A stretch of 64,000 nucleotides of DNA from a virus. Taxonomy: Duplodnaviria > Caudoviricetes. Of this stretch, positions 1 to 64,000 are shown piece by piece. Numbering within the stretch: position 1 is the first letter of the stretch; each line of letters begins with the position of its first letter. Made by a program: the position numbers and the translations under genes. The notes below the pieces were generated by a model, which saw nothing but the letters and a program-made list of their open reading frames with translations, had not been told where the DNA came from and did no database searches. Location: IMG/VR virus record IMGVR_UViG_3300031998_000057, positions 1 through 64,000 of that record; one strand, given 5' to 3'.

Positions 1-900
1 CCCCCCAGTGGTATTTTCTACCAATTCGCCAGATGCCACCTTGATTTCCCCAGGATGGTTCTTTATCATCTGATCGAAAGCTCGGATATACAGTTCCCGA
101 TACCGCGGAAATAGCTCAAAGTCACGCAGCATACCCTCGCGGCCTTGAAGCGGACATCCGATGCAGCCGAGACGGGTATAATTCCACGGCGGATCGTACA
201 GCTCGCAATGTGGGACTTTGGCAACGTCGTTGAGAAATTCCCACACGTCTTCGTCCGTCCAATCAACAATAGGGTTTATCGTAGTCTTGCGCTTCATGTA
301 GCATTGCTCGACCATCTGCCGCCCAACGTCGTTATCGTCCATGAAGTTGATACCGCCGTTCTTATTTACCCGATATGACGGGTCTTGCGCGGCCTGCGCG
401 TGGAGTTTTTTGCTCTCGGTCTGGATGTCGGCTACGCCGTGCAGTGCCCGCCTGCGGTTGCTTTCGGCCCAACGGACGCCCGTAACGACGACACGTCCAC
501 CCCCCCCGGTTTCTTTCAGCGCAGAGCAGCAATATCGCGCCTGCCGCGTCGGTGGGATCGTATGGTCTGCAATCAGGTTCCACATGGTAATCTGCCGCGG
601 TCTTCCGTCCTTGTGGTAGTGCTCCGGTTTGTCGTCGTCCCAATAATTTCGTTCCCATATCACATCGGGATATTCCTCGCGGATAAATCGCATTACCTGT
701 GGAGGGTCAACGGAAGTTACCGAATAGTGTGCATCGAATTTGACGCCAGCCATTTTTGCGAGTTCGTAGATACATTGGCTATCCTTTCCACCGCTGAAAG
801 CTAAATAATAGCCCTTTACTGGCACAAACGCCTTTAGCCTCGTTATAGCTTTTTCTACCTTGTCCTCGCGCCCAAATAGCGTTTCTTCAACAAGTGCCAT
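1..900 (-). CDS. PAPS reductase-like (PP-loop) protein, runs off the left edge
   Basis: Own translation from ATG at 900: MALVEETLFG..LAFSGGKDS..RYCC..TGVRWAES..NPIVDW..RLGCIGCP; absent from the ORF track because there is no stop inside the window. Confidence 0.85.
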   Translation of the reverse strand, partial: MALVEETLFGREDKVEKAITRLKAFVPVKGYYLAFSGGKDSQCIYELAKMAGVKFDAHYSVTSVDPPQVMRFIREEYPDVIWERNYWDDDKPEHYHKDGRPRQITMWNLIADHTIPPTRQARYCCSALKETGGGGRVVVTGVRWAESNRRRALHGVADIQTESKKLHAQAAQDPSYRVNKNGGINFMDDNDVGRQMVEQCYMKRKTTINPIVDWTDEDVWEFLNDVAKVPHCELYDPPWNYTRLGCIGCPLQGREGMLRDFELFPRYRELYIRAFDQMIKNHPGEIKVASGELVENTTGG

Positions 901-955
901 TCAAGTTCACCTCGCACTCGCAGTATTTACACATTATTCGTGTTCGCCCCTTTCA

Positions 956-1156
956 CTAAGCTAATCCGCGTTCATGCAGAAGCATAGCCAACGCATCCCG
1001 CTCCGCAATGACCTCCTCCACCATCTGCCGCAAGATTTTGAACCCCAGCGTACACAGCCCCACGTTGCGAGCTTCTTCTTCCATTTCGCGCAGATCGTTA
1101 AGAAGCTCCTGCGCCGCGTCTCTCTTGGTTTCCGTAACCGTTGCCGTACACCTCAC
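956..1156 (-). CDS. hypothetical protein
   Basis: 66-aa ORF overlapping the dUTPase stop. Confidence 0.6.
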   Translation of the reverse strand: MRCTATVTETKRDAAQELLNDLREMEEEARNVGLCTLGFKILRQMVEEVIAERDALAMLLHERGLA

Positions 1157-1581
1157 CTTCCGCTGCTTCCGAAGCCTGACGTGCCGCGCTCAGTCTCACT
1201 CAGTTCGCTCACGATAACGAGCTTCGGCGTCTCGCACGGCGTAATCACGAGCTGCACTATCTTGTCACCCGGCTCAACCAGATACGGCTCATCCGTGAGG
1301 TTGTAGAGCTTCACGACGATGCTCCCGGTGTAGCCCACATCTATGACCCCTCCGCATGAGACGATACCATGCTTCACGTTCAAGCCGCTCCGGCTCTCGA
1401 TTTTGCCGTAGTACCCCACGGGGATTTCAACGTGTAAGCCCGTATCGAAGGCCGCGCTTCCACGCGCAGGAATGGTTTGTAGCCACATGGAGCGCAGATC
1501 AAGCCCCGCATCGGTATCGTGCGCTCTCTCCGGCAAAAACGCGCCGGGGTCAAGCTTTATGCGTAATTCCTCAATTGCCAT
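1153..1581 (-). CDS. dut: trimeric dUTPase
   Basis: AGLDL, RSG, GVIDVGY, QLV and RGTSGFGSSG motifs; ATG at 1581 with RBS. Confidence 0.93.
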   Translation of the reverse strand: MAIEELRIKLDPGAFLPERAHDTDAGLDLRSMWLQTIPARGSAAFDTGLHVEIPVGYYGKIESRSGLNVKHGIVSCGGVIDVGYTGSIVVKLYNLTDEPYLVEPGDKIVQLVITPCETPKLVIVSELSETERGTSGFGSSGR

Positions 1582-1583
1582 CG

Positions 1584-1880
1584 TTACTTTCCCTCCTTCT
1601 CCCTGTCCAATTCCATGACCGTCATAATCGCGTAATTCGCCAGGTCGATCAGCGTATCGCGCATGGACTCGTCGTTTACCCGCGCCGCACCGCCTTTTTT
1701 TACGAGCGAGACAAAGCGGTTGTACTTGTCCCCCAGGCGGATAGCCGCCATCGGCAGACCCCACTCCAAATATGAAAGGTGGAAGCTGTCACCGTAATCC
1801 GCGTTCTTGCGGGCGTACAAATCCGTAAGCTCCTGCGCAATGGCCTCGTGCCTCATGCTGTTGCCGCTGTCATTTCTCAC
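1584..1880 (-). CDS. DUF1599 / nucleotide-modification-associated domain 1 protein
   Basis: KNADYGDSF..RLGDKYNR..ESMRDTLIDLANYAIM. Confidence 0.8.
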   Translation of the reverse strand: MRNDSGNSMRHEAIAQELTDLYARKNADYGDSFHLSYLEWGLPMAAIRLGDKYNRFVSLVKKGGAARVNDESMRDTLIDLANYAIMTVMELDREKEGK

Positions 1881-2029
1881 TTCTTGCTTCTCCCTTTCGT
1901 TGGCTTTTCTTCTTTGTCCGGCACGTTGCGGACGCTGTAGCCAGCTTTCTTCATCTGCTTAATGATCTCGTCGGGGTACGGCGTCGTCGTGCGGCATTTC
2001 ACGACCCCGTGCAGGCTGATTATTTGCAT
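1877..2029 (-). CDS. small hypothetical protein
   Basis: MQIISLHG.. with GGAGG RBS; coupled to neighbours. Confidence 0.5.
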   Translation of the reverse strand: MQIISLHGVVKCRTTTPYPDEIIKQMKKAGYSVRNVPDKEEKPTKGRSKK

Positions 2030-2226
2030 ACCGTCCTCCTGTTCCAAGCATCCACGGCCTCGCGCTCCGTGTGATACCACGGTCCTTCTGCCCCGCATCC
2101 GTTGTCCTCGTAATCGCAAAGGACGGCGTATCTGTCTCTCCAACCGTCCTTCCCCTTGCGCACAGTAATGGTAAGATCGTCGTTCCCGCAAAATGGGCAG
2201 GGCTTTAGCTTCATTTCGATCTGCAT
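2020..2226 (-). CDS. Lar-family restriction alleviation protein
   Basis: LKPCPFCG..C..CGA..AVDAWNRR. Confidence 0.8.
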   Translation of the reverse strand: MQIEMKLKPCPFCGNDDLTITVRKGKDGWRDRYAVLCDYEDNGCGAEGPWYHTEREAVDAWNRRTVCK

Positions 2227-2227
2227 A

Positions 2228-2461
2228 TCACTCGCCCCTCCCGCTCCAATGCTCCCCGCACAGCTTTTCAATTGTAGCTTTCAGCGATCCGACTACGACC
2301 TCCGCCTTGCCGTTGGAGAAAACGATTTTCGTGTTCCCGCCTACGTCCGTCAGATACTCCTTCACATAGACGATCTGCGCAGGGTTCACATAGATTTTAT
2401 CCGCCGGGTCCATCGCCCGCCGGAACGGTACAAACTCCGTCCCGCTCATCAATATCACCAT
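2228..2461 (-). CDS. hypothetical protein
   Basis: 77-aa ORF in operon. Confidence 0.6.
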   Translation of the reverse strand: MVILMSGTEFVPFRRAMDPADKIYVNPAQIVYVKEYLTDVGGNTKIVFSNGKAEVVVGSLKATIEKLCGEHWSGRGE

Positions 2462-3254
2462 CCTTCAAGTGTAATCTGCGCATTTTTCTTCAAAACCGAG
2501 TCTGGCGGTATTTCCTGCCCGTTCACGACCTTATACAGCCGCTTCGTGCAGATCGGGCAAGTGTACTCCACGCCGTATCGGTTATCTCTCACAATGCCCG
2601 TACCTCCGCAGCAGCTATACGGCACGATCATATCTAACGTGGGCCGCGGTTCCTCCGCATAAAGGCAATGCAGTGATTTATCAAAAATATACGCATAGCG
2701 GTGTTTGCGCGGTTTGTCCACCCATACACCTTGTAAATCCCTCACCTTGCCCCTCGGCTTTCCCTGCGTCTCAAAGCTCCAAAAATCGGCCTTTTGGTCT
2801 GTCAGCCCGTAATACTTGAAATTGCAGACCTGATAGATAGACCCAACGTGGCGGTCAGAAGTTGCAAGAGTAATGACCGCTCGAATGTTATAATTCTTAA
2901 CTGCTCTTAACCCCCCCCCAACAAAAATGATGTGGCGTTTGACCCGTTCAAATTTGGCAGCATACAAAGCCGCGTCAGTTCCATCACGCTCTTGTTGTCG
3001 TTGGAAAGGCCGAACCAACCTTTCAGCGCTTCACTACCCTGCGGGCAGGCAAACGTCGCCACGCCCACAAGCTCCCACCCGCAGAAAAGGCCGAAGGAAT
3101 ATTGCGAAAAGAACTTCGCCGCGCCCAAATAGTGATACTGTCTCACGAAGTCGTAGGCAATATCCTTGCTGATCTCTCGGATTTTGAATATATCCTTTGC
3201 GCGGATCTTGTGTACCTTGAAACGGTCTATAAGCTCTTGCTCCGTATCACTCAC
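2455..3254 (-). pseudogene. mom: Mom-family (GNAT-fold) adenine-modification enzyme, frameshifted in a G9 tract
   Basis: HYLG..LVGVATF..ELTRL..N in one frame; VITLA..HVGSIYQ..NFKYYG in the next; the break is at C9 2911-2919. Confidence 0.75.
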
Positions 3255-3594
3255 CCTCCCCCTTTCTCCGCGCTTTGAGCGCGGCCAGCTCCTTTTCCAT
3301 TGCTTCGATTTCCGCATCAAGCAGCGCGTCCGCATAGTCCGCTGCAAGAAGGCTCCCGAAAAGGCTGACAAGCGGCGCGTCAAAGCCGTACACACGTTTC
3401 GTCGCCTCCGCAAGCCGAAGCGCCGTCGGCAGCGACAGATTGGCGCGTCCCGCCGCACGAATCCGTGAAAGATACCCAGGCGTCACGCCAGCCTCGCGCT
3501 CGATCACGCCGAGCATACACATCTCCCTGCCGATCAGCGTCACGTTCCGCACGAAATTCCGTGCCATCGCCTCCGTGTCCATGTTCTCAGGCAT
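3247..3594 (-). CDS. HTH-like hypothetical protein
   Basis: IEREAGVTPGYLSRI resembles an XRE helix-turn-helix. Confidence 0.55.
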   Translation of the reverse strand: MPENMDTEAMARNFVRNVTLIGREMCMLGVIEREAGVTPGYLSRIRAAGRANLSLPTALRLAEATKRVYGFDAPLVSLFGSLLAADYADALLDAEIEAMEKELAALKARRKGEGE

Positions 3595-3961
3595 TGTTAC
3601 CCTCCTCGTCCATTTTTGCGCCGCAATTGGGACAGAAGTTCCTTGCGCCGTCGCATCCGCAGAACGGGCACTCCCAGCCTGTCTGAACTCTGTGAATGTG
3701 CGCCCCGTCGTAGTCCTCAAATGGCTCATAACTCGGCAGCGGTTTCCCACGCCGCACCTCCACCACGTCTGCGACAGGGTAATTCTCCAAAGCGCACAGC
3801 ACGTCATCTTCCCGGCAAGACCGACACGGGGCCTCGCCGATTTTGTAGAGCGTGACGAGCTTGCCGTTCTTGTACCCTTTGCGACTGATGCAGTCCATGC
3901 AGTACAATGCGCGGTATCGCTGAATAAAGGCGTTGCGATCGATATACTCAGCCATTGCCAT
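3587..3961 (-). CDS. Cys-rich (Zn ribbon) phage protein
   Basis: CxxC pairs, CPFCG..NFCPNCGAKMD. Confidence 0.7.
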   Translation of the reverse strand: MAMAEYIDRNAFIQRYRALYCMDCISRKGYKNGKLVTLYKIGEAPCRSCREDDVLCALENYPVADVVEVRRGKPLPSYEPFEDYDGAHIHRVQTGWECPFCGCDGARNFCPNCGAKMDEEGNNA

Positions 3962-4175
3962 CCTCCTGCCCCGTCACCGCGAGAATCATGCGCCGAATGT
4001 CCGCAAACGGCACAGCAAAGTAAGATGTGTCCTCGTTTGAAAAATAAATGGTAGTTGCGGATTCGTCGTAGGTTTCCGTGTGATACTTATAATTCGGCCT
4101 TATCTCGCACACACGGTCAAGGTTCACCAGCGCGGTATGCCCGTCGCCAATCGGCAGCTCGATAAACTTAGCCAT
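3948..4175 (-). CDS. hypothetical protein
   Basis: MAKFIELP.. with RBS. Confidence 0.6.
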   Translation of the reverse strand: MAKFIELPIGDGHTALVNLDRVCEIRPNYKYHTETYDESATTIYFSNEDTSYFAVPFADIRRMILAVTGQEDGNG

Positions 4176-4210
4176 TGTCAGCCTCCTCGAATAAACTGAT
4201 CTGCGCCGTG

Positions 4211-5125
4211 TCACAGCATATTGAAAAGCGACTGCGTTTCCATTGCGGTCTCCCGCTCGGCCTGCCGCAAGTTTTTTACGGCAAGGTTGTAATAGCTTTC
4301 TTTCAGCTCCACACCGACGTATTTGCGCCCCATCTTCACGGCCTGATACCCCGTGCTGCCGATCCCGTTGAACGGGTCAAGAACCACGTCACCCAGATTG
4401 CTCCAAAGCTCCACGCACCGCTCGATCACGGGAAGCTGCAACGGCGCGATATGCTTTTCGTCGTTCTCGTCTTTGGCTCCGGCTCGGTTCAGCGTATCAC
4501 TCTGATTGATGTCCCACCACACGGGGCTGGCGTATTCGCTCCACACGGGAGACGCCACTTCCTGCCAATGGCTGACGGGATAGGTCTCATTCGTGTGGGT
4601 CACGCGCTGCGGGTTCTCACCGGGCTTGCGAAACGTCACAACGTAATCGGGAATCCCCATGCGGCTCATGCAGGAATCTTTTTTGATCTGCTTATGAAGC
4701 AGGCCGAGCGCTTTTGTCCTCTGCATTGCCGTCACCGGGTCTTTCCAAATGCAGACTTCCGAATGATAGATGAAGCCCACGGACTCCATCAGGCGGATTA
4801 CGTCGCCGCGAAAGTCTTTCAGCCCGATATACCCGTCCCGCTCTTTCATGGCCGGGATGTTCATGCAATGGACGCAGACGCAGCGCCCAGGCATCGTCAC
4901 CCGATACCATTGCTCCACGAGGAATTTGTACTGCTCAAAAAACTCCCCGTCAGATTTGCAGTTCCCCATATCCCTGTCGCTGTTGGAATAGCAGTACAAC
5001 TGAGCAAACGGGATAGAGGTCACGGAAAGGTGGACGCTGTTCGTGGGAATACCTTGCAGAATCTCCACGCTGTCCCCATGATAGAGAATCCAATTCTTTC
5101 CACGTTCCTGTCCTTCACACTTCAT
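4211..5125 (-). CDS. beta-class N4/N6 DNA methyltransferase
   Basis: GDS..VTSIPF (motif IV variant) followed by VLDPFNGIGSTG (motif I). Confidence 0.85.
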   Translation of the reverse strand: MKCEGQERGKNWILYHGDSVEILQGIPTNSVHLSVTSIPFAQLYCYSNSDRDMGNCKSDGEFFEQYKFLVEQWYRVTMPGRCVCVHCMNIPAMKERDGYIGLKDFRGDVIRLMESVGFIYHSEVCIWKDPVTAMQRTKALGLLHKQIKKDSCMSRMGIPDYVVTFRKPGENPQRVTHTNETYPVSHWQEVASPVWSEYASPVWWDINQSDTLNRAGAKDENDEKHIAPLQLPVIERCVELWSNLGDVVLDPFNGIGSTGYQAVKMGRKYVGVELKESYYNLAVKNLRQAERETAMETQSLFNML

Positions 5126-6537
5126 GCTGCATTAAATCCTCCTTCCACAAGCCATTCCGGGATAATCATTTCAACCGTCGGATTATACGGAATGGTAATT
5201 TTCGTTGTTCCCCTGATTTCCTGTTCCAGAATATCCTTTGTGTGCTTCACCATTTCATCGGTCATAGCCTTGGCCTGCTTTTCCTTGCGGTCGATATTGT
5301 CCTTTACCGCTCCCTCGGCCTCGCTTGTAATGATATGGACGTTTACGGTTTTATCCTGCCCGAACCGCCAACACCGGCGAATGGCCTGATACATCATTTC
5401 GTAGGAATCACTCAGCCCTACGAAAATCATGTTGTGGCAGTTCTGCCAATTAAGCCCCCACCCTGCAATCGAGGGCTTGGAAACGAGATAGCGAACGTCC
5501 CCGACGGTAAAGCCGTTCAGCATCTTCGCCTTATACTCCGGCGTATCGGTCCCGCGCACCTCAACGGCCTGCGGGATTACCCGTCTCAGCTCGTCCGCTT
5601 CCGCGTTGAGGTCGCACCAAACAAGCCATTGCTCTTCGGGACGCCTTGCAATCAGCTCGGCGGCCACGGCGCATCGGTCTTCCATGCTGTTTCTCCGTGC
5701 GGCCCTCCGTTCATTCAAGGTCTGCGCAATATCCGCGAAGAAGGAGAAGTTGTCGTCAATGACGTTTTCTTCGCTCTTTACCGTGTGCTGAATCGTCCGC
5801 ATTGTGGGGAGATCGTAGCCCGTTCCGTCATAGCCCAAATCACGCGGATTGGTGAGAACCACGGCCCACGTCGCCAGCCATTCCCAAAATCGCTCCTGCG
5901 CGTGTCCTTTCAGCCGCCATTTGCTCGTATCTCCACCGTCATGGATGAAATAAGTCGCCAACATTTCCGTCCTGTTCATCACGCCGCAGAACTCGGCCTG
6001 ATTGCCAAGCTCCATGTAATCGTTCGGGGCTGGTGTAGCGGTGCAGGACAGCTTATAGGGAGTATTGCGGAATTTCTCGATGATTTCCGTCCGAATCTTG
6101 CCGGAATAGTTTTTGAGGATGGAGGATTCGTCCAATACCACACCCCCGAATATGGAGCAGTCGAAGTGTTCAAGGATTTCGTAATTTGTCACGTTGATCC
6201 CGACGGAAACCTGCTTCTTCTCACGAACCACGCGCACGTTTTCATATCCGAACTTGTCCGCCTCTCGCTTCGTCTGTTCCGCGACGGCAAGCGGAGATAC
6301 CACGATTACGGGCTTGCCCGTGTGTTCGGCGACCGCCGTTCCCCATTCAAGGAATTGCAGTGTCTTCCCCGCCCCGCAATCCTCAAACAAAGCGCAGCGC
6401 CCTTTTTTCAAGGCCCAATACACAATGTCCTTCTGCCAGTCGAACATCTGCGGGCACATCAATTCTTTGGAGCGTTCAAACCCGGAACTGATCGCGGCGA
6501 TCTTTTTCTTCTCCAAAAAGCTCTCATATTCCGTCAT
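5122..6537 (-). CDS. SNF2/SF2-like helicase paired with the MTase
   Basis: [27 protein letters not shown]. Confidence 0.85.
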
Positions 6538-7250
6538 TCGTCCGCCTCCCATTTCATTCGCAGGCCCAAAGCGTGAATCTTGGCCTTGATCTCCTCCACG
6601 CTCTTTCGCCCCAGGTTGCGAATTTTATACATATCGTCCTCAGTCTCGATTTTGAGGATATCGCCCACCGTGCGGATATTCGCACGGGCAAGGCAGTTAA
6701 ACGAGCGCACGGACAAATCCAGCACATCGGTCGTCAGATCAACCACACGCGCTGCTGGCCTGTCCCCGTTGGGGTCAAGAACCACCTTGTAATCGACGTG
6801 CTGCAAGAACCAGTCGAGCCGCTGCTCCGCCGCCGCGCACCGCCGCTCCGCTTCCTCACGCTTCTTGATTTCGCGCTGATATTCCCGCCAAGGTACGCAG
6901 GCGAACTGCGCCAACCTACCCGGATGACGCAGCTTGCGAAGCGCTTTCGCCTCGATCTGCCTTATCCGCTCGCGGGTCACGTTGAACGCCCTGCCCGTCT
7001 CTTCGAGCGTTTTATGATCCCGATACCGAAGCTCCAAGACCCGCTTTTCCCGCTCAGTCAAAGTGTTCAGAAGCCCCATGATCGCCGCTGGCGTGTAGCA
7101 TTCGGGGGCAATATCATCGCCCTCCGGCGTCTTGTACCGCCGCCATTCCTCCGCAGCCGCGTACATCAGCCCGTAAGGCCACGGGGCCTCGCTGAGCGTA
7201 CTGCGCAGATATGCCATTTTGTCTCTATATGTTTCCATGCTTTCCTTCAC
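6534..7250 (-). CDS. sigma70 region-4 / RNA polymerase alpha-CTD fusion protein
   Basis: [33 protein letters not shown] (RpoD r4) and [23 protein letters not shown] (RpoA CTD). Confidence 0.85.
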
Positions 7251-7642
7251 TCGTCCTCCCTGTCGTAATCATCGTGCGGCTCCGTGCGGAACCACTCGAT
7301 CATGTTCTCCTCACACTCACGCGGACATGAGCAGATTTCAGATACGTCACCGTCGCTGTCTACGCCGTGTATCACGCTGATCTTCTTCCCAACAGCGTTC
7401 ACCGCACGGGCCAACAATGCCGGATAACCGTCTGAGGCCCGCACGACCTTCACGGCATAGCCCGTCTTATCCCCTTGAAATGCGTGGTAGTCCCGCACTT
7501 TCAGCCGCAGCTTCGGCGTTATCGGCAGCTTCATGTCCCAAAACGTCGGGCGGTAGTACGGTGCTTCCGTTTCCGTCACTTCTCCATCTCCTTCCCTTTG
7601 CCCTAATGTAACTCCTCCCACAATGAAAAGCGGCGGTTCCAA
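7247..7642 (-). CDS. hypothetical protein
   Basis: 131-aa ORF overlapping the downstream start. Confidence 0.55.
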
Positions 7643-7829
7643 TCAAATCTGCCTACATTACGCCTCGACGCAGATAGTAACTGCCTGTTGGTCGGCGTAG
7701 CCGTTTCTCCGCTTCCTCGCCTCGGCGGACCCGATCTCCGCCACCGCTCTTCACCACGGAACTTTTCAGCCCTGCGCCGGTGCATCGGTCGCATCCGTTC
7801 ATACACAACAGTCCGGGCCAGACAACTAA

Positions 7830-7928
7830 TGGAGCATCCGCCGTGTATGCACCACGCACGGACTCAGCTTTCCCGCGCCTCATCGGGGAGTAGAACCGAT
7901 GCCTTGCATGGACGCGGCAAACAAAGCC
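7830..7928 (-). ncRNA. degenerate tRNA-like element ending in CCA
   Basis: Four hairpins in cloverleaf order, encoded CCA at 7830-7832; loops non-canonical. Confidence 0.3.
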
Positions 7929-7931
7929 TTG

Positions 7932-8018
7932 TGCAGACGGCAGGGGTCGAACCTGCGTATTACCTCCCGCCCTTTTCAGAGCTGCCAGCGGTATGCCTTA
8001 CCTCTTGGCTACGTCTGC
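7932..8018 (-). ncRNA. tRNA-like RNA with 33-nt anticodon arm
   Basis: Acceptor GCAGACG/CGTCTGC, D arm GCC..GGC, T arm GCAGG-TTCGACC-CCTGC; enlarged anticodon region. Confidence 0.65.
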
Positions 8019-8084
8019 ATATTTCGGGGAATCCGGCCATTCCCCGCTTTTTCCGCTCCCCACTTAGGCAGGGGGTCGCCGCTG

Positions 8085-8170
8085 TGGAGCCGAGAGGCGG
8101 TGGTGAGCCGCCACGAGACTCAGCCGCGTTGACCGGTCGCGGCCTCGCCCTTCTGCGTCAGGCACTCGGC
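8085..8170 (-). ncRNA. degenerate tRNA-like element ending in T-CCA
   Basis: GCCGAG/CTCGGC acceptor, GCCGCG-9nt-CGCGGC arm, GGCGG-CTCACCA-CCGCC arm, CCA. Confidence 0.45.
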
Positions 8171-8217
8171 GCATATGCCCCCGTCTTTCCGGGGTGTCAG
8201 CCCTTGTACTTCGGGCA

Positions 8218-8374
8218 TACCAACGGCGGGGCTCGAACCCTCACCAAAGCTGGCTATGCTTCGGACACGGATTAGGCTTGTACTTCGCCAAACGGGTTGC
8301 CAGCCCGACGTTACGCCTACCAGGGACATAGACATATAACGCTCCGCTGCTCTCACCACTTGAGCAACATCGGC
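8218..8374 (-). ncRNA. tRNA-like RNA with a 71-nt structured insert replacing the anticodon loop
   Basis: GCCGATG/CGTTGGT acceptor, GCTC..GAGC D arm, GCGGA/TCCGT stem, long variable arm, GGG-TTCGAGC-CCC T arm. Confidence 0.6.
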
Positions 8375-8439
8375 TTATAGTTGCCGTTCACTACCGTTTT
8401 TATGGGTCGTTTGGAACTGCAAAGGTCAACTCTTCCCAG

Positions 8440-8528
8440 TGGCGCAGGCAGCAGGATTTGAACCTGCGGAGCCTTTCGGCCCATCTGTTTTCAGGACAGA
8501 CGCAATAAGCCAGCTCTGCCATGCCCGC
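8440..8528 (-). tRNA. tRNA-Ser(TGA) with C33
   Basis: Cloverleaf with long variable arm, G73, encoded CCA; anticodon loop CC-TGA-AA. Confidence 0.85.
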
Positions 8529-8704
8529 AAGTTGCCTGTCTCTCCAGGCTGTCACGCTTCGTTCTCAGGCTCTCGAAGTCCTGTTGGTCGTCGCGTTCCA
8601 CCGCCGCGCTCCTTATCGGCTTGCCGCTTTGCTTACAGTGTTCAGGTTGGTCTATCGCGTTTTGCCTGCGTCCGGCTTTCACGGATGAGGCGTCCCCCAG
8701 CGTT
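8529..8704 (-). ncRNA. candidate structured ncRNA between two tRNAs
   Basis: No credible ORF; hairpins and motifs shared with neighbouring segments (CGACCAACAGG; TGACA-stem-GRRAGA-stem). Confidence 0.45.
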
Positions 8705-8782
8705 TGGTGGGCCGTCAGGGACTCGAACCCTGATCTTCTCTGCTTTTGAGGCAGCTCCGTCTTCCCATTGCGGCAACGGCCC
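8705..8782 (-). tRNA. tRNA-Leu(CAA)-like with short variable region
   Basis: GGGCCGT/ACGGCCC-A-CCA, loop CT-CAA-AA, T loop TTCGAGT. Confidence 0.75.
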
Positions 8783-8849
8783 ATATCAGGCGGTTATTGT
8801 TCCACTATCAACTACTTACAGGGTCCTCTTACCCAAGCCGCCGTATTTC

Positions 8850-9032
8850 TTATGTGTGCGCCTCGCACGTTACCTTGTTGATCGTTCCCCATGTGGGCTG
8901 TATCGTCATAGGCACGAGCGGGCACATCCGCCCCGTTACCATGCACACCCCACACGCCAAGCGTGAAAAACAGCCCTGTGAGTAATCAACCGATGTTACG
9001 GTCGATGCCTCCGTCGCCTTTGTGCTGTCCAT
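8850..9032 (-). CDS. small Cys-containing hypothetical protein
   Basis: AGAGGTG RBS, 60 aa. Confidence 0.5.
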   Translation of the reverse strand: MDSTKATEASTVTSVDYSQGCFSRLACGVCMVTGRMCPLVPMTIQPTWGTINKVTCEAHT

Positions 9033-9063
9033 TCATCTCACCTCTTTTCCTTAACCCATCTTC

Positions 9064-9088
9064 ATTATACGGATTATTTTTTGGACGG
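9064..9088 (-). promoter_or_regulatory. class II motif CCGTCC-N13-TATAAT
   Basis: Upstream of the small ORF and RNA cluster. Confidence 0.6.
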
Positions 9089-9501
9089 CCTGAATACCAC
9101 CACCATGCTCGGAAACGGCGCGGAATTGTCGCTCCCGCCGAATTTCAGCCGCCCCTTGACGAATCGAACCTCCGCCTGCTTGTAGATGTAATCGTGGAAC
9201 CACCGCGTATCCGTCCGCGCAGGAAGCAGCATGACCACCGTGGCCCCGTTCTTCGCCGCTTCCCACGCTTTCGCTACCCATCGGCCTACCTCACGACCAT
9301 ACGGGGGATTGCACCAACAGCACCCCCCCAATTTTTGGAAAGTCCGTCGTCCTTCGGCGTGTAGTACCGCGCACACTTCGCGTTCTCCGGCAGCGCGGCC
9401 ACGTCAAGCGTGAAGTGAAACTCGGCGTCCAGCTCGTCGAAAAACGCCTGCGGTGTTTCCCATAAGCCCGTCGCGCTCGAAAACATCAAATCCGTGTTCA
9501 C
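9074..9501 (-). pseudogene. phage DNA N6-adenine methyltransferase (phage Dam family), frameshifted in a G7 tract
   Basis: WETPQ..FTLDVAA..DDGL in one frame; WCNPPYG..LLPARTDTRWF in the next; the break is at C7 9323-9329. Confidence 0.85.
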
Positions 9502-9794
9502 TTCTCGTGGCTCCGCTTCGCGCTGTGCAGGAAATCCATGATCTTGTCGCGCTCCTTCTCCAACACCTTGACCTGCTCCAACAGCTCGTCAGCACGGGAG
9601 TACAGAACCTCGCGCAGCCAACCAGGGATCTCTGCCGCACCCTCCAAAGACGGCACATAGCGTTTAAGTGACTTCAACGCCTGCCGGGTCACTACAAGGC
9701 CGTTGCAGCCTTCCACACGCCACCATTCGCTGCGTTCAGGATCACACTCGCCAAGCTCAATGATGAACTTGTCACCTTTCTTAAATTCTGCCAT
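9498..9794 (-). CDS. hypothetical protein
   Basis: 98-aa ORF with RBS. Confidence 0.6.
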   Translation of the reverse strand: MAEFKKGDKFIIELGECDPERSEWWRVEGCNGLVVTRQALKSLKRYVPSLEGAAEIPGWLREVLYSRADELLEQVKVLEKERDKIMDFLHSAKRSHEK

Positions 9795-9798
9795 GCCA

Positions 9799-10110
9799 TC
9801 AATCCCCTTCCATCGTTACCAATCCGTCTTCGTCCACGCTCACACCGAAAATCGCGCCGCCGTCAAACCCTACCGCAGCCAGGGCGTTCCGCCCCCGTAT
9901 CGCCGCGTTCCTGTCCTCAAATATGAACCGTACCTCCGACGGACACTGCGCACCGATCAGGCCCTCCTGCTCCGTCATCAGCTCGATCATCACGCCCAAC
10001 GCCAGCTTGTCCGCCCGACGCATCCGCAAGCCCTTCGCCGGAATACCTACCGCAAACGCAAAGCCTACACGCTCTCCATCCGCCAACCGCTTACCCCTCC
10101 TTCCTCTCAA
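9799..10110 (-). CDS. hypothetical protein
   Basis: ORF in operon; start uncertain. Confidence 0.5.
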   Translation of the reverse strand: MRGRRGKRLADGERVGFAFAVGIPAKGLRMRRADKLALGVMIELMTEQEGLIGAQCPSEVRFIFEDRNAAIRGRNALAAVGFDGGAIFGVSVDEDGLVTMEGD

Positions 10111-10309
10111 ACGCCGCGCAACCAGTCATCCCGCCAACCTTCTTCACCCACTTGCACCGAAAGCAGCAGTAACGGCAGATGTAATGCCCGCGCTTCTTCG
10201 GACACTCCCGCACCAATCCCTCGTGCCATTCATTCCCACACGCTTCACAGACCATCCGATGTGCGAAAACCTTCGCCTGCTTCTTCGCCATCCAATAGCC
10301 AACCCCCAT
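10091..10309 (-). CDS. Zn-finger-like hypothetical protein, first gene of the leftward operon
   Basis: CxxC..C..CxxCC..C..C. Confidence 0.55.
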   Translation of the reverse strand: MGVGYWMAKKQAKVFAHRMVCEACGNEWHEGLVRECPKKRGHYICRYCCFRCKWVKKVGGMTGCAAFERKEG

Positions 10310-11222
10310 TTCCCTTGTCCTGTTATTGATTATACTCAGCCTTTTTTACACACCCATAATCTGCCCCACACCTAACGCCCACCCGCTCCCTCGCCCCTAT
10401 ATACCTAAAAGCGCCCTGCCATCAACCCGGCAAGGCGCTCCTTTTCATCTGTAAACATACCCCCATACCCCACCAACTCAAAAAGGATATTTTTTATAAG
10501 CCCTAAAATCGGCTTTACACGCGCTTTGCACTTTTCAGACGCTAAAACCCACGGCAGACAAATCGAAAACGCAGGAGGGCATTGAAAACCACACGACAGA
10601 CGCTGCTGTAATGCAATGCGGCAACGCAAATGCGATTGTGCGGAATGACGCAGGGAATTGAGCGCGGAAATGAGCTGCGAGGTGGCAGGCTATTTTGCGA
10701 ATAATTGAGGATGGAAGCGGAAAGGCAAAAGCCGAATAATTGAGGAGCGGAATGAGCTACGCGCCGGAGGCGCGTCCTGGCGCGGCGGCTAACTGAAAAG
10801 GTGGGGGGCTGTGTTGCGATTATTGCCTATAATCGAAACATGAGCGCGGCAAACGCGGAGCGGGAGCGGGAGCGGCGCGGCTGATGCTCTGCGGCTGAGC
10901 TGGGCGCGGCATGATGCGCGGCGTGGTATCAAGGGAACACCGGCGGTGGGGTGATGGTTTCCGTTTCGCGGGTTTCCGCCTCTTTCGGTTTTCTGGCAAA
11001 AGGGGCTGCGGGTTTTCGCTCTGCTGGCGGATGGGCTGCGGGGCTGCGGCTGCTGATGCGGGTCCTGGCTCGGCTCGTTTTCGCTGGCTTCCGCTGCTTC
11101 ACGGTTGCGGGGCTTCCGCTATAATCCGCGCTATTATAATATCGACGCCGGGAGCATATCGCGCGCGCGCGAGGGCGGAGCGGCTGCGGGGGCTTGGGCG
11201 GGGCTGCGGGCGGGCATAAAGC

Positions 11223-11251
11223 AAGCCCGCCGGGGTTTTATTCCGGCGGGC
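11223..11251 (-). terminator. hairpin after the sigma-like gene
   Basis: AGCCCGCCGG..CCGGCGGGCT inverted repeat. Confidence 0.55.
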
Positions 11252-11278
11252 TGTGGTGGGCTGCTGCGTGGTGGGCGT

Positions 11279-12034
11279 TTATTTGGCGGCGGCGTATCTC
11301 TCGCGGATGGCCTTAATACGCTTGTCGACGGCCTGACGGCTGAGGTTGACGGCGGGCGCAATGCGGCGGGCGCTGTAGCCTGCGCCCAGGGCGGCGACGA
11401 TCCGCAAGTCGATATCGTCACGGCAGGCGCGGGTGATGCTGTCGCGGATGATGGCGGCGGCCTCCGGGCCGGGGGCAATGGGTTCCGCCGTTCCGCGGGC
11501 GCTGATGTCGATTACATCAAGCTCTTGGCCTTCTTCCGTGACGGTGTGCCGCAGGGCGCTGGCGTTCCGCTTCTCCGCTTCCCTGATGGCCTTTGCCGCT
11601 GCGACGATGGCGCGGCTTGTCATTCGGGCCAGGCTCATGTGCTGCTTGTCGGGGTTATCAAAATAGGCGGTATACAGCCTGATATACGCTTCATGAGCGA
11701 CGGCGGCGAGGTCGTCAGCAAGGCGGGCCGGGCAAACCCAGGTGAAAACGGGGGCCGCCGGGACCCGCTGACCGTTTTTAATGATCGTGCGGGCGTCGTC
11801 GATCCTGTACTCATGGCCGGTCATGCGCATGAGATAGTCATACCGCTCGTTTTCCGGCCAGCTTTCGAAAATCTCGCGGGGGCTGCGGCCGTCCTCCTCC
11901 CAGGCGAGGCGGAGCGCGGCGGCCAGGTTGACGCGGTAGCAGTCGCCCGGATGGGCGGCGGTGATCCTGCGGGCGATGGTATGAGCGCGGGCCATAACGC
12001 GGGCGGCGCGGGCGGTGTTGGTAGTCTTTTCCAT
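11279..12034 (-). CDS. phage ECF-like sigma factor
   Basis: Region-2-like DDL..AHEAYIRLY..; C-terminal HTH GYSARRIAPAVNLSRQAVDKRIKAIR; AAAGGAG RBS. Confidence 0.7.
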   Translation of the reverse strand: MEKTTNTARAARVMARAHTIARRITAAHPGDCYRVNLAAALRLAWEEDGRSPREIFESWPENERYDYLMRMTGHEYRIDDARTIIKNGQRVPAAPVFTWVCPARLADDLAAVAHEAYIRLYTAYFDNPDKQHMSLARMTSRAIVAAAKAIREAEKRNASALRHTVTEEGQELDVIDISARGTAEPIAPGPEAAAIIRDSITRACRDDIDLRIVAALGAGYSARRIAPAVNLSRQAVDKRIKAIRERYAAAK

Positions 12035-12100
12035 TTTTTATAACTCCTTTCGATGTGGGCGGCGGCGCTTCTGGCGCTGCCGTATCTTGATTACACTATG

Positions 12101-12129
12101 ATTATACCACGCTATCATTACATATTCAA
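12101..12129 (-). promoter_or_regulatory. consensus sigmaA promoter of the sigma-like gene
   Basis: TTGAAT-17bp-TATAAT with extended TG. Confidence 0.8.
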
Positions 12130-12167
12130 GCATTTTTTCGGCATTTTCCGAAAAAATTTTGCTCGGC

Positions 12168-12200
12168 GGTAGCCAAAACCGTTTTCCCCGGTTTGGTGTA
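12168..12200 (+). promoter_or_regulatory. class I motif GGTAGCC-N16-GTTTGGT
   Basis: Intergenic copy 1. Confidence 0.75.
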
Positions 12201-12267
12201 GGCGAGGACGAAAAACGACGGGCGGCGGCTGCGGCCCGGAAACAAAAAATCGAACGGAGGCAATACA

Positions 12268-12606
12268 ATGAATAAAATCAACGGCGCGGAGCTTATCGAA
12301 AACACAAGCGCGGCGGGCCGGAGGGCGGCGCGGGCTGCGGCGGCTGCGGCTGGCGCGGGCGGCTGGTCCTCTATCTGGGGCGCGTACAAGGAGCCCAGCG
12401 CGGAAAAGGTCCGGGCCTGGCGTGGCCTGGAGGCGCTGGCGGAGGCGCTGAACGCGGACAGCCTGCGGATCACGGCGGCGAACACTTTCAATTTCTCGGC
12501 GCTGATCCGTTTCCGCGTTGACGGTCGGGCGGCTGTCGGCTATATCACGCGGGACCACCGGCGCTTCGCCTGGGCGGAGGATGCGCCCGCGGCGGCGGCG
12601 GCCTGA
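12268..12606 (+). CDS. hypothetical protein
   Basis: GGAGG RBS, follows a class I motif. Confidence 0.7.
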   Translation: MNKINGAELIENTSAAGRRAARAAAAAAGAGGWSSIWGAYKEPSAEKVRAWRGLEALAEALNADSLRITAANTFNFSALIRFRVDGRAAVGYITRDHRRFAWAEDAPAAAAA

Positions 12607-12725
12607 ACAGGCAACGGAGCCCTGGCGGGGATCGGGATTTTTCCCGGTCCCCGTCTTTTTTTATTTGACGGGGCCGGGGCCGCGTGATAAAATATTTGAA
12701 CAGGCGAAAAATTTTTTTCGGCGCT

Positions 12726-12758
12726 GGTAGCCAAAAGCCGCCGCGCCGGTTTGGTGAT
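12726..12758 (+). promoter_or_regulatory. class I motif
   Basis: Copy 2, N16. Confidence 0.75.
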
Positions 12759-12777
12759 TGAAAAGGAGGCTGAACAC

Positions 12778-13056
12778 ATGGCGAAAGCGAGCGCGGCACG
12801 GATCAAGGCCAATCAGCGGTGGGACGCGCGAGCCTATGACAAGGCGCTGCTGCGGCTGCCGAAGGGAGCACTGGAACAGCTTAAAGCGGCGGCGTCTGAG
12901 GAGGGCGAAAGCCTGAACAGATATATTTTGATTGCCCTGGAGCGGCGGAGCGGCTTAAAGCTCACGCTTGACGGGGAGCTGCCTGGGCCGGGGCCGCGCG
13001 GCCCGCGAAAAGACTACAGAACAGCGGCGAAAAAGACCGGGGACGGCGAAAGCTGA
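12778..13056 (+). CDS. ribbon-helix-helix (Arc-like) DNA-binding protein
   Basis: YDKALLRLPKG..LKAAASEEGESLNRYI. Confidence 0.7.
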   Translation: MAKASAARIKANQRWDARAYDKALLRLPKGALEQLKAAASEEGESLNRYILIALERRSGLKLTLDGELPGPGPRGPRKDYRTAAKKTGDGES

Positions 13057-13080
13057 TCCCCGGAAATTTTTTTGTTTCGC

Positions 13081-13113
13081 GGTAGCCAAAACGAAAAACC
13101 CGTGTTTGGTGTA
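13081..13113 (+). promoter_or_regulatory. class I motif
   Basis: Copy 3, N16. Confidence 0.75.
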
Positions 13114-13159
13114 ATCGGGAAAACAAAACCCGATAATAAATTGAAGGGAGCTATAAAAC

Positions 13160-13444
13160 ATGGCAATAACAAACAATATGATTATTGAAAATGCCCGCGC
13201 AAACCTTATTTCCGATGGGCTGCTTGATCCGGCGCATGAAATCCATACTTTCCAGCGTTGGAAAGCGCTGGGCTACAGCGTGAAAAAGGGAGAACACGCG
13301 ATAGCAAAATTCTCGATCTGGAAGTACGGCGAGCGGCGGAAAAAGGCCGAGGACGGCGGCGAGGAGGAGATCGAGACCGGCGGCTGCTTTATGAAAACGA
13401 GCGCGTTCTTTTCGACGGCGCAAGTGGAGCCGCTGAAAGCGTGA
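13160..13444 (+). CDS. ArdC N-terminal-like ssDNA-binding (antirestriction-associated) protein
   Basis: TFQRWKALGYSVKKGE..IW..FF..QVE. Confidence 0.65.
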   Translation: MAITNNMIIENARANLISDGLLDPAHEIHTFQRWKALGYSVKKGEHAIAKFSIWKYGERRKKAEDGGEEEIETGGCFMKTSAFFSTAQVEPLKA

Positions 13445-13453
13445 GACGGAGAC

Positions 13454-13491
13454 GGGGCCGGGGGAGCTTTCCCCTGGCCCTTTATTTTTTT
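13454..13491 (+). terminator. Rho-independent terminator
   Basis: GGGCCGGGGGA-GCTT-TCCCCTGGCCC plus T tract. Confidence 0.75.
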
Positions 13492-13522
13492 GCCCTGACG
13501 CGGGGAAATTTTTTTCGGCGCT

Positions 13523-13555
13523 GGTAGCCGTTTTGAAAATTCCGCGTTTGGTGTA
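13523..13555 (+). promoter_or_regulatory. class I motif
   Basis: Copy 4, N16. Confidence 0.75.
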
Positions 13556-13590
13556 GGTGAAAGCAAACGAAAGAACAGGAGGCAATAACA

Positions 13591-13788
13591 ATGAAGATTG
13601 AACAGACGCAGGCATTCCGTTTAACCGTGGATCACATGGTTAAGCTGGGAAACGATCACAAATTTGACAAAGAGTTTCCATTTTCGGAGTTTTTGTCAAG
13701 GACTAAGACTCTGCGCGGCGCAGAGTTTGCGCGCAAGGCGGCTGCAAAAGCGAACCAACGTTTACGCTGCAAACTGTATGTTGCTTGA
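13591..13788 (+). CDS. hypothetical protein
   Basis: GGAGG RBS. Confidence 0.6.
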   Translation: MKIEQTQAFRLTVDHMVKLGNDHKFDKEFPFSEFLSRTKTLRGAEFARKAAAKANQRLRCKLYVA

Positions 13789-13797
13789 TGCTGGAGA

Positions 13798-13835
13798 CGG
13801 GGCTGGGGGATCATTCCCCAGCCCCTTTATTTTTT
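13798..13835 (+). terminator. Rho-independent terminator
   Basis: GGGGCTGGGGGA..TCCCCAGCCCC plus T tract; homologous to the 13454 terminator. Confidence 0.75.
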
Positions 13836-13928
13836 GCCCTGGCGCGGAAAATATTTTTCGGAACAGCTTAATTTTTACGCTTTCGCTGTTTGGTATAGAC
13901 GAAAGCAAAAACAAGAAGGCAATACACA

Positions 13929-14171
13929 ATGAAAATGTTTGCAAAAGCCGTTGAGGGAAAAGAGTTTATTTACAGCCGTGAAAGCGCTCACCAGGTAAGC
14001 GAGAGAAGCGCAAATATGATTTGCGCGGCGCTGAACGAAAAGCGCTGGGGGCTAAAAGACGGGCAAATCTGGCACGTCTACGATTGCGAATGGTACGAAC
14101 AGGAATACACCGGCGCGGCGTATCAATCTTTTGAACGGCGCAACGGCGGCCTGGTGGAGAGGATAATCTGA
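13929..14171 (+). CDS. hypothetical protein
   Basis: RBS plus ATG. Confidence 0.65.
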   Translation: MKMFAKAVEGKEFIYSRESAHQVSERSANMICAALNEKRWGLKDGQIWHVYDCEWYEQEYTGAAYQSFERRNGGLVERII

Positions 14172-14250
14172 ACACACGGAGCGCGGCGGGCCGGGGCAAT
14201 AATCCCGGCCGGGGCCGCGCCTGAACACAAAACGAACGGAGGAACGAAAA

Positions 14251-14415
14251 ATGAAAAATCTGCTGAGCATGATCGGCTTTGTTGCGTTTCTGTCCCTGCT
14301 GCCCCTGGGCGGCTGGATTGAGAACGACGGCGGCCTGCCTGCGCTGCTGACGGCGGCGGCGGTGATCCTTGTGCTGGCCGTGACGGTCTACGCGGCGAAC
14401 AGGACGAAAAAATAA
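14251..14415 (+). CDS. small two-helix membrane protein (54 aa)
   Basis: MKNLLSMIGFVAFLSLLPLGG..ALLTAAAVILVLAVTVYAANRTKK; GGAGG RBS; not in the ORF track. Confidence 0.6.
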   Translation: MKNLLSMIGFVAFLSLLPLGGWIENDGGLPALLTAAAVILVLAVTVYAANRTKK

Positions 14416-14426
14416 TTTCCCGCGTT

Positions 14427-14459
14427 GGTAGCCAAAGGCGGCCGCGCCGGTTTGGTGTA
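14427..14459 (+). promoter_or_regulatory. class I motif
   Basis: Copy 5, N16. Confidence 0.75.
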
Positions 14460-14498
14460 ATCGGGCGAGGCGATCCCCGCCTGAACACAATACATTGA

Positions 14499-15200
14499 AT
14501 GGAGGAACACAAAATGACGCACGAAAAGAGATACGAGCTTGTCTGTGAAATGCTGAGAGCCTACGACATGGCGAACGGCTACGATGCCGCGGAGCAAGTA
14601 ATCAAGAACGCGAGAGAATGGGCCGGGCATGGTACGCTTCCCTTTTATGGGGCTGCCGCTTCCCTGCTGGTGGAGGCGATGGAGGGCATGAACAAAACAA
14701 GGACTGGAACCGCACAGACCGCCGCACTGAACAGGATTTACAAATCCGCTTGCAGCATAGCAAGGCGGGGCTTTGATGGCGTTTTCCCGTCTGCTGGGCG
14801 CTGGGCGCTCTGCGACGGATACCGCTTTGTGCGCCTGAACGTCAAGCCTGAGAGCTATCCCGAACGGGAGAGTACAATCAACCTGGAGCAGGCGATCCCG
14901 GTGGCGAGCCGCTATTCTGAGACCGTGGAGCTTCCCACCGTGGCGGAAATCAAGGCGCATCTGGCCGACGTAAAATCCCGCTTTGGGCGCAAGTGGCGCA
15001 ACTATTCTGAGTCTCACATCGAGGCGCTTCCCGGCTGGTGGTGCAATCCCGAATACCTGCTGGACATGGTACAGGCGCTTCCCGGCGGAACGGCGCATCT
15101 TCCGAAGAACAGCATTTCCCCGCTCTACTATGAGAGCCCGGACGGGGATGCCCTGCTGCTTCCCTGCCGTCATCCCGTCACGGCGGCGGCTGCCGCCTGA
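14499..15200 (+). CDS. hypothetical protein; C-terminus weakly beta-clamp-like
   Basis: NPEYLLD..P..SPL..G.ALLLPCR. Confidence 0.6.
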   Translation: MEEHKMTHEKRYELVCEMLRAYDMANGYDAAEQVIKNAREWAGHGTLPFYGAAASLLVEAMEGMNKTRTGTAQTAALNRIYKSACSIARRGFDGVFPSAGRWALCDGYRFVRLNVKPESYPERESTINLEQAIPVASRYSETVELPTVAEIKAHLADVKSRFGRKWRNYSESHIEALPGWWCNPEYLLDMVQALPGGTAHLPKNSISPLYYESPDGDALLLPCRHPVTAAAAA

Positions 15201-15242
15201 GAGAACGTACAAGCCGCGCCGGGCGGGTCCCGGCGCGGCTGC

Positions 15243-15267
15243 CCGTCCGAAAATCCAACGGTATAAT
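15243..15267 (+). promoter_or_regulatory. class II motif CCGTCC-N13-TATAAT
   Basis: Intergenic, after a GC hairpin. Confidence 0.65.
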
Positions 15268-15287
15268 TCAGAACAGGAGGAAAAGAA

Positions 15288-15698
15288 ATGTTTGAGAATT
15301 GGCAATGGGTAATCGGCCCTGAAGGGTATCACGGCTTCGCAAAATCAGCGCTGAAGGACGGCGTATGCCCCTATACCGGCAAGACCGCCGCCGACTATGA
15401 GGCAGAGGGCTGCACAATCGTTTCGGAAGCGGAATTTGACCGCATTGCTGCCGAATATGAGCGCAGCTTGACCGATGACTGGAAGGAGATCACGGAGGAA
15501 CAGTACGAGGACGCGCTGAACGTGCTTCCCCCGCTGCAATGGTACGGCGGCGGCTTTTTCTGCATGGAGGCATATTTCAGCACCCTGCACAGCTTTTATC
15601 AAGAGGTGGACGGTAAATACTTCACTTCCCTGCAATCCGTCACGACGCCCCGCGCCGATATTATGAACAACCTTATGAAATGGAGGGAAAGCGCATGA
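15288..15698 (+). CDS. DUF1419-like protein
   Basis: EITEEQY..LNVLPP..W..F..E..GKY. Confidence 0.55.
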   Translation: MFENWQWVIGPEGYHGFAKSALKDGVCPYTGKTAADYEAEGCTIVSEAEFDRIAAEYERSLTDDWKEITEEQYEDALNVLPPLQWYGGGFFCMEAYFSTLHSFYQEVDGKYFTSLQSVTTPRADIMNNLMKWRESA

Positions 15699-15871
15699 GC
15701 GGCAAACGCTTCCGCCTTTGGGCGCTGCTGCAAAGCAATTTGGCCCTGAGTGACAAGATAGATCATGCCCGCGATCCTGAACACAAGGCGCGGCTGCAAC
15801 GGCACTATGACGAGATCGAGGCCGAAATCAAGATGATCCAAAACGTTTTACAGGAGGAGGTAAACACATGA
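15695..15871 (+). CDS. hypothetical protein
   Basis: ATGA-coupled ORF. Confidence 0.5.
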   Translation: MSGKRFRLWALLQSNLALSDKIDHARDPEHKARLQRHYDEIEAEIKMIQNVLQEEVNT

Positions 15872-16249
15872 AAACGATCAACGTCAATCCCCCTGGGGGA
15901 CTCGCAGCGGGAACAGTGGCACAGCGTCGTGAACATCCTGCGGCGCATGGGCGGCGATATGACCGCCGATGGCCGCGCCGGTCTCTGCGACGAGCTTGAC
16001 CGCTATATCGACTATGCCGAGGATATGCGGGAGGAAATCAAGGAACAGCCGGAGCCGGACGGCGCGGAGCAGTGCATGACCGCCGAGGATGCGCTGGCGA
16101 TCATGGAAAAGCACGTCGGCAACTGGCGCGGTTTGGAGCAGAAGGCCGCGCAGAACGGCGACTATCACGCCGCGCAGAGCTACGCGGATATGGCCTATGC
16201 TGGGGCCGCGCTGAAAGACGAGATCGAGCGCGAGCTTTATCACGGCTGA
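15868..16249 (+). CDS. hypothetical protein with an apparent frameshift at CCCCCTGGGGG (15889-15899)
   Basis: RBS and ATG at 15868 are out of frame with the protein-like ORF ending at 16249. Confidence 0.5.
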
Positions 16250-16264
16250 ACAGGAGGCGACCGC

Positions 16265-16435
16265 ATGAGAATAATCAAGGCGAACATGGAAAACGGCGAC
16301 TACATCATCACCCGCATCAACGTAGCGCCGGAAGAGATCGAAAAATACTATATAGGCAAGCCGTACATATACGAGGACCCGAACCGCGGTGAGACCGGGC
16401 GGACGCGCTTTGTGAGCGTTGAGTTTTTAGATTGA
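16265..16435 (+). CDS. small hypothetical protein (56 aa)
   Basis: GGAGG RBS; MRIIKANMENGD.. Confidence 0.55.
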   Translation: MRIIKANMENGDYIITRINVAPEEIEKYYIGKPYIYEDPNRGETGRTRFVSVEFLD

Positions 16436-16451
16436 AGGAGGAACACAAAAA

Positions 16452-16769
16452 ATGACTATTACGAGAGAGATCAACGGCAGCCCCGTCACGTTCGAGCTTT
16501 CGAGCGCCGAGCTTCGCGCCGCCTACTGCGAACAGCAAGCGCAGTTTGACCGTGAGGACGTGACGCTGATCCTGGACGAGTACGCCGACGATGGCGAGTC
16601 CGGGGAACAGGACTTCATCGACTACTACGGAGCGCCGATTGCCAAAGCCCACGAGCTTCTGCCGCAGATAGTCGAAAAATACCGCGATATCCGCGACGAC
16701 GGCGAATGCGCCCTGTCCTGGCGCGAGGCCGTGGACATGGCATTGGAATATTGGCTGAAGGAGGCTTGA
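16452..16769 (+). CDS. acidic hypothetical protein
   Basis: RBS plus ATG. Confidence 0.65.
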   Translation: MTITREINGSPVTFELSSAELRAAYCEQQAQFDREDVTLILDEYADDGESGEQDFIDYYGAPIAKAHELLPQIVEKYRDIRDDGECALSWREAVDMALEYWLKEA

Positions 16770-16776
16770 GAACACG

Positions 16777-16968
16777 ATGCCGCCTTATGAACAGCTTGCC
16801 GCGCAGCTTTGCGGCGCGATCCGAACCTTTTCCGAGCGCCCGGAGGCATTGGATAACTTTGAAAGCTATCTGTCGTACTGCTTCCCCTGCTGGTGGGAGA
16901 AGTGGGTGAACACGCCGGACGGCTTGGCCGCAGAGCTTGAGCACTTCGCAAACATGGAATTTTCGTGA
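16777..16968 (+). CDS. hypothetical protein
   Basis: RBS plus ATG. Confidence 0.6.
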   Translation: MPPYEQLAAQLCGAIRTFSERPEALDNFESYLSYCFPCWWEKWVNTPDGLAAELEHFANMEFS

Positions 16969-16974
16969 ACAGGA

Positions 16975-17007
16975 GGTAGCCAAAACGCCGCATTACAGTT
17001 TGGTGTA
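16975..17007 (+). promoter_or_regulatory. class I motif
   Basis: Copy 6, N16. Confidence 0.75.
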
Positions 17008-17015
17008 TGCGGGGC

Positions 17016-17044
17016 TTGAAACACAGCCCCGCTTATGCTATGAT
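17016..17044 (+). promoter_or_regulatory. sigmaA-type promoter
   Basis: TTGAAA-17bp-TATGAT with TG extension, in tandem with class I copy 6. Confidence 0.6.
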
Positions 17045-17087
17045 ACTTTATAGGACTTTTGAACACATCGAAAGGAGCAAAACACAC

Positions 17088-17315
17088 ATGAACCGCTACA
17101 GTTACAAAGAACTTCGCGCTGCTGCCGTTTCCCCTACGGCCACGCCGGAGGATATAAATGCCTTTGGGGAATGGTTTGAACTCTACGGCCACGAAAACCC
17201 CGACTTCTGGAACGGCGAATATTGGGACGCCGACGACGGCATGAGGCTTTTCCCCGTCTATACTGAGCCGGACGAGTATGGCGATATGGAGATCGTCGGC
17301 TATGAATTTAGATAG
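17088..17315 (+). CDS. acidic hypothetical protein
   Basis: AAAGGAG RBS. Confidence 0.65.
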   Translation: MNRYSYKELRAAAVSPTATPEDINAFGEWFELYGHENPDFWNGEYWDADDGMRLFPVYTEPDEYGDMEIVGYEFR

Positions 17316-17327
17316 GAGGCGCGAAGA

Positions 17328-17666
17328 ATGACAATTTCGGAATTGAAGAGTGAACTTCGGATTGCCCCTGACGATTATTGGGAAGTTATGGAAGCGGAGC
17401 TTCCGCTGCCGGAAACGCTTGCACAATTCGCCGAGGCATGGAATAATCCCGCGCTGAACAGTGAAGGAACTTTTGCAGATAACCTTGCGGACGGCGCTGT
17501 GCAGGACGGAAAGCCCTTTTTCGGAGCCTACACATCGATCACGGTCGATTATGATGACTATGACAAGTATTTTTGCGACGGCTGTGCGCCTAATGAAATC
17601 AGAGACACATTTCCCAGGGCGTTAATTGCAATAGAGCCGCAGAAATCGGAGGAGGCCGCCGAATGA
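17328..17666 (+). CDS. acidic hypothetical protein
   Basis: GGAGG RBS. Confidence 0.65.
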   Translation: MTISELKSELRIAPDDYWEVMEAELPLPETLAQFAEAWNNPALNSEGTFADNLADGAVQDGKPFFGAYTSITVDYDDYDKYFCDGCAPNEIRDTFPRALIAIEPQKSEEAAE

Positions 17667-18070
17667 CACACGAGAACAGTGGTATTATCGACTTCAACGC
17701 CAAGCGCGGCGTCCGGTCGGAGGACTTCGCGGACATCGGCGACTACGCCGCCGCGAAAGCGGAGGAGAACGCTGCCTTTTGCGGCAAGGCGCTGAACAGC
17801 GAAAACCTTGATCGTCTGAACACGATCCGCGACTGCTGCGCGAAAATTGCCGAACTGGACGCGGACGTGCGTTTTATAAATTTCCCGCCGGACAGCAGGG
17901 AGCGCAACGGCATCATGCAGATCAACGTCCCCGGCCTGTATATGGCTTTCGACAAGCGCATTACGCGGCTTTTTTCCCGCATCTTCGCCGAGGCAGACGA
18001 TTTTGGCGTCGTGGAAACGGACGACGGCCTGAACTTCACCTTCGGCGTGAGGGACATTTGGGACGATTAA
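17663..18070 (+). CDS. hypothetical protein
   Basis: ATGA overlap, RBS. Confidence 0.65.
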   Translation: MTHENSGIIDFNAKRGVRSEDFADIGDYAAAKAEENAAFCGKALNSENLDRLNTIRDCCAKIAELDADVRFINFPPDSRERNGIMQINVPGLYMAFDKRITRLFSRIFAEADDFGVVETDDGLNFTFGVRDIWDD

Positions 18071-18085
18071 AAAAAGAACAGACCC

Positions 18086-18118
18086 GGTAGCCGTTTTCGG
18101 AAAAGCGGGTTTGGTGTA
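18086..18118 (+). promoter_or_regulatory. class I motif
   Basis: Copy 7, N16. Confidence 0.75.
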
Positions 18119-18186
18119 TACAGAGGCAAGCGCGAGGCAAACGCCCCGCGCTTTTCTTGTGCCTAAAATTGAAAGGAGAATACACA

Positions 18187-19419
18187 ATGTACTATCAGAT
18201 CAACCGCGAGACTCAAAAGCTGGAGCTTATCTTCGACAAGGCTGAATATCAGGCATTGCCCGACGCGGACAAGCGTGAGATCAAAAGCAATTTCCTTTTC
18301 GCCCGCAGCATCGGCGGCTGGGTGAGCCGCGCAAAGTGGCCGAACACGGGCCGAGCGGAGCGCGTGGCGCAGCGCCTGGGCGCTGAGAACAGGGGCAAGA
18401 CCGGCGAGGCCCTGACCTTTGCCGAGCAGCAGGAGCGCAAGGCGGAACGCGCCGAGGCCCGCGCCGAACGCATGGACGCGAGATCGGACAGGGCCGCTGC
18501 CGAGGGGACGCGCCTGCAAAAGCCCATCGAGGATATGCGCGGCGATATTGCGTTCTTCACGCAGCCGAACATCAACAGCAGCGCGGGCCGCGCCTTTACG
18601 AACAGGCGGAACAGGATGTTTGCCGCCTATGAGCGCGGCTGGGAGGAGTTCAAGAAATCGGAATACTATGCGGAACGCGCTGAGACTGCCCGCCGCACCG
18701 CCGCCGAAGCGAAAATGCCCACCGACAAGGGCTTTTGCGAGCGCCGCATTGCCGAGGCGGAAAAGTCCATTCGGGAACAGAAGAAGCAGATCGACACCTA
18801 CCGCAAGGCCATCGAGCAGACCGAAAAGGGTCTGGAATACGTCGGCGGCCCCGGCGAGTGGTACTGCCATTACACCCCCGACTACACCGACAAGCTCCGC
18901 GAGTGGCTTGAAAACGCCGAGGAGCGCATGGAACAGGCCATGAGCAAGGCCATTTACTACCGCGAGGCCCTTGAAGCCCTGGGCGGCATCCAGTACAGCC
19001 GCGAAAACGTCAAACCCGGCTACGTCGTCCTCGTCGGCTCCCACCTGGGCGAAGTCGATTCCTGCGGCCCGAAGAACATCACCTATAAGGTAACGACCTG
19101 CGGCACGACCTTTTACCTGAAGGCCAGCTACGGTGAAATCACCGAGATCGTCAGTGCCGAGGAGCGCAAGCCTGAACAGCACCCGTTCAAGGTGGGCGAG
19201 GTTTTCGAGCCGATCCTGTGGGACGGCGACCGCTTCACAAAAACCCCCGTGGAGATCGTCAAGGCCACGGAGAAAAGCGTCACGGTTCAGAACAGGAACA
19301 CCGGCGAGAAGTACGTCCGCAAGCCTCAGAAGTACGACGGAGGCCGCAGCGAAGCCGCCGAGTGGGTATTCTATATCGACTCCGACTCCTACCGTTCCCG
19401 CTGCGCCAAACCCGCCTGA
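18187..19419 (+). CDS. DUF3560-like protein
   Basis: ERKAERAEARAER coiled segment, ..AFFTQP..RNRM.. Confidence 0.65.
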   Translation: MYYQINRETQKLELIFDKAEYQALPDADKREIKSNFLFARSIGGWVSRAKWPNTGRAERVAQRLGAENRGKTGEALTFAEQQERKAERAEARAERMDARSDRAAAEGTRLQKPIEDMRGDIAFFTQPNINSSAGRAFTNRRNRMFAAYERGWEEFKKSEYYAERAETARRTAAEAKMPTDKGFCERRIAEAEKSIREQKKQIDTYRKAIEQTEKGLEYVGGPGEWYCHYTPDYTDKLREWLENAEERMEQAMSKAIYYREALEALGGIQYSRENVKPGYVVLVGSHLGEVDSCGPKNITYKVTTCGTTFYLKASYGEITEIVSAEERKPEQHPFKVGEVFEPILWDGDRFTKTPVEIVKATEKSVTVQNRNTGEKYVRKPQKYDGGRSEAAEWVFYIDSDSYRSRCAKPA

Positions 19420-19420
19420 C

Positions 19421-19445
19421 CCGTCCAAAAAAGAAAAATGATAAT
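19421..19445 (+). promoter_or_regulatory. class II motif variant CCGTCC-N13-GATAAT
   Basis: In tandem with class I copy 8. Confidence 0.5.
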
Positions 19446-19458
19446 AAATTGCTGGAGC

Positions 19459-19491
19459 GGTAGCCATATCCCGCTCCCGCGGTTTGGTAAC
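19459..19491 (+). promoter_or_regulatory. class I motif
   Basis: Copy 8, N16. Confidence 0.75.
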
Positions 19492-19531
19492 AGTGACCGC
19501 GCAAGCGGAACACATTGAAAGGAGTTACAGC

Positions 19532-19744
19532 ATGAACACGACGACAAAACTGACCTACATCGGCATGGATTCCTGGTCGCGCCCCGTCTACAAGGACGAA
19601 GCCGGGACCCTTTGGAAAGACACAGACCCCCGTCGAGACCGCGCTCCCGACCTTTGCTCCGCTATGTTCAACGCCTTCGACGGCGAGCCGAACAATCCTT
19701 TTCACGGCATCCCCGAATTTATCCCCGAACGGATCACATGGTAA
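19532..19744 (+). CDS. hypothetical protein
   Basis: AAAGGAG RBS; GMDSWSRPVY..FDGEP. Confidence 0.65.
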   Translation: MNTTTKLTYIGMDSWSRPVYKDEAGTLWKDTDPRRDRAPDLCSAMFNAFDGEPNNPFHGIPEFIPERITW

Positions 19745-19761
19745 ATTGAAAGGAGAACACA

Positions 19762-20133
19762 ATGAGCACCATCACTTTTACAGCGAAGCCCCTCACGAAG
19801 CCGGAGGGCATGACGATCAAGGCCGAGCTTGCCTGGGCCTATTTCGATTTCAATAACGGCGGTTGGCTGGCCGCGAAGATGGGCGACGATTCCATCGTCA
19901 TCACCGACGAATCCGCCGATTTTTTCAACGGGCAGACTTTCCCCGACGAGGACGCCTTTGCCGAGTGGTTGGAACAGGACGCCGCCATGCAGCTTGACGA
20001 TCATCCCTATGAGTTTTTGTCAGACAGCGGCGCGATCCTGCCCGCCCTGCTGACCGAGGCCGTCCAGCGTGAAATCCTGAACGCCATCAATCAAATCGAC
20101 GACACGAGAAAGGAGAACACCCCCGATGCTTAA
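19762..20133 (+). CDS. acidic hypothetical protein
   Basis: AAAGGAG RBS. Confidence 0.65.
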   Translation: MSTITFTAKPLTKPEGMTIKAELAWAYFDFNNGGWLAAKMGDDSIVITDESADFFNGQTFPDEDAFAEWLEQDAAMQLDDHPYEFLSDSGAILPALLTEAVQREILNAINQIDDTRKENTPDA

Positions 20134-20674
20134 CGACAACACGCTCCACGACGAAATCGCCTTTCAGGGCAAAGCCCTCACGGTGGACACCTGCTTCCTG
20201 GGCGAATACATGAACAATCCCTATGAGACCATGGCCCTGCTGCCCGGCGGCAAAGAGATCGAGTGCGTCCGCTCCGCCACGGAGGAGGACGCCCGCCGCG
20301 TCCACGCCATCATGCTCAAAAAGTACAGGGAACAGGCCGCGCCCCTCACGGGGAAGTATTTGAAGCTGAAGCTGGACCTGCTGGCCGCCTATGCCGAGAC
20401 GGAACACATCGAACAGACCGAGGACGGCGGCACCTGCAACTTTGATGCGCCGGTCCTGCACCTGAACCGCTGGGACGGGAACAAGATCAAACAGGCGGCA
20501 AAGGAGGCGGGCGGCAGCGCTTTCAAATGGACATGGGGCAGCCGCGTCATGGGCTGGGTATTCTCCCCGCGCAGCTCCGGCCAGGGCAACCGCCGCAGCC
20601 GCCGCGCCGAGGCCATCAGTGCCGCTCTCAAAGCCAAAGGCTACAACACCGGTATGTATTACGCTATGGACTGA
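20126..20674 (+). CDS. hypothetical protein
   Basis: DGGTCNFD..GQGNRR..AE. Confidence 0.65.
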   Translation: MLNDNTLHDEIAFQGKALTVDTCFLGEYMNNPYETMALLPGGKEIECVRSATEEDARRVHAIMLKKYREQAAPLTGKYLKLKLDLLAAYAETEHIEQTEDGGTCNFDAPVLHLNRWDGNKIKQAAKEAGGSAFKWTWGSRVMGWVFSPRSSGQGNRRSRRAEAISAALKAKGYNTGMYYAMD

Positions 20675-20695
20675 ACATAAAAAAGCCGAACGCTC

Positions 20696-20728
20696 GGTAG
20701 CCATTCCCCCTATCGGGCGTTTGGTATA
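20696..20728 (+). promoter_or_regulatory. class I motif
   Basis: Copy 9, N16. Confidence 0.75.
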
Positions 20729-20778
20729 ACTGAACGCGGCGGCGACTGCCGCACATACATTGAAAGGAGTAAAACATA

Positions 20779-21405
20779 ATGAACAGAACCATCAAACTGA
20801 GCGACAAGCTCACGGGCGCTCTCGAAGCCCACGACATCTACGTTACGTCCGCTGACGAATACAACGGCGGCATCGACGTAGAATTGGAATGGTACAGCCC
20901 CGCAGGAGAGGATTTTGTTTTCACCTTCCACTTTGACGGCTCCGCTTCCGATTTCGTTGACAACTTCCGCAGCTACGCGGAGGACTTCGACCCCGACGAA
21001 CACGCCGAAATGTGGGTTGAACACCGCGGCAAAAATGGCTGCCCGAACTCTATCCGTGACCTGATCGACGACGCGGACGCCATCAATGACTTTCTGAACA
21101 GCGTCGCCCACGATCTGATTGACGCATTGGAGCGTGGCGAGCTGTCCAACGCCTACCTGCTGACCGAGGAACAGATCAGGGACGATTGGGAAGCCGCGCT
21201 CGAAAGCGATATGGACTACAGCGAGATCGCCCAGGCTATCGAATGGGGCTTCACCCGCGAGGACATTATCACGCTCATGGAGCTGCACCGTGAGAACAAG
21301 CACCGCCGCAAGATCGAGGACCTTTTGACCGACTGCAACTATCACACGGAATGTAAAGCCTGGTCCGCGGGCGATTACACGTTCCGCGACGTATGGGAGG
21401 AGTGA
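20779..21405 (+). CDS. acidic hypothetical protein
   Basis: AAAGGAG RBS, 208 aa. Confidence 0.7.
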   Translation: MNRTIKLSDKLTGALEAHDIYVTSADEYNGGIDVELEWYSPAGEDFVFTFHFDGSASDFVDNFRSYAEDFDPDEHAEMWVEHRGKNGCPNSIRDLIDDADAINDFLNSVAHDLIDALERGELSNAYLLTEEQIRDDWEAALESDMDYSEIAQAIEWGFTREDIITLMELHRENKHRRKIEDLLTDCNYHTECKAWSAGDYTFRDVWEE

Positions 21406-21435
21406 CCGCTGGGGCGGCCTTTGGCCGCCCGTCCC

Positions 21436-21460
21436 CCGTCCGAAAAATCACTGCTATAAT
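21436..21460 (+). promoter_or_regulatory. class II motif CCGTCC-N13-TATAAT
   Basis: After hairpin GGGCGGCC-TTT-GGCCGCCC. Confidence 0.65.
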
Positions 21461-21493
21461 CAAAACACAAACACATGAAAGGAGCTATAACCA

Positions 21494-21883
21494 ATGCCAT
21501 TCACGCAAGATGAGCTTTTCATTCTTTCCGACGCGCTTCTTCTCACCATCAGCGAAAACAGCGAAGCCATGAAGCATATCACGAGCCAGGACGCAATCGA
21601 AGCGCTGAAAAAATACCTGACCGTCCTGCGCGACCTCAACAGCAAGGTTTGTTCTCTCAGCGAGTCTCAGCTTGCCGCCGACTTCCGTGCGCAGGAACAG
21701 CCCCGCAAAACGCCCCGCGTCGTCATTCACGTTGAGGACGGCATGGTGCAGAACGTTTACGCCGATGCCGACGTGGAAGTGGACGTCTGCGATTTGGACG
21801 ATGACACCCCGGATGGTTTTGACAGCAGCCGCACACGGCTCCACGCGGTTGTTACCTGTGGCGTGTACAAGCCCGTGTATTGA
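21494..21883 (+). CDS. hypothetical protein
   Basis: AAAGGAG RBS. Confidence 0.65.
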   Translation: MPFTQDELFILSDALLLTISENSEAMKHITSQDAIEALKKYLTVLRDLNSKVCSLSESQLAADFRAQEQPRKTPRVVIHVEDGMVQNVYADADVEVDVCDLDDDTPDGFDSSRTRLHAVVTCGVYKPVY

Positions 21884-21902
21884 GAAAGGATGAACAGACC
21901 GC

Positions 21903-22292
21903 ATGAACACCTATATGGAAGTCTATGAGCTTTTTAGCTCGGACGGTCTGCGTCCCTGCTGCGGTGAAACTCCGCTTTTTAAGGCGTTCGATTTTTCGAG
22001 CGGCACACTGTTTGCCGTAGAATGCCGCAAAAACGGCCACATCCACAACACGGGGCTTCACAAGACCCGCGAGGCCGCCGTCAAACTCTGGAACAGCGCG
22101 AAAGAAACGACCCACGGACTGCTTCTCCCGACGACGGCTCTTGTGACCGAGGACGATTACGGCGTTACCCGCTGTGGAGCCTGCGGCGGCGAAATTCTCT
22201 GCGGAGACACCGGCGATATGCCGAACTTTTGCCCCGCCTGCGGGAAAGAATTGGACTATGCACTTTACGAACAGGAGGAACAGCCCACATGA
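21903..22292 (+). CDS. Lar-like / Zn-ribbon protein
   Basis: LRPCCG..EAAVKLWN; CGACG..NFCPACG. Confidence 0.6.
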   Translation: MNTYMEVYELFSSDGLRPCCGETPLFKAFDFSSGTLFAVECRKNGHIHNTGLHKTREAAVKLWNSAKETTHGLLLPTTALVTEDDYGVTRCGACGGEILCGDTGDMPNFCPACGKELDYALYEQEEQPT

Positions 22293-22507
22293 TCGACACG
22301 AACACCACCTACGGCGTATCTTTTCGCTGCTATTTCCCCGATGATGGCGGCACGGCGACGCGCTACAACAGCCATTATCAGTGTCTCCCACTCGACGAGC
22401 TGCCGACATGGATCGAGGCGTACCGCTTCACGCATCCGAACTGCCTCTCCGTGACGGCAAAGGTCTGGTTCAGCGACTGCGCCGCAAAGCGCGGCGGCGA
22501 GGACTGA
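22289..22507 (+). CDS. hypothetical protein
   Basis: GGAGG RBS, ATGA overlap. Confidence 0.55.
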   Translation: MIDTNTTYGVSFRCYFPDDGGTATRYNSHYQCLPLDELPTWIEAYRFTHPNCLSVTAKVWFSDCAAKRGGED

Positions 22508-22532
22508 ACACGCACATAGAAAGGAGAACAGC

Positions 22533-22835
22533 ATGGAACAGAACAGGCTTTACACAAGCACGATGTACAAGGCCGTTTCCCCGAAAGATGACTGCGGCCT
22601 TGAAAGCCCCCGTGACACCCTCGGGGAGCTGGTGGACATGATCTCCCGCTTAGAGAGCCGCGCCCAGGAGCAGGGCTATCCCCCGCAGGAATGGCTGATC
22701 GTGCGCGTCCGCACGAACACGATCTTCGATGGGGGCCGCTTCCACTACCGCAGTACGATTGAGGAAGCCGTCGCTCTCTACGGCAAGGACGGCAAGCTGC
22801 GCTATTTGAACGGCGAGGAATGGAAAATTGGCTGA
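22533..22835 (+). CDS. hypothetical protein
   Basis: AAAGGAG RBS. Confidence 0.6.
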   Translation: MEQNRLYTSTMYKAVSPKDDCGLESPRDTLGELVDMISRLESRAQEQGYPPQEWLIVRVRTNTIFDGGRFHYRSTIEEAVALYGKDGKLRYLNGEEWKIG

Positions 22836-22854
22836 ACAAAACCGAAAATTCCCC

Positions 22855-22883
22855 TTGCAATATCACTTGATCCGTGGTATACT
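22855..22883 (+). promoter_or_regulatory. sigmaA-type promoter
   Basis: TTGCAA-17bp-TATACT with TG extension. Confidence 0.65.
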
Positions 22884-23062
22884 TTTCATAGTGAGTGTTG
22901 CAGCACTCGCTTACAAAGCAGTATCGCGGACACGGTACGGCATTATTATCGCCTTTTATGCCCCTGCAAGGGCATTTTAGGGCTATGCTTTGCATAGCAG
23001 CAACCGCCGCCTCATGTGTCCGCATGGGGCGGCGTGTCTTTTATGCAAGGGAGGCAAACAAG

Positions 23063-24031
23063 ATGCCATTTATCCGTGTACCGCAAGACAAAGACTTCTC
23101 AATCGTTCCGAACAGCATTTACCGCGACAATCGGCTAAATCTTAGGGACATTGGTTTGCTGACCTATCTCCTGCATCTCCCGAATGATTGGGATTTTTCA
23201 ATCAAAGGCTTGGAGAGCATCATCCCTAACGATGGGAGGGACGGCATAGCCGCCAGTTTGAAGAGGATTGAGAACGCCGGGTATCTTCGCCGTGAGCAGA
23301 TGCGAAACAAGGGCGGCACTCTGGGCGAGGTCATCTGGACGATTTCAAACGCTCCTTTACCGAAAACGGATTTTCCGTATACGGCTAATCCGAATACGGC
23401 TGAACCGAATACGGTTAATCCGACACAACATAGAACTAACGGAACAAATAACGAAATTAACCGAGAACAAAAGGACGGCGTATTGCGCTCCGACGAGCGG
23501 AGCGACGACGCGGCCCATGATTTGAGTCCCATTGTAGTTTCTGAGAGCAAGAAGCGCGGGAAGAAGCGGAACAACTCGTTCACGCCTATCGGGTATACGG
23601 AGCAGCTTTTCGGCAAGGACTTTGCCGCCGATGCGCTTTCCTTTGTGAATGACTATGTGGAGAAATACTACCCGCAGTACCGTAAAGAACCGCATCCCGT
23701 AGTAGACGATGAAGAAAAAGCCGAATGTGCTTTCAGGGTCCTTTGCTGTGCCGCAGAGCTTGGCGTGAGAACGGCTTTTGTTGAGCAGAGGCTATATCAG
23801 GCTGCCATGCGCGAAGCAACGTACAAGCCGCTCATAAGCAAGGTCACAAGCCCCCGTTCCCTTGGCTATTGGCTTATCAATGACGGTGATATGCAATCCG
23901 ACAAACTGAACAGCACCCGCTACAGCTTGGAGATTGGGCCACCGCCGATGGGCAAGCCTATCAACTCGATCACCGTGGCGGCATGGAAAGAAAACACACA
24001 GCCGCAAAGCACCCGATACAGACCACAATAA
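23063..24031 (+). CDS. winged-HTH replication-initiator-like protein
   Basis: FSIVPNSIYRD..LS/LN..GLLTYLL.LP.DW.F..L..DG..I..L..AGYL.R. Confidence 0.65.
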   Translation: MPFIRVPQDKDFSIVPNSIYRDNRLNLRDIGLLTYLLHLPNDWDFSIKGLESIIPNDGRDGIAASLKRIENAGYLRREQMRNKGGTLGEVIWTISNAPLPKTDFPYTANPNTAEPNTVNPTQHRTNGTNNEINREQKDGVLRSDERSDDAAHDLSPIVVSESKKRGKKRNNSFTPIGYTEQLFGKDFAADALSFVNDYVEKYYPQYRKEPHPVVDDEEKAECAFRVLCCAAELGVRTAFVEQRLYQAAMREATYKPLISKVTSPRSLGYWLINDGDMQSDKLNSTRYSLEIGPPPMGKPINSITVAAWKENTQPQSTRYRPQ

Positions 24032-24232
24032 GCAAAGCGCACAACTATCAGTAATTATTAGTCACTGACAGTTACCATCACCATCAGCACCAGCATCAGC
24101 ATACCCATCAGCAACCACACCCCCAAAAGCAACAGCAAACCCAGCGCCACCGCCAACCGAAAGAGGATAGGCAAGGGGATGCAAGGGGGAAGGAAAGGGG
24201 AAAGCAAGCGCCGACGCCTTTTTTCGGCGGTT

Positions 24233-24266
24233 GGTAGCCGTTTCCGCATCTTCCCCGTTTGGTATA
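24233..24266 (+). promoter_or_regulatory. class I motif (N17) overlapping a TG-TATAAT
   Basis: Copy 10, upstream of the recombinase. Confidence 0.7.
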
Positions 24267-24286
24267 ATCGAAAGGAGGCACACACT

Positions 24287-25351
24287 ATGAACACCATCGA
24301 CCGTTACGACGCTCTGCGCGACCGTTGGCTCCGCATGGCGAAGCGAAACAACCTCACCGGCACCACGCTCCGCGCTTATGAGTCCGTCACGGGCCTGCTG
24401 CGGGACTTCTTGCAATCCCGCATGGAACAGGGTATAATCAAGGAAGAACAGGAATACGTCAGCTTCGACGATATTCAAGCGTGGATCGACGCGATGACCG
24501 ATGCGGGGAACAAGGTCAGCAGCATCAAGCAGCGCCTTGTCACGGCGAACCAGTTTTTCACCTTCGCCACGAAGCCCTACGTCCCCGCAGAACTGCGTTA
24601 TGAGCTGTCCCCCGTATCTCCCGACTTCTATCCGAAAGTCCCCACAGAGAACATCCCGGAAGCCCTGACGGACGAGGAAATCACCGAGCTTTGGAAGTAT
24701 GAGCGGAAGTACAAGGCCACGGACGCAGGCTTCGCCCGTAACTATGCCATCGTCGCCCTCATCCTCACCACGGGTCTGCGGAACAAGGAAGTGCTCGATC
24801 TCAACCTGGACAGCATCGACCTTGCCAACGGCGAGGTTTGGGTACACAACGGCAAGGGCCGCAAGGACCGCGTCGTGGATATGGACTCCGGCGGTCTCTG
24901 CGCCGCCGCCCTGGAAAACTATCTCCTGCACGGAGACAGACCGCAGAACATCCCAAACTCCGCTCCCCTCTTCGGCACGACAGCGGAACACAGCTTTGGC
25001 AAGCCTCAGACCACCGAGGGCGCGGAGAAATGGCACAGAGGCACGGGCGCATGGCTGTCCGCCCTGATCGAACGCCACGTTTTCAATCAGACGGGACGGC
25101 ACGACTGCCGCAGCCATGACCTCCGGCACACCTACGCCCGCTTGATGCTGAACAGCACGGGCAACCTTGCCGAGCTGCAAAGCTCCCTTGGACATTCCGA
25201 TCCCAAGATTTCCGAGCGCTACTCTGGTAGACTGCTTCAGCGTCGGAGGAGGGAACAGACCCGCGCCGTCCTCGCCGCCCGCGACGAAGCCGCCGCCCGA
25301 CTCCGCGCCAGGAACAGGCAGGAACAGACCGTCATCGAACTTTACGCTTAA
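24287..25351 (+). CDS. tyrosine recombinase / integrase
   Basis: TGLR, GKGRKDR, HDLRH, LGH, Y catalytic set. Confidence 0.92.
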   Translation: MNTIDRYDALRDRWLRMAKRNNLTGTTLRAYESVTGLLRDFLQSRMEQGIIKEEQEYVSFDDIQAWIDAMTDAGNKVSSIKQRLVTANQFFTFATKPYVPAELRYELSPVSPDFYPKVPTENIPEALTDEEITELWKYERKYKATDAGFARNYAIVALILTTGLRNKEVLDLNLDSIDLANGEVWVHNGKGRKDRVVDMDSGGLCAAALENYLLHGDRPQNIPNSAPLFGTTAEHSFGKPQTTEGAEKWHRGTGAWLSALIERHVFNQTGRHDCRSHDLRHTYARLMLNSTGNLAELQSSLGHSDPKISERYSGRLLQRRRREQTRAVLAARDEAAARLRARNRQEQTVIELYA

Positions 25352-25366
25352 AGGAGGAGGAACACA

Positions 25367-25708
25367 ATGGCAAAAGAATTTAAGCAAATGTGGATAACCC
25401 AGCTCGGCTCCGTATTCCCCGCAATGGTTAAGCCGTGGAAGCAAAGCTGGCGCTCGCAGAACAGCGATCTGATATACCGTCCTGAGTGCGTCCACGCTTG
25501 GGACGATTTGACAGACGAGCAGAAAAAGAAAGCATTGGAGGCCGTCTACGCCATCAGATTGGACGCCGCGAATATGACCGAGGGCAAAGACCCCGGCCTC
25601 GCGGAACAGGTCAAAAATTGGAAGCGTCAGGCAGCGGAAAATTTCACCCTCGCCCGTGAACGCATCGACAACGGCGAACCCATAGACGAGCCGAACCCTT
25701 ACGATTGA
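25367..25708 (+). CDS. hypothetical protein
   Basis: GGAGGAGG RBS. Confidence 0.65.
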   Translation: MAKEFKQMWITQLGSVFPAMVKPWKQSWRSQNSDLIYRPECVHAWDDLTDEQKKKALEAVYAIRLDAANMTEGKDPGLAEQVKNWKRQAAENFTLARERIDNGEPIDEPNPYD

Positions 25709-25736
25709 AGCATTGACTTGAAAAGGAGGAACACAC

Positions 25737-26063
25737 ATGAAAGAACACACGCCCGAGCAGCGCCGTGAGCTGGCGCAGAAGCTCCGCGACATTGCCGACC
25801 TGCTGGAAGAAGTCACCGACGAATCCTTTGACCCCGAATGGTCCTGCACCATCGACGCGGCCATCGCCATCGTCTGCCCCGGCTTCCTCGAAGAAGAGGA
25901 CGCCGCCCTCGAAGCCGAGCTGAACAGCCCAGAAATGGACGCCTTCATGGACGAGATGAAAAAAGACCCCGCCTACCAGCAGGGCCTCGAAGAGTTCAAA
26001 AAGCTCACTGAAAAGGTTGTCCCGATCAGCAAGGGCAAGCCGAAAGGCGGTGACAAGCGCTGA
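25737..26063 (+). CDS. acidic hypothetical protein
   Basis: GGAGG RBS. Confidence 0.65.
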   Translation: MKEHTPEQRRELAQKLRDIADLLEEVTDESFDPEWSCTIDAAIAIVCPGFLEEEDAALEAELNSPEMDAFMDEMKKDPAYQQGLEEFKKLTEKVVPISKGKPKGGDKR

Positions 26064-26239
26064 AAGTCAAGCCGAAGCTCGTCACGAACGTCGTAAAGCG
26101 CCCTTACAAATTCCGCGTCACGTTCAAAAGCGGGAACAAGGAAACCTTAACGGTATACGCCGAAAGTTATGCCGCCGCCGTTCTGCGGCTCCCCCCTAAC
26201 GTCGCGGAATACGAATGCGAAGCCCCGAAAACGGAATGA
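26060..26239 (+). CDS. small hypothetical protein, apparent CTG start
   Basis: LKVKPKLVTNVVKRPYKFRVTFKSG..; CTGA overlap with the upstream stop. Confidence 0.4.
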   Translation: MKVKPKLVTNVVKRPYKFRVTFKSGNKETLTVYAESYAAAVLRLPPNVAEYECEAPKTE

Positions 26240-26250
26240 AAAACGGACAA

Positions 26251-26294
26251 GCCCCCGACCGCCGCATCTTCGCGGCTGTCGGGGGCCTTTTTTT
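26251..26294. terminator. terminator between convergent early and late operons
   Basis: GCCCCCGAC..GTCGGGGGC plus T tract. Confidence 0.8.
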
Positions 26295-26326
26295 GTTTTC
26301 TCCCGCGTTTTCCGCGCCGCCGCGCC

Positions 26327-26620
26327 TTAAAGCGTACTCAGCCGCCCGTCGCTCACGACCGCGGCGTTGCTGCTCTCTCCGAGGATGAACACGACGCACT
26401 GATCCCCCGCGGAAAGCGCAGACGCGCCGCTCGTATAGGGGAGCGTCACGGTGCTGTCATACGGCTTCTGAACGGTCATCGTGCTGTTCGCCGAGTCCAC
26501 AGATACGACAGTCGCACGGTAGGTCTGCACGACGCCGTGCTCCGTCATCCACGGCAGGACGAAATTCTTCATGCAGTAGTCGCAGAGCTTTCGGGCAAAG
26601 CGCTCAAAATAGCCGTCCAT
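26327..26620 (-). CDS. small tail/baseplate-associated protein
   Basis: Position; beta-rich. Confidence 0.55.
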   Translation of the reverse strand: MDGYFERFARKLCDYCMKNFVLPWMTEHGVVQTYRATVVSVDSANSTMTVQKPYDSTVTLPYTSGASALSAGDQCVVFILGESSNAAVVSDGRLSTL

Positions 26621-26626
26621 GCGCCG

Positions 26627-27361
26627 TCACTCCCCGATGGCGATCCAGTAATAGGTCTTGCCGCTCGTGTTGAAGCCCTGCGCCGCGCCGCCCGTTCCGC
26701 CCACGGGGTCCTGAACAGACCAGGAGACGTAATAATCGCCCCAGGTCAGGTTGAGCTGCGTGGCGGAATAAGCGCCGTTGTGCTCGCCGTAGTAGCTCGT
26801 GCTTGCGGCGGGCCGCGCCGCCATGAAGGATTTGGCGGGCGAGTTCAGAACACCGCCGCCCTCGCCGTCGCCGAACAGCGTCCCCATGTCGATCTCGAAA
26901 ACGAGCAGGAGAACGGGGCGGAAGGTCATGTTTACGGTCACGGTTCCGACGACGCCGTTGCCCGTATAGCTGCCGCTCTCGATCTTCGCGGAGCTTCCGC
27001 CGCTCACGACCCAATTTGTGCCGTCGTAAACGAGCGTCAGAATTTCGCCGTCGTCCCAGCTCTCCTTCGGCTTCGCATCGTCGCGCATGATGGCCTTGGC
27101 TCCCGTCCCGTTCACGTTCAGCGTCGGATTTGCCGACACGTTGCGAACGGCGAAGCAGACGCGCACCGTAAGCCCCTCGAACAGGCTCAGAGTCCCCGAA
27201 TAATCGATCGTGACCGTCTTGGCCGCGACCGCCGCGTTCGTGGAACATACGCCGTAGGGATGCTGCGCCAGCTCGATCCCCTGCCCCATCGCCGTAAGCG
27301 CCGCCGCGTTGATGTCCGGCGCGGTTCCGTCCGTCCACGCGGGAGTGTCATATCCTGCCAT
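26627..27361 (-). CDS. tail fibre-related protein
   Basis: N..ANPTLNVNGTGAK.I..YDGTNW motif typical of tail fibres. Confidence 0.65.
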   Translation of the reverse strand: MAGYDTPAWTDGTAPDINAAALTAMGQGIELAQHPYGVCSTNAAVAAKTVTIDYSGTLSLFEGLTVRVCFAVRNVSANPTLNVNGTGAKAIMRDDAKPKESWDDGEILTLVYDGTNWVVSGGSSAKIESGSYTGNGVVGTVTVNMTFRPVLLLVFEIDMGTLFGDGEGGGVLNSPAKSFMAARPAASTSYYGEHNGAYSATQLNLTWGDYYVSWSVQDPVGGTGGAAQGFNTSGKTYYWIAIGE

Positions 27362-27363
27362 GC

Positions 27364-27567
27364 TTATCCCTCCTTCTCTTCCGCGTCAGCCGCCGGAGCG
27401 CTCACCGTCGGAACGGCCTCCTCCACGATCACGCCGCGCTTTGCGGCCTTGCGGAACTGTACGCCGCCTTCGCAGAAGAAATAGACGCCGTTCTCACCGA
27501 CCACGTTATAGCGGCCCCCGTCCTCAAGAACGTAAACGAGCCTCTTTTTGCTCTTCTTTTTGCTCAT
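27364..27567 (-). CDS. small hypothetical protein
   Basis: RBS plus ATG. Confidence 0.5.
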   Translation of the reverse strand: MSKKKSKKRLVYVLEDGGRYNVVGENGVYFFCEGGVQFRKAAKRGVIVEEAVPTVSAPAADAEEKEG

Positions 27568-27640
27568 GGGTTTCTCTCCCCTTCTTTCATAAAATCTTCT
27601 CACGCGCCCGATTTTCGGCGTCGGGCGCGTTGTTTTGCTT

Positions 27641-30600
27641 TTACCACGGTTGTGTAGTGCGCCCCCACACGGTATTCACTTCCGCCGAGGTCGTCTTGTA
27701 GTTGAAGCCCTCATGCCAGCCGCTCGGTCTGCTCGCCGGTTCGCAGTAGAGTGTGAACGAAGCGCTTGTCCCGTAGAAGATTGAATGCGACCACTTCTGA
27801 CTGCCGCCGCTGTTCATGGAAATGGACAGGACGCTGCTCCGCAGCCAAACCTTTTCAAGTCCCTCGCAGTCGGAAAACGCTTCTTGCTCTATCGTCTGAG
27901 CGGCAAGCATAAGGTTGCCGCTTATGCCGCTTCCCCAAAAAGCATATTTATCAATAAGTTTGAGACTTGTCGGGAAGCTGACGGACGTGACAAGAGTAGT
28001 TTCCGACGCGGCGCTTCTTTCGATCCGCTCCACGCCGTCGGGAACGGTGAGAGCGCCCGCGTAGCCTCGCGGCACGAAGGCGAGCGAAGTCCCGCTCTTG
28101 TTGAGCAGCAGGCCGCCGTCGCTTTTGTAGGCGGGATTTCCTTCGGACACGGAAATGCTTGCGAGATTTGGACAAGCTTCAAAGGCGTACATGGCAACGC
28201 TTGTCACGCTGTCTGGGATCGTGACGCTTTGGATCGACTTGCAGTGTGCGAAAACATAGCGCTTGATCTTCGTGACGCCGTAGGGGATCTCAAGGTCTGT
28301 GACAAGCTCTCCGCCAGAGTAGAGCGCCCCTGCGCCGCTGCAGAACGGCGTATTGCTGCTGTTGCCGAGTTCGACCCCGCACCATGCGGCGATATCGTCT
28401 ATATTCACGCGGGTCAGGGTGTTGCAGTATTCAAAAGCGGACACCCCGATTCTCACCAGGCTCGGCGGCAGCGTGATCTCGGTCATTGAGGAATTGTACG
28501 AGAAGGCAAGGCCGCGGATCACCGTCACGCTGCTGTCGAGCACGACCTTCGCAACGTCCCGACTGTGCCCGTAGCCGGAGCCGATAAAGCCCGACCAGCC
28601 GCCCTCGTCGCCGACGGCGTATTTCGTTCCGTTCACCGCCTGCAAGCGGACGCGGTAAGTGCCTGCGGCGGCGTAAGTGTGGGATATCCTCGCTTCAAGG
28701 TTCTCGTCGGAGTCGAGGGAGCTGCCGTCGCCCCAATCGACGAATACGCCTCTGCTCTGCGTCTGCGCGAAGTTGACGTTCTGTTCAAGGCGGTTTGCAG
28801 GGACGTTGATGACTACTTCGGTACAGTTATCCGCAAAAACGACCGGCGTGTAATACGTCGTGTTCATGCTCGGCGTCCCCACGAACGTGCCGCCCGTGCT
28901 GCCAAACATATAGGAGAGAGCGCTTCCTCCGTCAATTCCCATCCCGCTTTCCGGGACGCGGTAGGCGATCTGATAATCGCCCGTCCGAGAAGCGGAGAGT
29001 TTCAGAGAAGTACAGCCGGAGCACATCATTATGCAGCTCCCACGCCCGAAAGTTTTTTGCCGCAGAACAGGAAATTCGGTAAGGGCGGTGCATCCCCAAT
29101 AAAACTGCACAAGGCAGCCTTCGGTCAGAATAACGGTGGAAACGTCAGGCCCGGAAACGAGATTGTCACAGCTCTCAAACAGGCTTCGCAAGGCGTAATT
29201 CGCGGGCTGCGGATGGCCTCCTTCCTCAAACGTCCGATAATCGAGCAGGCTTTCGACGTTGCCGGAGCAGCGGATGTCGGAGCCGGTAAAGCGGAAGAAA
29301 GCGACCTGACCTGTTATTTTCGTGTTTCCGCTTCCGCGCATCAGCACGGTATTGTCGTCCCCGCTCTGAACGCTGTCACCGCGGCTGAACTCCGTCCACG
29401 TTGCGCCGCCGTCCGTGCTCGTTTCAAGCGTCCCATCCCACGGTTTTACCGTCGGGAAAGCGGTTGTCAGCGTAAACGCTTCGGGGCTTGAGAACTTCAG
29501 GTATGCGTTCTGTTTCGGCGTGACCGCCGCGGTATAAAAGTCGTTCACGCTCGTCGCCGTGATCCGCATGGCCCCGTTTGCCGCGAGCGGCCTTGAAAAG
29601 CCCTGCACCAGATGGCGCTCGACGGGGCTTCCCTCCTTGTCCGTGCGCTCAAGCGTCAAGAGCTTGTTGCCGCGAATGTGGAACATCTGCGAGCAGGAGA
29701 TTTCCACGGCCCTCTGCAAAACGCTTGTGCGCTTAACCTGCCACTCCGCATAGTCGCGGCATTGCGTGTCCGTGGCGAAGCCCGCCTTCTGTATGCGTAT
29801 CGTCTTTCTGCCGATGGCGTTGATATCCACGGGGGAACGTGCGTCGAATATCTCAGCGCGGCCCTTCGGCTGCCTGTTGTCGCTCATGGCGTCGCCGACA
29901 ACGATCACGTCGTTGTAAACGTCGGTGTTCTTCACCGTGTAGCTCATGCCGCAAAGCTCGGCCTCGTCCGTGGAAAACGCCCACAAAACAGGCTTGTCCG
30001 TATCTAAGATATCGTCCTGCGACGGGTCGAGCCGCAGCGCCCCGCTTTCGTCGTAGCCTACCCATGCGTTCACCATTGCGGCCAGCCCCGCGATCACGTC
30101 CCACTTCGTCTGTCCCGCGTCCACCGTCAGCGTATAAGGGGAAAGCACCATACTCACGGTGGAACCGTCGGGGAGCGCCTGCGTCATGCCGTTGTAGTAT
30201 TCCGTAAAAACGGGCTGAACGCGGTCTGTCGGCTGGCCGTTCCCCCTGTCCTCCGCAAGCAGCGCCGCGATGGGCGCGAAGATATTCGTTCCGACGGAAA
30301 CTTGGTATGTCCCGTCAAGCTTGCCGCCGAGCGAGCCGTCGAGAAAAGCCGCCTTGTCCACAAGGGAATAGACCGCCGTGCGCTCCGTAGGCTGCACGTT
30401 CTCCTCCGGCGTCTCGATCAGGAAGATGCCCTGTTGGATGTAAAATTCCGTTTCCCCGTCAGAGAGGATAAGCCCCTCGTCGAGCGCGATCTCCTGCCCG
30501 AACCATATATGGTTAAAGGCGTAGTCGTATTCGCCGTCCACGTTGTCGAGCCTGACCGTAACGCTCGTCCGCCGCCCGTTCTGCCAGTTGTGCGTGATCG

Positions 30601-30760
30601 TGCCGTCGGCGATGAACGTGCCTGACCGCGTGTTCTTCGGGTTGTTGTCCACGAGGAACGCCGTGGAGCCGTCCGGCTGCAAAAAACGCAGGCGGCAAAG
30701 CTTCTGAAAGGGCTTGCGCAGCATTTCTAAATAATCCGCGTATTTTTCCTGCTCGGTCAC
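27641..30760 (-). CDS. minor tail protein with PKD-like and BspA-type leucine-rich-repeat C-terminus
   Basis: VDWGDGS..HTYAAAGTY; IxxxAFxxC..L..VTIP repeats. Confidence 0.7.
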   Translation of the reverse strand: MTEQEKYADYLEMLRKPFQKLCRLRFLQPDGSTAFLVDNNPKNTRSGTFIADGTITHNWQNGRRTSVTVRLDNVDGEYDYAFNHIWFGQEIALDEGLILSDGETEFYIQQGIFLIETPEENVQPTERTAVYSLVDKAAFLDGSLGGKLDGTYQVSVGTNIFAPIAALLAEDRGNGQPTDRVQPVFTEYYNGMTQALPDGSTVSMVLSPYTLTVDAGQTKWDVIAGLAAMVNAWVGYDESGALRLDPSQDDILDTDKPVLWAFSTDEAELCGMSYTVKNTDVYNDVIVVGDAMSDNRQPKGRAEIFDARSPVDINAIGRKTIRIQKAGFATDTQCRDYAEWQVKRTSVLQRAVEISCSQMFHIRGNKLLTLERTDKEGSPVERHLVQGFSRPLAANGAMRITATSVNDFYTAAVTPKQNAYLKFSSPEAFTLTTAFPTVKPWDGTLETSTDGGATWTEFSRGDSVQSGDDNTVLMRGSGNTKITGQVAFFRFTGSDIRCSGNVESLLDYRTFEEGGHPQPANYALRSLFESCDNLVSGPDVSTVILTEGCLVQFYWGCTALTEFPVLRQKTFGRGSCIMMCSGCTSLKLSASRTGDYQIAYRVPESGMGIDGGSALSYMFGSTGGTFVGTPSMNTTYYTPVVFADNCTEVVINVPANRLEQNVNFAQTQSRGVFVDWGDGSSLDSDENLEARISHTYAAAGTYRVRLQAVNGTKYAVGDEGGWSGFIGSGYGHSRDVAKVVLDSSVTVIRGLAFSYNSSMTEITLPPSLVRIGVSAFEYCNTLTRVNIDDIAAWCGVELGNSSNTPFCSGAGALYSGGELVTDLEIPYGVTKIKRYVFAHCKSIQSVTIPDSVTSVAMYAFEACPNLASISVSEGNPAYKSDGGLLLNKSGTSLAFVPRGYAGALTVPDGVERIERSAASETTLVTSVSFPTSLKLIDKYAFWGSGISGNLMLAAQTIEQEAFSDCEGLEKVWLRSSVLSISMNSGGSQKWSHSIFYGTSASFTLYCEPASRPSGWHEGFNYKTTSAEVNTVWGRTTQPW

Positions 30761-30780
30761 GCGCTTTCACCTCCCGCGTT

Positions 30781-32910
30781 TCAATCTTCTTTCAGGACGG
30801 GTGCGGGAGCCTGCCCCTGCGCCTCCGCCCATGCCGTTGCGTAAAGGCTTGCCCTTTTCGCGTCCCCCACCTCGGCCCAGGGCAGCGTCATGGTCTGCAT
30901 CTGCTCCGCGGTCGCGTCCGCCGTCTGCATGGAGACCGCGCCCGCGAGCCTGACGCGCAGAAGGTCGCCTTTCCGCGATTTTAAAAACAGCGGGTTCTTC
31001 GTCAGCGAAAGCGCCATGATGCTGTCCCTGATGTGCAGGGTATCAACGTATTCGGGCTGCCCGCTCGTCCAATCCACAATGCCGATCAGGCTGCTCAGTG
31101 AAGCGCTTTTATAGTTCTGCGGAACGAGCTGGATCTTTGGATAGGGCGTGAAGTTGTGAAGAATGTTCGGCGCGTTGTTGTTCGACATTGCGCCCGTCTC
31201 GATGTTGTAGCGGAAGCGGAACGCCTTGATGACGCGGAAGATATCTGCATCCGCCGTTTCCTCGCATTCCATCAGCGTCCAGTTCCACCAGCAGGGAGAG
31301 ATCGGTTCGCTCACAGCCGCCTCGGAAATGTATGTGGTCTCGCCCACGGGGAAGAGGTAATAGATATACGGCCCCTGCTGGCTTCGCGCCCCGTAGTCGT
31401 ACAGTACGCCCTCGTCCTCCCCTGTCTCGCCGATCTTCACGAAAGCGCCGCCGCTTCCCGTGCGGCGGTAGAGCGCCCAGCCGATCACGCGGTCGTCGGA
31501 AACAAACTGACCCGCGCTCGTCCCGTGCGTCCAGTCCGCCATCATATAGTCCGGCTCCGTCTTTCCAGGCACATAGTCGCCGTCCGTAATGGCGGCGGTC
31601 ACAGTGTCGGCGCTCGCCGTCCCGTTCACGATCTCAAAGAAATCGCAGAGCTGATAGCCTCCGACCTCCGCGAAGCTGATATCGTCCTGCGTATACGAGG
31701 GCGAAAGCGTGAACGTGTCCACCGTCTCAACGGTCGAGGATGCGGGATAAAGACCCGTGGCCGGATAAAGACCCGTGTGCGGGTAAAGACCTCCGCTCAG
31801 ATATTCGCTTCTGAGGTAGAGCGCCGTCGCCGTGAGGACGGCGGTAACGGTCGGCGTGTTGATGATGCCGCTCTGTAAGGCAAGCGTCGTGCCGCCCTTG
31901 GAAAGCGTCAGCGTGTGCGTTGGATAGTCGTAAGCGAGCGTGATGTCGCCGCCGCTTTGCCCTATCGTGAAGAGCGTGCCCGAAACGTAGCCGAGCGTCC
32001 CCTTCCACAAAACGCTCCACGGCGCGGCGAAGCTCATGGCTTTCGTCCCCACCCTGTCCCAGCGCACGGAGGAGCCGAGCGGCAGCGTGAGGATGTGGTC
32101 GTCACTGATGGAATACGGCCCCGTCGCCGCCCCCTGGATAAGACCGATCCCGTCCCATTCCACCTTTACGGCGTCCGTGCCGTTCGCGCAGGAGGCGCTG
32201 AAATCTCCGGCGGTCTCTATCGTCTTGTATTCGGCGGAGAAATACACCCAGCCGGTATCGGCCTCTATGCCGTTCTCCGTCTGACAGTTCAGCCGCACGG
32301 CGTAGTTTACGCCCGTGAAAAAGCCGTCGTAATAGCAGGAAATGTCCATCGTGCCGCTGACGTTCCCACTGTCGAAAAACGGCTCGTCCGTATCGTCCGC
32401 ATAGGCGATGCGCCAGCGGAACCAGTTGAGAACGTCACCCTGCGCCTGCGAGTAGCTGCCTGAAAAGGTATAGAAGCGCGTGTCGATCACGCCGCCCGTG
32501 CCGATGCTCACGACGGAAAGCGACGGAGCCGCCCGCGTGATGAAAACGCTGGCGCTCGTCTGCGTCACGCTTTCCTCCGTTTCCCACCACTGCCGGATGA
32601 TGAGCTTGTACTCGTTCCCGTTGCTGATCCCCGCTGCGGCAAGCGCGGCGGCGCTGACGGTATAGCTGAAAAACCTCGGCTTTCCCGTGCTGCTCGTCCC
32701 GTAGGCGGGGCATCCGTCCGTGATCTTGCCCGTGGTAAACAGTTCCGTACTCACCGCGTCGTTCTCGCAGATGGTTATGGAAAACGCGGTCATGGCGCTG
32801 CTGCCTGTTATTCGCCACGACACGGGCATATCCTGCGCGGCGTCAACCGTTCCGTTGCCGATCCCCGATCTCACGTCAGGCAGCACAAAAACGGGCTGGA
32901 AAAGTGCCAT
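30781..32910 (-). CDS. tail/baseplate protein
   Basis: 709 aa downstream of the tape measure; GLYP repeats. Confidence 0.6.
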   Translation of the reverse strand: MALFQPVFVLPDVRSGIGNGTVDAAQDMPVSWRITGSSAMTAFSITICENDAVSTELFTTGKITDGCPAYGTSSTGKPRFFSYTVSAAALAAAGISNGNEYKLIIRQWWETEESVTQTSASVFITRAAPSLSVVSIGTGGVIDTRFYTFSGSYSQAQGDVLNWFRWRIAYADDTDEPFFDSGNVSGTMDISCYYDGFFTGVNYAVRLNCQTENGIEADTGWVYFSAEYKTIETAGDFSASCANGTDAVKVEWDGIGLIQGAATGPYSISDDHILTLPLGSSVRWDRVGTKAMSFAAPWSVLWKGTLGYVSGTLFTIGQSGGDITLAYDYPTHTLTLSKGGTTLALQSGIINTPTVTAVLTATALYLRSEYLSGGLYPHTGLYPATGLYPASSTVETVDTFTLSPSYTQDDISFAEVGGYQLCDFFEIVNGTASADTVTAAITDGDYVPGKTEPDYMMADWTHGTSAGQFVSDDRVIGWALYRRTGSGGAFVKIGETGEDEGVLYDYGARSQQGPYIYYLFPVGETTYISEAAVSEPISPCWWNWTLMECEETADADIFRVIKAFRFRYNIETGAMSNNNAPNILHNFTPYPKIQLVPQNYKSASLSSLIGIVDWTSGQPEYVDTLHIRDSIMALSLTKNPLFLKSRKGDLLRVRLAGAVSMQTADATAEQMQTMTLPWAEVGDAKRASLYATAWAEAQGQAPAPVLKED

Positions 32911-32949
32911 TTTCTGGTCCTCCTTTTAAGGTGAGGTATAAGCGCCGCG

Positions 32950-33705
32950 TCAGGCTCCGCCTCCAATCGTGGGAATATAGATCGTCGTCGTGATTAACGA
33001 CGCATAAGGCGAGATGTCCGTGATCGTGCCGTTCTGCTCCATGTAGGCGCTGACGAGGCCGTTGGCGTCCCAGATCATCGTAAACGCCGAAGAGGACGAG
33101 TTTGCGCCGTCTACAAGAGCGCCGACAGCCCACAGTTCATAGTTGTCGCTGTCATAGAAAACAGATCCAAAGCCAGTGCCGGCCGAAATGGCGGATGCGT
33201 CGTAATCGCTCCTCGCAAACCCTCCGGTATCATACGCAAAACCTTGCAGCGCGGAACTGATATCCGCGAACGAATACGTTCCCAACGGATTGGCCAGCGT
33301 ACCTGTAATCGTCTCGTAGCTGTCGTAGCCGCTGCCTCCGCCTTGGGGTACTTGCACCGTGAGCGAGTTGATGAGCGTGGTGTCGTAGGTGTCGTTGGTC
33401 GTCACCGTGTTGCTGCCCTGCGAGACAAGCTGACCGCCGAGTACGACCTTGCCCTCGTCTTCGGAGTCGTAGCTGTTCGGGACTCCTACCGACACTTGGT
33501 CGTAAGCTTCCCCCTGCGGCGCTGCATAGTCGCCGTTCGCGGTTACTTCAAGGGAGGTAATATTCGGCCCCGGCGCAAAGTCGCACACGACAGGGTTGAA
33601 CGCATGGCCCTCCTCCGCGAATACCGTACCTTTCCCCTCCACGTTCAGCGGGTCGATCTTCACGGGCCGTCCGCCAACCAATTCATAGCTTTTGTACTTG
33701 CTCAT
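32950..33705 (-). CDS. virion appendage-like protein
   Basis: G/S/T-rich; shares ETI.GTL.NP.G with 43640-44380. Confidence 0.55.
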   Translation of the reverse strand: MSKYKSYELVGGRPVKIDPLNVEGKGTVFAEEGHAFNPVVCDFAPGPNITSLEVTANGDYAAPQGEAYDQVSVGVPNSYDSEDEGKVVLGGQLVSQGSNTVTTNDTYDTTLINSLTVQVPQGGGSGYDSYETITGTLANPLGTYSFADISSALQGFAYDTGGFARSDYDASAISAGTGFGSVFYDSDNYELWAVGALVDGANSSSSAFTMIWDANGLVSAYMEQNGTITDISPYASLITTTIYIPTIGGGA

Positions 33706-33748
33706 TTTCTTTTCCTCCGTTCGTTGTTTGTTTCCGTTTGCCGCGGTC

Positions 33749-36700
33749 TCAGCCCCCGTGCAGGGCCAGCGTACCGGCCATCTGCGCGAGGTCGTAGACC
33801 GTCATGCCTCTTGCCTGCTGTTCGTTCAGCGTAATGCTTCCGAATTGATAGACGTTTCCGTTGTGCTGTGTCCCGATGCCGATCCGCGTAGAGCCTCCTT
33901 CGAGCGCGGACGCCTGCTCGGCGGCGGCGGTAACGATGCCCATGTGCCGCAGGAGGGCATTGAAAGCGCCCGTTTCCTCCGCCCGCAGCATCCGCTCTGT
34001 CACGTTCGGGGGCAGGATCATTTCAGCCGCGCCCGTCGCCTTGAGGCCGCCGCGCCCGGACAAAATGCCGCCGCCGTCGTATACGGGCCTTCCGTTCGCG
34101 TCGTACCATGTGCCGTCGGATCGATGCCAGCCCATCGCCGTGCCAAGCAGCAGATTTTCGTCTTCAAGCCGCTTTCGTGTCTCGCCGTCTGCGCTGTGCC
34201 ACGCGGCGCTGTTGGCCTTCATGCGCTCGGTCAGGCCGTTCGCGGAAGCGCCGCTCAGACCGGCGGACGAAATGCCGCCCGCCGCAAGCGCGTAAGCGTT
34301 CGACAGGTTCACGCCGCCCTCCGCACCGTAGATGAGCATGGCGCTTTCGATCACGGCAAAGGCTTCCGCGAGCGTTTTCTCACCTTTCTTCACCGCTTCC
34401 GTCATGTCGTCCCAAACGCTCTTGAAGCTCTTGAACGCCTGCTCCGTGTTCTCGATCTGTTTCTCGATCTCAGCCGCCGCCTTTTTATAGGCCGCGTCGG
34501 CGTAAAACTCGTCGAGACCCGCCTGCGCCTTTTGCAGATCTTCCCGTGCCTTTTCCACGGTCTGCGCGTTGCTCGTCCATTCCCACCGCCCCGTCGCCGC
34601 GTTGTAATGGCGCACGGGGCGCTCGTTCTGCGCGTTTTCAAGCGCAATGCGGGCCTTTTCCACGGCGAGCAGCTTTTCCGCTTCGTCCGTTTCCTCCTTG
34701 CGGAGGTCACGGGCCGTCTGCAAGGCTTCGAGCTGCGCTTTCAGGGGTGCGGTCGCCGCGTCCGCCTGCTCGGAGAGCGCGTCGCCGATGTCCTTCATCG
34801 TGGCCGCAATGTCTTCCCGCAGCGCCTTCGCGGTCTCCTCCGCGCTCTTTTCGATCTTGCTCTGATAGTTCCACCATTCGGTCGAAAGAGCGACGACGTT
34901 TTTGCTCTCGCCCTCTATCGCGCGAAGATACTCGGCCTCGTCGTGCAGCGCGTCCTGGATAACGCGCATCTGCTCCGCCTGCTCCTCCGCGCTCGCGCCC
35001 GACGCTTCCATATAGGCGAGCCGCTGCTTTTCAAGCGCGACGGTCTCCTTCAGCGCCTCCAGCTTCTCGTCCGTCTTGCTCTCGCCCGTGCCGGACGAAG
35101 AGACCGTTTCCGTCTCTATCGGCTCCGGGGCGCTGTTCAGCGCCGCCAGCAGCGCTTTCAGCCGCGTAAGTTCTTCGTCGGCCTCCACGTTGATCCCCAG
35201 CGCCGTGCCGCCCTTCGTTCTTACGGAAAGGACGCTTTCGGCCTCCAACGCAGCGATACGCGCCGTCAGGTTCTTCTTGATCTCCGCCGTATTCGCCGCC
35301 CACGCCGTGCTTTCGCTGTTCAGCGCGAGGATCTGCACGAAGCTCGCCGCCGCCGCGTTTCCGTTTATGGCCGCGTATTCCGCCCACAGAGCGCTGACGT
35401 TGTCCGTGATCGCCTTGGTGTTCAGCACGAAGCCGTCCTTCGTCACGACAATGGAATTGGCAAGCTCCGGGTACTTCTCGATCAGGGCCTGCATGGTCTT
35501 TTCGGTCATGTAGCCCTGCTCGGTAAGCTCCGTCATCGCCGCGTTCAGCGGGTCAAGCTTTGCTTTCAGTTCGGTATACAATGCGACCTGAGTGGTAATC
35601 GCGGCGTTGAGGTCGTCGGTTGTATCGCTTTGCTCTTTAAGTGCTTTCTCTTCGCTCTTCCTCGCTCCGACAAGCGATATAAGCAGGGAAAGCGCGTCTT
35701 GCTGTTCAGCGGTCAGAGCGCCGTTGAGGTCTTTGTAAAGATAAAGTGCGTCACGCGCCCGTATCAGGTTATTTGTAAGATCATTAAAGCTGTCGGCGTA
35801 TTCCTCGTTGCCTTTTATGGCATTGTAGTATGCCTCCAAACCCATGAGGGCGGGGGACATACCCATTCCGTAGTCGAAAGAATAAGTGCCGTTTACAACG
35901 CCAATCGCTTCCGTAGCGGCCTCAAAAGCGTTGGATTTTTGCCGCTGCCTCAGAAGAAAGATTTGGTCTTTCAGCGCTTCGTTTTCGCTTTCGAGGCGCG
36001 TTTGATAAGCGTCGTCTCCGCCAGCCTTGTTGCTTTCCTCGATCAGGCGATTGTTTGTTTCTATCTTTTGGTTCAGCTTGTCGAGTTCACTTGTGGCGTT
36101 TTCGTATTCACTGACCGCCGCAGACATCTTTTCAAGATGTTCGTCAACGGTTTTATTTCCAAGCGCGTGATAAACACCGTTAATAGCGGCGGTGAGCGCG
36201 TAGACCGTTCCGATTGCAACGGAAATCACCAAAAACGGACTTGCGGCCCAAACCGCGCTGAATACCTCCGTCGCGGTGGTAGCGCTTCCGATGGCTGTAA
36301 TCAGTGCGCTTATTCCTTTGATAAGGCCGCCGCCCATAATGGTAGCCGCAAGCTTCGGGATATTCGTAATCAGTGCGGCAATAGCGCCCGAAAACGCAAG
36401 CACCGTAATGGTAGTACGCCCAAAATCGTTGTCGAGGATTTTCAGCACTTCGGTAAGTACATCGACAGCCGTTTTGAAAAGGTCGGTATCTACAATGTGA
36501 GAGATAAGCTGCGTCCATGTATTTTGAAGAATTTGCGTTTTGGCGTTCCAGGAGTCGAGCATCGTGCCGATTTCCTTGTCCGCCGTACCCGCCGCGTTTG
36601 CCGTGTCCGCAAGCATGGATTGGTACATATCCATGTTGTTGACAAGCGCGGTAAGCTGCGTCGTGCGGAGCTTACCGCCGAGGCCAGAAAGCACCTCAAA

Positions 36701-38191
36701 AAGTTCGGCTTCGTTCAGGAGACCGTCTTGCGCCGCCTGTGCGAGCGCTGCGATTGCCTCCATCGGGTCAACGATTGTTCCCGTTGCCTTTGCCGCTTTT
36801 ACCGCGTCTTCGGCATAAGTCAGCATTACCTTGTCCAAAGCGTCGATGCTTTCCGAAGTCACTTCAAGCCCGTCGTCAAGCTCGCCCGTCTCACCGACAA
36901 GGTTCATAATAATAGCGCGTAACGCCGTCGCGGCCTTTGTCGCGCTTTGGCCCGTCGAGGCGACGATGGTGGAAATAGCCGCCATCGTCTGTTCCGCACT
37001 CATGCCGACCTGTGCCGCCGTCGCGCCGACGATAGGAAGGCCCTCTGCGATATCGGACAGGGAGACGGCGTAGCTGTTGTTCAGCTTGTCAGCCTCGTCT
37101 ACAATAGCGGACAGAGCTTTTACATCGCCGCCGAGCTTCCACGCCGCATTTGCGGAAATAAGGAATTGCGAAGCGACCTCCGCCGTTGTATCGCCGACGA
37201 GCATGGTCTTGGTTGCCAACTCTGCCATTGCCGTCGCGCTGTCACCAAGCCCCGCCTTTTGGAACGTGTAAACGGCTTTCAGATACTCGTCAGCCGCAAT
37301 GCCGTATTTGGACGCGGTATCATAGGCCGCGTCGCCGATTTGTTTGATTTCCACCGCCGTCAGGTCGCTTACCTTTTGGATGTTGATAAGCTCCTGATCC
37401 ACGGCTTTCATTGTTTCAAGGGCTTCGCGGAACGAGCGAATTACAGACGCCACCGCCGCATTTATCACTTGCCATGCTATGATTTTTGCAATGATGCGGT
37501 CAAGTGAGTCTCCAAGCAGCGTGTTTTTCTTTGCGGCAAGCTCCGCTGCGTCAGCCTGTTTTTTCATCTGCTCGGAGTTCTCACGGGTGACGGTCGATAC
37601 TTCTACCGTTTCCCCTTTAAGTTTTGCCGTAACTGTCGTTACGTTTCCGAGGCTGTCCCTATATTTGTTGACCGCCTGCACAACCTGGCCGTCAACCATT
37701 TTTTCCTGCGTGTCGATAAGCTCACCGTAAGCGTCGTTCGCTGCTTTTGCGCGTACAGCGCTTGTGTGCATAGATTTCTCTTCGTCGGAAAGAACTTTTG
37801 CAAATTTTTCGGTAGACTGGATAACGGTTTTGTTCCCTTGCTCAGTTACCGTTACCATTTTGTTTACGTCATCGGTATACTGTTTTGCCGTTTTGGTTTC
37901 TGCGTCGCTGAACTCAGTAATGGTCTGCTTGGCAATGCGCATCCCGGCAGTGAGTTCATCAACTCTATCCGTCAAATCGTTTACCGCTTCAGCCGCACCG
38001 TCTTTTCCGCTGCTTTTTTGCAATACAGCGGACATTTCTTTTAGCGTCTGATTGACGGCATCTAACCCCGAAGCTTCGACTTTTATCTGTATCGGCTTTG
38101 AAAAAGCGCTTTCTATATTGTTTTTGAGCGTGTTGATCTGAGTTTCCGCCGTTTTGGTTTCGGCGATTACTTTCAGTTGGATCTTAGCCAT
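33749..38191 (-). CDS. tail tape measure protein
   Basis: 1480 aa, Ala-rich helical with hydrophobic central segment. Confidence 0.9.
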   Translation of the reverse strand: MAKIQLKVIAETKTAETQINTLKNNIESAFSKPIQIKVEASGLDAVNQTLKEMSAVLQKSSGKDGAAEAVNDLTDRVDELTAGMRIAKQTITEFSDAETKTAKQYTDDVNKMVTVTEQGNKTVIQSTEKFAKVLSDEEKSMHTSAVRAKAANDAYGELIDTQEKMVDGQVVQAVNKYRDSLGNVTTVTAKLKGETVEVSTVTRENSEQMKKQADAAELAAKKNTLLGDSLDRIIAKIIAWQVINAAVASVIRSFREALETMKAVDQELINIQKVSDLTAVEIKQIGDAAYDTASKYGIAADEYLKAVYTFQKAGLGDSATAMAELATKTMLVGDTTAEVASQFLISANAAWKLGGDVKALSAIVDEADKLNNSYAVSLSDIAEGLPIVGATAAQVGMSAEQTMAAISTIVASTGQSATKAATALRAIIMNLVGETGELDDGLEVTSESIDALDKVMLTYAEDAVKAAKATGTIVDPMEAIAALAQAAQDGLLNEAELFEVLSGLGGKLRTTQLTALVNNMDMYQSMLADTANAAGTADKEIGTMLDSWNAKTQILQNTWTQLISHIVDTDLFKTAVDVLTEVLKILDNDFGRTTITVLAFSGAIAALITNIPKLAATIMGGGLIKGISALITAIGSATTATEVFSAVWAASPFLVISVAIGTVYALTAAINGVYHALGNKTVDEHLEKMSAAVSEYENATSELDKLNQKIETNNRLIEESNKAGGDDAYQTRLESENEALKDQIFLLRQRQKSNAFEAATEAIGVVNGTYSFDYGMGMSPALMGLEAYYNAIKGNEEYADSFNDLTNNLIRARDALYLYKDLNGALTAEQQDALSLLISLVGARKSEEKALKEQSDTTDDLNAAITTQVALYTELKAKLDPLNAAMTELTEQGYMTEKTMQALIEKYPELANSIVVTKDGFVLNTKAITDNVSALWAEYAAINGNAAAASFVQILALNSESTAWAANTAEIKKNLTARIAALEAESVLSVRTKGGTALGINVEADEELTRLKALLAALNSAPEPIETETVSSSGTGESKTDEKLEALKETVALEKQRLAYMEASGASAEEQAEQMRVIQDALHDEAEYLRAIEGESKNVVALSTEWWNYQSKIEKSAEETAKALREDIAATMKDIGDALSEQADAATAPLKAQLEALQTARDLRKEETDEAEKLLAVEKARIALENAQNERPVRHYNAATGRWEWTSNAQTVEKAREDLQKAQAGLDEFYADAAYKKAAAEIEKQIENTEQAFKSFKSVWDDMTEAVKKGEKTLAEAFAVIESAMLIYGAEGGVNLSNAYALAAGGISSAGLSGASANGLTERMKANSAAWHSADGETRKRLEDENLLLGTAMGWHRSDGTWYDANGRPVYDGGGILSGRGGLKATGAAEMILPPNVTERMLRAEETGAFNALLRHMGIVTAAAEQASALEGGSTRIGIGTQHNGNVYQFGSITLNEQQARGMTVYDLAQMAGTLALHGG

Positions 38192-38207
38192 TTCTCAGTC
38201 TCACCCC

Positions 38208-38801
38208 TCAATAAGTTCCGTCGTTCGGTTCTCTTATGATGCTCCCGTCCGCTTCAAGCTCAAGCGTCGGAGCCATAAGCGTCATAGCGCGTTCAAACAT
38301 TTCCGCAGCTTCTCCCTCATCGACCATTTCATCCACGAAATTCTGCCAAAACGGACGTTCCGGCACGGAGTTGTTTCCCCATGTATAGGGTGGGCTTTTG
38401 TGCTCGATCCTGCCGATCAGCTCATTCCCGTCCGCTGTGTGCCATTTGGAAACGGTATGCTCGCCCGTCGGGATGAAATGAAACTGCGTCATTGCTCCAA
38501 CGCCCTGCGGCTCGACCGACGCCTGTGTGTCCGAAAAGCCGACGTTCGTTTTCATGTCAGAAAGCGGAGCACCCATTCCACTGTGTTCGCTTCTGCGCTT
38601 ATAGACCTTTGGTTTATAAACCGAGGCCGCGTAAACGTCGCGCTCGATGTGCCGTTTCAAGGCTTCCTGCATTTCCGTGTTGACCTGTTCCAAGGCTTTC
38701 TTCATAGACATGGCAAGCAGCGCCTTAAATCCGCGAAATTCCGCGTCCAGGCTGTCCTGACCCGTGACTTCAAAATCAAGTTGGATATCCACGCCGCTCA
38801 C
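38208..38801 (-). CDS. putative tail completion protein
   Basis: Position; P.RPFW motif. Confidence 0.55.
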   Translation of the reverse strand: MSGVDIQLDFEVTGQDSLDAEFRGFKALLAMSMKKALEQVNTEMQEALKRHIERDVYAASVYKPKVYKRRSEHSGMGAPLSDMKTNVGFSDTQASVEPQGVGAMTQFHFIPTGEHTVSKWHTADGNELIGRIEHKSPPYTWGNNSVPERPFWQNFVDEMVDEGEAAEMFERAMTLMAPTLELEADGSIIREPNDGTY

Positions 38802-38894
38802 CTCCCATACACCAGCCCGCAAACACGAGCTTGCGGGTTCGTGTATGCCCCCGTCCGATTTTCGGACGGGGGCGGTTCACGTTTCGTTTGCCTG

Positions 38895-40016
38895 TCAGGT
38901 CGAAGACACTTCAACGTCGATGGTGTCCTGATAGGTGGCGTCGCCCACCGCGTAAGAGACGGTGATCTGAGTCGATCCCGTTCCGGCGGCTGCGATCAGG
39001 CCGGTAGCCGCGCCGACGGTGGCGATGGAAGTGCTTGCGGACTCATAGGTGAAGTCGCTGGCGGGGACGCTGTAGGACAGCTTGCCGCCCACGATCACGG
39101 CGGGGTCGAGCTGGAAGGTCTCGCCCGTCTTGAGGCTCACAGTTCCGCCCACAATGCCGATGATACCGTCGATGCCGCTACTCGCGTCGCAGGGGACGAT
39201 CACGCGGTACATGAGGGGAGAGCCAGGAGCGCCGCACTCGCCGCAGTCACCCGCGACGGTCTGCGCGTCAAAGGTGATCGCCCTGCCGCTGATTCCCGTC
39301 GTGGTATACGCCGTCTGCGAGCCGCTGTTGGAAGCGCCGTCCGGCATGAGCTGGAGCGCCGGGATGATCTCGTGCAGCCAGCCGTACATATCGCCGCTCT
39401 TGGTGGCGGGATCGTAGTTGACGTAGATAGGGCGGGAGAGGACGAAGCGCACGACCTTGCCCTTCATGTTGGTGGTATAGGTGGTGATGGTGGCGTTCGC
39501 CTGCGAGACGTAGTAATACACGAGGTATTCCTTGCCGCTCGCCGCGACGAAGCCCGCGATGTCGCCCGTGGTGGGATCGATCTCGTAGGCCGTGCCGCCC
39601 ACCGCGACGGGGCTGCCCGCGCCGACCTCCTGCACATAGGCGACAGGCGTTTTCATGCCGGGTCCGGCGACGGGAGTGCCGCCGTCCGTACCGACCGAAA
39701 TGCTCGTGCCGCTCGCGGTGATCTTCTTGCAGGTCATGGCGGGAGCGCCGGGAACGACGCCCGCGCCTGCGGATGCCGCTTTGACGAACTCACTGTAATC
39801 AGCCGCCGTCACGTTCACGCCGATGTTCGGGTCGGTCTCGGTGATGATGACGGGGCCGTTGCCGATACCGGCGTTCAGCACGTTGTCGGACGCCGCAATG
39901 GTGATGTTGCCCTCCTGCATCTTGTCAGACCAATAGAGGATATCACCCGTTACGGGGTCGGTCATATAGCCCGTGCCGACGCCCATAACGTAAAGTCTGG
40001 GATCTGTGAAAAGCAT
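38895..40016 (-). CDS. major tail protein with C-terminal Ig-like (Big_2) domain
   Basis: 373 aa; TYESASTSIATV..TGLI.A..G...IT. Confidence 0.7.
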   Translation of the reverse strand: MLFTDPRLYVMGVGTGYMTDPVTGDILYWSDKMQEGNITIAASDNVLNAGIGNGPVIITETDPNIGVNVTAADYSEFVKAASAGAGVVPGAPAMTCKKITASGTSISVGTDGGTPVAGPGMKTPVAYVQEVGAGSPVAVGGTAYEIDPTTGDIAGFVAASGKEYLVYYYVSQANATITTYTTNMKGKVVRFVLSRPIYVNYDPATKSGDMYGWLHEIIPALQLMPDGASNSGSQTAYTTTGISGRAITFDAQTVAGDCGECGAPGSPLMYRVIVPCDASSGIDGIIGIVGGTVSLKTGETFQLDPAVIVGGKLSYSVPASDFTYESASTSIATVGAATGLIAAAGTGSTQITVSYAVGDATYQDTIDVEVSST

Positions 40017-40037
40017 TTGTTTTCACTCCTTTTGTTT

Positions 40038-40874
40038 TCAAAGATTTTTGCTTTCCTGAATAAGCTGTTTGACCGCAGACGGCATTTGTTTCTGTTCGCT
40101 GTCGAGCGGTCTCATCAGTCCGTCCCCGCCCTGCATCCGCTTAAAAAACGGGTGTGGGGCGGGATTTCCGTTTTTCCACGTCGCGCCGCTCAATTCTCCG
40201 ATGCCGCACACGAGATAGCTTAATACCCTCCTGTACGACTCTGCGCGTTTTTCAAGCTTCAGGATCGGCCATTCGTCGATCTTCGCCTCGTCCGTGCCGG
40301 ACAGCGCGGCGACCGCGCAGATCAGGTCGTCCTCGTCTCCTTCGAGCTGAATACCGCCCGAAGCCATATCCTTCTGAGCCTGCACGATATCGGGGTTCGC
40401 CTTGTCGCTTTCAAGCCGTACTCCGTTCTGCGCGGCAATGATGCGGCGCAGGGTCTGGAATTGAGCGGGCGCAATCTCCTTCGATGTTCCGCTCTCGTCC
40501 GTGAAGTGCAGGCGCAAAAGCTTTTCCGGCTGTTCGCGGTCAAACTCGATGCGAAACATCCTTATGCGTTCCTCCGCGGGTTCCCCCGCTCCAAGCCGCA
40601 GAGCGAGGGCAAGCGCGAGAAGGGCGCGTAAGAAAAGTCCCGCAGCGGGCGTTCCGCTCATCGCCGCGTCGTAATCCATCCTGTACATAGCCGCCAGCAG
40701 AGGCATACGGAGCAAGGCCACAGGGAAGCTTTGCTGCAAGACCTCGATTGCCGGACGCGCAAGGGCAAAATCACGGTATTCCTTCACCAGTACGGGATAG
40801 AGCGTCAGCCCGTTCGTTGTGATCGGCTGATATTTCCGGGCCGCTTGATATATCGCAATCGGAAGTTCGTTCAA
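40038..40874 (-). CDS. putative tail assembly protein
   Basis: Position. Confidence 0.5.
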   Translation of the reverse strand: MNELPIAIYQAARKYQPITTNGLTLYPVLVKEYRDFALARPAIEVLQQSFPVALLRMPLLAAMYRMDYDAAMSGTPAAGLFLRALLALALALRLGAGEPAEERIRMFRIEFDREQPEKLLRLHFTDESGTSKEIAPAQFQTLRRIIAAQNGVRLESDKANPDIVQAQKDMASGGIQLEGDEDDLICAVAALSGTDEAKIDEWPILKLEKRAESYRRVLSYLVCGIGELSGATWKNGNPAPHPFFKRMQGGDGLMRPLDSEQKQMPSAVKQLIQESKNL

Positions 40875-40905
40875 TGTGTCGTTCTCCTTCCGTTTTTGCC
40901 TTAAC

Positions 40906-41610
40906 TCAGTATGCAGTGCCGCTGCTTACCACGCCGCCGCCTCCCTCGCTCCAGGAGGTCGAAAAATACACCATGCGGCCAACCATGTCGGCGTCCGTGT
41001 AAAGCACCTCCGAGCCGTTAAAGCTGCTTTCCTGCCGAGAAAAGCGGCAGCAGCCGACGCCCGCGATGTCCACGCCCGCAAGCGCCTCGCGGAGGCACTG
41101 CTCAATATCGAAAACGCGGTCATAGGCGCTCGTGCGGGTATTGGTGACGAAGTTCACGTTCGACCATATCTCCGCCTGCAAGCCGATGACCGTACGGAAA
41201 TCCGTCGGGTCGATGACGCGCCCCACATACACCTTGAGCATCGTCTTCGCGTCTAAAACGCTCTGCCCGATGTTCCGCTGGGCGAAAATGCGGTAGCCCT
41301 TCGGATGCTTCGCCTTGTCCTCGTCGGTGTTGATGTCGGGGCGATCCCCGTCAAAAAGCATCGAAAGCTTCTGCTCCGGCGTCGGCAGCGGGCCGTCGAG
41401 CGGGCGCGGGCCGTCGTTCCACAGATAGCGCATCAGCCGCGCCCTCGGATTGTCGTTGCTTTGGAAGGGGACGTGGCCCTTTGCGTCAGGCAGATCGAGG
41501 AGATACAGGAGGATCTTCTGCGGGATCAGCTCAGCGCCCTTTATCGTATTCGCCGCAATGATCTTTTTGTACGGATAGAAGGGGTTCTCAGTTTCCGCCA
41601 TCCGCCTCAC
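40906..41610 (-). CDS. putative tail terminator / structural protein
   Basis: Position. Confidence 0.5.
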   Translation of the reverse strand: MRRMAETENPFYPYKKIIAANTIKGAELIPQKILLYLLDLPDAKGHVPFQSNDNPRARLMRYLWNDGPRPLDGPLPTPEQKLSMLFDGDRPDINTDEDKAKHPKGYRIFAQRNIGQSVLDAKTMLKVYVGRVIDPTDFRTVIGLQAEIWSNVNFVTNTRTSAYDRVFDIEQCLREALAGVDIAGVGCCRFSRQESSFNGSEVLYTDADMVGRMVYFSTSWSEGGGGVVSSGTAY

Positions 41611-42133
41611 TCCTTTTGTCAGCGAGCGTTTTCAGTTCGTTCAGCAGCGCGGGAAGCTCCTTCATCTGCGACGCGGTAAGCTGGCTCTGCCGGATCACGG
41701 CGTCGTTCTGCACGGTGAGCAGCCCCGCGAGCTGCGCGGAGAGCTTCTTTTCCAACTCACGGAAATCACTCAGAAGGTCGAAGCATTTGTCGCGCACCGC
41801 CGAGTCGTGCTTCAAACGCTCAAGCTGATTGAAAACATGGCTTCCCGCCCACAGATCGTAGGCGGCCACGCTCATCATGTCGGCGTCCCTTTCGTCCCTT
41901 TTGACTTCCTGCCCCATGTAGAAGGCGGCGAACGCCGTCATAAGCAAGCGGCGTTTCAGCCCGTCGTTCACCATGTACATGGGCGGCAGCTCCTCGTCTC
42001 CGAAGCTGATGGCGAGACGGTCAAAGCATTTCCCCGCGCCGTCCGCGGCAAAGCGCTCCTTGTCCTCAAGCGGCATATAGTCCCTTGCCGCTTCGATCAT
42101 TTCCCTTGTGATCGTGATTTTGCTGTCGTTCAT
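41588..42133 (-). CDS. hypothetical structural-region protein
   Basis: RBS plus ATG. Confidence 0.55.
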   Translation of the reverse strand: MNDSKITITREMIEAARDYMPLEDKERFAADGAGKCFDRLAISFGDEELPPMYMVNDGLKRRLLMTAFAAFYMGQEVKRDERDADMMSVAAYDLWAGSHVFNQLERLKHDSAVRDKCFDLLSDFRELEKKLSAQLAGLLTVQNDAVIRQSQLTASQMKELPALLNELKTLADKRSEADGGN

Positions 42134-42191
42134 GCGTCTTTTACTCCTTTCGGTATCTCCGCACGAAAATACGGCCTCTCTCCCTTGGCGG

Positions 42192-42515
42192 TCAGCCGTT
42201 TACTTTCTTTTCAAGGTTCTCGTAAAAAGCTTTCACGTCGCCGTTCCCGCCGCGTGACATATATTCCCTGCCCGCGATCAGGCGCTCCGACATCGGCATA
42301 TCGCTGTCCATCACGGTCAGCCGCAGGAGGGACAGATATTGCAGATCGTTGTGGGCGGAAAGCTTGTCCACCTTGCCCTCGATGTTGTCCAACCGCACCT
42401 GTATGCCGCTTTTCTTCTGCGCCCTGCGCTGCACCCACGCGATAACGGCGTTGACGAGCGCAAGGAGCAGGGACGTTGCGGACGTGATAATGGCGATCAC
42501 AACGCCGTCACTCAT
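42192..42515 (-). CDS. holin-like membrane protein
   Basis: N-terminal TM helix; GGNG motif. Confidence 0.6.
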   Translation of the reverse strand: MSDGVVIAIITSATSLLLALVNAVIAWVQRRAQKKSGIQVRLDNIEGKVDKLSAHNDLQYLSLLRLTVMDSDMPMSERLIAGREYMSRGGNGDVKAFYENLEKKVNG

Positions 42516-42717
42516 GCAGCTTCGCCTCTTCCCGGTAGTATTTGCTTGAGCTTACCTCCAGCGTGGCCGCGAGCAGCGTCGTCAGCGCCACGATGGTGTC
42601 GTTGACCTGTGAGCCGTAGGCAAGCCCCCATATCTTCGCCACGGCGAGATAAAACAGGCCGAGCGCGGGAAGCCAGCGCTGGATTTTGCTGAGAATGTCA
42701 TAAAGGCTGTTCGTCAT
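42508..42717 (-). CDS. phage holin
   Basis: YDILSKIQRWLPALG..two TM helices. Confidence 0.75.
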   Translation of the reverse strand: MTNSLYDILSKIQRWLPALGLFYLAVAKIWGLAYGSQVNDTIVALTTLLAATLEVSSSKYYREEAKLHE

Positions 42718-42719
42718 CT

Positions 42720-43442
42720 TCACGGGTCTTTGTCCCCTTTCCTGTTGTTGTCGCTGCCGTTGCCGTTCTTCCGTGCGCTCCGGCAGGCCATGATTGCCGC
42801 CTGATAGCGCGGGATAAGCTGCATCGGCGTTTCTCCGTCCGTAATGCCGAGCGCTTCTGCCTCGGCTATTTCTGCCGCCGCCCACGCGGGCGCTTTCAGC
42901 GAAGCCGCGTACCGCTGCGCCTTTTCCACGAGCGCGTAAGCCTCCGCGTCGGTCAGCTTGTCCAAAAGCTCCTGAACTGTCATTTCATCCTCGCTTTTCT
43001 CGGAAAACGGACGCAGAAATACGAGCGTTTCCGTTATCCTGCGTGTCCGCCGCATGACCTCGCCGCCGTCGCTGTTGTTCCCGACAGCGGTGTTGCCCTC
43101 GATCACCGTCATGCTCTTGCCTTTTACGCTTTCCACGATGCCTGTGTGTCCGTAAGCGTAAACGACGATATCCCCCGTCTGCGGCTCTTTCACGACGGCC
43201 TGCGGCTGATTGGCTTTGTACCAGCTTACAAGCGCCGAGCAGCTTGCGGTTTTGTAAGGCAGCGGCGTCCCTGCACGGTCGAAGCACCACTGCACGAAAG
43301 CCATGCACCACGGGAATTTCGTACCCCACAGCCCGTCGTATACCGCCTGCCCGTAAAACCAGGTGTTGTATTTTACGTTGTTGCTGTTCTGAGGGTTTTC
43401 CCGCGTCCCGATTTCCGCAGCGGCGATCTTAACGACCGTCAT
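42720..43442 (-). CDS. CHAP-domain endolysin
   Basis: PWCMAFVQW..HTGIVE..IEGNT. Confidence 0.88.
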   Translation of the reverse strand: MTVVKIAAAEIGTRENPQNSNNVKYNTWFYGQAVYDGLWGTKFPWCMAFVQWCFDRAGTPLPYKTASCSALVSWYKANQPQAVVKEPQTGDIVVYAYGHTGIVESVKGKSMTVIEGNTAVGNNSDGGEVMRRTRRITETLVFLRPFSEKSEDEMTVQELLDKLTDAEAYALVEKAQRYAASLKAPAWAAAEIAEAEALGITDGETPMQLIPRYQAAIMACRSARKNGNGSDNNRKGDKDP

Positions 43443-43624
43443 AAGCTCTCCTCCTCCGGCAGCACGTCCACCGGCTCGTCGGTCTCCTCATAGGTATACC
43501 GACACGGCAGCACGTCCACCGCGTCGTCGTACACGCGCCCGGTCTCGGTCTGCCGGATTTTATACCCCGCGTCGCTCCAGTGCCGGATGCGGGTGTTGTT
43601 GTCAACATATTCTGATACGATCAT
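43439..43624 (-). CDS. small hypothetical protein
   Basis: YKIRQTETG..YDDAVD. Confidence 0.6.
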   Translation of the reverse strand: MIVSEYVDNNTRIRHWSDAGYKIRQTETGRVYDDAVDVLPCRYTYEETDEPVDVLPEEESL

Positions 43625-43639
43625 GGTTGTGGCCTCCTC

Positions 43640-44380
43640 TCAGGTCGGAAGCGGATGGTGGATGATGGTGAGGGTGCAGGGGATATTGATTAGCGATGCG
43701 CTTAGTGTTACAGATCCAAACAGGCAACGCGCTGATTGCAAAAAGCTTCCATCCGAATAATCGTAAAAATACGAGTCCGCTGCATAATATGACGGATTTG
43801 TAATTGGAATTTCTTCCATTCCGCCGTCACTGGTTCCGTCAATGACAATCGCATAATCTGCGATTGCTCGCACATACATTTTACCGAGTGTGCTGGCAAC
43901 AGGGTCTGTTTGGTTCTCCGCATACGCAGTAATAGAGCCATCAAGAATGCCTGCTTTTATTTCGGCAAACCGATTGCCCCACGGATTTGAGAGCGTTCCA
44001 TTGATCGTTTCCACGGTCACGCCGCTTCCGCCGGAGTACGACCCGGCAACTCCGAAGATACTCACGCCGTCCTTGATATTCCCAGCGATAAGATTTGCGT
44101 CGCCCTTGATGGTCTGCGCCCCAGCAAGCCATTGATTTGCGGCGATCACCTGATCCGTCGTCGTCGGTGTGTAAGTCTGCGCGGCTTTCGTCGGCGACGG
44201 CTGCACAGCCACCGTCCCGCTGACGGCACTCAGCCCGTCATAGCCCGCGTCGGGGGTAAATGAAAACTGCCCGTTCTGCGTGATCGACAGGCCGGTTTTG
44301 TCCTGAAGACGGACCGAGCCGCCTCCGCCCGCCTTCTGCCCCATTGCATAAGATACGGGATCAAACGCCATCAGACTCAC
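43640..44380 (-). CDS. virion appendage-like protein with AT-rich C-terminal module
   Basis: LQDK..TPD.GYDGLS.V..; TIKGDANL.A.NIK.GV.IFGV.G. Confidence 0.6.
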   Translation of the reverse strand: MSLMAFDPVSYAMGQKAGGGGSVRLQDKTGLSITQNGQFSFTPDAGYDGLSAVSGTVAVQPSPTKAAQTYTPTTTDQVIAANQWLAGAQTIKGDANLIAGNIKDGVSIFGVAGSYSGGSGVTVETINGTLSNPWGNRFAEIKAGILDGSITAYAENQTDPVASTLGKMYVRAIADYAIVIDGTSDGGMEEIPITNPSYYAADSYFYDYSDGSFLQSARCLFGSVTLSASLINIPCTLTIIHHPLPT

Positions 44381-44540
44381 CGCCCCATTCCTGCCACGTT
44401 TCGGTCTCCGCGTCGTAGAAGTAGAGCGCGGAAGCGTCCATTTCGATGAATACAGACCCGTTCTGGACGTACTGCGTGGGTTTCTCGTCCGTTGTCAGCC
44501 CGTAATAGGTGGGCGGCGTCGTTCCGACAAAAGTAACCAT
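44361..44540 (-). CDS. small protein (59 aa)
   Basis: MVTFVGTTPPTYYGLTTDEKPT..NGSVFIEMD; GGAGG RBS; different frame from the ORF-track call. Confidence 0.6.
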   Translation of the reverse strand: MVTFVGTTPPTYYGLTTDEKPTQYVQNGSVFIEMDASALYFYDAETETWQEWGGESDGV

Positions 44541-44543
44541 TGT

Positions 44544-44738
44544 TTACTCCTCCTCTTTTATGTCTCGCAGCGGGCATTTGAGCGCCTGTTCCTTGAGCTT
44601 GTAGCTCCCGGAAACCGCGCAAAAATACTGATGCCCGCAAAAGTCCCATTTCGCTCCGCGTTCCAGCTCTACGCGGCAGTGGAAAGCGCCCTGCTTCATA
44701 AAAGCGTAGGGGCAGCTCCCCTGCTTTACTCCCGCCAT
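44544..44738 (-). CDS. small Cys-rich protein
   Basis: C..C..C.HQ.FC..C. Confidence 0.55.
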   Translation of the reverse strand: MAGVKQGSCPYAFMKQGAFHCRVELERGAKWDFCGHQYFCAVSGSYKLKEQALKCPLRDIKEEE

Positions 44739-44739
44739 A

Positions 44740-46059
44740 TCAAACGCCCTCCAGCACGATCTCCGCGCTCGCGGAATATCCGCCGTACTCCGCAGTGATC
44801 CGCAGCAAGGCCGCACTGTAGCCGCAGCACGTCACGGTCACGGCGTTGCCGTCCGTTTCAGCAGAATACGCGCTTGCGTCCGCTCCGTCTAAGGAGAACG
44901 CCACGGCCTCGCCCGTTTCCTCTCCGTCCTCGAAATATGCCGCCTCAAGCGTCGTGCTTTCGTAGGGCGAAAGGCGCTTTTGCGGCTCTTTCGTAAAGAA
45001 AACGCCGTCCTCGCTTCCCGTAACGGCCACGGGGAAAGCCCCGCTGTAAGCGCCGTTCTGCGCGAGTGTCGCGGTTATCACAGCGCTTCCCTCCGCGATT
45101 GCCGTCACAAGGCCGTTTTCGTCCACCGTGACAACGCTTTCGTCCGAGCTTGCGTAGACATAGCTCACGGGCTTGTCTGCGTCCTGTTCAACGGTTTGCC
45201 CGTTCCTGACGGACGTTACGGAAAGCTGCTGCGACGCGCCGAGCCTCATGCTTTGCTGACCCGAAATGTTCACAGTCCACGAGAAGAGCTTGCCGCCCGC
45301 AACGTGATTTTCCATATCGTCTATTACGTCGTTCGCGTCCTCATACCTCGCCGTGAAGCTGAGAAGCCGCACCGTGGAATAATCGCCCGTAAACTCCGTC
45401 TCAAAATCGGAATAGCCCGTAATGCGGTAGGCAGCGCTTCCGAGGATCATGCGCGTATTCGTGTCGATCTGCCGCGTCTCTTCGTTGTACTGGCAGATGA
45501 TGTTGAAATAGCCCTTGGTGATAAGCTGGCTGTTCTGCGCGTCGCTGTCGTTTGCGTTCGCCCGCTCGTTCTCCGCAATGATCGGTTCGGAAATCACGTT
45601 CCCGTACCAATCCAGGTGGTTCCATACCGCGTTGCAGCGGCGGCAGAGGCCGCTTCCGCTCGCGCCGGACACGTTCTGCGGGTTCAGGACGAGCCAAATG
45701 CTTCCCATCGTGTCGATCTTCGTTCCGGGGCGTACATACTCGATCTTCGGGCTTTCAAACAAAAACTGCTTGTAATCGTCAAAATGCCTTTGGATCGCCG
45801 CCGAGGGGCGCACAACGTCGGCAAAGCGCAGGCGGTAATTCCCCCATGCCTTTCCGTCGCTTCCAAGCCCTTCGACCCGCGCCTCAAGGAAATCCGAGGC
45901 ATACCGCGCCGTCATTTTGGTAAAGGCGCGGGTCTCAGGGTCGAAAAACTGCCGCTGCCTGTCCGCGTACTGCGTCGGATTGTTGGTCTGCACGGGCCGC
46001 ACGGCGATCCCGCCCATCAGCGCCGCCGTCTTCACGTTCTGACTCAGTGATGCGCTCAT
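44740..46059 (-). CDS. head-tail connector-region protein with Ig-like domain
   Basis: SSDESVVTVDENGLVTA (Big_2). Confidence 0.6.
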   Translation of the reverse strand: MSASLSQNVKTAALMGGIAVRPVQTNNPTQYADRQRQFFDPETRAFTKMTARYASDFLEARVEGLGSDGKAWGNYRLRFADVVRPSAAIQRHFDDYKQFLFESPKIEYVRPGTKIDTMGSIWLVLNPQNVSGASGSGLCRRCNAVWNHLDWYGNVISEPIIAENERANANDSDAQNSQLITKGYFNIICQYNEETRQIDTNTRMILGSAAYRITGYSDFETEFTGDYSTVRLLSFTARYEDANDVIDDMENHVAGGKLFSWTVNISGQQSMRLGASQQLSVTSVRNGQTVEQDADKPVSYVYASSDESVVTVDENGLVTAIAEGSAVITATLAQNGAYSGAFPVAVTGSEDGVFFTKEPQKRLSPYESTTLEAAYFEDGEETGEAVAFSLDGADASAYSAETDGNAVTVTCCGYSAALLRITAEYGGYSASAEIVLEGV

Positions 46060-46757
46060 ACAAGCACCACCTTCGGCGGGTTTTTCCGCACGGTCTTCGT
46101 GTAGGCGCAGACCTGTTCATAGTCCCGCAGGGCGTCGTAAAACGCGATCCTTGTGCGTCCGAGCGCCTGCGAGGTCTTTTCCGTATAGTTTGCCTCGTTC
46201 ACGGTGGTAAACGAGGAGTCGTGGATTTTCGGCTGTCTGTTGATCCAAGTTCCGTAGAAGCGCTCCTCCCACACGAGCGCGACGGCAAGCGCAAAGAGCC
46301 GCATCTGACTTTCGCTCAGATCGGCAAAGCTGCCGTCTGTGTAGAAGTCGAGCTGATAGCTGATGCCCGCCTGCGTCTGCACGGGGAAGATCACGATCCC
46401 CGCTTCCGCGTCGTATTCGACGGCGTAAGGCGTCTGCAATACGCGCCCGTCGTCCAGCACTTCAACGCTCACGCAGGAGCAGATGTCGAAGCCCGTCTGC
46501 TCCGTGGCGACCGCGGTTTCCACTACGGTGCTTTCCGCCGTGCTCGTCCAGTAAAATTCGCCGAAGGATGGGTCTTCCTTCTCGCTGAGAAGATAGTCCA
46601 AAAGTTCCGGCGGCTTATTCAGCATCGGAACGGCAGAGGAGACGAAAAGCGCCATCCGTCGGTAATAGAGCGCCGGAGAAACGCTCAGCTCCTCCGTCAG
46701 CCGCAGATCGTCGATCCAGACCATCGCGGCGGAGCAGATATCAGCCCACGTTGTCAT
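46056..46757 (-). CDS. putative head completion/adaptor protein
   Basis: Position after the capsid genes. Confidence 0.55.
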   Translation of the reverse strand: MTTWADICSAAMVWIDDLRLTEELSVSPALYYRRMALFVSSAVPMLNKPPELLDYLLSEKEDPSFGEFYWTSTAESTVVETAVATEQTGFDICSCVSVEVLDDGRVLQTPYAVEYDAEAGIVIFPVQTQAGISYQLDFYTDGSFADLSESQMRLFALAVALVWEERFYGTWINRQPKIHDSSFTTVNEANYTEKTSQALGRTRIAFYDALRDYEQVCAYTKTVRKNPPKVVLV

Positions 46758-46788
46758 CTTTTCGCCTCCCTGAAATCCGAAAGCCTGT

Positions 46789-47505
46789 TTACTTCTTCTT
46801 GCGCCTCCTGTCGGCCTCGTTCATGGCCTCCAGGATGGCGTCAAAGTCCCCGTTCTCGCTCCCCAGCTCAATGCTGATGTCGTTGAGCCTCGTCACAACG
46901 TCGCGCCTGACGTGCGGGTTCTTGGCGATAAACGCCTCATAATAGCGCTTCGCCACCATTTCCCGATGTCCGGGGCAGAGCTTCGGGTAGATGTCGATGA
47001 TCTTGTCCTCAAGTTCGACCATCTTGGCGAAGGCCATCTTGTCCAGCAGCTCGCCGTCCTTGTAGGCCACGCCGTAGATCTCGCGCTCCTCATCCGTCAT
47101 GCCGTCCACGACGATGATCCAACGCCTTCGCATCCACTCGCGGAATTGTCCGTCCATCACGCGGGAAAGCTCCGTCTTCGGGATCACGAACTCGCCGTAT
47201 TTCCCGATGATCGGCGCATAGCCGCTCGACGCGCCGCCGATGGAGAGCCGGTTGTCGGGGGCGACCTCCGCCTGCCACAGAAAATGCACCTTCTCAACGT
47301 CCGCTGAGATTTGGACGACCTGCGGGGCTGCCTTCTGCGCCGCCAGCGCTTCCGCCACGGCCTGCGCCACCATCGCCCGAACTTCTTCCTCGTTGAACGT
47401 CTTCGCGGCGGTATCGGCTGCCACGGGGCGTTCTGCCGCCGCTTCCGGCGCGGTCTCCGCCTTTTTCGGCCTTCCGCCGCCCGTCTTTTTCTTCGTCTCA
47501 GCCAT
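46789..47505 (-). CDS. hypothetical head-region protein
   Basis: Position. Confidence 0.55.
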   Translation of the reverse strand: MAETKKKTGGGRPKKAETAPEAAAERPVAADTAAKTFNEEEVRAMVAQAVAEALAAQKAAPQVVQISADVEKVHFLWQAEVAPDNRLSIGGASSGYAPIIGKYGEFVIPKTELSRVMDGQFREWMRRRWIIVVDGMTDEEREIYGVAYKDGELLDKMAFAKMVELEDKIIDIYPKLCPGHREMVAKRYYEAFIAKNPHVRRDVVTRLNDISIELGSENGDFDAILEAMNEADRRRKKK

Positions 47506-47657
47506 TTCAAAAACTCCTTTCGGTTCTTCTGACTATCGACTATTGACTTTCGACTATATAAACCCGCCCGCCGGTGCTGCCCCGGCGCTCACGGCCTGCC
47601 CGCGGGATGCTGGGGCGGCGGAAAGCCGCCCCTTTTGCGCTGATGCGCGGGATTTGC

Positions 47658-48896
47658 TCAGATATTGATGAGACCCACCTTGCTGGAAAATACCGCCACC
47701 GCGTCCGTTGCAAACGTGATGTTGTAGACCAGCTCCAGGGAAGCGACCTCCGAAGGCGTCCACTCCAGGGTAATGGGGGTGTCCTCGTTGAAAGCGATCA
47801 CGAGCGGCTTTCTGCCGTTGCCGGAGAGCATCCAGATCTTGGTCGGGTCGAGGATGGTCTCGACGGAGCCGTACTGTGTGCCGGGAACGATGGCGTCAAC
47901 AAGCGGCATGAGCATGACGCCCATGTACTGACCGAGATAGCCCTGACGGGTGAAGTCCGCGCCCAGCATGGTCGCAATGGCCGCGTCCATGTTCACGTTG
48001 GTCGAGCCGGTCACGTCGGTGGGGAGCACCTTGGAGAGCGCCACGGCGTTGCCGAAAGCGTAGATGTTGCCCCAGAAGGTGTTCTGCACGGCGGAGAGCT
48101 TGGTTGCCAGCGTGACCCAGTTGGTCTGATCGAAGGTGTAGGTCAGGCCGGAGGGGATCTTCGTGGTGTCGGAGGCAGCCGCGTTCATCATCTTCGACCA
48201 CATACCCATGACGTAGGCGTACATACCGGCGGCAACGTTGGCATAGTATCTGCCGAAATCGGTGTCGTTGCCGACTACCTGGGTCCATTTGGCACGAATC
48301 TCAGCCGTTTTCGGCGTCGGGTTGAGGGTGTAGTCCTTCGTATAGAAGCGGTTGGCGGGAACGCTGCGGGACGCCCCCCATGCCGAATCCTGGAATACGA
48401 CAATCTCCGAGCTTTCCACGGTGATGGCCTTGGTCTCGCCGAAGCCCACGTTCTCCATGTCGGCAAAGACGCTTACGGCCTCGCTGAAGACGCGGGGCAG
48501 GATGGGGTTGATAACGTCCTGATCGATGCCCTGGAGGACACGGTGGAAGATCGGGTCGCTGCGGAAGTTCTGCTGCATGGCGCGGAACTCCTCGTCGGTT
48601 TCGGGAGCGCATCTGCCGGTCACTTCGCAGGCTTTCTTCGCGGCGTACATACGGCGGGCGCGGAGGAACCGGCGGTTCATCTCCGTATACTCGTCGGCGG
48701 TCATGCGGGGCTTCACTTCGGGGTTGACGCTCTTGGCGGCGAGCCGGACGGCGTTCTGTCCGCGGGCGGTGAAGTCATAGAAGAGGCTGCGGCCAGCCGC
48801 CACGATGCGGGCGCGGTCAAGGCTGCGATCCTGGTCTTTATCGGCGCACACCCGGAAAACGTCGGGGTTCAGGGTGCAGAGGGTCAGATTAGCCAT
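47658..48896 (-). CDS. major capsid protein
   Basis: 412 aa after protease and decoration genes. Confidence 0.75.
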   Translation of the reverse strand: MANLTLCTLNPDVFRVCADKDQDRSLDRARIVAAGRSLFYDFTARGQNAVRLAAKSVNPEVKPRMTADEYTEMNRRFLRARRMYAAKKACEVTGRCAPETDEEFRAMQQNFRSDPIFHRVLQGIDQDVINPILPRVFSEAVSVFADMENVGFGETKAITVESSEIVVFQDSAWGASRSVPANRFYTKDYTLNPTPKTAEIRAKWTQVVGNDTDFGRYYANVAAGMYAYVMGMWSKMMNAAASDTTKIPSGLTYTFDQTNWVTLATKLSAVQNTFWGNIYAFGNAVALSKVLPTDVTGSTNVNMDAAIATMLGADFTRQGYLGQYMGVMLMPLVDAIVPGTQYGSVETILDPTKIWMLSGNGRKPLVIAFNEDTPITLEWTPSEVASLELVYNITFATDAVAVFSSKVGLINI

Positions 48897-48923
48897 TGTC
48901 TTTCACTCCTTTCTTTTCGCGGG

Positions 48924-49523
48924 TCAGGCCGTGACCTTGTGGCCGATCACGTCCACATAGTCGTAGGCCGCGCCGTTTCCGGCGACGAAAGTGCCGGTCA
49001 CGTGCAGCTCAAAGTACACGCTTCCTGCGGTTGCGGGAGCGGAAGCTGCGGGAACGAGCAGGCCGTCGTCGATGGTGAAATAGGTATTGGTGCTGAGACT
49101 GGCGCTCAGATTGCCGATGCCGAAGCGGTAGATGCTCTGACCGTCGAAATCGACGCGGCAGAAATTGCCGAAGCGTCCGGCGGGGATGCCGAGGCCGAGG
49201 GTTTCCGTGCCGACGGCGTAGACGTTGCCGTTCGGGGCAGTGATAAGCGGCCAGTCGTGCGGGTCGCAGGCATAGATCACATCGTCAGCCGTCACGCTGT
49301 CGGGGGCGGCCTCGAAGTACCAGGTGTTCTCGTTGTACACGCGGGTCCCGTTGGGATCGTCGAACGCCTGATTGGGGATCAGCCCCCTTCTCACGCAGAG
49401 GATACCGGCGGAGCAGTCAGCCGCGGCGCCGAGGACCTGATACTGACCGGCTACGTTGGCCCGCTGATCGTACATATGGTTGGTAAGCCGCGCCTCAAAC
49501 GCGGTATTTGCGATAAAAGCCAT
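48924..49523 (-). CDS. putative head decoration protein
   Basis: 199 aa between scaffold and capsid. Confidence 0.55.
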   Translation of the reverse strand: MAFIANTAFEARLTNHMYDQRANVAGQYQVLGAAADCSAGILCVRRGLIPNQAFDDPNGTRVYNENTWYFEAAPDSVTADDVIYACDPHDWPLITAPNGNVYAVGTETLGLGIPAGRFGNFCRVDFDGQSIYRFGIGNLSASLSTNTYFTIDDGLLVPAASAPATAGSVYFELHVTGTFVAGNGAAYDYVDVIGHKVTA

Positions 49524-49546
49524 TGTTTTTCACTCCTTTTCCGTTA

Positions 49547-50944
49547 TTACAGGGAGGCGAGCAGGGCGGCGGGGGAACCGTCGTCCGCGCCGTTTCCTTC
49601 GCTCAGACGCGCCCACACGAACTGCGTCTTGCCGTTCTGCTTGGCGTCCAGCTTCATCTGCTCGTCGGCGCAGAGGGCTTTTACGTCCTTCTCCACGGCG
49701 GCAAGGCCGATCCAGTTGCCGTCTGCGTCCATAGCGGCGTTGTAAGCGCCGCTCTCGGCGTTGGCAACCACGGCGGAGATCACGCTGTCCGCGACCTTCT
49801 CACTGCGGTTGGCGTTGTAGGCGGCAAGGATGCTGCGGGCGTGCTCGGCGGCGGCGGTCTTCCGGCGCTTGGTCTCGAACTCGCGCATGGCGTTGAGCTG
49901 GTTCTTCGTCTCCTCAAGCTCGGAGGACAGGCGGGTGTTTTCGGCACAGAGCGCGTCCTTCTCGCAGTTGGCGGAGGAAACTTCTTCGCAGATCACGTCC
50001 CCGGCCTCGGCGCACATCTCTTCATCGCCCTCGGCGGCCTCCATGCGGATGGTCGCGGAGCAGGCCGTGAACTTTTCGGGATATACGTTCTCTTCGCCGA
50101 CGCCCATCTCGTAGGAGCAGAACGTGAAGTCGCTCTTGCGCATGAGCATCACACGGGTCACGCCGTCCTTGCGGGAAGCGGCCAGCACCCGGTAATCACC
50201 GCCGACCTTTTCCTGAAGCTCCTTGAGCTGTGCCTTGGAAAAAATCATGGTTTTTTCAACTCCTTTTTTCGTTGAATCGTTTTGCGGCTTGTTATGGCTG
50301 TCGTTGTTCAGATAGGAAGCGGCTCTCAATTTCAATTCATTCAGCTCGCTTCCGATCTCTGTAAGCATCGCAATGTGCGCGTCCGCCACTGCGGGCGCAG
50401 CGCCGTGTCCGAGGATCGTTACTCCGAGAGGTTCATACGACTCCTCAACTTCCACGCCGTCTTCCATGCGGCTTTTTGTGACAAGCGCTTCTATGCTCAC
50501 GCTCATGCTGCGCCCCTGTCGCGCATCATCAGCGATTTGCAAGCAGAGTTCGTGCGAATACCACGCCCACAGGAACCCGCTCCCCACTGTCCAAAGAGCG
50601 CCGTCCCTTTCTTCAAGGCGAATATCGCTTTCTTTATCGCTCAACGCGCCGCAAATCCGCTCTGCGGTCGCGTCTGTAAAGGACTGATACTCTTTTCCGT
50701 TCCTGTCGATCCGCGTCGCCTGATTGTGACCGTCTCCGGGCGTTCTGCCGCCGTTGACGTAAGCAACCAGAATAGGCTTTCCTGCCCACTTTGCCCTGTG
50801 CTGTTCAAGATTGACGAACTGCCAGTTGTTGCGGTTCACCTTATCGTTCAGAAGCCAAAGCTCCACGGGAAAGATGAAATCGTTGTCGCTTTGCAGGACT
50901 TTCAGTTCTCCCTGTATGCTTCTGTATTCCGGCACGTTGCTCAC
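49547..50944 (-). CDS. prohead protease/scaffold fusion
   Basis: N.N.W..GH..SMSVSIE..G.TILG..PA, then a coiled coil. Confidence 0.7.
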   Translation of the reverse strand: MSNVPEYRSIQGELKVLQSDNDFIFPVELWLLNDKVNRNNWQFVNLEQHRAKWAGKPILVAYVNGGRTPGDGHNQATRIDRNGKEYQSFTDATAERICGALSDKESDIRLEERDGALWTVGSGFLWAWYSHELCLQIADDARQGRSMSVSIEALVTKSRMEDGVEVEESYEPLGVTILGHGAAPAVADAHIAMLTEIGSELNELKLRAASYLNNDSHNKPQNDSTKKGVEKTMIFSKAQLKELQEKVGGDYRVLAASRKDGVTRVMLMRKSDFTFCSYEMGVGEENVYPEKFTACSATIRMEAAEGDEEMCAEAGDVICEEVSSANCEKDALCAENTRLSSELEETKNQLNAMREFETKRRKTAAAEHARSILAAYNANRSEKVADSVISAVVANAESGAYNAAMDADGNWIGLAAVEKDVKALCADEQMKLDAKQNGKTQFVWARLSEGNGADDGSPAALLASL

Positions 50945-50954
50945 TTCCTTTCCC

Positions 50955-52712
50955 CTATTGCGTCGGGCTGTCCATGTCCTGCTCCTGGCCGTCCGAGGTC
51001 ACGCCCTCGCTCTTCGGTCTGCCGCCCTTCGGGGGGAGGCCGCTGTCCGCCTGTTTCGCGGAATAAGAACTGACAAGAGGGATTCTGCGGTCAAGCAATT
51101 CGCTTTCCACAACGGCGTCGCTCCATGCGATATCGTCCAGGATGGAACGATCCTTGAGCGCGTTGTACTCGATTGTCGCGGGCAGGATGCCGAGGGTCAT
51201 ATCTTCGCGCAGGCTCTTTTCCAGCTTCTCGTCGTCCGCGAGCGATCCAAACATGGCAAACCGCCATTCATAGCGGAGGTTCAGCTCGTAAATGACGACG
51301 TTCATCATGCGCTCGAAGCCGCGGTACACCGTCTGCGGCATACGGCTTTCGATTGCGAGGCTCACCTGCACGGCTCCGGCTCTTGCCTCGGACGTGGAGG
51401 GGATGATCGCCGAAAGGCCCGTTTTCGCGCCGAGGTCTTCCATGCCCCTGGAGATGATCTCCGTGGCGTTCGGCGCTTCATTCAGGCTTTCCAAGCGCAT
51501 ATTTTCAAACGGACCCGCGAAGAAGCCGATGCCGCCCGTATTGTTCGCCGCGAGCATCTGATACCACAGCGACTCAAAGAGAAGCCGTCCCGCGTTGGAA
51601 AGCTTGTATTGATCGGCCTCGTTGCTGTTCTGATTGTCCCAGTACGGTATGGACCCGACGAGACACGAGATCAAAGGATTTTGCAGAAGATTGAGCTGGA
51701 TGTCTTGCATCTGCGAAAGCTGGATGAGGTCGATAAACATTCCGGCAAACGGGGGAATGACGTTGCGCTCCGTATCGTCCGCTTCGATGACGAATACCTT
51801 GTCCACGGGCAGCGTGACCCAATAGAACCAGCGCCCGTTTTCGGCGTAAGCCTCAACACCGTCCAGCGCCGCCGCCCTTACGCGACTGAGATCCAGCCCC
51901 GTGTGCTTCGCGTAAACGACCTTGCGCCTGTCGATCCCCAGCTTCGGAGCGGGCGTCAGAGCATCGTAAAAAGCGCCGACGTAAGGCTCCAGCAAATCGC
52001 CGAATTGCCGCCAATCCGTCCCAATCTGACAGAAATACATGAGGTTGAAGGCCACCGTGTATTTGCTCACGTTGTTGTAGCCGACGATCTTGCACCAATC
52101 GGACGGAAGCTGCTGCAAGAAAGCGTAATTCACGCTGTTGTGCGCCTTGTCCACGCTCACGCGGGGCGTTACGAATACTTTGCCCTGCTGCAAGGCGAGG
52201 CCGCAAAGCTCATGGCACTTGTCCTTCGGGTTCACGGTCTGCCGCAGCTTCTCCACGAGCTTCCATTCGCGCCAGAAGTCGTCGCGCTTCGCGTCCTCTT
52301 TGTCCGTGAGGTTCGGCGCAACGTAGGAATGGTAGGTGAGAAGGTTCTGATACATCGTGCGGATGTGGAGCATCGGATAGGCGAAGTATTCAAGGCCCTT
52401 CTCCACAGCCCGCAGTTCGCGCTCACTGCTGTCCGGCTTCTTGATAAACTCCGCCACCTGATCCTTGGAGTAGTCGGCGGGTCTCGTCTCTATGGCCTTG
52501 ACGCGGCGGTTCTGCACATAGGGATTAGGCGTGTACATATTGCCGATCCCGCCAATGCCTCCGAAGCCGCCCGCCTCATTGAAAGCGGAGAGCAGCTTTG
52601 CCGCGCTCATGTTTCCGTACTTCTGCGACAGCTCACGGAATTTGCCAAATATCTCAGGGAAAGAGCCTGCCGCGACGCTGTTGAGTTGTGCGTAGAGGTC
52701 TGTTCTTGCCAT
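50955..52712 (-). CDS. portal protein
   Basis: ~585 aa after the terminase; C-terminal GGRPK. Confidence 0.75.
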   Translation of the reverse strand: MARTDLYAQLNSVAAGSFPEIFGKFRELSQKYGNMSAAKLLSAFNEAGGFGGIGGIGNMYTPNPYVQNRRVKAIETRPADYSKDQVAEFIKKPDSSERELRAVEKGLEYFAYPMLHIRTMYQNLLTYHSYVAPNLTDKEDAKRDDFWREWKLVEKLRQTVNPKDKCHELCGLALQQGKVFVTPRVSVDKAHNSVNYAFLQQLPSDWCKIVGYNNVSKYTVAFNLMYFCQIGTDWRQFGDLLEPYVGAFYDALTPAPKLGIDRRKVVYAKHTGLDLSRVRAAALDGVEAYAENGRWFYWVTLPVDKVFVIEADDTERNVIPPFAGMFIDLIQLSQMQDIQLNLLQNPLISCLVGSIPYWDNQNSNEADQYKLSNAGRLLFESLWYQMLAANNTGGIGFFAGPFENMRLESLNEAPNATEIISRGMEDLGAKTGLSAIIPSTSEARAGAVQVSLAIESRMPQTVYRGFERMMNVVIYELNLRYEWRFAMFGSLADDEKLEKSLREDMTLGILPATIEYNALKDRSILDDIAWSDAVVESELLDRRIPLVSSYSAKQADSGLPPKGGRPKSEGVTSDGQEQDMDSPTQ

Positions 52713-52792
52713 CCGCAGATTTCGCTCCTTCCCGTTTTGCAAACATAGTTTTTCAGTTTACATTTTTTGGATAGCATAAAAAAAGCGGCATT

Positions 52793-52810
52793 TTCCCAAT
52801 ATAATGGGAA
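52793..52810. repeat. 18-bp palindrome TTCCCA-ATATAA-TGGGAA, copy 1
   Basis: Intergenic, upstream of the portal; identical to 57137-57154. Confidence 0.85.
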
Positions 52811-52845
52811 AAAACCGCTGTTTTTTGCGTTTTGTCCTGTTTTTT

Positions 52846-53166
52846 TCAGGCGTTTTCCTGTTTTTTCAGTTCTTCCTCAAGCGCTTTGATGCGCTCCGCA
52901 AGGTTTTTGCGTATCTCGTCCTGCCGCTTCTGCGCGTCCTCGAAAAGCAGCTCCACGTTACAGGCGGCAAGCCATTCGGTCTCGCTCCGGCTCAGACGCC
53001 AAAGGTCGTTTTCCCCGATCTCAACGCCCTTTTCAACGGGCTTATCGCTGTAGATTAGGGCGTATTTCCCGTTTGCCCGCGAAAACCGCGCTTTCCCCGC
53101 CGCCATGATGCCGTCCGAGTCCGGCTTCAGCACATAAAGCCGCCACGTCGTCTTTTCCCCGCTCAA
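52846..53166 (-). CDS. hypothetical protein
   Basis: Coupled to the terminase stop. Confidence 0.6.
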   Translation of the reverse strand: MSGEKTTWRLYVLKPDSDGIMAAGKARFSRANGKYALIYSDKPVEKGVEIGENDLWRLSRSETEWLAACNVELLFEDAQKRQDEIRKNLAERIKALEEELKKQENA

Positions 53167-55004
53167 TAGATACGACCTCCCCTTCTTCCCGTAAGCCGTC
53201 CGCTTCCCGCGTTCGGCGCGACCACGACGCCCATCTTGCGGAAGTCCTTCAAAAGCTCTTCGTAGTCGCTACGATTGTGCCTCGGCTGCAAATTGATGCG
53301 TTCCAATAGCTGGGCAAAGCGCAGGGCGTATTTAAGCGCGGACCAGCTATCGCGCTGAATACGCTGTGATATGCGCTTTTCGCGTATTCCCTGACCGCTC
53401 GGCTCTTCCCGCAGATTTTGTATCTGCCCGATCAGTTCGTTCGTTTTCAGATACGGTCTTGCTATCTTGTAGTTCATCGAGTCGTCCTTGATGCGGTGGT
53501 ATTTTTTGTACGCCTCAACGCCGTCGTTGGTGTTCCCCGTCAGAAGCTGCACGTTGGAATGCTCGAATTGCAGTTCTGCGTTCAGCACCATATCGCTTTC
53601 TTTGTCTGCTCCATAACTGCTTGCGCGGACCGGATATATTACCGGGATTGCACCCTGCAATTCCAGTCCCGTATAATCAAGGTGGTTGTAGCAGCAGAGC
53701 GGAACGCCCCCTCCGATGGGCTGCCCCATCAGGCTTGTGAGTACGCCGTCGCCGTAAGAGTTTGCGTCGATGACGATAAAGGTCTGGCTGTTGTCGAAGC
53801 AGAAACGGTTCCATATCCGCCGCAGCCTCTGCGCCTGTGCGATGGGCGTCGGCGTTTCGGCGGGAGACCAGTCTTCCAGCCATACAAGCTGTTTGAGATA
53901 CTTGTCCCGATGGTAGTAATCGTCCTGCTTCGTGCATTTCACCACCACGCAGGCGCATTTCGCGTTGGCCTTCGCGTCGCGGTAGCTCACGTCGTAGGCG
54001 ACGATATAGATCACTTCTTCGGGCTTCAGCTTATTATCCCTGTCCTTGCAGCAGTGATGTTCCTCCATGAGAAGGAGGGAGCGGCTTTCCGTCAGCACCT
54101 CGTCGCGGATGATGGGGTTCTTGTCCGAGCCGGAGTAGATGCTTTCCATCTCGCGCATCCACTGCGCCGCCGTCAGTTCGTTCCGTATGCTTTCCGCCCA
54201 GGCAACAGGGCGCATCTGCTCCAAAAGGATCACGTCGTAGGGCACGTCGATGACGTAAGCGCTCTTCCCCCTCGCCATCATGCGTCTGTGCTCCTTGCGC
54301 GTCTCGTAGGCGTACTGCTGCCTGCGTCCGGCGGACGTGATGCTGTCCTTTCGGAAATAGTGATAGGCGGGGCTTTGCAGGCCGTTCACACGGTATTCGC
54401 CTCGCACGGCGGGAATAACGACCTTCGCGTAGTTTTCCGCGTCGAAGGGCGGCGGCTCCTCCTGCGCCGTTTCCTCCGCCGTAGCGCGGTAAACCGTAGA
54501 ACCGCGCTTGTTGTCTATGCTGATTCGGCTCCCGTAGCTCGTGGAGACAACGAAGCGATCCGCGCCGTCAGACTCGACGGTATAAAGCGCCGTCAGCCCA
54601 GGATAGTTGTTTTCAAGCTGCTTGTGGATGTCGCTTGCGATCTTTGCCGTCTGTTTCAGACTTGGCCCCGCCACCGCCGTCGTTTCCCCCGGCCACATAA
54701 GCCCGTCCGTATAGCCGCCCGCCTGTCGGCAGTAGGATTTCGTCGCGCCGCGGCAGGCCGTAATGTCAACGCTGTCGTAATTGGCGTTGATCCGCAGGAA
54801 AACGCGCTGGATAAAGCTGAGATCAAAGTCCGCGCTTTCGGAGTGAAACAGATCGAGGAGGAAGTCGGGGAAAAAGCGGAAAAGGGCGATCAGATAAGGA
54901 AGCCCGTCACCAAAATTGTCATATTCCGCGTCGCGCTGGCTGCGCTTTTTTTGCCATCCGGTGTCTGCCCCCGTCCACACATAGTCCCGTCTATGAGCGC
55001 CCAT
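53163..55004 (-). CDS. terminase large subunit
   Basis: ACRGATKS (Walker A variant), ITSAG, AYDVS and RDSWSALKY nuclease motifs. Confidence 0.75.
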   Translation of the reverse strand: MGAHRRDYVWTGADTGWQKKRSQRDAEYDNFGDGLPYLIALFRFFPDFLLDLFHSESADFDLSFIQRVFLRINANYDSVDITACRGATKSYCRQAGGYTDGLMWPGETTAVAGPSLKQTAKIASDIHKQLENNYPGLTALYTVESDGADRFVVSTSYGSRISIDNKRGSTVYRATAEETAQEEPPPFDAENYAKVVIPAVRGEYRVNGLQSPAYHYFRKDSITSAGRRQQYAYETRKEHRRMMARGKSAYVIDVPYDVILLEQMRPVAWAESIRNELTAAQWMREMESIYSGSDKNPIIRDEVLTESRSLLLMEEHHCCKDRDNKLKPEEVIYIVAYDVSYRDAKANAKCACVVVKCTKQDDYYHRDKYLKQLVWLEDWSPAETPTPIAQAQRLRRIWNRFCFDNSQTFIVIDANSYGDGVLTSLMGQPIGGGVPLCCYNHLDYTGLELQGAIPVIYPVRASSYGADKESDMVLNAELQFEHSNVQLLTGNTNDGVEAYKKYHRIKDDSMNYKIARPYLKTNELIGQIQNLREEPSGQGIREKRISQRIQRDSWSALKYALRFAQLLERINLQPRHNRSDYEELLKDFRKMGVVVAPNAGSGRLTGRRGGRIY

Positions 55005-56173
55005 TATTCCATCACCTCTTCGGCATACCTCCAGTGAAAGCCCCCGGCAGTATAGTGGTGATTTACACAACACTTTCCAATATTACGCCGTTGGATGCCC
55101 GTTGCTTTCGCCGCCTCACTAACGCTCTCGTATCGTTCCAATGTTTCTACATTGATAACAGCACGCGGAATCCCAGCGTTTTGTATAGGCTTGTGACTAA
55201 TTCCTGTATTAACATCGGCATCTTTCAAATCAACATATTCCCATACATCGCCATGAACCGTTTTGCGTATCCCCTTGCAGACTCTTGCGATTGATGTATC
55301 GCTGTACCCGTACTTCCTCGCTGCTTCTGTTGCACTGGCAAATTCTTCTCCTGTTTTCTTGTTCCTAACAGGTTTCCGCCTTTTATACTTTTTCATCGGC
55401 ACGAAAGTCCCGTATTCTTCTTCGTAACAAAAGGCATATCCACCTGACCTCCTGCGCTTACCCTCGCACGTCAGAACTATCCCTGCGGCATTTACCCCAG
55501 TATCTCTTGCTGCCTCGTTAATACTGATGTATTTTTTGCCGGTATCTATGTTTATTACAGGTCGATATGCCCTGTTGATTTCCGGCTCAAACGATTCAGC
55601 GTCTTCCAAATAGCACCAATGATAACCGGCGGCTGTGTGAGACGGATTCCTAATCGCCAATATTATCGGTGTACACCCCGTCAGTCCCATTTGTCTTGCC
55701 GCTTCAGAAAGGCTCGGATAAATCACTCCCGTTTCATAGCAAAGAATCGGCTTTATAATTCCAACTTTCACCTTTGTTTCAAGCGCCTTTGCTATGGACT
55801 CAGGTGTTTGCTCTCTCCCCACTTTTGTGCGTTCTACTGTTGCACGGTCTCTGACTTCCTTTGGAACGTCTTTACATTTTGCTATATTCCCATACGGAAG
55901 AATGTTATACCCGTGATTTTTGTCTGTAGTCTTGTACTCCGCAATCAGAGTACGTTCTATGCTTTCTGCCTCTTCTTTTGTTAGGTCCTCGTACAGCACG
56001 ATGTGTTCGATGTTATCCCAACCGTATTTGTCTATCGCCTTTTTGAATGCGGAGCAAGTCTCATATCCTCGTCCATAAGCCCACCGCTCAGACACTTTTT
56101 TGCCTGTTATTCCGAAATACCTTTTACCGCTCGGGGTCTTATGACAATAAACGGTATATTTTTTCTCGCCCAT
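55004..56173 (-). CDS. GIY-YIG endonuclease with NUMOD1-type repeats (homing-endonuclease-like)
   Basis: VYC..KRYFGIT; repeated V.N.ETG..Y.S..EAA..TG..C..AGG..W.Y; lower GC. Confidence 0.8.
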   Translation of the reverse strand: MGEKKYTVYCHKTPSGKRYFGITGKKVSERWAYGRGYETCSAFKKAIDKYGWDNIEHIVLYEDLTKEEAESIERTLIAEYKTTDKNHGYNILPYGNIAKCKDVPKEVRDRATVERTKVGREQTPESIAKALETKVKVGIIKPILCYETGVIYPSLSEAARQMGLTGCTPIILAIRNPSHTAAGYHWCYLEDAESFEPEINRAYRPVINIDTGKKYISINEAARDTGVNAAGIVLTCEGKRRRSGGYAFCYEEEYGTFVPMKKYKRRKPVRNKKTGEEFASATEAARKYGYSDTSIARVCKGIRKTVHGDVWEYVDLKDADVNTGISHKPIQNAGIPRAVINVETLERYESVSEAAKATGIQRRNIGKCCVNHHYTAGGFHWRYAEEVME

Positions 56174-57009
56174 CAGTTCTCACCGTCCCCGTGATACTCA
56201 CCGCGCACAAGGCCGAGATAGTCATACACGTCCGTTTCCGTCTGATTAGGCTCTTTCTCGAACTGCGCTTCATAAGGCCCGAAGTCGAAGTCTTCCGGCA
56301 GCTCCGTGGACTCCGGCAGATCGTCGTTTTTCTGCATCGTGCGGAGTATCGCCATCATCGCGTGTTCCTCCGCGTCCACGGTCTCAGGGTAATGCTTGCT
56401 TCTGCACCAGGTAAAAAACGCCTGCATCACGTCGTCCTTCGTCATTTCCATCGTGAGACCGAACTTTTTCCGCAGCGCGTCCACGAAGCCGTCCGGTCTC
56501 TGCTGCGCCGAGGGAAGGATATCGGCCTTCCGCATATTAGAGTCCTTGAGGTTGTCGCGGATCATGGCGTCAAGCTGCTTTGCCATCGCCACAGAGTCCT
56601 TGTCCGCCTTGCGGATGAGCTTGTTGCGCTGCAAGGCCATCATCGCGCAGGTACGGGCCGTATCGTCCTGCTGCCTGTCGATGCCTCCCGTGGCGTCGAG
56701 CTGTGAGGTCATTGTGCGGTACAGATCGTCAAGCTGTCGGTAGTCGCTCTCCGTGTAATCGTCGCCCCACAGCGTCGCCCAACGCTCCTGAGACGGAAGC
56801 CCCGCCAATATAGCAGCGTTCACGTCCTTCTCTCCGTCCGCGAATGTGCTTTCCCCAATGGCGTCGGCATAGACCGTCCAGCTTCCCGCGTCGCTCTCAG
56901 GCTCGTAAGCAACGTCAAAAACGGCGCACATACAGTAAAGCGCCAGGTCGGGGCCGATTGTCTGCGCGAGCCTGCCGTAGCATATTTCTCTGCTGATTTT
57001 ATCGTCCAT
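56173..57009 (-). CDS. putative terminase small subunit / packaging protein
   Basis: Position upstream of terL; W..WG.DY. Confidence 0.45.
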   Translation of the reverse strand: MDDKISREICYGRLAQTIGPDLALYCMCAVFDVAYEPESDAGSWTVYADAIGESTFADGEKDVNAAILAGLPSQERWATLWGDDYTESDYRQLDDLYRTMTSQLDATGGIDRQQDDTARTCAMMALQRNKLIRKADKDSVAMAKQLDAMIRDNLKDSNMRKADILPSAQQRPDGFVDALRKKFGLTMEMTKDDVMQAFFTWCRSKHYPETVDAEEHAMMAILRTMQKNDDLPESTELPEDFDFGPYEAQFEKEPNQTETDVYDYLGLVRGEYHGDGEN

Positions 57010-57015
57010 GTATTC

Positions 57016-57060
57016 ACCGCCTGAAAAAAAGAAATCGCCGCGCCGTGTTCAGCGGCGCGA
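57016..57060 (-). terminator. terminator-like hairpin directly upstream of the late operon
   Basis: TCGCGCCG..CGGCGCG.CGA followed by TTTCTTTTTTT on the minus strand. Confidence 0.55.
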
Positions 57061-57136
57061 CGGTTTCTGGGGTAAAGGGTATTGAGGAAGGAAGCCTAAC
57101 ACAGCATCGTAATGATACCCCGTTTATCGGCAGCAA

Positions 57137-57154
57137 TTCCCAATATAATGGGAA
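57137..57154. repeat. 18-bp palindrome TTCCCA-ATATAA-TGGGAA, copy 2
   Basis: Just after the XRE gene stop. Confidence 0.85.
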
Positions 57155-57162
57155 TACGTCAT

Positions 57163-57390
57163 CTATTTTGTGTTTTCGCGGCAGATCAGGAAATCAACGG
57201 TAACTTCAAAGAAATCGGCAAGCGCAAGGAGTGAGGACATGGTGGGATTGCCCTCGCCCCTTTCATAGAGCGCGATCACGTTTTTGGACAGGCCGCAAAG
57301 CTCGCCGAGGACAAGCCTGCTGATGCCGCGTTTCTCTCTCAGATATTGCAGTCTTGCCGGAAACGTGTCCGGCGGTTTTCTCGTCCCCAT
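57163..57390 (-). CDS. XRE-family HTH regulator
   Basis: RLQYLREKRGISRLVLGELCGLS..YERGE..P..L..LADFF.V..DFL. Confidence 0.85.
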   Translation of the reverse strand: MGTRKPPDTFPARLQYLREKRGISRLVLGELCGLSKNVIALYERGEGNPTMSSLLALADFFEVTVDFLICRENTK

Positions 57391-57447
57391 GCGCGTCTTT
57401 CTCCCCTTTTTGTCGTTGCGCAGACCGCAGGCCCGCGGCAATCCGTC

Positions 57448-57915
57448 TCAGACCTCCGTGATCTCTATGCCGTATTTGTCCCGCATCTGTTTCTTCTTGA
57501 TCTCATAAGTTTTCGTCTTTGTCGCAGAACCTCCCTTTATGTCCTCGACGACATACTGCCCGTCACGGGTATAGTAGGTGAAATCCGCTCGGTAGCGCTC
57601 CGCCCGCACCCGCTTCCCGTCTGGCGTCGTGTATGCCTCGATCAGCGTAAAGTCCTGCTGCAAGCGGAGATCGCGTATTTCTCCGGCAGTCAGCAGCAGC
57701 TTCAAGGTCTCATAGCGTTCCGCCTCTTTCCGGCTGTCGAAGTGAAGCTCGCCCTCACCGCTTTTCACGGTCGTTGGCACGTTGCGGTATTTCCTCTTTT
57801 TTGCCTGCTTCTCTCTTGGCGCTTCCGCTGCGGCTCTCTTGGCCTGCTGTTCAGCCAGCTTCCGAAGGATCTGTTTCTGCGCCCACTCCGGCAAGTCCTT
57901 CGTCTGTATCGCCAT
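57448..57915 (-). CDS. DUF1064 PD-(D/E)XK endonuclease
   Basis: FDSRKEAERY..LQ..F.L..YRADF.Y..VVEDIKG. Confidence 0.8.
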   Translation of the reverse strand: MAIQTKDLPEWAQKQILRKLAEQQAKRAAAEAPREKQAKKRKYRNVPTTVKSGEGELHFDSRKEAERYETLKLLLTAGEIRDLRLQQDFTLIEAYTTPDGKRVRAERYRADFTYYTRDGQYVVEDIKGGSATKTKTYEIKKKQMRDKYGIEITEV

Positions 57916-58222
57916 ACGCACCGCCCCCTTCCGTGGACGTATTCTTGGCCGCTCCACGCGGAAAGCGGAGCCGCTGTATTCCGTTCGGCTTATAAACCAT
58001 TTTCCCGGTTTCAGGGTCTTTGACGGAATATACGGTCTCCGTATACCCCTCATGGAAGCGCCTCTCGATTTCCGCTGGGTTCCATCCGCAGGAGGCGCAG
58101 TTGTAGCCGCAGATAACGTCCGGCTTGCACCACTTCATTTTCCGCGCTGCGTTGTCGAAGTGCTCAAAGCGGCAGGGTGACTTCTCGGCGGGAAGGCGCG
58201 TAAGGCTGCGCCTTTCGATCAT
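57851..58222 (-). CDS. Cys-containing hypothetical protein
   Basis: C..C..CASCGWNP. Confidence 0.55.
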   Translation of the reverse strand: MIERRSLTRLPAEKSPCRFEHFDNAARKMKWCKPDVICGYNCASCGWNPAEIERRFHEGYTETVYSVKDPETGKMVYKPNGIQRLRFPRGAAKNTSTEGGGAYGDTDEGLAGVGAETDPSEAG

Positions 58223-58226
58223 GTAA

Positions 58227-59111
58227 TCACGCACGGCTCTTCCCTCCCAGGATTTCCCTTGCCAACTCGCGCCTCCGCTCTGCAAGGCCGTTTCTGCGGC
58301 TTTCGCCCACGACCTCAAGCGGTATGGCGCACATTTCCAAAACCCTGTCATAGATGCGGCTGCGCATCGGGTCCTCCTCGCGCTCCATGTCTTTCACGTC
58401 CATGTTGGTCGTCACGATCAGCGGCAGGCCGGAGCGGTAGCGGGCGTCGATCACGCTGTAAAGCACTTCGCCGCCGTAACTCGTTTCACGCTCCGCACCA
58501 AGATCGTCCAACACAAGCAGGGAGAAACGGTTCAAATGCTCGATGATCTCCGCCCTTGCCTGTTTCCCCTGCATGGCCTCCACAAGCGTCGCCGTCGTAA
58601 CGACGAGCGTATAAACCGTCTCCGTTTCCGTGATCTCGTTGGCGATGCAGGCCGCGTAAAAGGTCTTTCCCGTCCCCTTGTTCCCGAAAAAGACGATCCC
58701 GACGCCGCCCTGCTTCATTTCGTCCCATTTGGCCGCGTATTTTCGGCAAGTCCGCGCAATTGGCGTATTCGGCGCGTCGTCCTGCGAAAACCGTATGCTC
58801 TCCGTACCGACGGCGGAAAGGCCGTAAGCCTCGCGCATGGCGCGAAGCTTCATCCTGAACTGCTCTCTGCGAAACGTCTCTTTCTCAGTCTCGTAGCGCT
58901 CCTGCTCACAGCGGCACATCACGGGGACGAGCCGCTTTTCCGAAACGCCGTTCTCGTCAGGGAGCCAATCGATCCACGCCTGCCGCGGTTCACCGCATTC
59001 GCCGCAGAAAAGGATGCCGTCTTTCTCGAAATCGTTTTCCTGCCTCTCCGGGACGCGGCTCGCAAGCGCCTCTATCTGCTCAGAGACGAGGCTGCTATAC
59101 TGCGTCATCAT
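58227..59111 (-). CDS. DnaC/IstB-like helicase loader
   Basis: GNKGTGKT, LVLDDLG, IVTTN, RIYDR. Confidence 0.9.
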   Translation of the reverse strand: MMTQYSSLVSEQIEALASRVPERQENDFEKDGILFCGECGEPRQAWIDWLPDENGVSEKRLVPVMCRCEQERYETEKETFRREQFRMKLRAMREAYGLSAVGTESIRFSQDDAPNTPIARTCRKYAAKWDEMKQGGVGIVFFGNKGTGKTFYAACIANEITETETVYTLVVTTATLVEAMQGKQARAEIIEHLNRFSLLVLDDLGAERETSYGGEVLYSVIDARYRSGLPLIVTTNMDVKDMEREEDPMRSRIYDRVLEMCAIPLEVVGESRRNGLAERRRELAREILGGKSRA

Positions 59112-60000
59112 CGAGAAATCCCCCCTTACTGTACTCCTCCGGCTTCTTCACGCTCCTTGACGCCGCAGTGCCGCCGCCTTTCCCGCGCCGCTGCTGGTCT
59201 CGCTCAAACTGCCGTTCCGAGCGTTCCACCTTCTCCAACGTGTCCAAGCCCTCCTGCTCATAACGGCGAAGGATGGCGAGGATATACTTCGGCGTCGTTT
59301 TCCCCTCGTTGAAAGCCGCTTCAATGCCGTGCTTCACGACATCATAGCCAAGCAAGCCCTCAAAATGCGTCAGGGACTCTCCGAAGTACGGCGTTGCGAA
59401 GGTTCCCGCCCCCTGTTCGTAAAACGAGACAAGGGATAATAACTCCTCCCGCACAGGCGCGGGCGCGTTGCTGCTGTTTTCTTTCGTTTTGTTTTCTTTT
59501 GTTTTATTTACTTTTGTTTTAGGGGAATTATTGTCGCTGTTATAGGGGTTATTGCATACATTTAAGGTATTATTGTATACATTAACCTCGGAAACGTCCT
59601 CGTCGTCCCCTAAAAGCCAAAGGGTTTCGTCAAAATCATGCGGTTTTCTTCGCCCTGTCGCACTCATGTATCGGCGTTGGATTCCCTTACTCGTCAACAC
59701 GCCCGCCTCGTCGAATAGCCTTTTATCAAAAAGCCCAATTCGCAAGCAGACGGAAACAACCTGCTTCACAGTTTCGGACCCGATGCCACCGCCCATCCTA
59801 CGCGCTGTAGTGGCCGCATTGGCATAGCTCCAACGGTAAAAGAACCCGTCCGACGCATAAGCTTTCTGACAAAGATAAAAGTAAACGGCAAATCCAGACC
59901 ATCCCTGTGCGTCGATCAGTTCATCAATCTTCGTGTCATTCTCAAAGATATTCGTGTCCCAAGGCGAATAATCAAGTCCTTTCTTTTTCGGCCTCGGCAT
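59095..60000 (-). CDS. replication initiator (DUF4373 plus DnaD-like C-terminus)
   Basis: GLDYSPWD..LTSKGIQRRY; KYILAILRRY..G..TLE. Confidence 0.85.
   Translation of the reverse strand: MPRPKKKGLDYSPWDTNIFENDTKIDELIDAQGWSGFAVYFYLCQKAYASDGFFYRWSYANAATTARRMGGGIGSETVKQVVSVCLRIGLFDKRLFDEAGVLTSKGIQRRYMSATGRRKPHDFDETLWLLGDDEDVSEVNVYNNTLNVCNNPYNSDNNSPKTKVNKTKENKTKENSSNAPAPVREELLSLVSFYEQGAGTFATPYFGESLTHFEGLLGYDVVKHGIEAAFNEGKTTPKYILAILRRYEQEGLDTLEKVERSERQFERDQQRRGKGGGTAASRSVKKPEEYSKGGFLDDDAV
59490..59586. other. putative replication origin inside the initiator gene
   Basis: AT-rich tract plus TTATTG repeats at 59528, 59549 and 59570 (21-bp phasing). Confidence 0.55.
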
Positions 60001-60021
60001 AGCGTTCTCCCTTCAGTTCCT

Positions 60022-60486
60022 TCAATCGTCACTCTCCCACACGTCGGCGTCCTCGTTTGCCCGTTCCGTAATCATTTCCTGCAACTGCGGCAGGGCGGAC
60101 AAGTCGAAGAGGAAGCCGACAAGCGCCTGCGGGACGATGAAATTCACGCGGCATTCGTAGGTGGGATGGATGCCCTTTTTCGTTTTGCTGACTTTTTCCG
60201 TCCACGTCCCGAAAACGAGCACCACATCCCCCTTCTCCATCGCCTGCATAACGATGGTGTTGATCGTGTCGCCGTACCCGGCGCATACAAGGTGCTTTTC
60301 GTTTCGGCCTGCGCCGCGCCCCGTCTTGATGACGAATTTGACGCAGCGCAGGTCCTTGAAGCTGTCCTTCGGCTGCTTGACGATGTTGCCCCATGCGATC
60401 ACGAAGCAGCGCCGCGTCTTTTCATCGTCGCCCTCCTGATACCGCCACCACGGGCCGCGGATATACCCGCCCAGGTTTGCCCCCAT
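60022..60486 (-). CDS. divergent SSB-like OB-fold protein
   Basis: GN....P..F..C..GD.V.V.G. Confidence 0.55.
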   Translation of the reverse strand: MGANLGGYIRGPWWRYQEGDDEKTRRCFVIAWGNIVKQPKDSFKDLRCVKFVIKTGRGAGRNEKHLVCAGYGDTINTIVMQAMEKGDVVLVFGTWTEKVSKTKKGIHPTYECRVNFIVPQALVGFLFDLSALPQLQEMITERANEDADVWESDD

Positions 60487-60523
60487 CGTTTCACCGCCTT
60501 TTGCCGCACGGGATTATAAAAAA

Positions 60524-60981
60524 TCAGCGCAAAACAACCACACAGCCGCTTTCGATGAGATCACACAGTTTCTCCTCAAAATAAGCGGCAATGCGGTCTT
60601 TTGCAGTCAGCGCCCACATACCGCCGTCGGCCTCAAAAAGTCCAACCTCTCCTTCGTCGTTGAGCCGAAGAAGAAATTCGCTTGTCGGCTGTTCAACTTC
60701 GAGGAATGTTCGATAGGGCGTCAGCATAACGCGGGGCTTGATCGCCACCATCGTTTTAAGACTTACGCCACGAGGGTACTCTTGGCCGTAGTGTGAACCA
60801 TGATGGTGCGCCGCTCGTCATCCGGCGTCAGTTCCAAGGTCACGGTCAGCTTGCGCTTGGCCGCCGCCTTTGTGTTCACGTCCATGATGTTGTCGATGAT
60901 ACGGCGCATTTCGTAGTTCACGCGCTCCAAAATCGCGCCTTGGCTCATTTCCAGAATGCTTGTTTCAGTCATTTTGTCCAC
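60524..60981 (-). pseudogene. two truncated conserved phage genes joined by an apparent deletion
   Basis: 72-aa N-terminal fragment ending KSTLVA* followed by a C-terminal fragment RGVSLKTMVAIKPR..FEADGG. Confidence 0.55.
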
Positions 60982-60994
60982 TCCTTTTTTTATA

Positions 60995-61399
60995 TCAGAA
61001 CGGAAGTTCCGAGTCGTCCGCTTCTTCCCAAGCCTCTCCGGGCTTCGGGGCCTGCGCCTGTTCCACGGACGGGCTTGTGGAGGAAGCGGTGGGCATCATA
61101 TGAGACATAACGGTGATAAAATCGGCCTCCACGTTCTCGTAGGTCTTTCCGTTGTACTCATGGGTGCGAAAAACGCCCGCCACAAGGACGTGATCGCCCT
61201 TTTCGAGATATCCGGCCATCCTGCCCGCGCCGCTGTCCGCCCAGGTTTCCACGTTCATGTACTTGCTTTTCCCGTAAGCGACAGAAAAGCGCACTTTATC
61301 GCCCGTTGCCGTTTCCCGAAGTTCAGGGTCACGCGGAAGCTTGCCCGTAAAAAGGATGTTCAGCGTCCCGTCCTTCTCTTTCGTCGAAAAGATGCTCAT
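60995..61399 (-). CDS. ssb: single-stranded DNA-binding protein
   Basis: TGKL.RDPELR..KGD.V.V.G..EY.GK; C-terminal ELPF. Confidence 0.8.
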   Translation of the reverse strand: MSIFSTKEKDGTLNILFTGKLPRDPELRETATGDKVRFSVAYGKSKYMNVETWADSGAGRMAGYLEKGDHVLVAGVFRTHEYNGKTYENVEADFITVMSHMMPTASSTSPSVEQAQAPKPGEAWEEADDSELPF

Positions 61400-61405
61400 A
61401 CCGCG

Positions 61406-62416
61406 TCACTCTCCGAAAAAGCTGGCAACGGGATCGTCCTCGTCAGGCGTCACGTCGATGGCCTTTGCGGGTCTGCCTCTGCGCACGGACTCCTTTTCGG
61501 GTGCAGGCTTCTCGGTTTCTGCGCTCGCGGGCGTGTTTTCTGGGGCCTCGGCGGCTTCGGTCACTTCCGACGCCGTTACTTCAATGACCTCCTCACGCCC
61601 TGCGGCGGCGGGCACGTCGGGAATGAAAATATCCCCTTCGCCGGCCTCGCCGTCCTCGTCGAGAGCGCGGCGGAGCTGGGCGTTGTTGGCCAAGGGTACA
61701 AAGCCGCTGTTCAGCAGCTTGCGGATCACGGTCTTTTTCGCCATAAGATCAAAGTTTCCGTACCACGGGGACTTTTCCTTCAGGTGCTCGGCCTCTTGGG
61801 GGGTCAGCTCACCGCTGTTGAACTTGCGGTAATCGTCGATGTCGAAGCTCTTGGAATACCGCTGCGCGTGGAGTACGATGTCACCGACGCGCATAAACTC
61901 GCTGGCGGAATAGCCGTTTTTGAGGTCAACGTAGAAGTAATAGCCGACGATGGGGTGGTTCTCTTCCTCGTCCTCCGTCTCGTAAACGGAGAAATCGAAC
62001 TCAGGTCTCTTGGTCCGCTTATTCCGCCCCTTGTATTCGCCCTCGCGCACGACGATGGCGTTGGTGTCCGCGACCTCGCCCGTGGCGATCAGCAGGTGAA
62101 GCAGACCTTTGTAACCGATAATGTAACTTGCCCTGTCCCCAAAGGGAACAAGGTGATAGTCCACCCCGTAGGTCAGCCCCATGCCCTCCCCGCGCAGAGC
62201 GGCGGCAACGGTGGTGAATGGGTCGCACTCCCGCAGCTTTTCGTTGGTCGAGACCGCGGAGATCAGCGTCGCGGTCAGCCTCGCGGCGTCCGCCGCCGTA
62301 GGGACGGAGGCGCGGATAAGGGATTGTAGCGCGTTCCCGCGGATCTGCACGGAAAAAGGCTTCTTGTCATCTTTGCTGTTGTTTTTGCTTTTCGTCAGGG
62401 TATTCGTTACTTTCAT
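61406..62416 (-). CDS. recT: RecT-family recombinase
   Basis: YIIGYKGL..L..VREG..MAKKTVIRKL. Confidence 0.85.
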   Translation of the reverse strand: MKVTNTLTKSKNNSKDDKKPFSVQIRGNALQSLIRASVPTAADAARLTATLISAVSTNEKLRECDPFTTVAAALRGEGMGLTYGVDYHLVPFGDRASYIIGYKGLLHLLIATGEVADTNAIVVREGEYKGRNKRTKRPEFDFSVYETEDEEENHPIVGYYFYVDLKNGYSASEFMRVGDIVLHAQRYSKSFDIDDYRKFNSGELTPQEAEHLKEKSPWYGNFDLMAKKTVIRKLLNSGFVPLANNAQLRRALDEDGEAGEGDIFIPDVPAAAGREEVIEVTASEVTEAAEAPENTPASAETEKPAPEKESVRRGRPAKAIDVTPDEDDPVASFFGE

Positions 62417-62727
62417 GCTGTGGTTTCCTCCATTTCCTTTTTGTATTTAATCAATGTCCCGCGGCTCACGTTCAGAGCCGCGCACATTTCACGGTTGCAT
62501 CTTCTGAGCTTCATGGCTTCCCGCAGCAGCTCGCGGTCGATCTCCTTGCGCGGTCTGCCGCGCTTTTTGGCGTTCCAATCACCGCAAACGTCGCAATACG
62601 CCGCGCTGTGCTCGCACATCAGGCAGATTTCGATTTTCTGCTGTGGAAGCCTCTCAAAGAGGTCGGTTTCCGCGTCGATGCTGTCCCACGGCATCACAGC
62701 CCCCCGTGCGCTCTCCGCAAGCGTCAT
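62413..62727 (-). CDS. Cys-containing HTH protein
   Basis: C..C..C..C; GRPRK..NREMCAALNVSRGTL. Confidence 0.6.
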   Translation of the reverse strand: MTLAESARGAVMPWDSIDAETDLFERLPQQKIEICLMCEHSAAYCDVCGDWNAKKRGRPRKEIDRELLREAMKLRRCNREMCAALNVSRGTLIKYKKEMEETTA

Positions 62728-62732
62728 AGAAG

Positions 62733-63617
62733 TCACACCGCCCTTCCGTAGCGTATACCGTTCGCCCGCAGAAACGCGGCAAGCGCCGAAAGCTGCGCCC
62801 TTGTGCATTCCACGCGGAAGCTGACGGTCAGCAGTTCTTCGCTCTCCGGCTCCGCGCTTTCCTCCGGCTCCGCCCAGCTTTCCGAGGTATGCGCCCGCGC
62901 CGCTTCCTCCTCGCGCCTGCGCCGTTCCTCTTCAATCCGCGGCCGCCGCGCAGCTTCTTCCACGCGCCGCCGTTCCTCGCGTTCGCGGGCTTCCTTCAGT
63001 TCTCCGGCCTTCCGCATCACGCGCCCAATGTTGTGGCTGTCCTTGTAATAGTCCAACAGATAGGCCGTGTCCTCGCCGCCCATCGTGCGGATGGAAAGCA
63101 AGCTGTCGGCGGTCTCGTCGAGCGCGTAGTGGATCTCACCAACGGCGGTCTCAAAGGAAAATCCCTTGTTCGCCCACTTCGGATTGACGATGCGCTCCCA
63201 GGGGCAGTAGTCCCGCGCCTCGCCGCTTCCGTAGCGCTCGTACTCCTCGCGGAGCTTCGCAAGTTTCTCGTCGGCCTCGCGCTGCTCAAAAGCCTTCACC
63301 TGTGCGTCAAGGTTGTCACTGCCCTCCTTGCAGATGGCGACCAGCTCCTTGCACTTCGCCTCAAACGCGGCAAGCGGCTCCGTGTAGGCTTTCTTCACGG
63401 TCTTGCGCATTTCGTCAACGCGATCCGCGACCTTGCGGATTTTCGCTCTGTCCTTCTTCGCCTCGGCAATGCCGTCCTCCGTGACGATGACCGACGTGTA
63501 GGGCGCGATCATTTCCGTCAGCGCGGCGCGGCATTCGTCGAAGTTCGCCGTGATTTCCGTGTTCCGCACCACGGCAAGCGCTTCCTGCGCGACCTCAAAG
63601 TTGACCTCATTCTTCAT
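62733..63617 (-). CDS. DUF1351-like protein
   Basis: NFDE..AKKDRAKIRK..RK.VKK.Y.EP..FE. Confidence 0.75.
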   Translation of the reverse strand: MKNEVNFEVAQEALAVVRNTEITANFDECRAALTEMIAPYTSVIVTEDGIAEAKKDRAKIRKVADRVDEMRKTVKKAYTEPLAAFEAKCKELVAICKEGSDNLDAQVKAFEQREADEKLAKLREEYERYGSGEARDYCPWERIVNPKWANKGFSFETAVGEIHYALDETADSLLSIRTMGGEDTAYLLDYYKDSHNIGRVMRKAGELKEAREREERRRVEEAARRPRIEEERRRREEEAARAHTSESWAEPEESAEPESEELLTVSFRVECTRAQLSALAAFLRANGIRYGRAV

Positions 63618-63912
63618 CGCCAATGACATCGGCCTCCCATTCGTAATAAACTTTCTTCCCGCAATAGCGGGCGATCTGCACCTCAATAAGCGCCCCAGGC
63701 GACTTGTCCCAGCCGTCGAGCAGATAAATGCCGTCAGCCGCGAGCAACATCGGTACGCAGACGCCCATGTACTGCGTGTTGTTCATGTCACCTGGCAGAA
63801 AGGCCGGGTTGAGAACCGTATGTCCCTGCCTGATAAGCTTCACGGTCGCGCTGATAAACTGCTTTTTGTACTTTTCGTTCCCCGTGATCTTCCCCGCAAC
63901 GTAAAGTCTCAT
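63607..63912 (-). CDS. DUF4406 (nucleoside deoxyribosyltransferase-like) protein
   Basis: LYVAGKITG..NPA..YM..ML..DGIYLL.GW..S.GA..E. Confidence 0.8.
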   Translation of the reverse strand: MRLYVAGKITGNEKYKKQFISATVKLIRQGHTVLNPAFLPGDMNNTQYMGVCVPMLLAADGIYLLDGWDKSPGALIEVQIARYCGKKVYYEWEADVIGDEE

Positions 63913-64000
63913 GTTCCTCTGAATATCCTCCTTCCGATTACAGCACCAAACGCATCGGCGGCATGACGCCGCGATCAACGTAGCCCTTCCAAAACTGCTG

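Follow-up and report, generated by a model that had tools for sequence, protein, structure and literature searches.

Bacterial phasevarions carry simple-sequence repeats in the mod and hsd genes of Haemophilus, Neisseria and Helicobacter. The phage locus described here is similar in that a repeat lies within a DNA-modification gene and a frameshift would turn the gene ON or OFF, and in that several such loci generate combinatorial states, as a Mom-like gene and a Dam gene together would. However, phasevarions involve cellular methyltransferases that rewire host gene expression, whereas the present genes belong to a virus, for which the probable advantage is to evade restriction.

Contingency loci and poly-G tracts are already known in phages. 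The agt contingency locus of phage T2 contains an A9 run at bases 288-296, which reverts approximately 1000-fold faster than a point mutant, and the phage alternates between defences that hit modified and unmodified DNA (Gomez, Barrick and Waters, bioRxiv 10.1101/2025.10.21.683753). The present locus is like agt in having a nine-base homopolymer within a phage DNA-hypermodification gene, with a one-base on/off change; for agt, each state has the advantage under different host defences. However, the T2 system was demonstrated experimentally and concerns an A run in a glucosyltransferase gene that is ON in the wild type of a virulent coliphage, whereas the present case concerns a G run in a Mom-family gene of an uncultured gut or rumen phage whose consensus is OFF, and the evidence is comparative. 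Hypermutable poly-G tracts also occur in coding sequences of Campylobacter Fletchervirus phages, in which runs of 7-11 give mixed progeny; these tracts lie in receptor-binding proteins, in which they alter host range, and not in DNA-modification genes (Sorensen et al. 2021, Cell Rep 35:109214). Our literature search found no report of a Mom-family gene controlled by tract length.

The enzyme to which the present gene is related, Mom of phage Mu, uses Gly-tRNAGly as the donor of a glycine that is attached to N6 of adenine, after which the product rearranges into the carbamoylmethyl/acetamido adduct (PMC13219725). An earlier note on this DNA had named N6-acetamido-adenine as the product of Mu Mom; that account of the chemistry needs updating in this light. 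R111, S124 and R151 are essential in Mu Mom, as are H58, Y59 and Y159 (PMC13219725), and an HTH-like insertion (residues 175-209) is needed for activity. Mu mom is toxic and is tightly silenced by several controls (PMC3378877, PMC6483171).

The split mom gene and its likeness to Mu Mom

The phage with the split mom gene is uncultured and comes from gut or rumen. Its record (IMG/VR IMGVR_UViG_3300031998_000057, Caudoviricetes) is a linear, metagenome-assembled virus of 72,531 nt that is approximately 92% complete (CheckV), and the window, i.e., the whole stretch of DNA analysed, is its first 64 kb. The features of the mom region are as follows.

2455..3254, minus strand: Mom-family (PF25680) gene with a -1 frameshift, 266 aa if the run were G10
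2907..3254, minus strand: N-terminal half-ORF of mom, 115 aa plus TAA
2455..2922, minus strand: C-terminal half of mom in the -1 frame, 155 aa
2911..2919, minus strand: G9 homopolymer in mom (C9 on the plus strand)
2020..2226, minus strand: Lar-like restriction-alleviation protein, two genes downstream of mom
4211..5125, minus strand: N6/N4 DNA methyltransferase, intact, in the minus-strand block of mom

The mom gene starts at GTG 3254, which is preceded by a GGGAGG ribosome-binding site and overlaps the stop of the upstream gene. The N-terminal frame runs for 115 codons to ..NATSFLLGGG* (TAA at 2909-2907). The C-terminal -1 frame, which reads VGGGLRAVKNYNIRAVITLATSDRHVGSIYQ..., goes on from the G run as GGGLRAVKNYNIRAVITLATSDRHVGSIYQ... 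(155 codons), with a stop at 2457-2455 that overlaps the start of the next gene. The G9 run consists of the G of a TTG Leu codon, two GGG Gly codons and the GG of GGT, and the in-frame lengths of the tract are 10 or 7. A G10 run gives TTG GGG GGG GGG TTA (..SFLLGGGLRAV..) and restores the frame. At the tract site, LLGGG[I]R is found in the intact homologues nearest to this gene, which makes G10 the in-frame length; the closest (72-74% identity, 260-270 aa) read SFLLGGGIR, ungapped. The earlier note had described two halves joined across G9 (2911-2919) and a frame restored by G10, and this description was confirmed in every detail.

Its assignment of the gene as Mom-like was also borne out. The N-terminal half matched positions 2-90 of the Pfam profile PF25680 (Mom) with 49.8 bits, and the C-terminal half matched positions 93-190. 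A read-through, which was built by skipping two G (equal to G7), gave a single PF25680 match over profile positions 2-190 of 202, with 81.5 bits where the curated threshold is 27.1. PHROG 1384 ("Mom-like DNA modification protein") was matched at 1e-26. Promoter-like and terminator-like sites within mom were no commoner than in shuffled sequences.

Residues were compared by a HMMER alignment to 8bv8, in which Mu numbering is the 8bv8 chain numbering plus 9, and the roles of the Mu Mom residues were taken from PMC13219725. The Mu Mom comparison overall draws on PDB 8bv8, PMC7261163 and PMC13219725. The N-terminal half contains H41 and Y42 (Mu H58 and Y59), R95 (R111) and S105 (S124; Ser here, Thr in most relatives). 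The C-terminal half contains the rest of the GNAT core, the invariant R134, Y140 (Mu Y159) and a CC...CPxC zinc-ribbon tail. Mu R151 aligns one or two columns off the invariant R134, so this pairing is uncertain; R134 probably plays the role of R151. By this alignment, the two proteins share a Pfam family and the equivalents of H58, Y59, R111, S124 and Y159. However, their identity is only approximately 19%, and Mu W48 is not conserved.

An AF2 model of the intact homologue P0004 (73% identical; pLDDT 90.4) gave the two chains of Mu Mom (8bv8_B and 8bv8_A) as its top PDB matches (E 1.7e-9, TM 0.67 by target), above generic GNATs, and the GNAT fold of Mu Mom is thus the best structural match. 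The Gly triplet encoded by the tract sits in the helix after strand 4 of this model. In what is probably the place of the HTH-like insertion of Mu Mom (175-209), the P0004 model has a coil at 189-218 followed by beta-hairpins that carry the CC...CPxC zinc ribbon. By analogy with Mu Mom, we consider that the product of this Mom subfamily would be an adenine hypermodification.

All invariant residues of the family are kept in the mom gene of the window, and its six conservative changes among 108 conserved columns are within the range of the intact homologues. Therefore, the other decay that the earlier note had expected of a dead gene with a fixed G9 was not seen. Judging from the placement of the catalytic residues, neither half is expected to work alone. 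A two-piece Mom enzyme was also considered; it is unlikely because essential residues lie on both sides of the break and no start codon with a ribosome-binding site was found near it.

The gene resembles Mu mom in its placement among anti-restriction functions. In addition to the Lar-like gene and the intact methyltransferase gene, its minus-strand block holds DUF1599, dUTPase and SNF2 helicase genes. The Com/Dam/OxyR/C control, which belongs to Mu, is absent here, and tract length would control the gene instead. The mom gene overlaps both of its neighbours, with a GTGA-type overlap at its start (3247-3254) and ATGGTGA at its end (2455-2461), and the early stop at 2907 could also reduce the coupled translation of the downstream 77-aa gene. 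ARAGORN found tRNA-Ser(TGA) and tRNA-Leu(CAA) at 8440-8528 and 8705-8782 (minus strand), and no tRNA-Gly.

Some IMG/VR phages have two tandem Mom-family genes (L018 2938-4525; also L019-L028 and L048-L055). In these pairs, a member of the CC...CPxC-tailed subfamily comes immediately before a paralogue that is closer to Mu Mom. Such tandem genes, as in L018, account for the long tblastn spans of some Mom genes; an intron was therefore rejected as their cause, and Rfam gave no match.

G runs in the window and a second split gene

In the 72.5-kb record, the G9 run of mom exceeds every other homopolymer in length. The three longest G/C runs in the window (9, 8 and 7) all lie in genes of modification type, namely those for the Mom-like protein, a PAPS-reductase-fold protein and Dam, respectively. 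The record has a fourth G/C run of at least 7, a C7 at 72432-72438 (8432-8438 of L165), which is near the end of the record and has no convincing ORF. The features around the second and third runs are as follows.

1..900, minus strand: PAPS-reductase-fold gene, open at the window start
500..507, minus strand: in-frame G8 run (ETGGGG) of the PAPS-reductase-fold gene
9074..9501, minus strand: phage Dam N6-adenine methyltransferase (PF05869) gene, split
9323..9329, minus strand: G7 run at the Dam break

The composition of the mom tract is unusual for this genome, in which TTG makes up 10% of Leu codons and GGG 22.5% of Gly codons. Given the peptide LLGGG and the codon use of the genome, the probability of a run of at least nine G is approximately 0.005. 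GGG-GGG encodes 2 of the 182 Gly-Gly pairs, both at the mom tract. Long ORFs contain 26 Gly-Gly-Gly tripeptides; the all-GGG form is found only at mom and is avoided by the other 25.

The Dam gene is split by a -1 frameshift in its G7 run. Its N-terminal half corresponds to positions 9-59 of the PF05869 profile and its C-terminal half to positions 61-146. A G8 run would restore ..KNWGGCCWCNPPY.., as in the intact relative P0174, which is 86% identical and reads KIWGGCCWCNPPY. Other Dam relatives are present as C-half-only ORFs starting at the run (P0205, P0221 with 14 members, P0258 and P0274). We tentatively raise the possibility that this clade operates a multi-gene "viral phasevarion", with independent poly-G switches in a Mom-type hypermodifier, Dam and possibly the PAPS-reductase-fold gene. 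Bursts would then include several DNA-modification types, among which host restriction and modification-dependent defences might select.

The tract in the window's lineage and its relatives

The identical split mom halves were also found in Logan/ENA assemblies, on a 50,987-nt contig that may derive from the same sample as the JGI record. The same split Dam N-terminal half is present on this contig. Two further haplotypes in the same 90% cluster are broken as well. P0127 ends in LLEGG* at the same length, its run being interrupted by a change from G to A with only a G7 stretch remaining. P0126 ends in LLGGGKSSKEL* in the third frame, which fits G9 followed by TA and not TTA; it has L83P at a nearly invariant column, and the only deducible substitution in its C-terminal half (GTT to GTA) leaves the amino acid unchanged when read in the Mom frame. 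In a collection of 5.8 billion proteins, no ON (G10) allele of this lineage was found; its five contigs are all OFF, and intact relatives reach at most 74% identity.

If these breaks were a sequencing or assembly artefact, the true genome would have G10 (and G8 in Dam), with its poly-G runs under-called. The record is metagenome-assembled, and each of the two broken genes lacks exactly one G in a G run, at the kind of site (a homopolymer) where indel errors classically arise. Many of the contigs from relatives are also short, and their coverage is probably low. However, ORFs of 636-1481 aa in the window span all A/T runs of 6-7 nt unbroken, and the G8 run at 500-507 is in frame; thus, the assembly is not prone to homopolymer errors. 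Moreover, the split recurs in other assemblies and in two distinct haplotypes, one of which retains only a G7 stretch, and a sister lineage described below has shifted forms at approximately 50%, far above consensus-level error. For these reasons, a random assembly error or a homopolymer sequencing error, the latter named in the earlier note as a real alternative, now appears very improbable.

The sister lineage, P0006, is 74% identical to the gene of the window and has intact and split forms within one 90% cluster. Intact 270-aa proteins are present on approximately nine contigs and split 156-aa C-terminal halves on approximately 11. Tract lengths in the relatives were deduced from out-of-frame protein tails, not from DNA. 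The N-terminal halves in this cluster include a -1 form (LLGGAYGR*; one G fewer, with GGC as the third codon), a +1 form (LLGGGHTG.., LLGGGHTGVEERG..; one G more) and a -2/+1 form (LLGGDTG.., LLGGDTGVEERG..; two fewer or one more). Split P0145 is the C-terminus of intact P0141, and split P0147 is that of intact P0006, with no differences in either protein pair. Since two protein haplotypes are identical in both states, the indel appears to recur or revert in this lineage. At the level of these sequences, indels that fall at one site in either direction, affect approximately 50% of the copies and occur on identical backgrounds have the signature of a hypermutable tract, a pattern that neither a single ancestral lesion nor consensus-level error would be expected to give. 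The comparison of tract length across homologues, which the earlier note had suggested as a check, thus revealed variation in the P0006 lineage (-1, 0, +1 and -2/+1), but only OFF forms in the lineage of the window.

Among approximately eight frameshift-type truncated N-terminal fragments of the family, five break at the tract (the window's cluster, P0128, P0129, P0133 and P0137) and three elsewhere. Judging from the protein tails, the tract seems to be present in at least three lineages. None of the 15 sequences in clusters that encode LLGGS or LLGGA was split (P0018, n=11; P0008, n=4). Across 120 homologue clusters, the tripeptide at the site is GNS in 57, GGS in 23, SNS in 15, GGA in 5 and GGG in 3. 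Because the three GGG clusters are all nearest relatives of the window's gene, the long run is a derived feature of a small clade. Family-wide conservation of the tract was rejected, since distant homologues encode LLGNS without a G run and GGG is confined to these three clusters. An additional Mom homologue, P0132 (ENA, 169 aa), turns into unrelated sequence after LLGGSLKELNKQN, approximately ten residues beyond the tract site; an insertion, a frameshift or a mis-assembly may be the cause.

Searches for the DNA of close relatives gave at best 55-59% identity in IMG/VR, plus a partial locus (L061) at 73% without a G run. The best values elsewhere were at most 60% in JGI metagenome contigs, at most 60% in GTDB genomes (three loci) and at most 35% in GenBank phages. 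The IUPAC pattern NATS[FY]LL followed by G8 or more had no match in IMG/VR.

A mutational hot spot is also the first break site of a gene under relaxed selection. The tract may therefore mark a plain pseudogene, in which case the Mom-like and Dam genes are unneeded and have broken at their most mutable site, with no regulatory or bet-hedging role. All sampled copies in the window's lineage are broken, in two different frames, one with an interrupted run and one with L83P, and no intact relative exceeds 74% identity. In addition, two modification genes are broken, while the third methyltransferase (4211-5125) is intact and could suffice. However, both mom halves are otherwise intact with every invariant residue kept, the substitution deduced in the C-terminal half of P0126 is silent, and the tract is made of codons that the genome otherwise avoids. 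Furthermore, one-way loss does not predict a sister lineage that is approximately half ON and half OFF on identical backgrounds. We consider a plain pseudogene to be rather unlikely.

Programmed recoding was considered as a further explanation for the G9 run. G9 would then be the normal state, and each infection would yield a small amount of full-length enzyme, whether from RNA-polymerase slippage on the run or from a -1 shift of the ribosome at G GGG GGT beside the TAA, keeping a toxic enzyme low. The toxicity of Mu mom and the several controls on it (PMC3378877, PMC6483171) fit such a scheme. The out-of-frame form is the only state in the window's lineage, and G GGG GGU conforms to X XXY YYZ with a stop directly after it. 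However, in-frame intact genes are the rule in the family, and the relatives are shifted differently (-1, +1 and -2); therefore, no single recoding event is conserved. A frameshift-stimulating RNA structure downstream of the run was rejected, with an MFE z-score of +1.39 and 187 of 200 shuffles folding as well. In general, G-rich heptamers serve poorly as -1 sites, and the documented cases of efficient transcriptional slippage are mostly at A/T runs. Recoding thus appears highly improbable.

A candidate contingency locus in a Mom-family gene

We propose, with a probability of approximately 0.55, that the G9 run of mom is a slipped-strand contingency locus that is in its OFF length here. At the level of sequence comparison, this reading draws on the frameshift, the family assignment, the breaks at the tract in several lineages, and the ON and OFF forms on identical backgrounds in the sister lineage. 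The rare codons of the tract, the lack of other decay and the split of Dam at G7 in the same genome are also in its favour, as is the precedent of T2 agt. The points against it are that the window's own lineage is entirely OFF, that the interrupted run of P0127 looks locked-off or decaying, and that P0126 has L83P. Concerning the slipped-strand phase variation suggested in the earlier note, hypermutability of the tract gained indirect support from the sister lineage (intact and split forms on identical backgrounds), but the window's lineage yielded no ON allele.

Under the contingency reading, a ribosome translating the G9 form would stop after 115 residues (OFF), and no active enzyme would be made because the catalytic residues are divided between two frames. 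Slipped-strand mispairing during phage DNA replication would add or remove a G, giving G10 (ON) or G8/G9 (OFF). With G10, the enzyme would be encoded at its full length of 266 residues (ON). If it works as Mu Mom does, it would draw on Gly-tRNAGly to hypermodify adenines in all double-stranded phage DNA of the infected cell. Since the enzyme would act in trans, protection would lag the mutation by one infection cycle and would first be seen in phages released from a cell infected by an ON variant. With slippage in both directions and this delay of one cycle, the population would always hold a minority in the other state.

We know of no defence that targets Mom-modified DNA, and a benefit of the OFF state against such a defence is suggested by analogy. 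Under this reading, the tract would be reversible in the window's phage, the ON form would be active, and switching would bring a selective benefit (protection from restriction set against cost, toxicity or modification-dependent defence). We infer the benefit of the switch from the toxicity and silencing of Mu mom (PMC3378877) and from the alternation of T2 agt between defences, and we speculate by the same analogies that the mom switch may have a bet-hedging role.

Mom-type hypermodification is among the broadest anti-restriction devices, and in Mu it is costly and placed under several layers of control. If the present reading is true, the phage would meet the cost of Mom in quite another way, by a heritable stochastic switch, and the recently proposed concept of phage contingency loci would reach beyond coliphage T2 to uncultured gut or rumen phages and to a second chemistry. 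In annotation, such split genes pass as pseudogenes or as a pair of hypothetical proteins and are thus overlooked. Independent switching of Mom and Dam would turn a phage population into an epigenetic mixture, which would bear on methylation and kinetic signals in metagenomes, on host assignment and on the prediction of restriction escape.

Follow-up and report, generated by a model that had tools for sequence, protein, structure and literature searches.

What does a phage protein do that joins, in one reading frame, region 4 of a primary sigma factor (sigma4) and the C-terminal domain (CTD) of the RNA polymerase (RNAP) alpha subunit? The question is raised by a gene on the minus strand (6534..7250, stop codon included) of the window, the whole 64,000-nucleotide stretch analyzed here from the viral record IMGVR_UViG_3300031998_000057. 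An earlier note on this DNA had proposed that the product, P0001 (238 aa), mimics the upstream half of the RNAP holoenzyme and could be an activator, a repressor or a decoy. Such mimicry fits the conservation of the DNA contacts, the presence of one sigma4 and two alpha-CTDs in relatives, and a flap-tip-like helix, a feature absent from that note. Judging from sequence and predicted folds, we tentatively favor a role as a polymerase-free promoter reader that occludes promoters dependent on the -35 and UP elements.

Domain architecture and gene neighborhood of P0001

Pfam identified Sigma70_r4 (PF04545) at residues 60-109 (positions 6924-7073; E 9e-19, 67.2 bits against a cut-off of 24.1) and RNA_pol_A_CTD (PF03118) at residues 172-226 (E 3e-21, 75.4 bits against a cut-off of 23.8). 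In phmmer, residues 55-113 aligned with residues 542-604 of E. coli sigma70 and residues 166-233 with the RpoA CTD of Bacillus subtilis, to which the alpha-CTD of P0001 shows the greatest likeness. Both programs confirmed that a near-RpoD region 4 and an RpoA C-terminal domain lie on one ORF, as the earlier note had described, and both motifs quoted there are present in P0001. AlphaFold2 (AF2), run on the protein alone, recovered the two domains and folded them with confidence (pLDDT 86-97), together with a helix at residues 121-151 and disordered residues 155-165; the inter-domain arrangement in this model is not reliable (pTM 0.47). Foldseek matched the alpha-CTD to B. subtilis 1z3e_B (rmsd 1.4 A, 57% identity) and sigma4 to domain 4 of S. 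aureus sigmaA, 4g6d_A (60% identity).

The sigma region 4 domain, comprising regions 4.1 and 4.2 and a C-terminal helix, was delimited from Pfam, AF2, Foldseek and phmmer to residues 54-116 (6903..7091, minus strand), with only 55 residues preceding region 4. It shares its fold with region 4 of the primary sigma factors (SigA/RpoD; PF04545; 4g6d, 1tlh, 3n97) and has their -35-, backbone- and activator-contact residues. The helix-turn-helix (HTH) recognition stretch at residues 91-110 (6921..6980, minus strand), placed by phmmer, column conservation and RpoD comparison, carries at each of its 20 positions the residue that prevails in a set of 70 RpoD genes of diverse phyla, and R93/E94/R95/R97/Q98 correspond to R584/E585/R586/R588/Q589 of E. 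coli sigma70. Unlike in sigma70, the loop between regions 4.1 and 4.2 is four residues shorter, an extra conserved helix lies at the N-terminus, and the C-terminal helix runs on into the long linker helix of 31 residues (121-151; 6798..6890, minus strand). Across the family, this linker carries hydrophobic residues with heptad spacing at positions 124/127/131/134/138/141/145/148, as judged from column statistics and the AF2 helix, whereas the linker of P0001 itself is largely charged.

The alpha-CTD at residues 166-236 (6543..6755, minus strand; Pfam, Foldseek, phmmer and column conservation) has the same helix-hairpin-helix fold as the CTD of RNAP alpha (PF03118; B. subtilis 1z3e/3gfk, E. coli 3n4m). 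Its '265 determinant', which serves UP-element DNA binding in the host protein, is complete: R182/N185/C186/N212/G214/K216/S217/E220 correspond to R265/N268/C269/N294/G296/K298/S299/E302 of E. coli alpha. Of the RpoA domains, Pfam found only the CTD in P0001 and not the N-terminal assembly domain (RNA_pol_L / RNA_pol_A_bac), and the NCBIfam rpoA models matched only with their last ~70 positions, far under cut-off. Lacking the alpha N-terminal domain, P0001 would not be assembled into RNAP; lacking sigma2 and sigma3, it would not be able to form a holoenzyme or melt DNA. Sigma70_r2 had no match at E<=1 in P0001 or in the 72.5-kb phage record. One half of a split sigma factor was therefore ruled out as an identity for P0001.

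The phage is a temperate Firmicute phage and P0001 is an early or middle protein, whose gene belongs to the early region and precedes the late block. Translation may start at GTG 7250 or at ATG 7238. The GTG overlaps, as GTGA, the stop codon of an uncharacterized 131-aa ORF (7247..7642, minus strand), which had no PHROG match, and the stop of the fusion gene overlaps, as ATGA, the start of an SNF2-type helicase gene (5122..6537, minus strand; PHROG 62/16). An N6/N4 DNA methyltransferase gene, assigned by PHROG (4211..5125, minus strand), completes a conserved trio. In a related phage contig, L105, the order from fusion gene to SNF2 helicase and the 4-nt overlap are kept. The helicase is 85% identical to its L105 counterpart, starting at M6, and the methyltransferase is 78% identical, whereas the fusion protein is only 48% identical; the fusion gene thus diverges much faster than its neighbors. 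P0001 is the only sigma-related gene product of the record, across which TIGR01636 and TIGR01637 (RinA and ArpU) also had no match at E<=1.

Distribution and conservation of the fusion family

P0001 has many relatives: the family profile matched about 2,100 clusters (50% identity), mostly from viral contigs, at E<=1e-30, and the best 150 of these were mostly single full-length matches of 190-310 aa. Some 66 full-length homologue clusters have sigma4 followed by alpha-CTD, and the clusters of the family in the ESM Atlas are for the most part viral. P0001 has both domains in the order PF04545 to PF03118 with a helical linker. Host contamination or chimeric assembly was ruled out, the architecture recurring in thousands of clusters with an N-terminal motif of its own. 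Family members always lie in early or replication modules, where their adjoining genes are unrelated between phages; the small genes downstream of the fusion gene in two other contexts were likewise unrelated to each other, and no conserved partner gene was found there.

Some relatives carry two to three alpha-CTDs with sigma4, and the combination of one sigma4 with two alpha-CTDs equals the holoenzyme stoichiometry. Others have an added XRE HTH, three Spo0A_C domains, or HA and SAP-like domains; one has 10 alpha-CTD repeats; and two consist of an N-terminal SF2 helicase, then sigma4, then two to three alpha-CTDs on a single chain. A full-length member was found with the family profile in only two of 400 Clostridia genomes, a search with P0001 of 301 genomes from one Clostridia order returned nothing at E<=1e-20, and a scan of genome contigs for prophage members returned no family member, its matches being swamped by RpoD genes. 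Among the species-representative genomes covered by these searches, the family is thus rare. Among INPHARED phages there was no full-length match, and the single-domain matches came mostly from host rpoD/rpoA within the records. A full-text literature search found no paper describing a fusion of sigma4 and alpha-CTD, and a 2026 preprint on sigma-domain evolution reports sigma4-only proteins as common in phages and does not mention the alpha-CTD. This appears to be a very large phage family that is seemingly unstudied.

Conservation was determined per column in 88 diverse family members. In sigma4, R67, R93, R95, R97 and Q98 are conserved at 100% and E68 and E94 at 98%; in the alpha-CTD, R182, N212, G214 and E220 are at 100%, N185 at 99%, and K216 and S217 at 90-92%. 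The contacts that the host proteins make to -35 and UP-element DNA are thus 90-100% kept in both domains, and the degenerate DNA-contact residues that the earlier note had named as evidence against its proposal were not found. Median identity to P0001 is 13% for the N-terminus, 12% for the linker and 40% for the alpha-CTD, whose surface outside the DNA-binding face varies freely among members. Since the DNA contacts are invariant over ~2,100 clusters whose neighboring genes are unrelated, the sequences point away from a phage-specific site and to a universal target, for which sigmaA promoter DNA is the simplest candidate.

Contacts to proteins show a mixed pattern. The alpha-sigma contact pair is mostly kept (R112, equal to sigma70 R603, and an acidic residue at 178, equal to alpha E261), the activator-contact patch of sigma4 (K102, R105, K106, R108 and H109) is 85-99% conserved, and sigma4 retains the hydrophobic core and the C-terminal helix of which its flap groove is made. 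The position of the alpha '287 determinant', which activators use, is variable, and the equivalent of sigma70 L607, Leu in 99% of RpoD, is a variable hydrophobic residue in the fusion family.

The N-terminal motif and the sigma4 groove

A conserved motif occupies residues 24-34 (7149..7181, minus strand; aromatic-P-x-N/G-L-x-x-A-x-x), and AF2 placed a helix at residues 26-34. The family consensus is aromatic-P-x-N-L-x-x-A-I/V-F, with the aromatic residue 24 conserved in 100% of the 88 members, P25 in 99%, N27 in 93% and L28 in 86%; XRE-fused variants keep the motif. P0001 has the form W24-P25-Y-G27-L28, and G stands at the N position in 5% of members.

The natural partner of sigma4 is the flap-tip helix of the beta subunit. 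When a position-specific matrix of the motif was compared with ~1,270 RpoB windows, the flap-tip window (R/K)LLRAIF ranked 1, 2 and 1. The likeness, first spotted by eye, amounts to 7.6 bits over seven residues, and the motif of P0001 itself is a weaker match to the flap tip than the family consensus. This comparison supports a resemblance of the N-terminal motif to the flap-tip helix. The N-terminal peptide had no phmmer match in the PDB, and covariation (MI/APC) between the motif and sigma4 was at noise level at an Neff of 69. In P0001, this amphipathic helix would probably pack into the hydrophobic sigma4 groove where the flap-tip helix lies in the holoenzyme, and the variable L607 equivalent would fit a changed partner there. 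In chimeras engineered for crystallography (3t72, 7kuf, 8cwr/8cwt, 8d5v), sigma4 is likewise covalently linked to a flap-tip or flap-tip-like helix; in those constructs the real flap tip is C-terminal, whereas in P0001 the flap-like motif is N-terminal and its packing in the groove is predicted.

Proposed promoter occlusion and competing explanations

P0001 would be a composite of host RNAP modules, copies of those that recognize a sigmaA promoter in its upstream half. The HTH of its sigma4 has exactly the recognition residues found in the housekeeping sigma and is expected to bind a hexamer of the -35 type, and the helix and flexible tether would join it to an alpha-CTD set on the adjacent A/T-rich minor groove, as at an UP element. 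With the groove filled by its own helix, the sigma4 module would be stable and polymerase-independent, so that P0001 would sit on -35/UP DNA in trans. In lytic growth it would then most likely occlude, by competition, promoters that depend on these elements, strong host promoters for instance, with extended -10 promoters spared. It is possible, though less likely than not, that this describes the family as a whole: a single-chain copy of flap-tip helix, sigma4 and alpha-CTD, the pieces of polymerase that come together at a promoter's upstream edge, which binds -35/UP DNA without polymerase and is widespread in Firmicute phages and, it appears, in those that infect other hosts.

Sigma4 alone and the alpha-CTD alone are each weak DNA binders, and avidity or dimerization of P0001 is assumed. 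In favor of promoter occlusion, structure 3n97 shows that the same two modules are able to bind UP/-35 DNA side by side, at adjacent sites and in mutual contact; there they belong to two polymerase subunits, whereas P0001 is one chain with a ~50-residue linker whose binding is predicted. Against it stands the weak DNA binding of the single domains; moreover, the sigmaA-type promoters of the phage would themselves be targets of a general -35 occluder. Among activator, repressor and decoy, we rank occlusion, or repression, first; computation alone cannot separate the three.

It is unlikely that P0001 activates middle or late phage promoters. In that role it would recognize a -35-like or A/T-rich sequence ahead of weak phage promoters and draw in the host holoenzyme by the contacts that alpha-CTD naturally makes with sigma4 and with another alpha-CTD, as a functional counterpart of the RinA/ArpU-type late regulators. 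Like the RinA and ArpU families, P0001 is a small sigma-related protein whose gene sits in the early region of a temperate phage of Firmicutes; unlike them, it has an alpha-CTD. Its standing as the only sigma-related product in a record free of RinA and ArpU profile matches, its gene position upstream of the late block, the retained alpha-sigma pair, and the XRE-fused variants, with their apparent combination of an operator-binding domain and an effector module, all suit an activator. So do eight copies of a promoter-like element in the phage, which have an upstream A/T tract and a GGTAGCC box and no TTGACA at -35, but the recognition helix specifies TTGACA-type DNA and not this box. Moreover, sigma4 on a -35 element would block the polymerase's own sigma4, phage-specific co-variation would be expected where the DNA-reading residues are invariant, and the late block has no evident promoter in the scan and is preceded, directly before its first gene, by a strong intrinsic terminator (57062-57036). 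That terminator would give an antiterminator a use, which favors a factor whose sigma4 docks on the flap-tip helix of core or elongating RNAP, displaces sigmaA region 4 or NusA, and re-targets or antiterminates the host enzyme, like T4 gp33, T4 AsiA-MotA or P23-45 gp39. The retained sigma4 core and C-terminal helix of the flap groove fit such docking, and the published account of the Thermus phage P23-45 protein gp39 describes a flap-binding factor that both inhibits -35 promoters and antiterminates (PMC3351154). We nevertheless consider RNAP docking improbable: it does not require strict conservation of the sigma4 base contacts or the alpha-CTD DNA determinant, RNAP docking would face competition for the sigma4 groove from the conserved flap-like helix, and the L607 equivalent is variable here and invariant in RpoD.

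Conservation of K102, R105, K106 and H109 leaves some probability to readings in which P0001 acts on a protein partner. Free sigma4 and alpha-CTD surfaces could titrate host activators, Spx-type regulators, or take-over proteins of competing phages, for example gp67-like sigma4 binders and alpha-CTD-modifying enzymes. This decoy role would fit the conserved activator patch, the faster divergence of the fusion gene, the relative with 10 alpha-CTD repeats, and the closest solved structures, which are Spx complexes for the alpha-CTD (1z3e, 3gfk) and the gp67 complex for sigma4 (4g6d). A soluble sponge would have little evident use for added DNA-binding domains (XRE, Spo0A_C, HA), the 287 position is variable, and a candidate partner was not identified; we judge the decoy no more probable than RNAP docking. 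Least probable, and by our estimate quite remote, is a replication or recombination accessory, a DNA-targeting subunit of the translationally coupled SNF2 helicase that clears polymerases off promoters ahead of replication or loads helicase at A/T-rich DNA. The 4-nt overlap here and in L105, the constant location in replication modules and the two helicase fusions speak for it, but the SF2 helicase of those fusions has no detectable similarity to the SNF2 helicase of the window, and SNF2 adjacency is limited to a close subfamily.

Phage G1 gp67 and T4 AsiA/MotA are early proteins that turn off -35/UP-dependent host promoters. As an occluder, P0001 would be, like them and gp39, a phage early protein directed against such promoters; they bind host sigma4 or the flap, whereas P0001, which has no sequence relationship to them, would compete for the DNA by copying host domains. 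If true, this would be a new principle in phage-host transcription conflict, in which the promoter-reading parts of polymerase are copied, and turned against the enzyme or employed together with it, rather than polymerase being bound or modified, and a new route to shut off or re-route host transcription through competition for the promoter itself. The family would also represent a portable promoter-targeting module, attached in evolution to Spo0A DNA-binding domains, XRE HTH and helicases; the relatives with Spo0A domains hint at interference with sporulation promoters. P0001 would further offer a compact natural tool for probing -35/UP promoter architecture independently of polymerase, and a possible test bed for the cooperation of sigma4 and alpha-CTD on DNA. 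In the phage itself, promoter scans were uninformative. Two results from its DNA speak against occlusion: no cluster of candidate binding sites was found, and TTGACA is only modestly depleted, with eight occurrences where a Markov-4 model predicts 14.5 (rank 206 of 4096).

Domain structure and distribution of the sigma4/alpha-CTD family

The ORF at 6534-7250 on the minus strand encodes a 238-residue protein (P0001). Pfam assigns its residues 60-109 to Sigma70_r4, with 67 bits, and its residues 172-226 to RNA_pol_A_CTD, with 75 bits, each against a cut-off of 24. The NCBIfam RpoD and RpoA models matched P0001 only over their end domains, sigma region 4 (sigma4) and the alpha subunit C-terminal domain (alpha-CTD). 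In phmmer searches against solved structures, residues 55-113 aligned with residues 542-604 of E. coli sigma70, with a 4.1-4.2 loop four residues shorter than in the E. coli protein, and residues 166-233 aligned with B. subtilis alpha-CTD. AlphaFold2, supplied with a family alignment of 52 sequences, yielded a model (mean pLDDT 83) with N-terminal helices at residues 8-19 and 26-34, a five-helix sigma4 (54-116), a single long linker helix (121-151), a disordered segment (155-165), and, last, the alpha-CTD (166-236). With a pTM of 0.47, the model leaves the mutual placement of the domains undefined. Foldseek matched P0001 to B. subtilis alpha-CTD (1z3e_B, rmsd 1.4 A), to S. aureus sigmaA domain 4 (4g6d_A), and to 3n97, in which alpha-CTD and sigma4 lie side by side on UP/-35 DNA. 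These results bore out every particular of the earlier note's description of a sigma4-linker-alpha-CTD chimera. P0001 counts as neither sigma factor nor alpha subunit; it belongs to a large phage family built from the promoter-reading parts of both.

In a word-indexed search, both Pfam domains occurred together in about 66 clusters, some with an additional N-terminal XRE-type HTH, and a profile search of 1.84 billion representatives matched 2,117 clusters at E<=1e-30; throughout the best 150 of these, E was below 1e-53, and most were single full-length matches of 190-310 residues. The same architecture was found in at least 11 ESM Atlas clusters with 50 or more members, labeled viral wherever any label was given. 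All six genomic contexts inspected were phage contigs, and in all six the family gene was co-stranded with replication or recombination genes (DnaB, SSB, RecT, primase, helicases, methyltransferases, Mom). A full-length member was present in two of 400 Clostridia species-representative genomes, and P0001 had no match at E<=1e-20 in 301 genomes of one Clostridia order; among the species-representative genomes searched, members are rare. Full-text literature searches turned up no description of the family, which is apparently unstudied.

Among proteins matching the family profile, longer architectures included sigma4 with two or three alpha-CTDs (the holoenzyme carries one sigma4 to two alpha-CTDs), two sigma4 with two alpha-CTDs, and an HA domain with sigma4 and two alpha-CTDs. 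Four long relatives came from short metagenomic contigs: P0125 and P0160 (about 1,050 aa) joined an N-terminal SF2 helicase to HA, sigma4, and two or three alpha-CTDs; P0122 (1,031 aa) had ten alpha-CTD repeats; and P0121 (1,003 aa; 2281-5292 of its locus, L103) combined three Spo0A_C DNA-binding domains with sigma4 and three alpha-CTDs. Such recurrent joining to further DNA-binding domains is as expected for a DNA-binding module, and in domain content P0121 reproduces the entire nucleoprotein complex that forms upstream at sigmaA promoters dependent on Spo0A.

Conserved reading positions and the N-terminal motif

In an alignment of 88 diverse short family members, sigma4 residues R93, R95, R97, and Q98 were 100% conserved and E94 98%; the -35 hexamer is read by their respective sigma70 counterparts, R584, R586, R588, Q589, and E585. 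The backbone-contact pair R67/E68 was conserved at 100% and 98%, and the activator-contact patch K102/R105/K106/R108/H109 at 85-99%. In the alpha-CTD, R182, N212, G214, and E220 were 100% conserved, N185 99%, C186 95%, and K216 and S217 90-92%; their alpha counterparts (R265, N294, G296, E302, N268, C269, K298, and S299, respectively) form the UP-element determinant. The alpha-sigma contact residues were mostly retained, R112 (R603) in 69% of members and an acidic residue at position 178 (E261) in 87%. Against P0001, the members had a median identity of 40% over the alpha-CTD, compared with 13% over the N-terminus and 12% over the linker.

Positions 940-3932 of a related phage contig (L105) were syntenic with 4211-7250 of the window, covering the fusion gene, an SNF2 helicase (5122-6537), and a DNA methyltransferase (4211-5125). 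The helicases were 85% identical, the methyltransferases 78%, and the fusion proteins only 48%, a gap that points either to mosaicism at this locus or to a regulator evolving much faster. This figure, with the low N-terminal and linker identity, indicates fast evolution except at DNA-reading and partner-reading positions. The same reading positions recur in phages sharing nothing else, which argues for a target universal in hosts; sigmaA-type promoter DNA would be the simplest candidate, and a protein surface common to all hosts the alternative.

All members, XRE-fused ones included, carried an N-terminal motif modeled as helical by AlphaFold2: an aromatic residue at 24, P25, any residue, N27, L28, any two residues, A, I/V, and F/Y. 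Its form in many members, NLARAIF, resembles the clostridial RpoB flap-tip helix, RLLRAIF. The likeness was first seen by eye and afterwards tested with a PSSM of positions 27-33 on three complete RpoB proteins, where the flap-tip window ranked 1st, 2nd, and 1st among 971-1,285 windows; since the three are homologous, this is one test with p of roughly 0.001-0.002. Wider PSSMs ranked the window 1-3. The score was small (7.6 bits), and P0001's own motif matched more weakly than the consensus. The hydrophobic groove on sigma4 naturally binds the flap-tip helix, and crystallographers have stabilized isolated sigma4 by fusing this helix to it (3t72, 7kuf, 8cwr). A built-in flap-like cap would render the module soluble and polymerase-independent. 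At the position equivalent to sigma70 L607, 99% of 70 RpoD genes had Leu and family members had varying hydrophobic residues, which would agree with a different ligand in the groove. Covariation analysis for contacts of the motif gave noise.

Hydrophobic residues recurred family-wide at linker positions 124, 127, 131, 134, 138, 141, 145, and 148 (L134 in 71%, L141 in 64%; Asn at 138 in 19%), a spacing that suggests a coiled coil. Dimerization through the linker, possibly, would supply two alpha-CTDs. The middle of P0001's own linker is largely charged.

Proposed action and alternatives

The earlier note's proposal that the protein mimics the upstream half of the holoenzyme was partly supported: the mimicry gained support, and the functions that the note offers stay candidates. 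We tentatively read P0001 as a polymerase-free promoter reader, at a confidence short of even, and hold the direction of its regulatory effect less firmly still. Its sigma4 would occupy a -35-type hexamer and its alpha-CTD the flanking A/T-rich minor groove, with the N-terminal helix taking the place of the flap tip; -35/UP-dependent promoters would thus be occluded in lytic growth. Precedents exist for the goal, not the means: phage G1 gp67 acts through sigma4 to block UP-dependent rRNA promoters, and P23-45 gp39 disables -35 recognition and spares extended -10 promoters. The phage's own promoters, too, would be subject to a general occluder. TTGACA was modestly depleted in the phage, with 8 copies where dinucleotide shuffles predict 22 and a Markov-4 model predicts 14.5 (rank 206 of 4096), and no candidate P0001 binding sites were found in the phage.

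Activation of phage promoters is an unlikely alternative, and invariance across unrelated phages counts against a phage-specific activator. It is rather improbable that P0001 modifies polymerase or antiterminates by binding the flap: a strong terminator (57062-57036) immediately before the late block favors this, but the strictly conserved base-contacting residues count against it, and a built-in flap-like cap would speak against docking on the real flap. The same strict conservation argues against a decoy for sigma4- or alpha-CTD-binding proteins, which we consider similarly doubtful, and against a helicase-linked replication accessory, which seems very improbable.

Gene neighborhood and other features of the phage

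The parent record (72.5 kb, IMG/VR, classed linear, about 92% complete), whose first 64 kb form the window, represents a temperate phage with an integrase (24179-25351), a replication initiator gene (22895-24031), and a large terminase whose relatives occur in Bacillus, Lactococcus, and Clostridium phages and in a human fecal phage. The fusion gene sits close to the start of a long leftward block that comprises tRNA-Leu and tRNA-Ser, a 131-aa ORF (7247-7642), the fusion gene, the helicase, the methyltransferase, and then Mom-like genes, a dUTPase, and a PAPS-reductase-like gene; RecT, an HNH endonuclease, terminase, and structural genes follow further along the same strand. The tRNA-Ser(TGA) and tRNA-Leu(CAA) genes (8440-8528 and 8705-8782, minus strand) immediately precede the fusion-gene operon. 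At its two ends the fusion gene shares GTGA with the neighbor upstream and ATGA with the helicase, which by homology starts at M6 of the listed ORF. No sigma2 domain, RinA homologue, or ArpU homologue was found in the 72.5-kb record, leaving the fusion gene as its sole sigma-related gene.

The intrinsic terminator at 57036-57062 (minus strand; 10-bp stem, nine G-C pairs, T-run) stands 25 nt before the first gene (56173-57009) of the HNH-terminase-structural block. No promoter was evident between them, and late expression may need read-through or antitermination.

Eight plus-strand copies of a promoter-like element of about 50 nt were located in 12149-18120 (near 12149, 12707, 13062, 13504, 13846, 14408, 16975, and 18086), each followed after 25-65 nt by the RBS of a small plus-strand ORF and often located right behind a terminator. 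The layout is an A/T tract (AAATTTTTTT), GGTAGCC, 16 nt, and GTTTGGTGTA(A/G/T)(G/T/A); GTTTGGTGTAGG with at most two mismatches occurred 10 times against 2.6 expected. With its G at -11 and no TTGACA at -35, the element resembles an extended -10, so the copies may form an operator array or represent a special class of promoter. An inverted TTGACA pair, TTGACAAA-N22-TTTGTCAA, at 13664-13699 within a small plus-strand ORF, accounts for two of only eight TTGACA in 64 kb (rough chance of any such close pair, 0.03).

Palindromic hexamers were nearly absent across the window (GGCGCC 2, GCCGGC 4, CGATCG 4, CTGCAG 2, and AGGCCT, TGATCA, ACGCGT, GAGCTC, and TCGCGA 0, where a Markov model predicts 45-90 of each). 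The counts amount to strong avoidance of restriction sites, consistent with the several methyltransferase and Mom-like genes of the phage. Two modification genes on the minus strand are apparently split into overlapping ORFs, a Dam-like N6-adenine methyltransferase (9286-9501 and 9074-9376, with NPPYG in the second half) and a Mom-like gene (2907-3458 and 2455-3018, each matching phrog_1384). Programmed or erroneous frameshifts may account for the splits.

Follow-up and report, generated by a model that had tools for sequence, protein, structure and literature searches.

Promoters with a putative factor-bound box in place of the -35 element

Bacteriophage T4 reprogrammes the host polymerase through promoters which combine a host -10 with a private box standing in for the -35, and outside the T4-like phages we know of almost no readers of such boxes. 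Class II activator promoters, such as lambda pRE with CII or the pho boxes with PhoB, likewise have an activator site which overlaps or replaces the -35. T4 middle promoters require an excellent -10 and carry the MotA box at a distance of 12 +/- 1 bp from it (PMC2988021).

The window analysed here comprises 64,000 nt of a phage genome (IMG/VR record IMGVR_UViG_3300031998_000057), for which a preliminary description had proposed a second promoter class (class 2) consisting of CCGTCC, a 13-nt spacer and TATAAT. Exact copies were found at 9064-9088 (minus strand; P9064), 15243-15267 (plus; P15243) and 21436-21460 (plus; P21436), and the sole one-mismatch match, CCGTCC-N13-GATAAT, at 19421-19445 (plus; P19421), all four where they had been reported. 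The whole 72,531-bp genome (CheckV completeness 92%) contains CCGTCC 109 times and TATAAT 24 times, and the exact pattern had 0 matches in 100 dinucleotide shuffles. Among all hexamers at spacings of 8-21 before TATAAT in the 72.5-kb genome, CCGTCC at 13 was the top pair with its 3 copies, a number that no hexamer/spacing pair reached in 300 shuffles (0/300) and that 32 of 5000 trials attained when 24 anchors were placed at random, giving a look-elsewhere P of ~0.006 which leaves the common A-tract out of account. RAAAA, whose intergenic frequency is 0.009, directly follows the box at every site, and the consensus core reads (CC)GTCC-RAAAAW-N7-TATAAT. Seven box-bearing sites are known in two phages, this one and the relative L271 described below; the distance from box to -10 is exactly 13 bp at all seven, with TATAAT as the -10 in six and GATAAT in one.

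Searches for a -35-like hexamer at spacers of 15-19 gave best matches of 2-3/6 at the three exact sites, none of which is listed by a consensus scan for canonical TTGACA-like promoters. The claim of a separate promoter class that combines a host-type -10 with the lack of a TTGACA-like -35 is thus borne out. Of the seven box-bearing sites, P19421 alone exceeds 3/6 (CTGACC at spacer 18, 4/6). P21436 carries a TGn. Canonical TTGACA-like-N17 promoters with TGn are also present in the same phage, indicating that the host sigma is ordinary and that class 2 is distinct.

The likeness to T4 middle promoters that had been suggested for this geometry holds, with 13 bp here against 12 +/- 1 bp in T4; both have a stringent host-type -10 and, in place of the -35, a phage-class box with its centre near -30. 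Their box sequences are unrelated, however, with GTCC and an A-tract in class 2 versus (a/t)(a/t)(a/t)TGCTTtA for the MotA box, and this temperate phage of a Firmicute-type host has only a few such sites whereas T4 has about 60. Six-frame searches of the 72.5-kb genome (92% complete) with MotA (PF09158) and AsiA (PF09010) gave no match at E<=1. Judged by box sequence and the lack of MotA and AsiA matches, class 2 would therefore be T4-middle-like in geometry only and would fall outside T4-type sigma appropriation. The Mor (PF08765) and Ogr/Delta (PF04606) families also had no match at E<=1 in the phage, and class 2 does not appear to belong with the Mu Mor/C or P2 Ogr/Delta late promoters. Like the CII and PhoB promoters, it combines a good -10 with a -35 that is poor or missing and with an activator-type site abutting the -10-proximal region, and its conserved core with an A/T-rich minor-groove segment, about 11 bp in all, resembles a PhoB/OmpR-type half-site. 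In contrast, the CII and PhoB sites are repeats (TTGC-N6-TTGC and two 11-bp units, respectively) while class 2 mostly has a single unit, and a homologous regulator was not found for it.

Class-2 sites within the cassette array

Class-2 sites are co-oriented with their downstream genes and lie 19-33 nt before Shine-Dalgarno-bearing start codons or before tRNAs. P15243 (box 15243-15248, -10 15262-15267) stands 20 nt before an ATG at 15288, with AGGAGG between, and heads six small genes (15288-16968), whereas P21436 heads four (21494-22835) and has a second CCCGTCC at 21428-21434 directly before it, which makes a tandem direct repeat of 21428-21441. GC hairpins without a U-tract precede both sites on the plus strand, one of 12 bp at 15212-15240, 2 nt before the P15243 box (-29.9 kcal/mol, z -2.9), and one of 8 bp at 21412-21430, just before P21436 (-19.6 kcal/mol). 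An RNA explanation was dropped, as no Rfam family was found at the class-2 sites and the upstream hairpins are not common to all of them. The proteins encoded just before P15243 and P21436 are not paralogs of each other.

On the minus strand, P9064 (box 9083-9088, A-tract 9077-9082, TATAAT 9064-9069) is followed by a possible 60-aa ORF and then by a tRNA cluster, comprising tRNA-Leu (8705-8782), tRNA-Ser (8440-8528) and a tRNA at 7932-8018, all minus. Its box and A-tract overlap the final codons and stop (9074-9076) of a frameshifted methylase ORF, so that P9064 is not strictly intergenic, contrary to the earlier statement on all sites. Two variants lack the box. The first, P10329 (10329-10353, minus; GTGTGT-AAAAAAGGCTGAG-TATAAT), stands at the head of the minus operon and, as already described, combines the same -10 and A-tract with another hexamer; it also has its A-tract position and leader (AACAGGA) in common with P15243. 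The second (13113-13137, plus; AATCGG-GAAAACAAAACCC-GATAAT), aligned by anchoring on the -10, has GATAATAAATTG in common with P19421, and its function is doubtful because of an overlap with the -10 of an ECF-type promoter. As these variants keep the A-tract and -10 without GTCC, the box may not be essential, and the TGn of P21436 and the -35-like hexamer of P19421 suggest that some sites might work unaided.

Additionally, the phage encodes an ECF-like sigma (11279-12034, minus; Pfam PF07638, E 4e-6), and a regex search and the intergenic sequences gave ten ECF-type (class-1) promoters, GGTAGCC-N16-GTTTGGTRTA, between 12168 and 24267 (plus). An ECF-type promoter is present in 10 of the 14 plus-block intergenic gaps of at least 79 nt, and an eleventh has only a degenerate copy; class 2 stands alone in exactly two of the 14, one being the P15243 junction, and both types occur in one. 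P19421 is in tandem with an ECF-type promoter, 13 nt before the ECF-type -35 at 19459, and no GGTAGCC-N16-GTTTGGT element overlaps any class-2 site. The two classes share the same genome block, cassette-head positions and a lineage-specific distribution, but differ in their elements and spacing, and class 1, unlike class 2, changes along with the phage from one relative to the other. These sequence features suggest that class 2 consists neither of canonical primary-sigma promoters nor of members of the phage ECF-sigma regulon. The cassettes of the array are small and probably anti-defence; the genes downstream of class-2 sites and the well-conserved g20126 obtained no function from Pfam, PHROGs or the ESM Atlas.

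Conservation in a related phage

A metagenome pattern scan yielded one true relative, L271 (JAEIGA010000582.1:1-7620; 7.6 kb), with protein identity of up to 77%. GTCC-N13-TATAAT is present at 3 of its 4 plus-strand TATAAT hexamers, so that the spacing, which the preliminary description had expected homologous phages to keep, is 13 nt at all three. The site at L271:6403-6427 (TATAAT) forms a 26/27 identical island with P19421 within unalignable flanks, and that at L271:68-92 is the ortholog of P21436, with homology running from GTCC through the -10 and leader and none upstream of GTCC. The third lies at a junction which holds an ECF-type promoter in our phage. No Pfam match was obtained for the genes downstream of the L271 sites. 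As two of the three are orthologs of sites in this phage, their conservation may be due in part to shared ancestry.

This sharing bears on the idea that the box is functionless and that the sites arose by copying of a single mobile promoter-leader cassette, of which only the -10 matters. P19421 and L271:6403-6427 have the whole spacer in common, P21436 and L271:68-92 the leader too, and P10329 resembles an operon start yet is without the box. We nevertheless hold this to be very unlikely, given that non-orthologous sites, although unrelated in their flanks and in the part of the spacer that follows the A-tract, keep GTCC, A-tract and -10 in the 13-nt register, and that the left edge of homology between P21436 and L271:68-92 falls exactly at GTCC.

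The ECF-type promoters of L271 read GGTTGCC-N16-GGCGTATA as against GGTAGCC-N16-GTTTGGTRTA here, and neither form occurs in the other phage. Box and spacing of class 2 are thus conserved in a relative whose ECF-type promoters have changed in both elements, which indicates that the phage ECF sigma is not the class-2 reader. The same divergence weighs against a second phage or host alternative sigma for which CCGTCC would be the -35 and TATAAT the -10. Two conserved blocks at a fixed distance would suit such a factor, and the phage already has one private sigma. Sigma70-family factors, however, have 16-18 bp between their elements, far more than the 13-bp gap of class 2, the -10 is the exact primary-sigma consensus, and a six-frame search of the genome found no sigma region 2 domain; taken together, these points make a second alternative sigma highly improbable.

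Beyond these two phages the motif is rare. Its relaxed form occurs three times in this genome, three times in L271 and not once in 1.93 Mb of other phage loci. The exact pattern had 12 single matches in IMG/VR and 95 single matches in GTDB genomes across all phyla, none of them a relative, and two metagenomic loci with two matches each (L265, L268) are repeats of one unrelated element. A host regulon was rejected, since no plausible host genome accumulates exact-pattern matches. The Spo0A, CtsR, CodY and PurR boxes were compared with the class-2 box and dropped, as none fits without an insertion. DNA-level relatives were absent among INPHARED phages and PLSDB plasmids; in IMG/VR, the relatives which the flanking genes have by protein comparison (L001-L072, identity no higher than 56%) carry neither promoter class and are thus uninformative. 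Alignment searches with the ECF-sigma family returned nothing from IMG/VR, JGI metagenomes or GTDB genomes, its relatives turning up only in Logan/ENA assemblies.

Candidate readers of the box

Our favoured reading, to which we assign a probability of about 0.5, is that class 2 represents real, distinct and lineage-conserved promoters of the host primary sigma with a putative factor-bound GTCC/A-tract box. Transcription would start at these sites with sigmaA, and the factor at the box would be an activator. The host primary-sigma holoenzyme would recognise the perfect -10 hexamer, while sigma region 4 would meet no -35 hexamer but an 11-bp box (GTCC plus A-tract) fixed at about -31 to -21, where a putative protein most likely binds and supplies the upstream contact. 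Such a protein could be phage-encoded and common to both related phages, or host-encoded, and may act like a class II or a sigma-appropriation-type activator, with the promoters either needing the factor or being tuned by it. The same promoter design in the related phage suggests that it probably helps the host polymerase to start at class-2 sites. Class 2 would then drive cassettes outside the control of the phage ECF-like sigma, namely the tRNA cluster with the minus operon, and a pair of sub-operons lying within the ECF-driven block, and these genes would thereby gain a separate regulatory input.

A protein at -31 to -21 could be as compatible with repression as with activation, and the box may instead be an operator at which a repressor, for example the Arc-like ribbon-helix-helix protein encoded at 12778-13056 within the ECF regulon or another of the small phage proteins, silences weak -10-only promoters. 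The phage also encodes a 72-aa zinc-ribbon protein (10091-10309). RNA polymerase has to occupy the position of the box, and both the tandem repeat before P21436 and a perfect inverted repeat of CCCGTCC at 38846-38870 are typical of repeat-binding repressors. However, most sites, having neither a -35 nor a TGn, are expected to be too weak for repression to be necessary, most carry a single copy of the box, and the invariant 13-bp register better suits joint action with polymerase than occlusion alone; we therefore regard an operator as unlikely. The factor would be a putative activator rather than a repressor or a tuner of these promoters.

The preliminary description had named as activator a sigma4-alphaCTD protein (6534-7250, minus; PF04545 E 9e-19, PF03118 E 3e-21, with matches to solved structures), whose gene is on the strand of P10329 and P9064 and downstream of both. 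Its sigma4 part would read the hexamer and its alphaCTD part the A-tract, redirecting the host polymerase. The alphaCTD part retains the residues that align with those contacting DNA in bacterial alphaCTD, and several class-2 A-tracts (AAAAAAGAA, AAAAAAGCG) fit the proximal UP-subsite consensus, AAAAAARNR; the fit extends to 2-3 sites but lies at about -25 to -17, inside the spacer and not upstream of a -35. The opposite strand of the core presents a T-tract and TGGAC(G), 4/6 to TTGACA, and a separate group of homolog-bearing phages (L179, L182, L185) has its own shifted box, a T-tract and TTCGCA-N14-TATAAT. Against these points, the sigma4 recognition helix has the very sequence found in primary sigmas reading TTGACA and is kept throughout the family, for which there were 4232 representatives at E<=1e-10; CCGTCC in the forward sense matches TTGACA at 2/6. 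Furthermore, 323 kb flanking 21 two-domain homologs contained no copy of the motif, the protein lacks both a sigma2 domain and a core-binding part, and its own gene sits behind class-2-type promoters. We accordingly consider the proposal quite unlikely. Also very doubtful is a variant in which the -35 contact is replaced either by this protein, with sigma4 on the opposite-strand GGAC and alphaCTD on the A-tract, or by another lineage-conserved small phage protein. If true, it would amount to MotA/AsiA-independent sigma appropriation in Firmicutes phages, built from copies of the promoter-reading modules of host polymerase.

On the favoured reading of host primary-sigma promoters with a factor-bound box, L271 allows a sigma/promoter pair that evolves fast to be told apart from a box that stays stable, which points to a conserved factor to seek, encoded by phage or host; as the box is short and has sharp limits, it lends itself to direct tests that pair synthetic promoters with purified candidate proteins. 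Class 2, the ECF-sigma regulon and ordinary promoters side by side in one array would constitute a three-input transcription programme in an uncultured, temperate phage of a gut or rumen lineage.

Occurrence and anatomy of the putative CCGTCC-N13-TATAAT promoters

Pattern search placed the three exact copies of CCGTCC-N13-TATAAT where the preliminary description had put them, at 9064-9088 (minus), 15243-15267 (plus) and 21436-21460 (plus), hereafter P9064, P15243 and P21436, with the GATAAT variant at 19421-19445 (P19421) as the sole one-mismatch match; exact matches were absent from 100 dinucleotide-preserving shuffles. A genome-wide enrichment check, with a look-elsewhere correction covering all hexamers and spacings ahead of the genome's 24 TATAAT, returned CCGTCC at 13 nt as the commonest pair (three copies), and three copies of any pair were reached in 0 of 300 shuffles and in 32 of 5000 trials with 24 random anchors in the real sequence. 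Moreover, RAAAA, a pentamer with an intergenic frequency of 0.009, lies immediately 3' of the box at all sites. Because the pair is enriched and RAAAA independently follows every box, the motif (class 2) is not due to chance.

When the four sites with a box are aligned on the -10, the order is CCGTCC, [A/G]AAAA[A/T], seven variable bases and [T/G]ATAAT. The reported lack of a TTGACA-like -35 was borne out at the three exact sites, which match TTGACA at no more than 3/6 (spacers 15-19), while P19421 reaches 4/6 (CTGACC at 18 nt); TGn is present at P21436 only. Start codons with good Shine-Dalgarno sequences lie 19-33 nt downstream of the -10 hexamers. The sites had been described as all intergenic, which holds for P15243, P21436 and P19421, but the box and A-tract of P9064 overlap the 3' end of a frameshifted Dam-like methylase ORF. 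Downstream of P9064 come a doubtful 60-aa ORF and then, on the same strand, tRNA-Leu, tRNA-Ser and a third tRNA; P9064 thus heads a tRNA cluster, beyond which lies an operon with the sigma4-alphaCTD gene, a helicase and a methylase. The tRNA genes (8705-8782, 8440-8528 and 7932-8018, minus) lie between P9064 and this operon and enclose a tRNA-like element at 8218-8374 that had been pointed out before; the third was detected by Rfam, not by ARAGORN. Two variants without GTCC keep the A-tract and -10 in register. That at 10329-10353 (minus), where a different hexamer had rightly been noted, leads the minus operon and has a leader resembling the one at P15243; its counterpart at 13113-13137 (plus) overlaps an ECF-type -10 and may be inert.

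A promoter array in the plus-strand block

The 72,531-bp IMG/VR record, whose first 64 kb make up the window, is 92% complete by CheckV, and the phage is temperate, with an S24 CI-like repressor, a Cro-like HTH protein and an integrase at 67.5-70.3 kb. The gene map, a heuristic prediction that serves orientation only, has structural genes at 26-47 kb (minus), a block of small genes at 12.2-26.1 kb (plus) and a minus block running from 10.3 kb to 1 kb (methylases, SNF2 helicase, dUTPase and the sigma4-alphaCTD protein). Cassettes, each led by a promoter, form an array in the plus block. Ten copies of GGTAGCC-N16-GTTTGGTRTA (12168-24267) are the regulon of the phage ECF-like sigma (11279-12034, minus), and canonical TTGACA-like-N17 promoters with TGn also occur, one of them ahead of the sigma gene. 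Among 14 intergenic gaps of at least 79 nt in the plus block, ten hold an ECF-type promoter, an eleventh only a degenerate copy, and one a canonical promoter only. Class 2 stands alone in exactly two (15201-15287 and 21406-21493), both opened by a strong GC hairpin without a U-tract, and at 19420-19531 it is followed 13 nt on by the ECF type. Class 2 therefore sits where promoters sit in this array and labels cassettes not driven by the ECF sigma. No recognisable function was found for the genes downstream of class 2.

Many plus-block genes have in common the translation-start context ATTGAAAGGAG (ribosome-binding regions, 14490-25730, plus); the sequence 3' of the P19421 -10 resembles a decayed copy, a likeness that suggests cassette shuffling. 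The genome has 33 copies of CTGAACA where about 7 would be expected, with many sites in 12603-25920 (plus); most copies are on the coding strand, and their TGA is often the stop codon of a plus-block gene. A palindrome at 12133-12156, TTTTTTCGG-N6-CCGAAAAAA, separates the first ECF-type promoter from that of the sigma gene, and A3T7-type tracts (AAATTTTTTTCGG) upstream of several ECF-type -35 elements (sites 12706, 13062, 13499 and 13845) look like UP elements. Few genes lie in the roughly 920 nt that separate the ECF sigma gene from the minus-operon promoter (10354-11278); this region contains GC-rich repeats (GGGGCTGCGG) and a duplicated AATAATTGAGGA, and could be an origin or a non-coding RNA.

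Class 2 in a metagenome relative

Protein-based searches returned only distant relatives, with neither promoter class in them, and the ECF-sigma family was not found in IMG/VR, JGI metagenomes or GTDB genomes; the closest relatives lie on Logan/ENA contigs. Scanning for CCGTCC[R/N]AAAA-N8-TATAAT gave chance-level single matches, 12 in IMG/VR and 95 in GTDB genomes of all phyla, none accompanied by relatives of the phage proteins. In metagenomes, at least three contigs had two matches each; in L265 and L268 the two matches stem from repeats inside unrelated elements, and the third contig, L271 (JAEIGA010000582.1:1-7620, GC 57%), is a true relative with homologs of the phage genes g20126 (77% identity), g17663, g16452 and g15929.

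Three of the four plus-strand TATAAT in these 7.6 kb belong to class 2 and keep the 13-nt register, the other one being part of a canonical TTGCAA-N17-TATAAT. The spacing is thus conserved in a homologous phage. The site at L271:6403-6427 is identical to P19421 at 26 of 27 positions, with TATAAT for the phage's GATAAT, in unalignable flanks. At L271:68-92, GAGTCC-AAAAAAGCGCGGC-TATAAT is orthologous to P21436, with homology that begins precisely at GTCC, extends through the -10 and leader and is lacking upstream; the downstream gene differs. CCGTCC-AAAAATGTTTGGG-TATAAT (L271:7315-7339) lies 3' of the g20126 homolog and a GC hairpin, at a junction that carries an ECF-type promoter in the phage. 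On a rival explanation, the box would be a functionless passenger carried along by a mobile promoter cassette. Matches to the relaxed motif GTCC-RAAA-N9-TANNNT number three in the phage genome and three in L271, against none across 1.93 Mb of loci from other phages.

The ECF-type promoters of L271, GGTTGCC-N16-GGCGTATA (L271:776-806, 2251-2281, 3884-3914, 4891-4921 and 6326-6356), differ from those of the phage in both elements, and neither genome contains the other's type. Because class 2 was kept and the ECF type changed, the promoter sequences show a class-2 reader, i.e., the protein proposed to bind the box, that has apparently been conserved while the specificity of the private sigma drifted. 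For the same reason the phage ECF sigma is excluded as the reader. Judged by the promoters of L271, the two phages offer a clean example of a sigma and its promoters changing specificity in step.

Candidate readers and mode of action

The best-supported reading has three parts: host sigma at the -10, a protein on the box, and a separate input. The perfect -10 would be bound by host primary-sigma holoenzyme; the missing -35 contact would be replaced or assisted by a protein that occupies the GTCC/A-tract box (about -31 to -21); and class 2 would provide an input apart from the ECF sigma to the minus operon, to two cassettes of the plus block and to the tRNA cluster. A second sigma, whose holoenzyme would read class 2 instead, is unlikely: a six-frame search of the genome found no sigma region 2 domain, the 13-bp gap is too short for two-element recognition by the sigma70 family, and the -10 is the exact primary-sigma consensus.

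As the preliminary description had recognised, the geometry matches that of T4 middle promoters, which likewise demand an excellent -10 (PMC2988021). However, the box sequence differs, and MotA and AsiA, the defining proteins of the T4 system, are missing; these families, Mor and Ogr/Delta were not found in the phage genome. Since the box and both proteins fail to match, class 2 falls outside the MotA/AsiA system and by analogy may act in the manner of a class II activator site or of sigma appropriation.

The activator proposed earlier, the sigma4-alphaCTD protein (6534-7250, minus), is real (PF04545 and PF03118), and its alphaCTD retains the conserved DNA-contact positions; several class-2 A-tracts match the proximal UP-subsite consensus, and on the opposite strand the class-2 core reads as a T-tract and TGGAC(G), 4/6 to TTGACA. 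These points are weaker than those against it. Its recognition helix is that of primary sigmas and represents the consensus sequence of a very large protein family, in which 4232 representatives score E<=1e-10. Such a helix predicts TTGACA-like targets everywhere rather than CCGTCC, and the motif is absent from 323 kb around 21 two-domain homologs. We regard this protein as an improbable reader. Three low-GC IMG/VR phages having only this gene in common with the phage possess a shifted-box class of their own, T-tract plus TTCGCA(R)-N13/14-TATAAT, in 3-5 copies each (L179: 2091, 3032, 4579, 11695 and 12159; L185: 6992, 12565, 14602 and 16276; L182: 256, 835 and 1938); control loci have TTGACA-N17 in its place.

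Other candidates, by position or fold family only, are the cysteine-rich 72-aa protein encoded first in the minus operon and the Arc-like ribbon-helix-helix protein (12778-13056), and a host factor is equally possible; no GTDB genome is enriched for the exact class-2 pattern, and the actual host may lie outside the sampled genomes. Alternatively, the box could be an operator for a repressor. A protein that binds repeats would suit both the tandem CCCGTCC at 21428-21441 and the perfect inverted copy that forms a hairpin at 38846-38870. This perfect 12-bp hairpin (minus, CCCCCGTCCGAAAATCGGACGGGGG, -29.1 kcal/mol, z -7.6), between two late genes, shares 14 identical nt, in its loop and 5' arm, with the box region of P21436. 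It represents either a palindromic second form of the box or just a stabilising hairpin.

The interest of the system lies in its three-class promoter array, in a stable box set against a sigma/promoter pair that drifts, and in the question of which protein reads that box.

Follow-up and report, generated by a model that had tools for sequence, protein, structure and literature searches.

The question raised by this locus is which protein reads the bipartite sequence GGTAGCC-N16/17-GTTTGGT, which stands in front of gene after gene in one part of the window (the whole 64,000-nt stretch of viral DNA analysed). The window contains exactly ten matches to this pattern, all on the plus strand, against 0.00 expected from 100 shuffles. 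The copies span 12168–24263, with a spacer of 16 nt in nine of them and of 17 nt only at 24233. All ten are intergenic, with a Shine–Dalgarno (SD) sequence and a start codon 23–113 nt downstream of each. A first-pass annotation had reported ten plus-strand intergenic copies upstream of a ribosome-binding site and a gene, and the pattern search recovers the same ten; it also agrees that three other plus-strand occurrences of GGTAGCC (36341, 39003 and 41292), among 13 in the window, are without the downstream half. When up to three mismatches are tolerated, only three extra hits appear, each with three mismatches and within chance expectation, so the ten-copy set is sharply defined. The whole 72,531-bp virus record holds no further copy of the motif, and no second conserved bipartite motif was found on the minus strand of the record after masking of a tandem repeat at about 66.0–66.4 kb.

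The array begins with copy 1 (12168–12197), which precedes a gene at 12268–12606; copy 2 (12726–12755) precedes an Arc-like gene (12778–13056), copy 3 (13081–13110) an ArdC-N-like gene (13160–13444) and copy 4 (13523–13552) a gene at 13591–13788. Next comes a half-site promoter, GCTTAAT-N15-GTTTGGT (13866–13894, plus strand), in front of a gene at 13929–14171. The half site noticed earlier at 13888 is real; it is the second box of this promoter, which together with its leader forms a module like those of a related phage locus, L009. Copies 5 (14427–14456) and 6 (16975–17004) precede genes at 14514–15200 and 17088–17315, copy 7 (18086–18115) a DUF3560 gene (18187–19419), copy 8 (19459–19488) a gene at 19532–19744 and copy 9 (20696–20725) a gene at 20779–21405. 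Copy 10 (24233–24263), with the 17-nt spacer, leads to a tyrosine integrase gene (24287–25351). Several copies follow terminators.

Across the ten copies, conservation is confined to the two boxes and does not extend into the 16-nt spacers; the motif is non-palindromic and directional. The centres of the boxes are 23 bp apart, the same centre-to-centre distance as in TTGACA-17-TATAAT, and this geometry fits a promoter of the sigma type. The SD sequence begins 8 nt past the second box at copy 2 and 9 nt past it at copy 10; at several sites in relatives the distance is likewise 7–9 nt. Such spacing would place the start of transcription within about 6 nt of the box, so the box would be the −10 element itself. 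An A/T run precedes the final base of the −10 box by about 38–47 nt, with an A+T content of 0.85–0.96 across 26 aligned sites from seven loci; it is UP-element-like and may function as an UP element.

Divergent from the array lies a minus-strand gene (11279–12034) for a 251-aa protein, P0001, which Pfam, profile and fold comparisons mark as a putative phage sigma factor. Judged from these comparisons and a predicted model, it is a two-domain sigma-70-family protein of the ECF type, with remote similarity to known sigma factors. It comprises an N-terminal helical hairpin (residues ~1–48), which is an extra with no counterpart in sigma factors, a sigma2 domain (~50–157), a disordered linker bearing a conserved A-E-x-I-A-P-x-P-E motif, and a sigma4 domain (~188–251). 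Regions sigma1.1 and sigma3 are missing and the linker between sigma2 and sigma4 is short. The match to Pfam family PF07638 covers residues 110–248 and passes the cut-off (27.2 bits against 21.1); PF07638 is matched by 43 of 81 family members and Sigma70_r4_2 by 26 of the 81. Over residues 90–240 the family profile finds sigma factors of known structure (sigma-H 7e-7, CnrH 5e-5, sigmaE 9e-5 and AlgU 1e-4), with residues 90–160 aligned to region 2 of CnrH, sigmaE and AlgU. The sigma2 domain, with regions 2.1–2.4, is thereby recognised by the profile, by PF07638 and by structural match, and sigma4 carries a helix–turn–helix (HTH) whose recognition helix covaries with the −35 box.

The AF2 model of P0001 has a pLDDT of 81.5, with a low-confidence linker at residues 156–186. 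The top Foldseek matches are all sigma factors, at E-values of only 0.03–0.1. With VIA, the sigma4 part (residues 184–251) aligns with many sigma factors (Z 8–9, rmsd 1.6–3 Å), two-domain matches reach Z 8.7–8.8, and T4 gp55 aligns with residues 51–155 (Z 6.5). The fold prediction proposed in the first pass for 11279–12034 therefore returned both sigma2 and sigma4, and the region-2-like and region-4 HTH motifs seen there are borne out by profile and fold in both domains. The label ECF-like holds in that PF07638 is passed and both domains are sigma-like, but the score against NCBIfam TIGR02937 is below its cut-off (15.8 against 42.9). No PHROG sigma family matches P0001, the only match being a generic HTH family (E = 0.013), and a tblastn search of 50,697 phage records (E 1e-3) gave no hit to described phage sigma or late-activator families (phiEco32 gp36, 7-11 gp47, SPO1 gp28/gp34 and RinA/ArpU).

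The putative sigma gene is preceded by a sigmaA-type promoter, TTGAAT-17-TATAAT with a TG extension (12101–12129, minus strand). The first pass had located and read this promoter correctly; it had called it perfect, and near-consensus is the better grade. Both the window and seven of the nine relatives scanned have a comparable sigmaA promoter 60–130 nt ahead of the sigma gene, which fits the earlier suggestion that host sigmaA would make the sigma first. An A/T-rich tract (12130–12167) separates the two divergent promoters, and an analogous run occurs at nearly all copies of the array motif. At the 3′ side of the gene, direct reading of the sequence reveals a hairpin with a T-rich tail (11210–11256, minus strand), a probable terminator that is not among the calls of a consensus terminator scan and that would leave the gene monocistronic. 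No anti-sigma-like neighbour of the seemingly monocistronic gene was found, nor any sign of autoregulation, as the gene has a promoter of the sigmaA type and none of the ten motif copies is on its strand.

Related phages carry the same arrangement. At 12 loci, a homologue of the sigma gene stands opposite an array of 1–15 bipartite promoter copies of the same geometry and register, every one of them on the divergent strand: 15 in L074, eight in L076, seven each in L009 and L023, six in L075, five each in L011 and L016, three each in L014 and L020, two each in L013 and L019 and one in L015. L073 was too short to show an array. L072 has a single candidate site (GCTTAAT), consistent with prediction (n = 1). 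No recognisable array was seen in the little upstream sequence at hand for L017/L018 (P0015), and in the distant short-form subfamily L021/L024 the sigma gene is not divergent from an array.

The boxes change in step with the sigma domains, in cases that come from related phages and are not fully independent. Between two of the sigmas, P0002 and P0004, identity is 86% in sigma2 but only 42% in sigma4; the −10 box is common to both, whereas the −35 boxes differ. Six sigmas with the recognition helix S-[HR]-T-A-[IV]-N-K-R all face GGTTTCC, although their overall identity falls to 38% and their −10 boxes differ; four with x-Q-A-V-x-K-R, including that of the window, face GGT[AT]G[CT]N. Among the relatives, the −10 box is common where sigma2 is conserved and shifts as sigma2 diverges. 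For two loci (L023 and L074) the −35 box was predicted from the helix alone, and a blind bipartite k-mer search met both predictions. The co-occurrence of motif and gene, which the first pass had put forward as a check, is found in all 12 loci, and together with the domain-wise covariation it argues for the sigma–promoter pairing proposed there.

We consider it probable that the phage sigma reads the ten-promoter array as a self-contained module on host core RNA polymerase. Host sigmaA-RNA polymerase would transcribe the monocistronic gene at 11279–12034 from its near-consensus extended −10 promoter, and the array would be expressed afterwards. P0001 would bind host core RNA polymerase and steer it to the ten promoters on the opposite strand, sigma4 reading GGTAGCC as the −35 element and sigma2 reading GTTTGGT and the following RTA as the −10 element. 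The A/T tract upstream would serve as an UP element for the alpha C-terminal domain, and transcription would start about 5–7 nt past GTTTGGT. The predicted regulon consists of an array of cassettes, most of them short or holding a single gene; among these are the Arc-like, ArdC-N-like and DUF3560 genes, many ORFans and the integrase. The earlier claim that the sigma fires the whole cassette array may hold for the ten motif-bearing cassettes, but part of the block's genes are preceded by promoters of another kind, sigmaA-like or CCGTCC-N13-TATAAT. The motif statistics, the sigma-like sequence and fold, the conserved synteny and the covariation are directly supported here.

An improbable alternative, though the strongest of those weighed, is that host sigmaA itself uses an extended −10-like TGG-TATAAx overlapping the second box, with P0001 acting at the upstream box as a sigma-shaped class II or MotA-like appropriator. 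TATAA[GTC] does follow the second box in relatives and at window copies 9 and 10, giving TGnTATAAx, and the upstream box would then lie at −41 to −35, the position of a class II activator. Yet sigmaA requires A at −11, where G stands in seven of the ten window copies; the T at −7 is missing at most sites, and the SD sequences lie too close to allow a start 7 nt past such a hexamer. Moreover, the second box varies among relatives in step with sigma2, some versions (L076, L023, L013 and L020) being without any TG, and P0001 has a sigma2 domain matching regions 2.1–2.4. Some contribution of sigmaA is possible, as the TATAAG-like sequence after the −10 box in many relatives resembles an extended −10 sigmaA promoter.

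It is very unlikely that the motif is read by another factor, either a sigma4–alphaCTD fusion encoded in the window (6534–7250, minus strand) or a host alternative sigma, with P0001 having another role, such as that of a repressor in the position of CI. In favour of the fusion, it matches sigma region 4 strongly (9e-19) and alpha-CTD as well (3e-21), it accompanies the sigma gene in at least three relatives, and the array promoters have the UP-like A/T tract. Across three phages, however, its recognition helix retains one T-R-E-R-[IV]-R-Q core (canonical group-1 type), although the −35 boxes known for two of them, GGTAGCC and GGTTACA, differ. With a helix invariant across phages with different −35 boxes, and no covariation, the fusion was rejected as the promoter reader; the sequenced flanks of several array-bearing relatives yielded no homologue of it. 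A host sigma cannot account for −35 boxes that change with the helix of the phage protein, and the directional, non-palindromic motif is unlike a repressor operator. Proteins in L009, L011 and L014 that gene order had suggested as fusion homologues proved to be unrelated.

Hardly credible is the notion that the repeats are primarily cassette-boundary recombination sequences that shuffle cassettes, or replication or packaging signals: the half-site promoter and leader (13866–13894) align closely with those of an L009 cassette, the ORFs behind them being unrelated, which indicates cassette exchange at such modules, but the conservation of the two boxes without the 16-nt spacers, the fixed place before SD and start codon, the single orientation, the position of several copies after terminators and the covariation of the boxes with the sigma domains all argue for promoters. 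A shuffling role could be a by-product of promoter function.

As a putative sigma factor, P0001 resembles the bacterial ECF proteins (group 4, such as sigmaE, CnrH, AlgU and SigH) in having sigma2 and sigma4 without sigma3, in the profile and fold similarity of both domains and in the highly specific bipartite promoters with 16–17 nt spacing that it would read. It differs in the added N-terminal helical hairpin, in the lack of an adjacent anti-sigma gene and in being encoded by a phage gene with a sigmaA promoter and no copy of its own promoter upstream. ECF promoters have an AAC/CGT signature, which the window promoter lacks; a co-encoded anti-sigma and autoregulation are typical of ECF factors, though not universal.

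Among phage proteins, gp47 of Salmonella phage 7-11 is a sigma subunit that works on host core RNA polymerase; its eight promoters have the bipartite consensus GTAAtg-16-aCTA, with starts 6–9 nt from the promoter sequence, and the early genes of that phage, including those needed for production of the sigma, use host sigma70 (PMC8948821). The system proposed here shares the host core, the bipartite promoters with 16-nt spacing and the production of the sigma via a host sigma. However, gp47 has another consensus and no homology to P0001 detectable by tblastn in the 50,697 phage records. Phage 7-11 is a lytic enterobacterial podovirus whose sigma serves late structural genes, whereas the window comes from an integrase-carrying phage, with an accessory-gene array and integrase divergent from the sigma gene. 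The phiEco32 sigma gp36 has a remote ECF-like fold (PDB 9m7y), and its promoters have a single −10-type element without a −35 and need the co-factor gp79 (PMC12276001, PMC8948821). The gp36 chain is among the structural matches to the P0001 model; in contrast, the window promoters have two elements, and a partner resembling gp79 was not identified. Bacillota phages also redirect host RNA polymerase with SPO1 gp28, gp33/34 and sporulation-like sigmas, which serve the expression of middle or late genes or disturb that of host sporulation genes (PMC9429907). These factors differ from P0001 in family and in promoter consensus.

Phage-encoded sigma factors are, to our knowledge, known just from a few lytic model phages. 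As far as sequence can tell, the phage sigma/promoter pairs of the window and its relatives constitute a family not described before, which stands alongside SPO1 gp28, phiEco32 gp36 and phage 7-11 gp47. With a threshold of E<1e-30 and representatives of 50%-identity clusters, the P0001 family numbers about 80 clusters, most of them from animal-gut metagenomes. We give an even chance to a broader reading, in which this widespread family would amount to a naturally occurring collection of orthogonal sigma/promoter pairs that share a simple, modular recognition code, the sigma of each phage commanding a fast-shuffling array of individually promoted cassettes and the integrase and so insulating the island from host transcriptional control. 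In that code, the sigma4 helix x-T-A-[IV]-N-K-R would correspond to GGTTTCC, x-Q-A-V-x-K-R to GGT[AT]G[CT]N and S-A-P-A-x-T to TTAAT, and the sigma2 type would pair with the −10 box. If true, this would be a new sigma family from uncultured gut phages of Bacillota-like hosts, with a regulon of 10–15 near-identical promoters per genome that is readable straight from sequence, and with a diversified −35 specificity, predictable from a single helix, that amounts to a testable protein–DNA recognition code. It would offer synthetic biology naturally orthogonal sigma/promoter pairs, supply a rule by which to annotate the transcription units of metagenomic phage genomes like these and suggest that an accessory/anti-defence gene island is under a private polymerase specificity.

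Relatives of P0001 were not found among INPHARED phages, nor in IMG/VR with the single protein as query; an alignment query of IMG/VR gave one, L019. A first scan of GTDB gave no homologue, and a second gave two distant ones in MAGs labelled Eubacteriales and Staphylococcaceae (both Bacillota), labels that are the sole clue to a host. The exact window-type promoter has two single hits in IMG/VR and the L011-type promoter 45 single hits, about the chance number. Apparent multi-copy promoter loci there proved to be a 27-bp coding tandem repeat and encode no homologue.

The cassettes named in the broader reading are accessory/anti-defence genes, ArdC-N, Lar, AcrIC5, DUF3560 and others. The DUF3560 gene of L009, like that behind copy 7, is preceded by a promoter, here of L009's own type.

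The window spans the opening 64 kb of an IMG/VR virus record (72,531 bp, estimated to be 92% complete), and its DNA is also present in sequencing runs from one bovine gut metagenome sample. Genes occupy the minus strand from 1 to 12,034 and again from about 26.3 kb onward, where the structural proteins are encoded (tape measure protein, BspA-type LRR tail protein and others). A 14-kb plus-strand gene block lies at 12.1–26.4 kb. A pattern search found nine copies of GGTAGCC-N16-GTTTGGT and one N17 version, all on the plus strand, where none is expected by chance; they are numbered here from 12168 (copy 1) to 24233 (copy 10), and their coordinates agree exactly with the first-pass annotation, which had proposed that a phage sigma factor reads them as a regulon. 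Tolerating one or two mismatches added no further copies, and the remainder of the record contains none. GGTAGCC occurs three more times in the window, each time without the second half, as had been noted earlier. All copies are intergenic and followed by a Shine–Dalgarno (SD) sequence and a start codon, bearing out the claim that each precedes a gene; strong intrinsic terminators precede several of them. Conservation is limited to the two boxes (putative -35 and -10 elements), the spacers varying among copies, and an A/T run 38–47 nt upstream of the second-box end occupies the position expected for an UP element. A half site at 13888 reads GCTTAAT-N15-GTTTGGT.

Sigma factor-like protein P0001 (251 aa) is encoded divergently, at 11279–12034(-). 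It scores above the Pfam Sigma70_ECF cut-off (27.2 against 21.1 bits) and under that of NCBIfam TIGR02937; no PHROG sigma family matches it. Its full-length homologues form a family, for which an exhaustive profile search yielded 821 representatives at E ≤ 1e-3; roughly 200 clusters fall at E ≤ 1e-10, and 79 representatives reach E ≤ 1e-30. Among 81 aligned family members, Sigma70_ECF is found in 43 and Sigma70_r4_2 in 26. Compared with sigma factors of solved structure, the family profile gives matches over both domains (Fusobacterium sigma-H, 7e-7; CnrH, 5e-5, residues 93–238; sigmaE, 9e-5; AlgU, 1e-4). The nearest Foldseek neighbours of the AlphaFold2 model (pLDDT 81.5) are almost all sigma factors, with weak E-values of 0.03–0.1. 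In VIA-align superpositions, residues 184–251 fit sigma4 domains (Z 8–9, rmsd 1.6–3 Å), residues 49–251 fit two-domain sigmas (Z about 8.7) and residues 51–155 fit T4 gp55 (Z 6.5); residues 1–48 form an extra helical hairpin absent from the sigma counterparts. Its neighbours in the Atlas are viral clusters, some of which carry an automatic sigma-factor name. The sigma-like character suspected at first reading thus extends over both domains in profile and fold, and supports the prediction that P0001 works like an ECF-type sigma; unlike such sigmas, it has no anti-sigma partner, no autoregulation and an N-terminal extension.

The sigma gene, which appears monocistronic, is served by a sigmaA promoter with a TG extension, 12129→12101(-); this promoter had been described as perfect, and is in fact near-consensus. 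Seven of nine relatives scanned likewise have a near-consensus sigmaA promoter upstream of the sigma gene. Two distant homologues occur in MAGs labelled Eubacteriales and Staphylococcaceae, which is the only clue to the host.

Contigs encoding homologues were retrieved and their flanks examined for bipartite motifs. Twelve related loci have an array of small genes running divergently from the sigma gene. The array carries such a motif, in the window's register and without exception on the other strand from the sigma gene, so that the predicted co-occurrence of gene and motif holds in related phages. GGTTTCC-N16 is followed by GATTGGT in L011 (five copies) and L015 (one), GATTACT in L013 (two), GGCGTTA in L020 (three), GGCATCA in L023 (seven) and GGTTGGT in L074 (15). 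The other arrays have GGTTAAT-N15-GTTTGGT (L009, seven copies), GGT[AT]GTC-N16-GTTTGGT (L014, three), GGTTACA-N16-GTTAGGT (L019, two), GGTTGTG and GGCTGGT about 16 nt apart (L075, six), GGTTGTA and TGACG(N)TATA about 15 nt apart (L076, eight) and, on the array strand, GCATAA-N15-GGGACTAC (L016, five). L016 is the most distant array-bearing relative, and TTAAT comes after its GGGACTAC box; its promoters resemble Bacillus forespore sigmaF/G-type promoters, a lead only.

Judged from these sequences, the -35 box follows the recognition helix of sigma4. GGTTTCC is common to six sigmas with the helix S-[HR]-T-A-[IV]-N-K-R, some pairs of which are just 38–45% identical overall and whose -10 boxes are not the same. 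GGT[AT]G[CT]N is the box of four sigmas with x-Q-A-V-x-K-R, that of the window among them; TTAAT pairs with an S-A-P-A-V-T helix, and two further helices pair with two further boxes. The helices closest to the window's are those of homologues P0025 and P0029, whose boxes, GGTTGTG and GGTTGTA, are of the window's class. The clearest pair is P0002 and P0004: their sigma2 domains are 86% identical and they share a -10 box, whereas their sigma4 domains are 42% identical and their -35 boxes are unlike. Both -35 predictions made before the motif search, for L023 (a sigma with ~35% identity to P0001) and for L074, were borne out when k-mers were searched blind. The cases come from related phages and are only partly independent; even so, direct readout by the phage sigma predicts just this, that one box shifts when the domain matching it changes. 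The motif array and divergent ORF noticed at the outset are confirmed as observations, and their reading as a sigma factor with a dedicated regulon is supported.

The second box could instead be read by sigmaA as part of an extended -10 promoter, since in many relatives a TATAAG-like sequence follows it. However, the would-be -11 position is G in seven of the ten window copies, and the box varies among relatives, some versions lacking the TG. Moreover, the SD starts 7–9 nt past the second box at two window copies (2 and 10), as it does at L009, L011, L023 and L074 sites, so that a start 7 nt beyond the TATAAx hexamer would land within or beyond the SD. Given these three features, the best reading of the second box is that it is itself the -10 element; transcription is then predicted to start about 5–7 nt downstream.

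A second candidate reader of the -35 box is a 238-aa protein encoded at 6534–7250(-), in which sigma-70 region 4 (E 9e-19) is fused to the RNA polymerase alpha C-terminal domain (E 3e-21), but its helix core T-R-E-R-[IV]-R-Q (canonical group-1 type; T-R-E-R-I-R-Q in the window) is unchanged across three phages, among them two whose known -35 boxes differ, and so leaves the variable box unexplained. Homologues of the fusion (36–41% identity) occur in L017 and in L022, from the phage of L019, and L075 encodes a protein with both Pfam domains. The fusion genes lie near the sigma gene, upstream of an SNF2 helicase and/or methylase; their products might imitate host-promoter contacts or titrate them.

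That phages can encode sigmas with promoters of their own is already established. The closest functional analogue of the window system is gp47 of Salmonella phage 7-11, which has eight promoters sharing the consensus GTAAtg-16-aCTA (PMC8948821); phiEco32 gp36, together with gp79 (PMC12276001), and the SPO1-type sigmas (PMC9429907) are further examples. Homology of P0001 to proteins of deposited phages was not detectable, and a literature search found no description of its family or promoters.

The window regulon encodes Arc-like, ArdC-N-like and DUF3560 proteins, many ORFans and a tyrosine integrase. Sigma A-like promoters with a TG extension lie just upstream of copy 2 (12665–12693, +) and just downstream of copy 6 (17016–17044, +), so both polymerase forms may serve the Arc-like gene and the gene at 17088. 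A replication-initiator-like gene within the block (23063–24031) is preceded by a terminator and a sigmaA-like promoter. A second promoter-like repeat, CCGTCC-N13-TATAAT, occurs three times in the window against 0.01 expected: at 9064–9088(-) and, within the sigma-dependent block, at 15243–15267(+) and 21436–21460(+).

Relatives' arrays encode ArdC-N, Lar, LPD25, Bro-N, Fic, DUF6927 and AcrIC5-like proteins and integrases, a content that suggests an accessory or anti-defence island. AcrIC5-like (anti-CRISPR) and Lar-like genes lie inside relatives' sigma-controlled arrays and an Acb2/Tad1-hairpin-like gene on the sigma-gene side of L011; the loci concerned are L076 1145–1576(-), L011 3254–3691(-) and L011 12391–12768(+). 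The half-site module at 13830–13930 matches a promoter-plus-5′-leader of L009, 8780–8880(-), almost base for base, although the two sigmas differ in -35 specificity. As these near-identical modules front unrelated ORFs, cassettes seem to be exchanged with, or behind, promoter–leader modules.

Downstream of the sigma gene, ~850 bp of apparently non-coding DNA (10340–11200) is dense in short CAGCC/GCGGAAGC-type repeats and terminates at a TATAAT box preceding the next minus-strand operon; an origin, attP or a transcript leader are all possible. In L017/L018, a similar purine-rich repetitive stretch is found next to the sigma gene. At about 66,060–66,353 of the record, past the end of the window, a 24-bp unit recurs in tandem some 12–14 times; this array, which dominated the first bipartite k-mer search, probably encodes a repeat. 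ARAGORN found two tRNAs in the window, tRNA-Ser (8440–8528) and tRNA-Leu (8705–8782); Rfam calls a third, at 7932–8018(-), with 52 bits, which is absent from the ARAGORN output.
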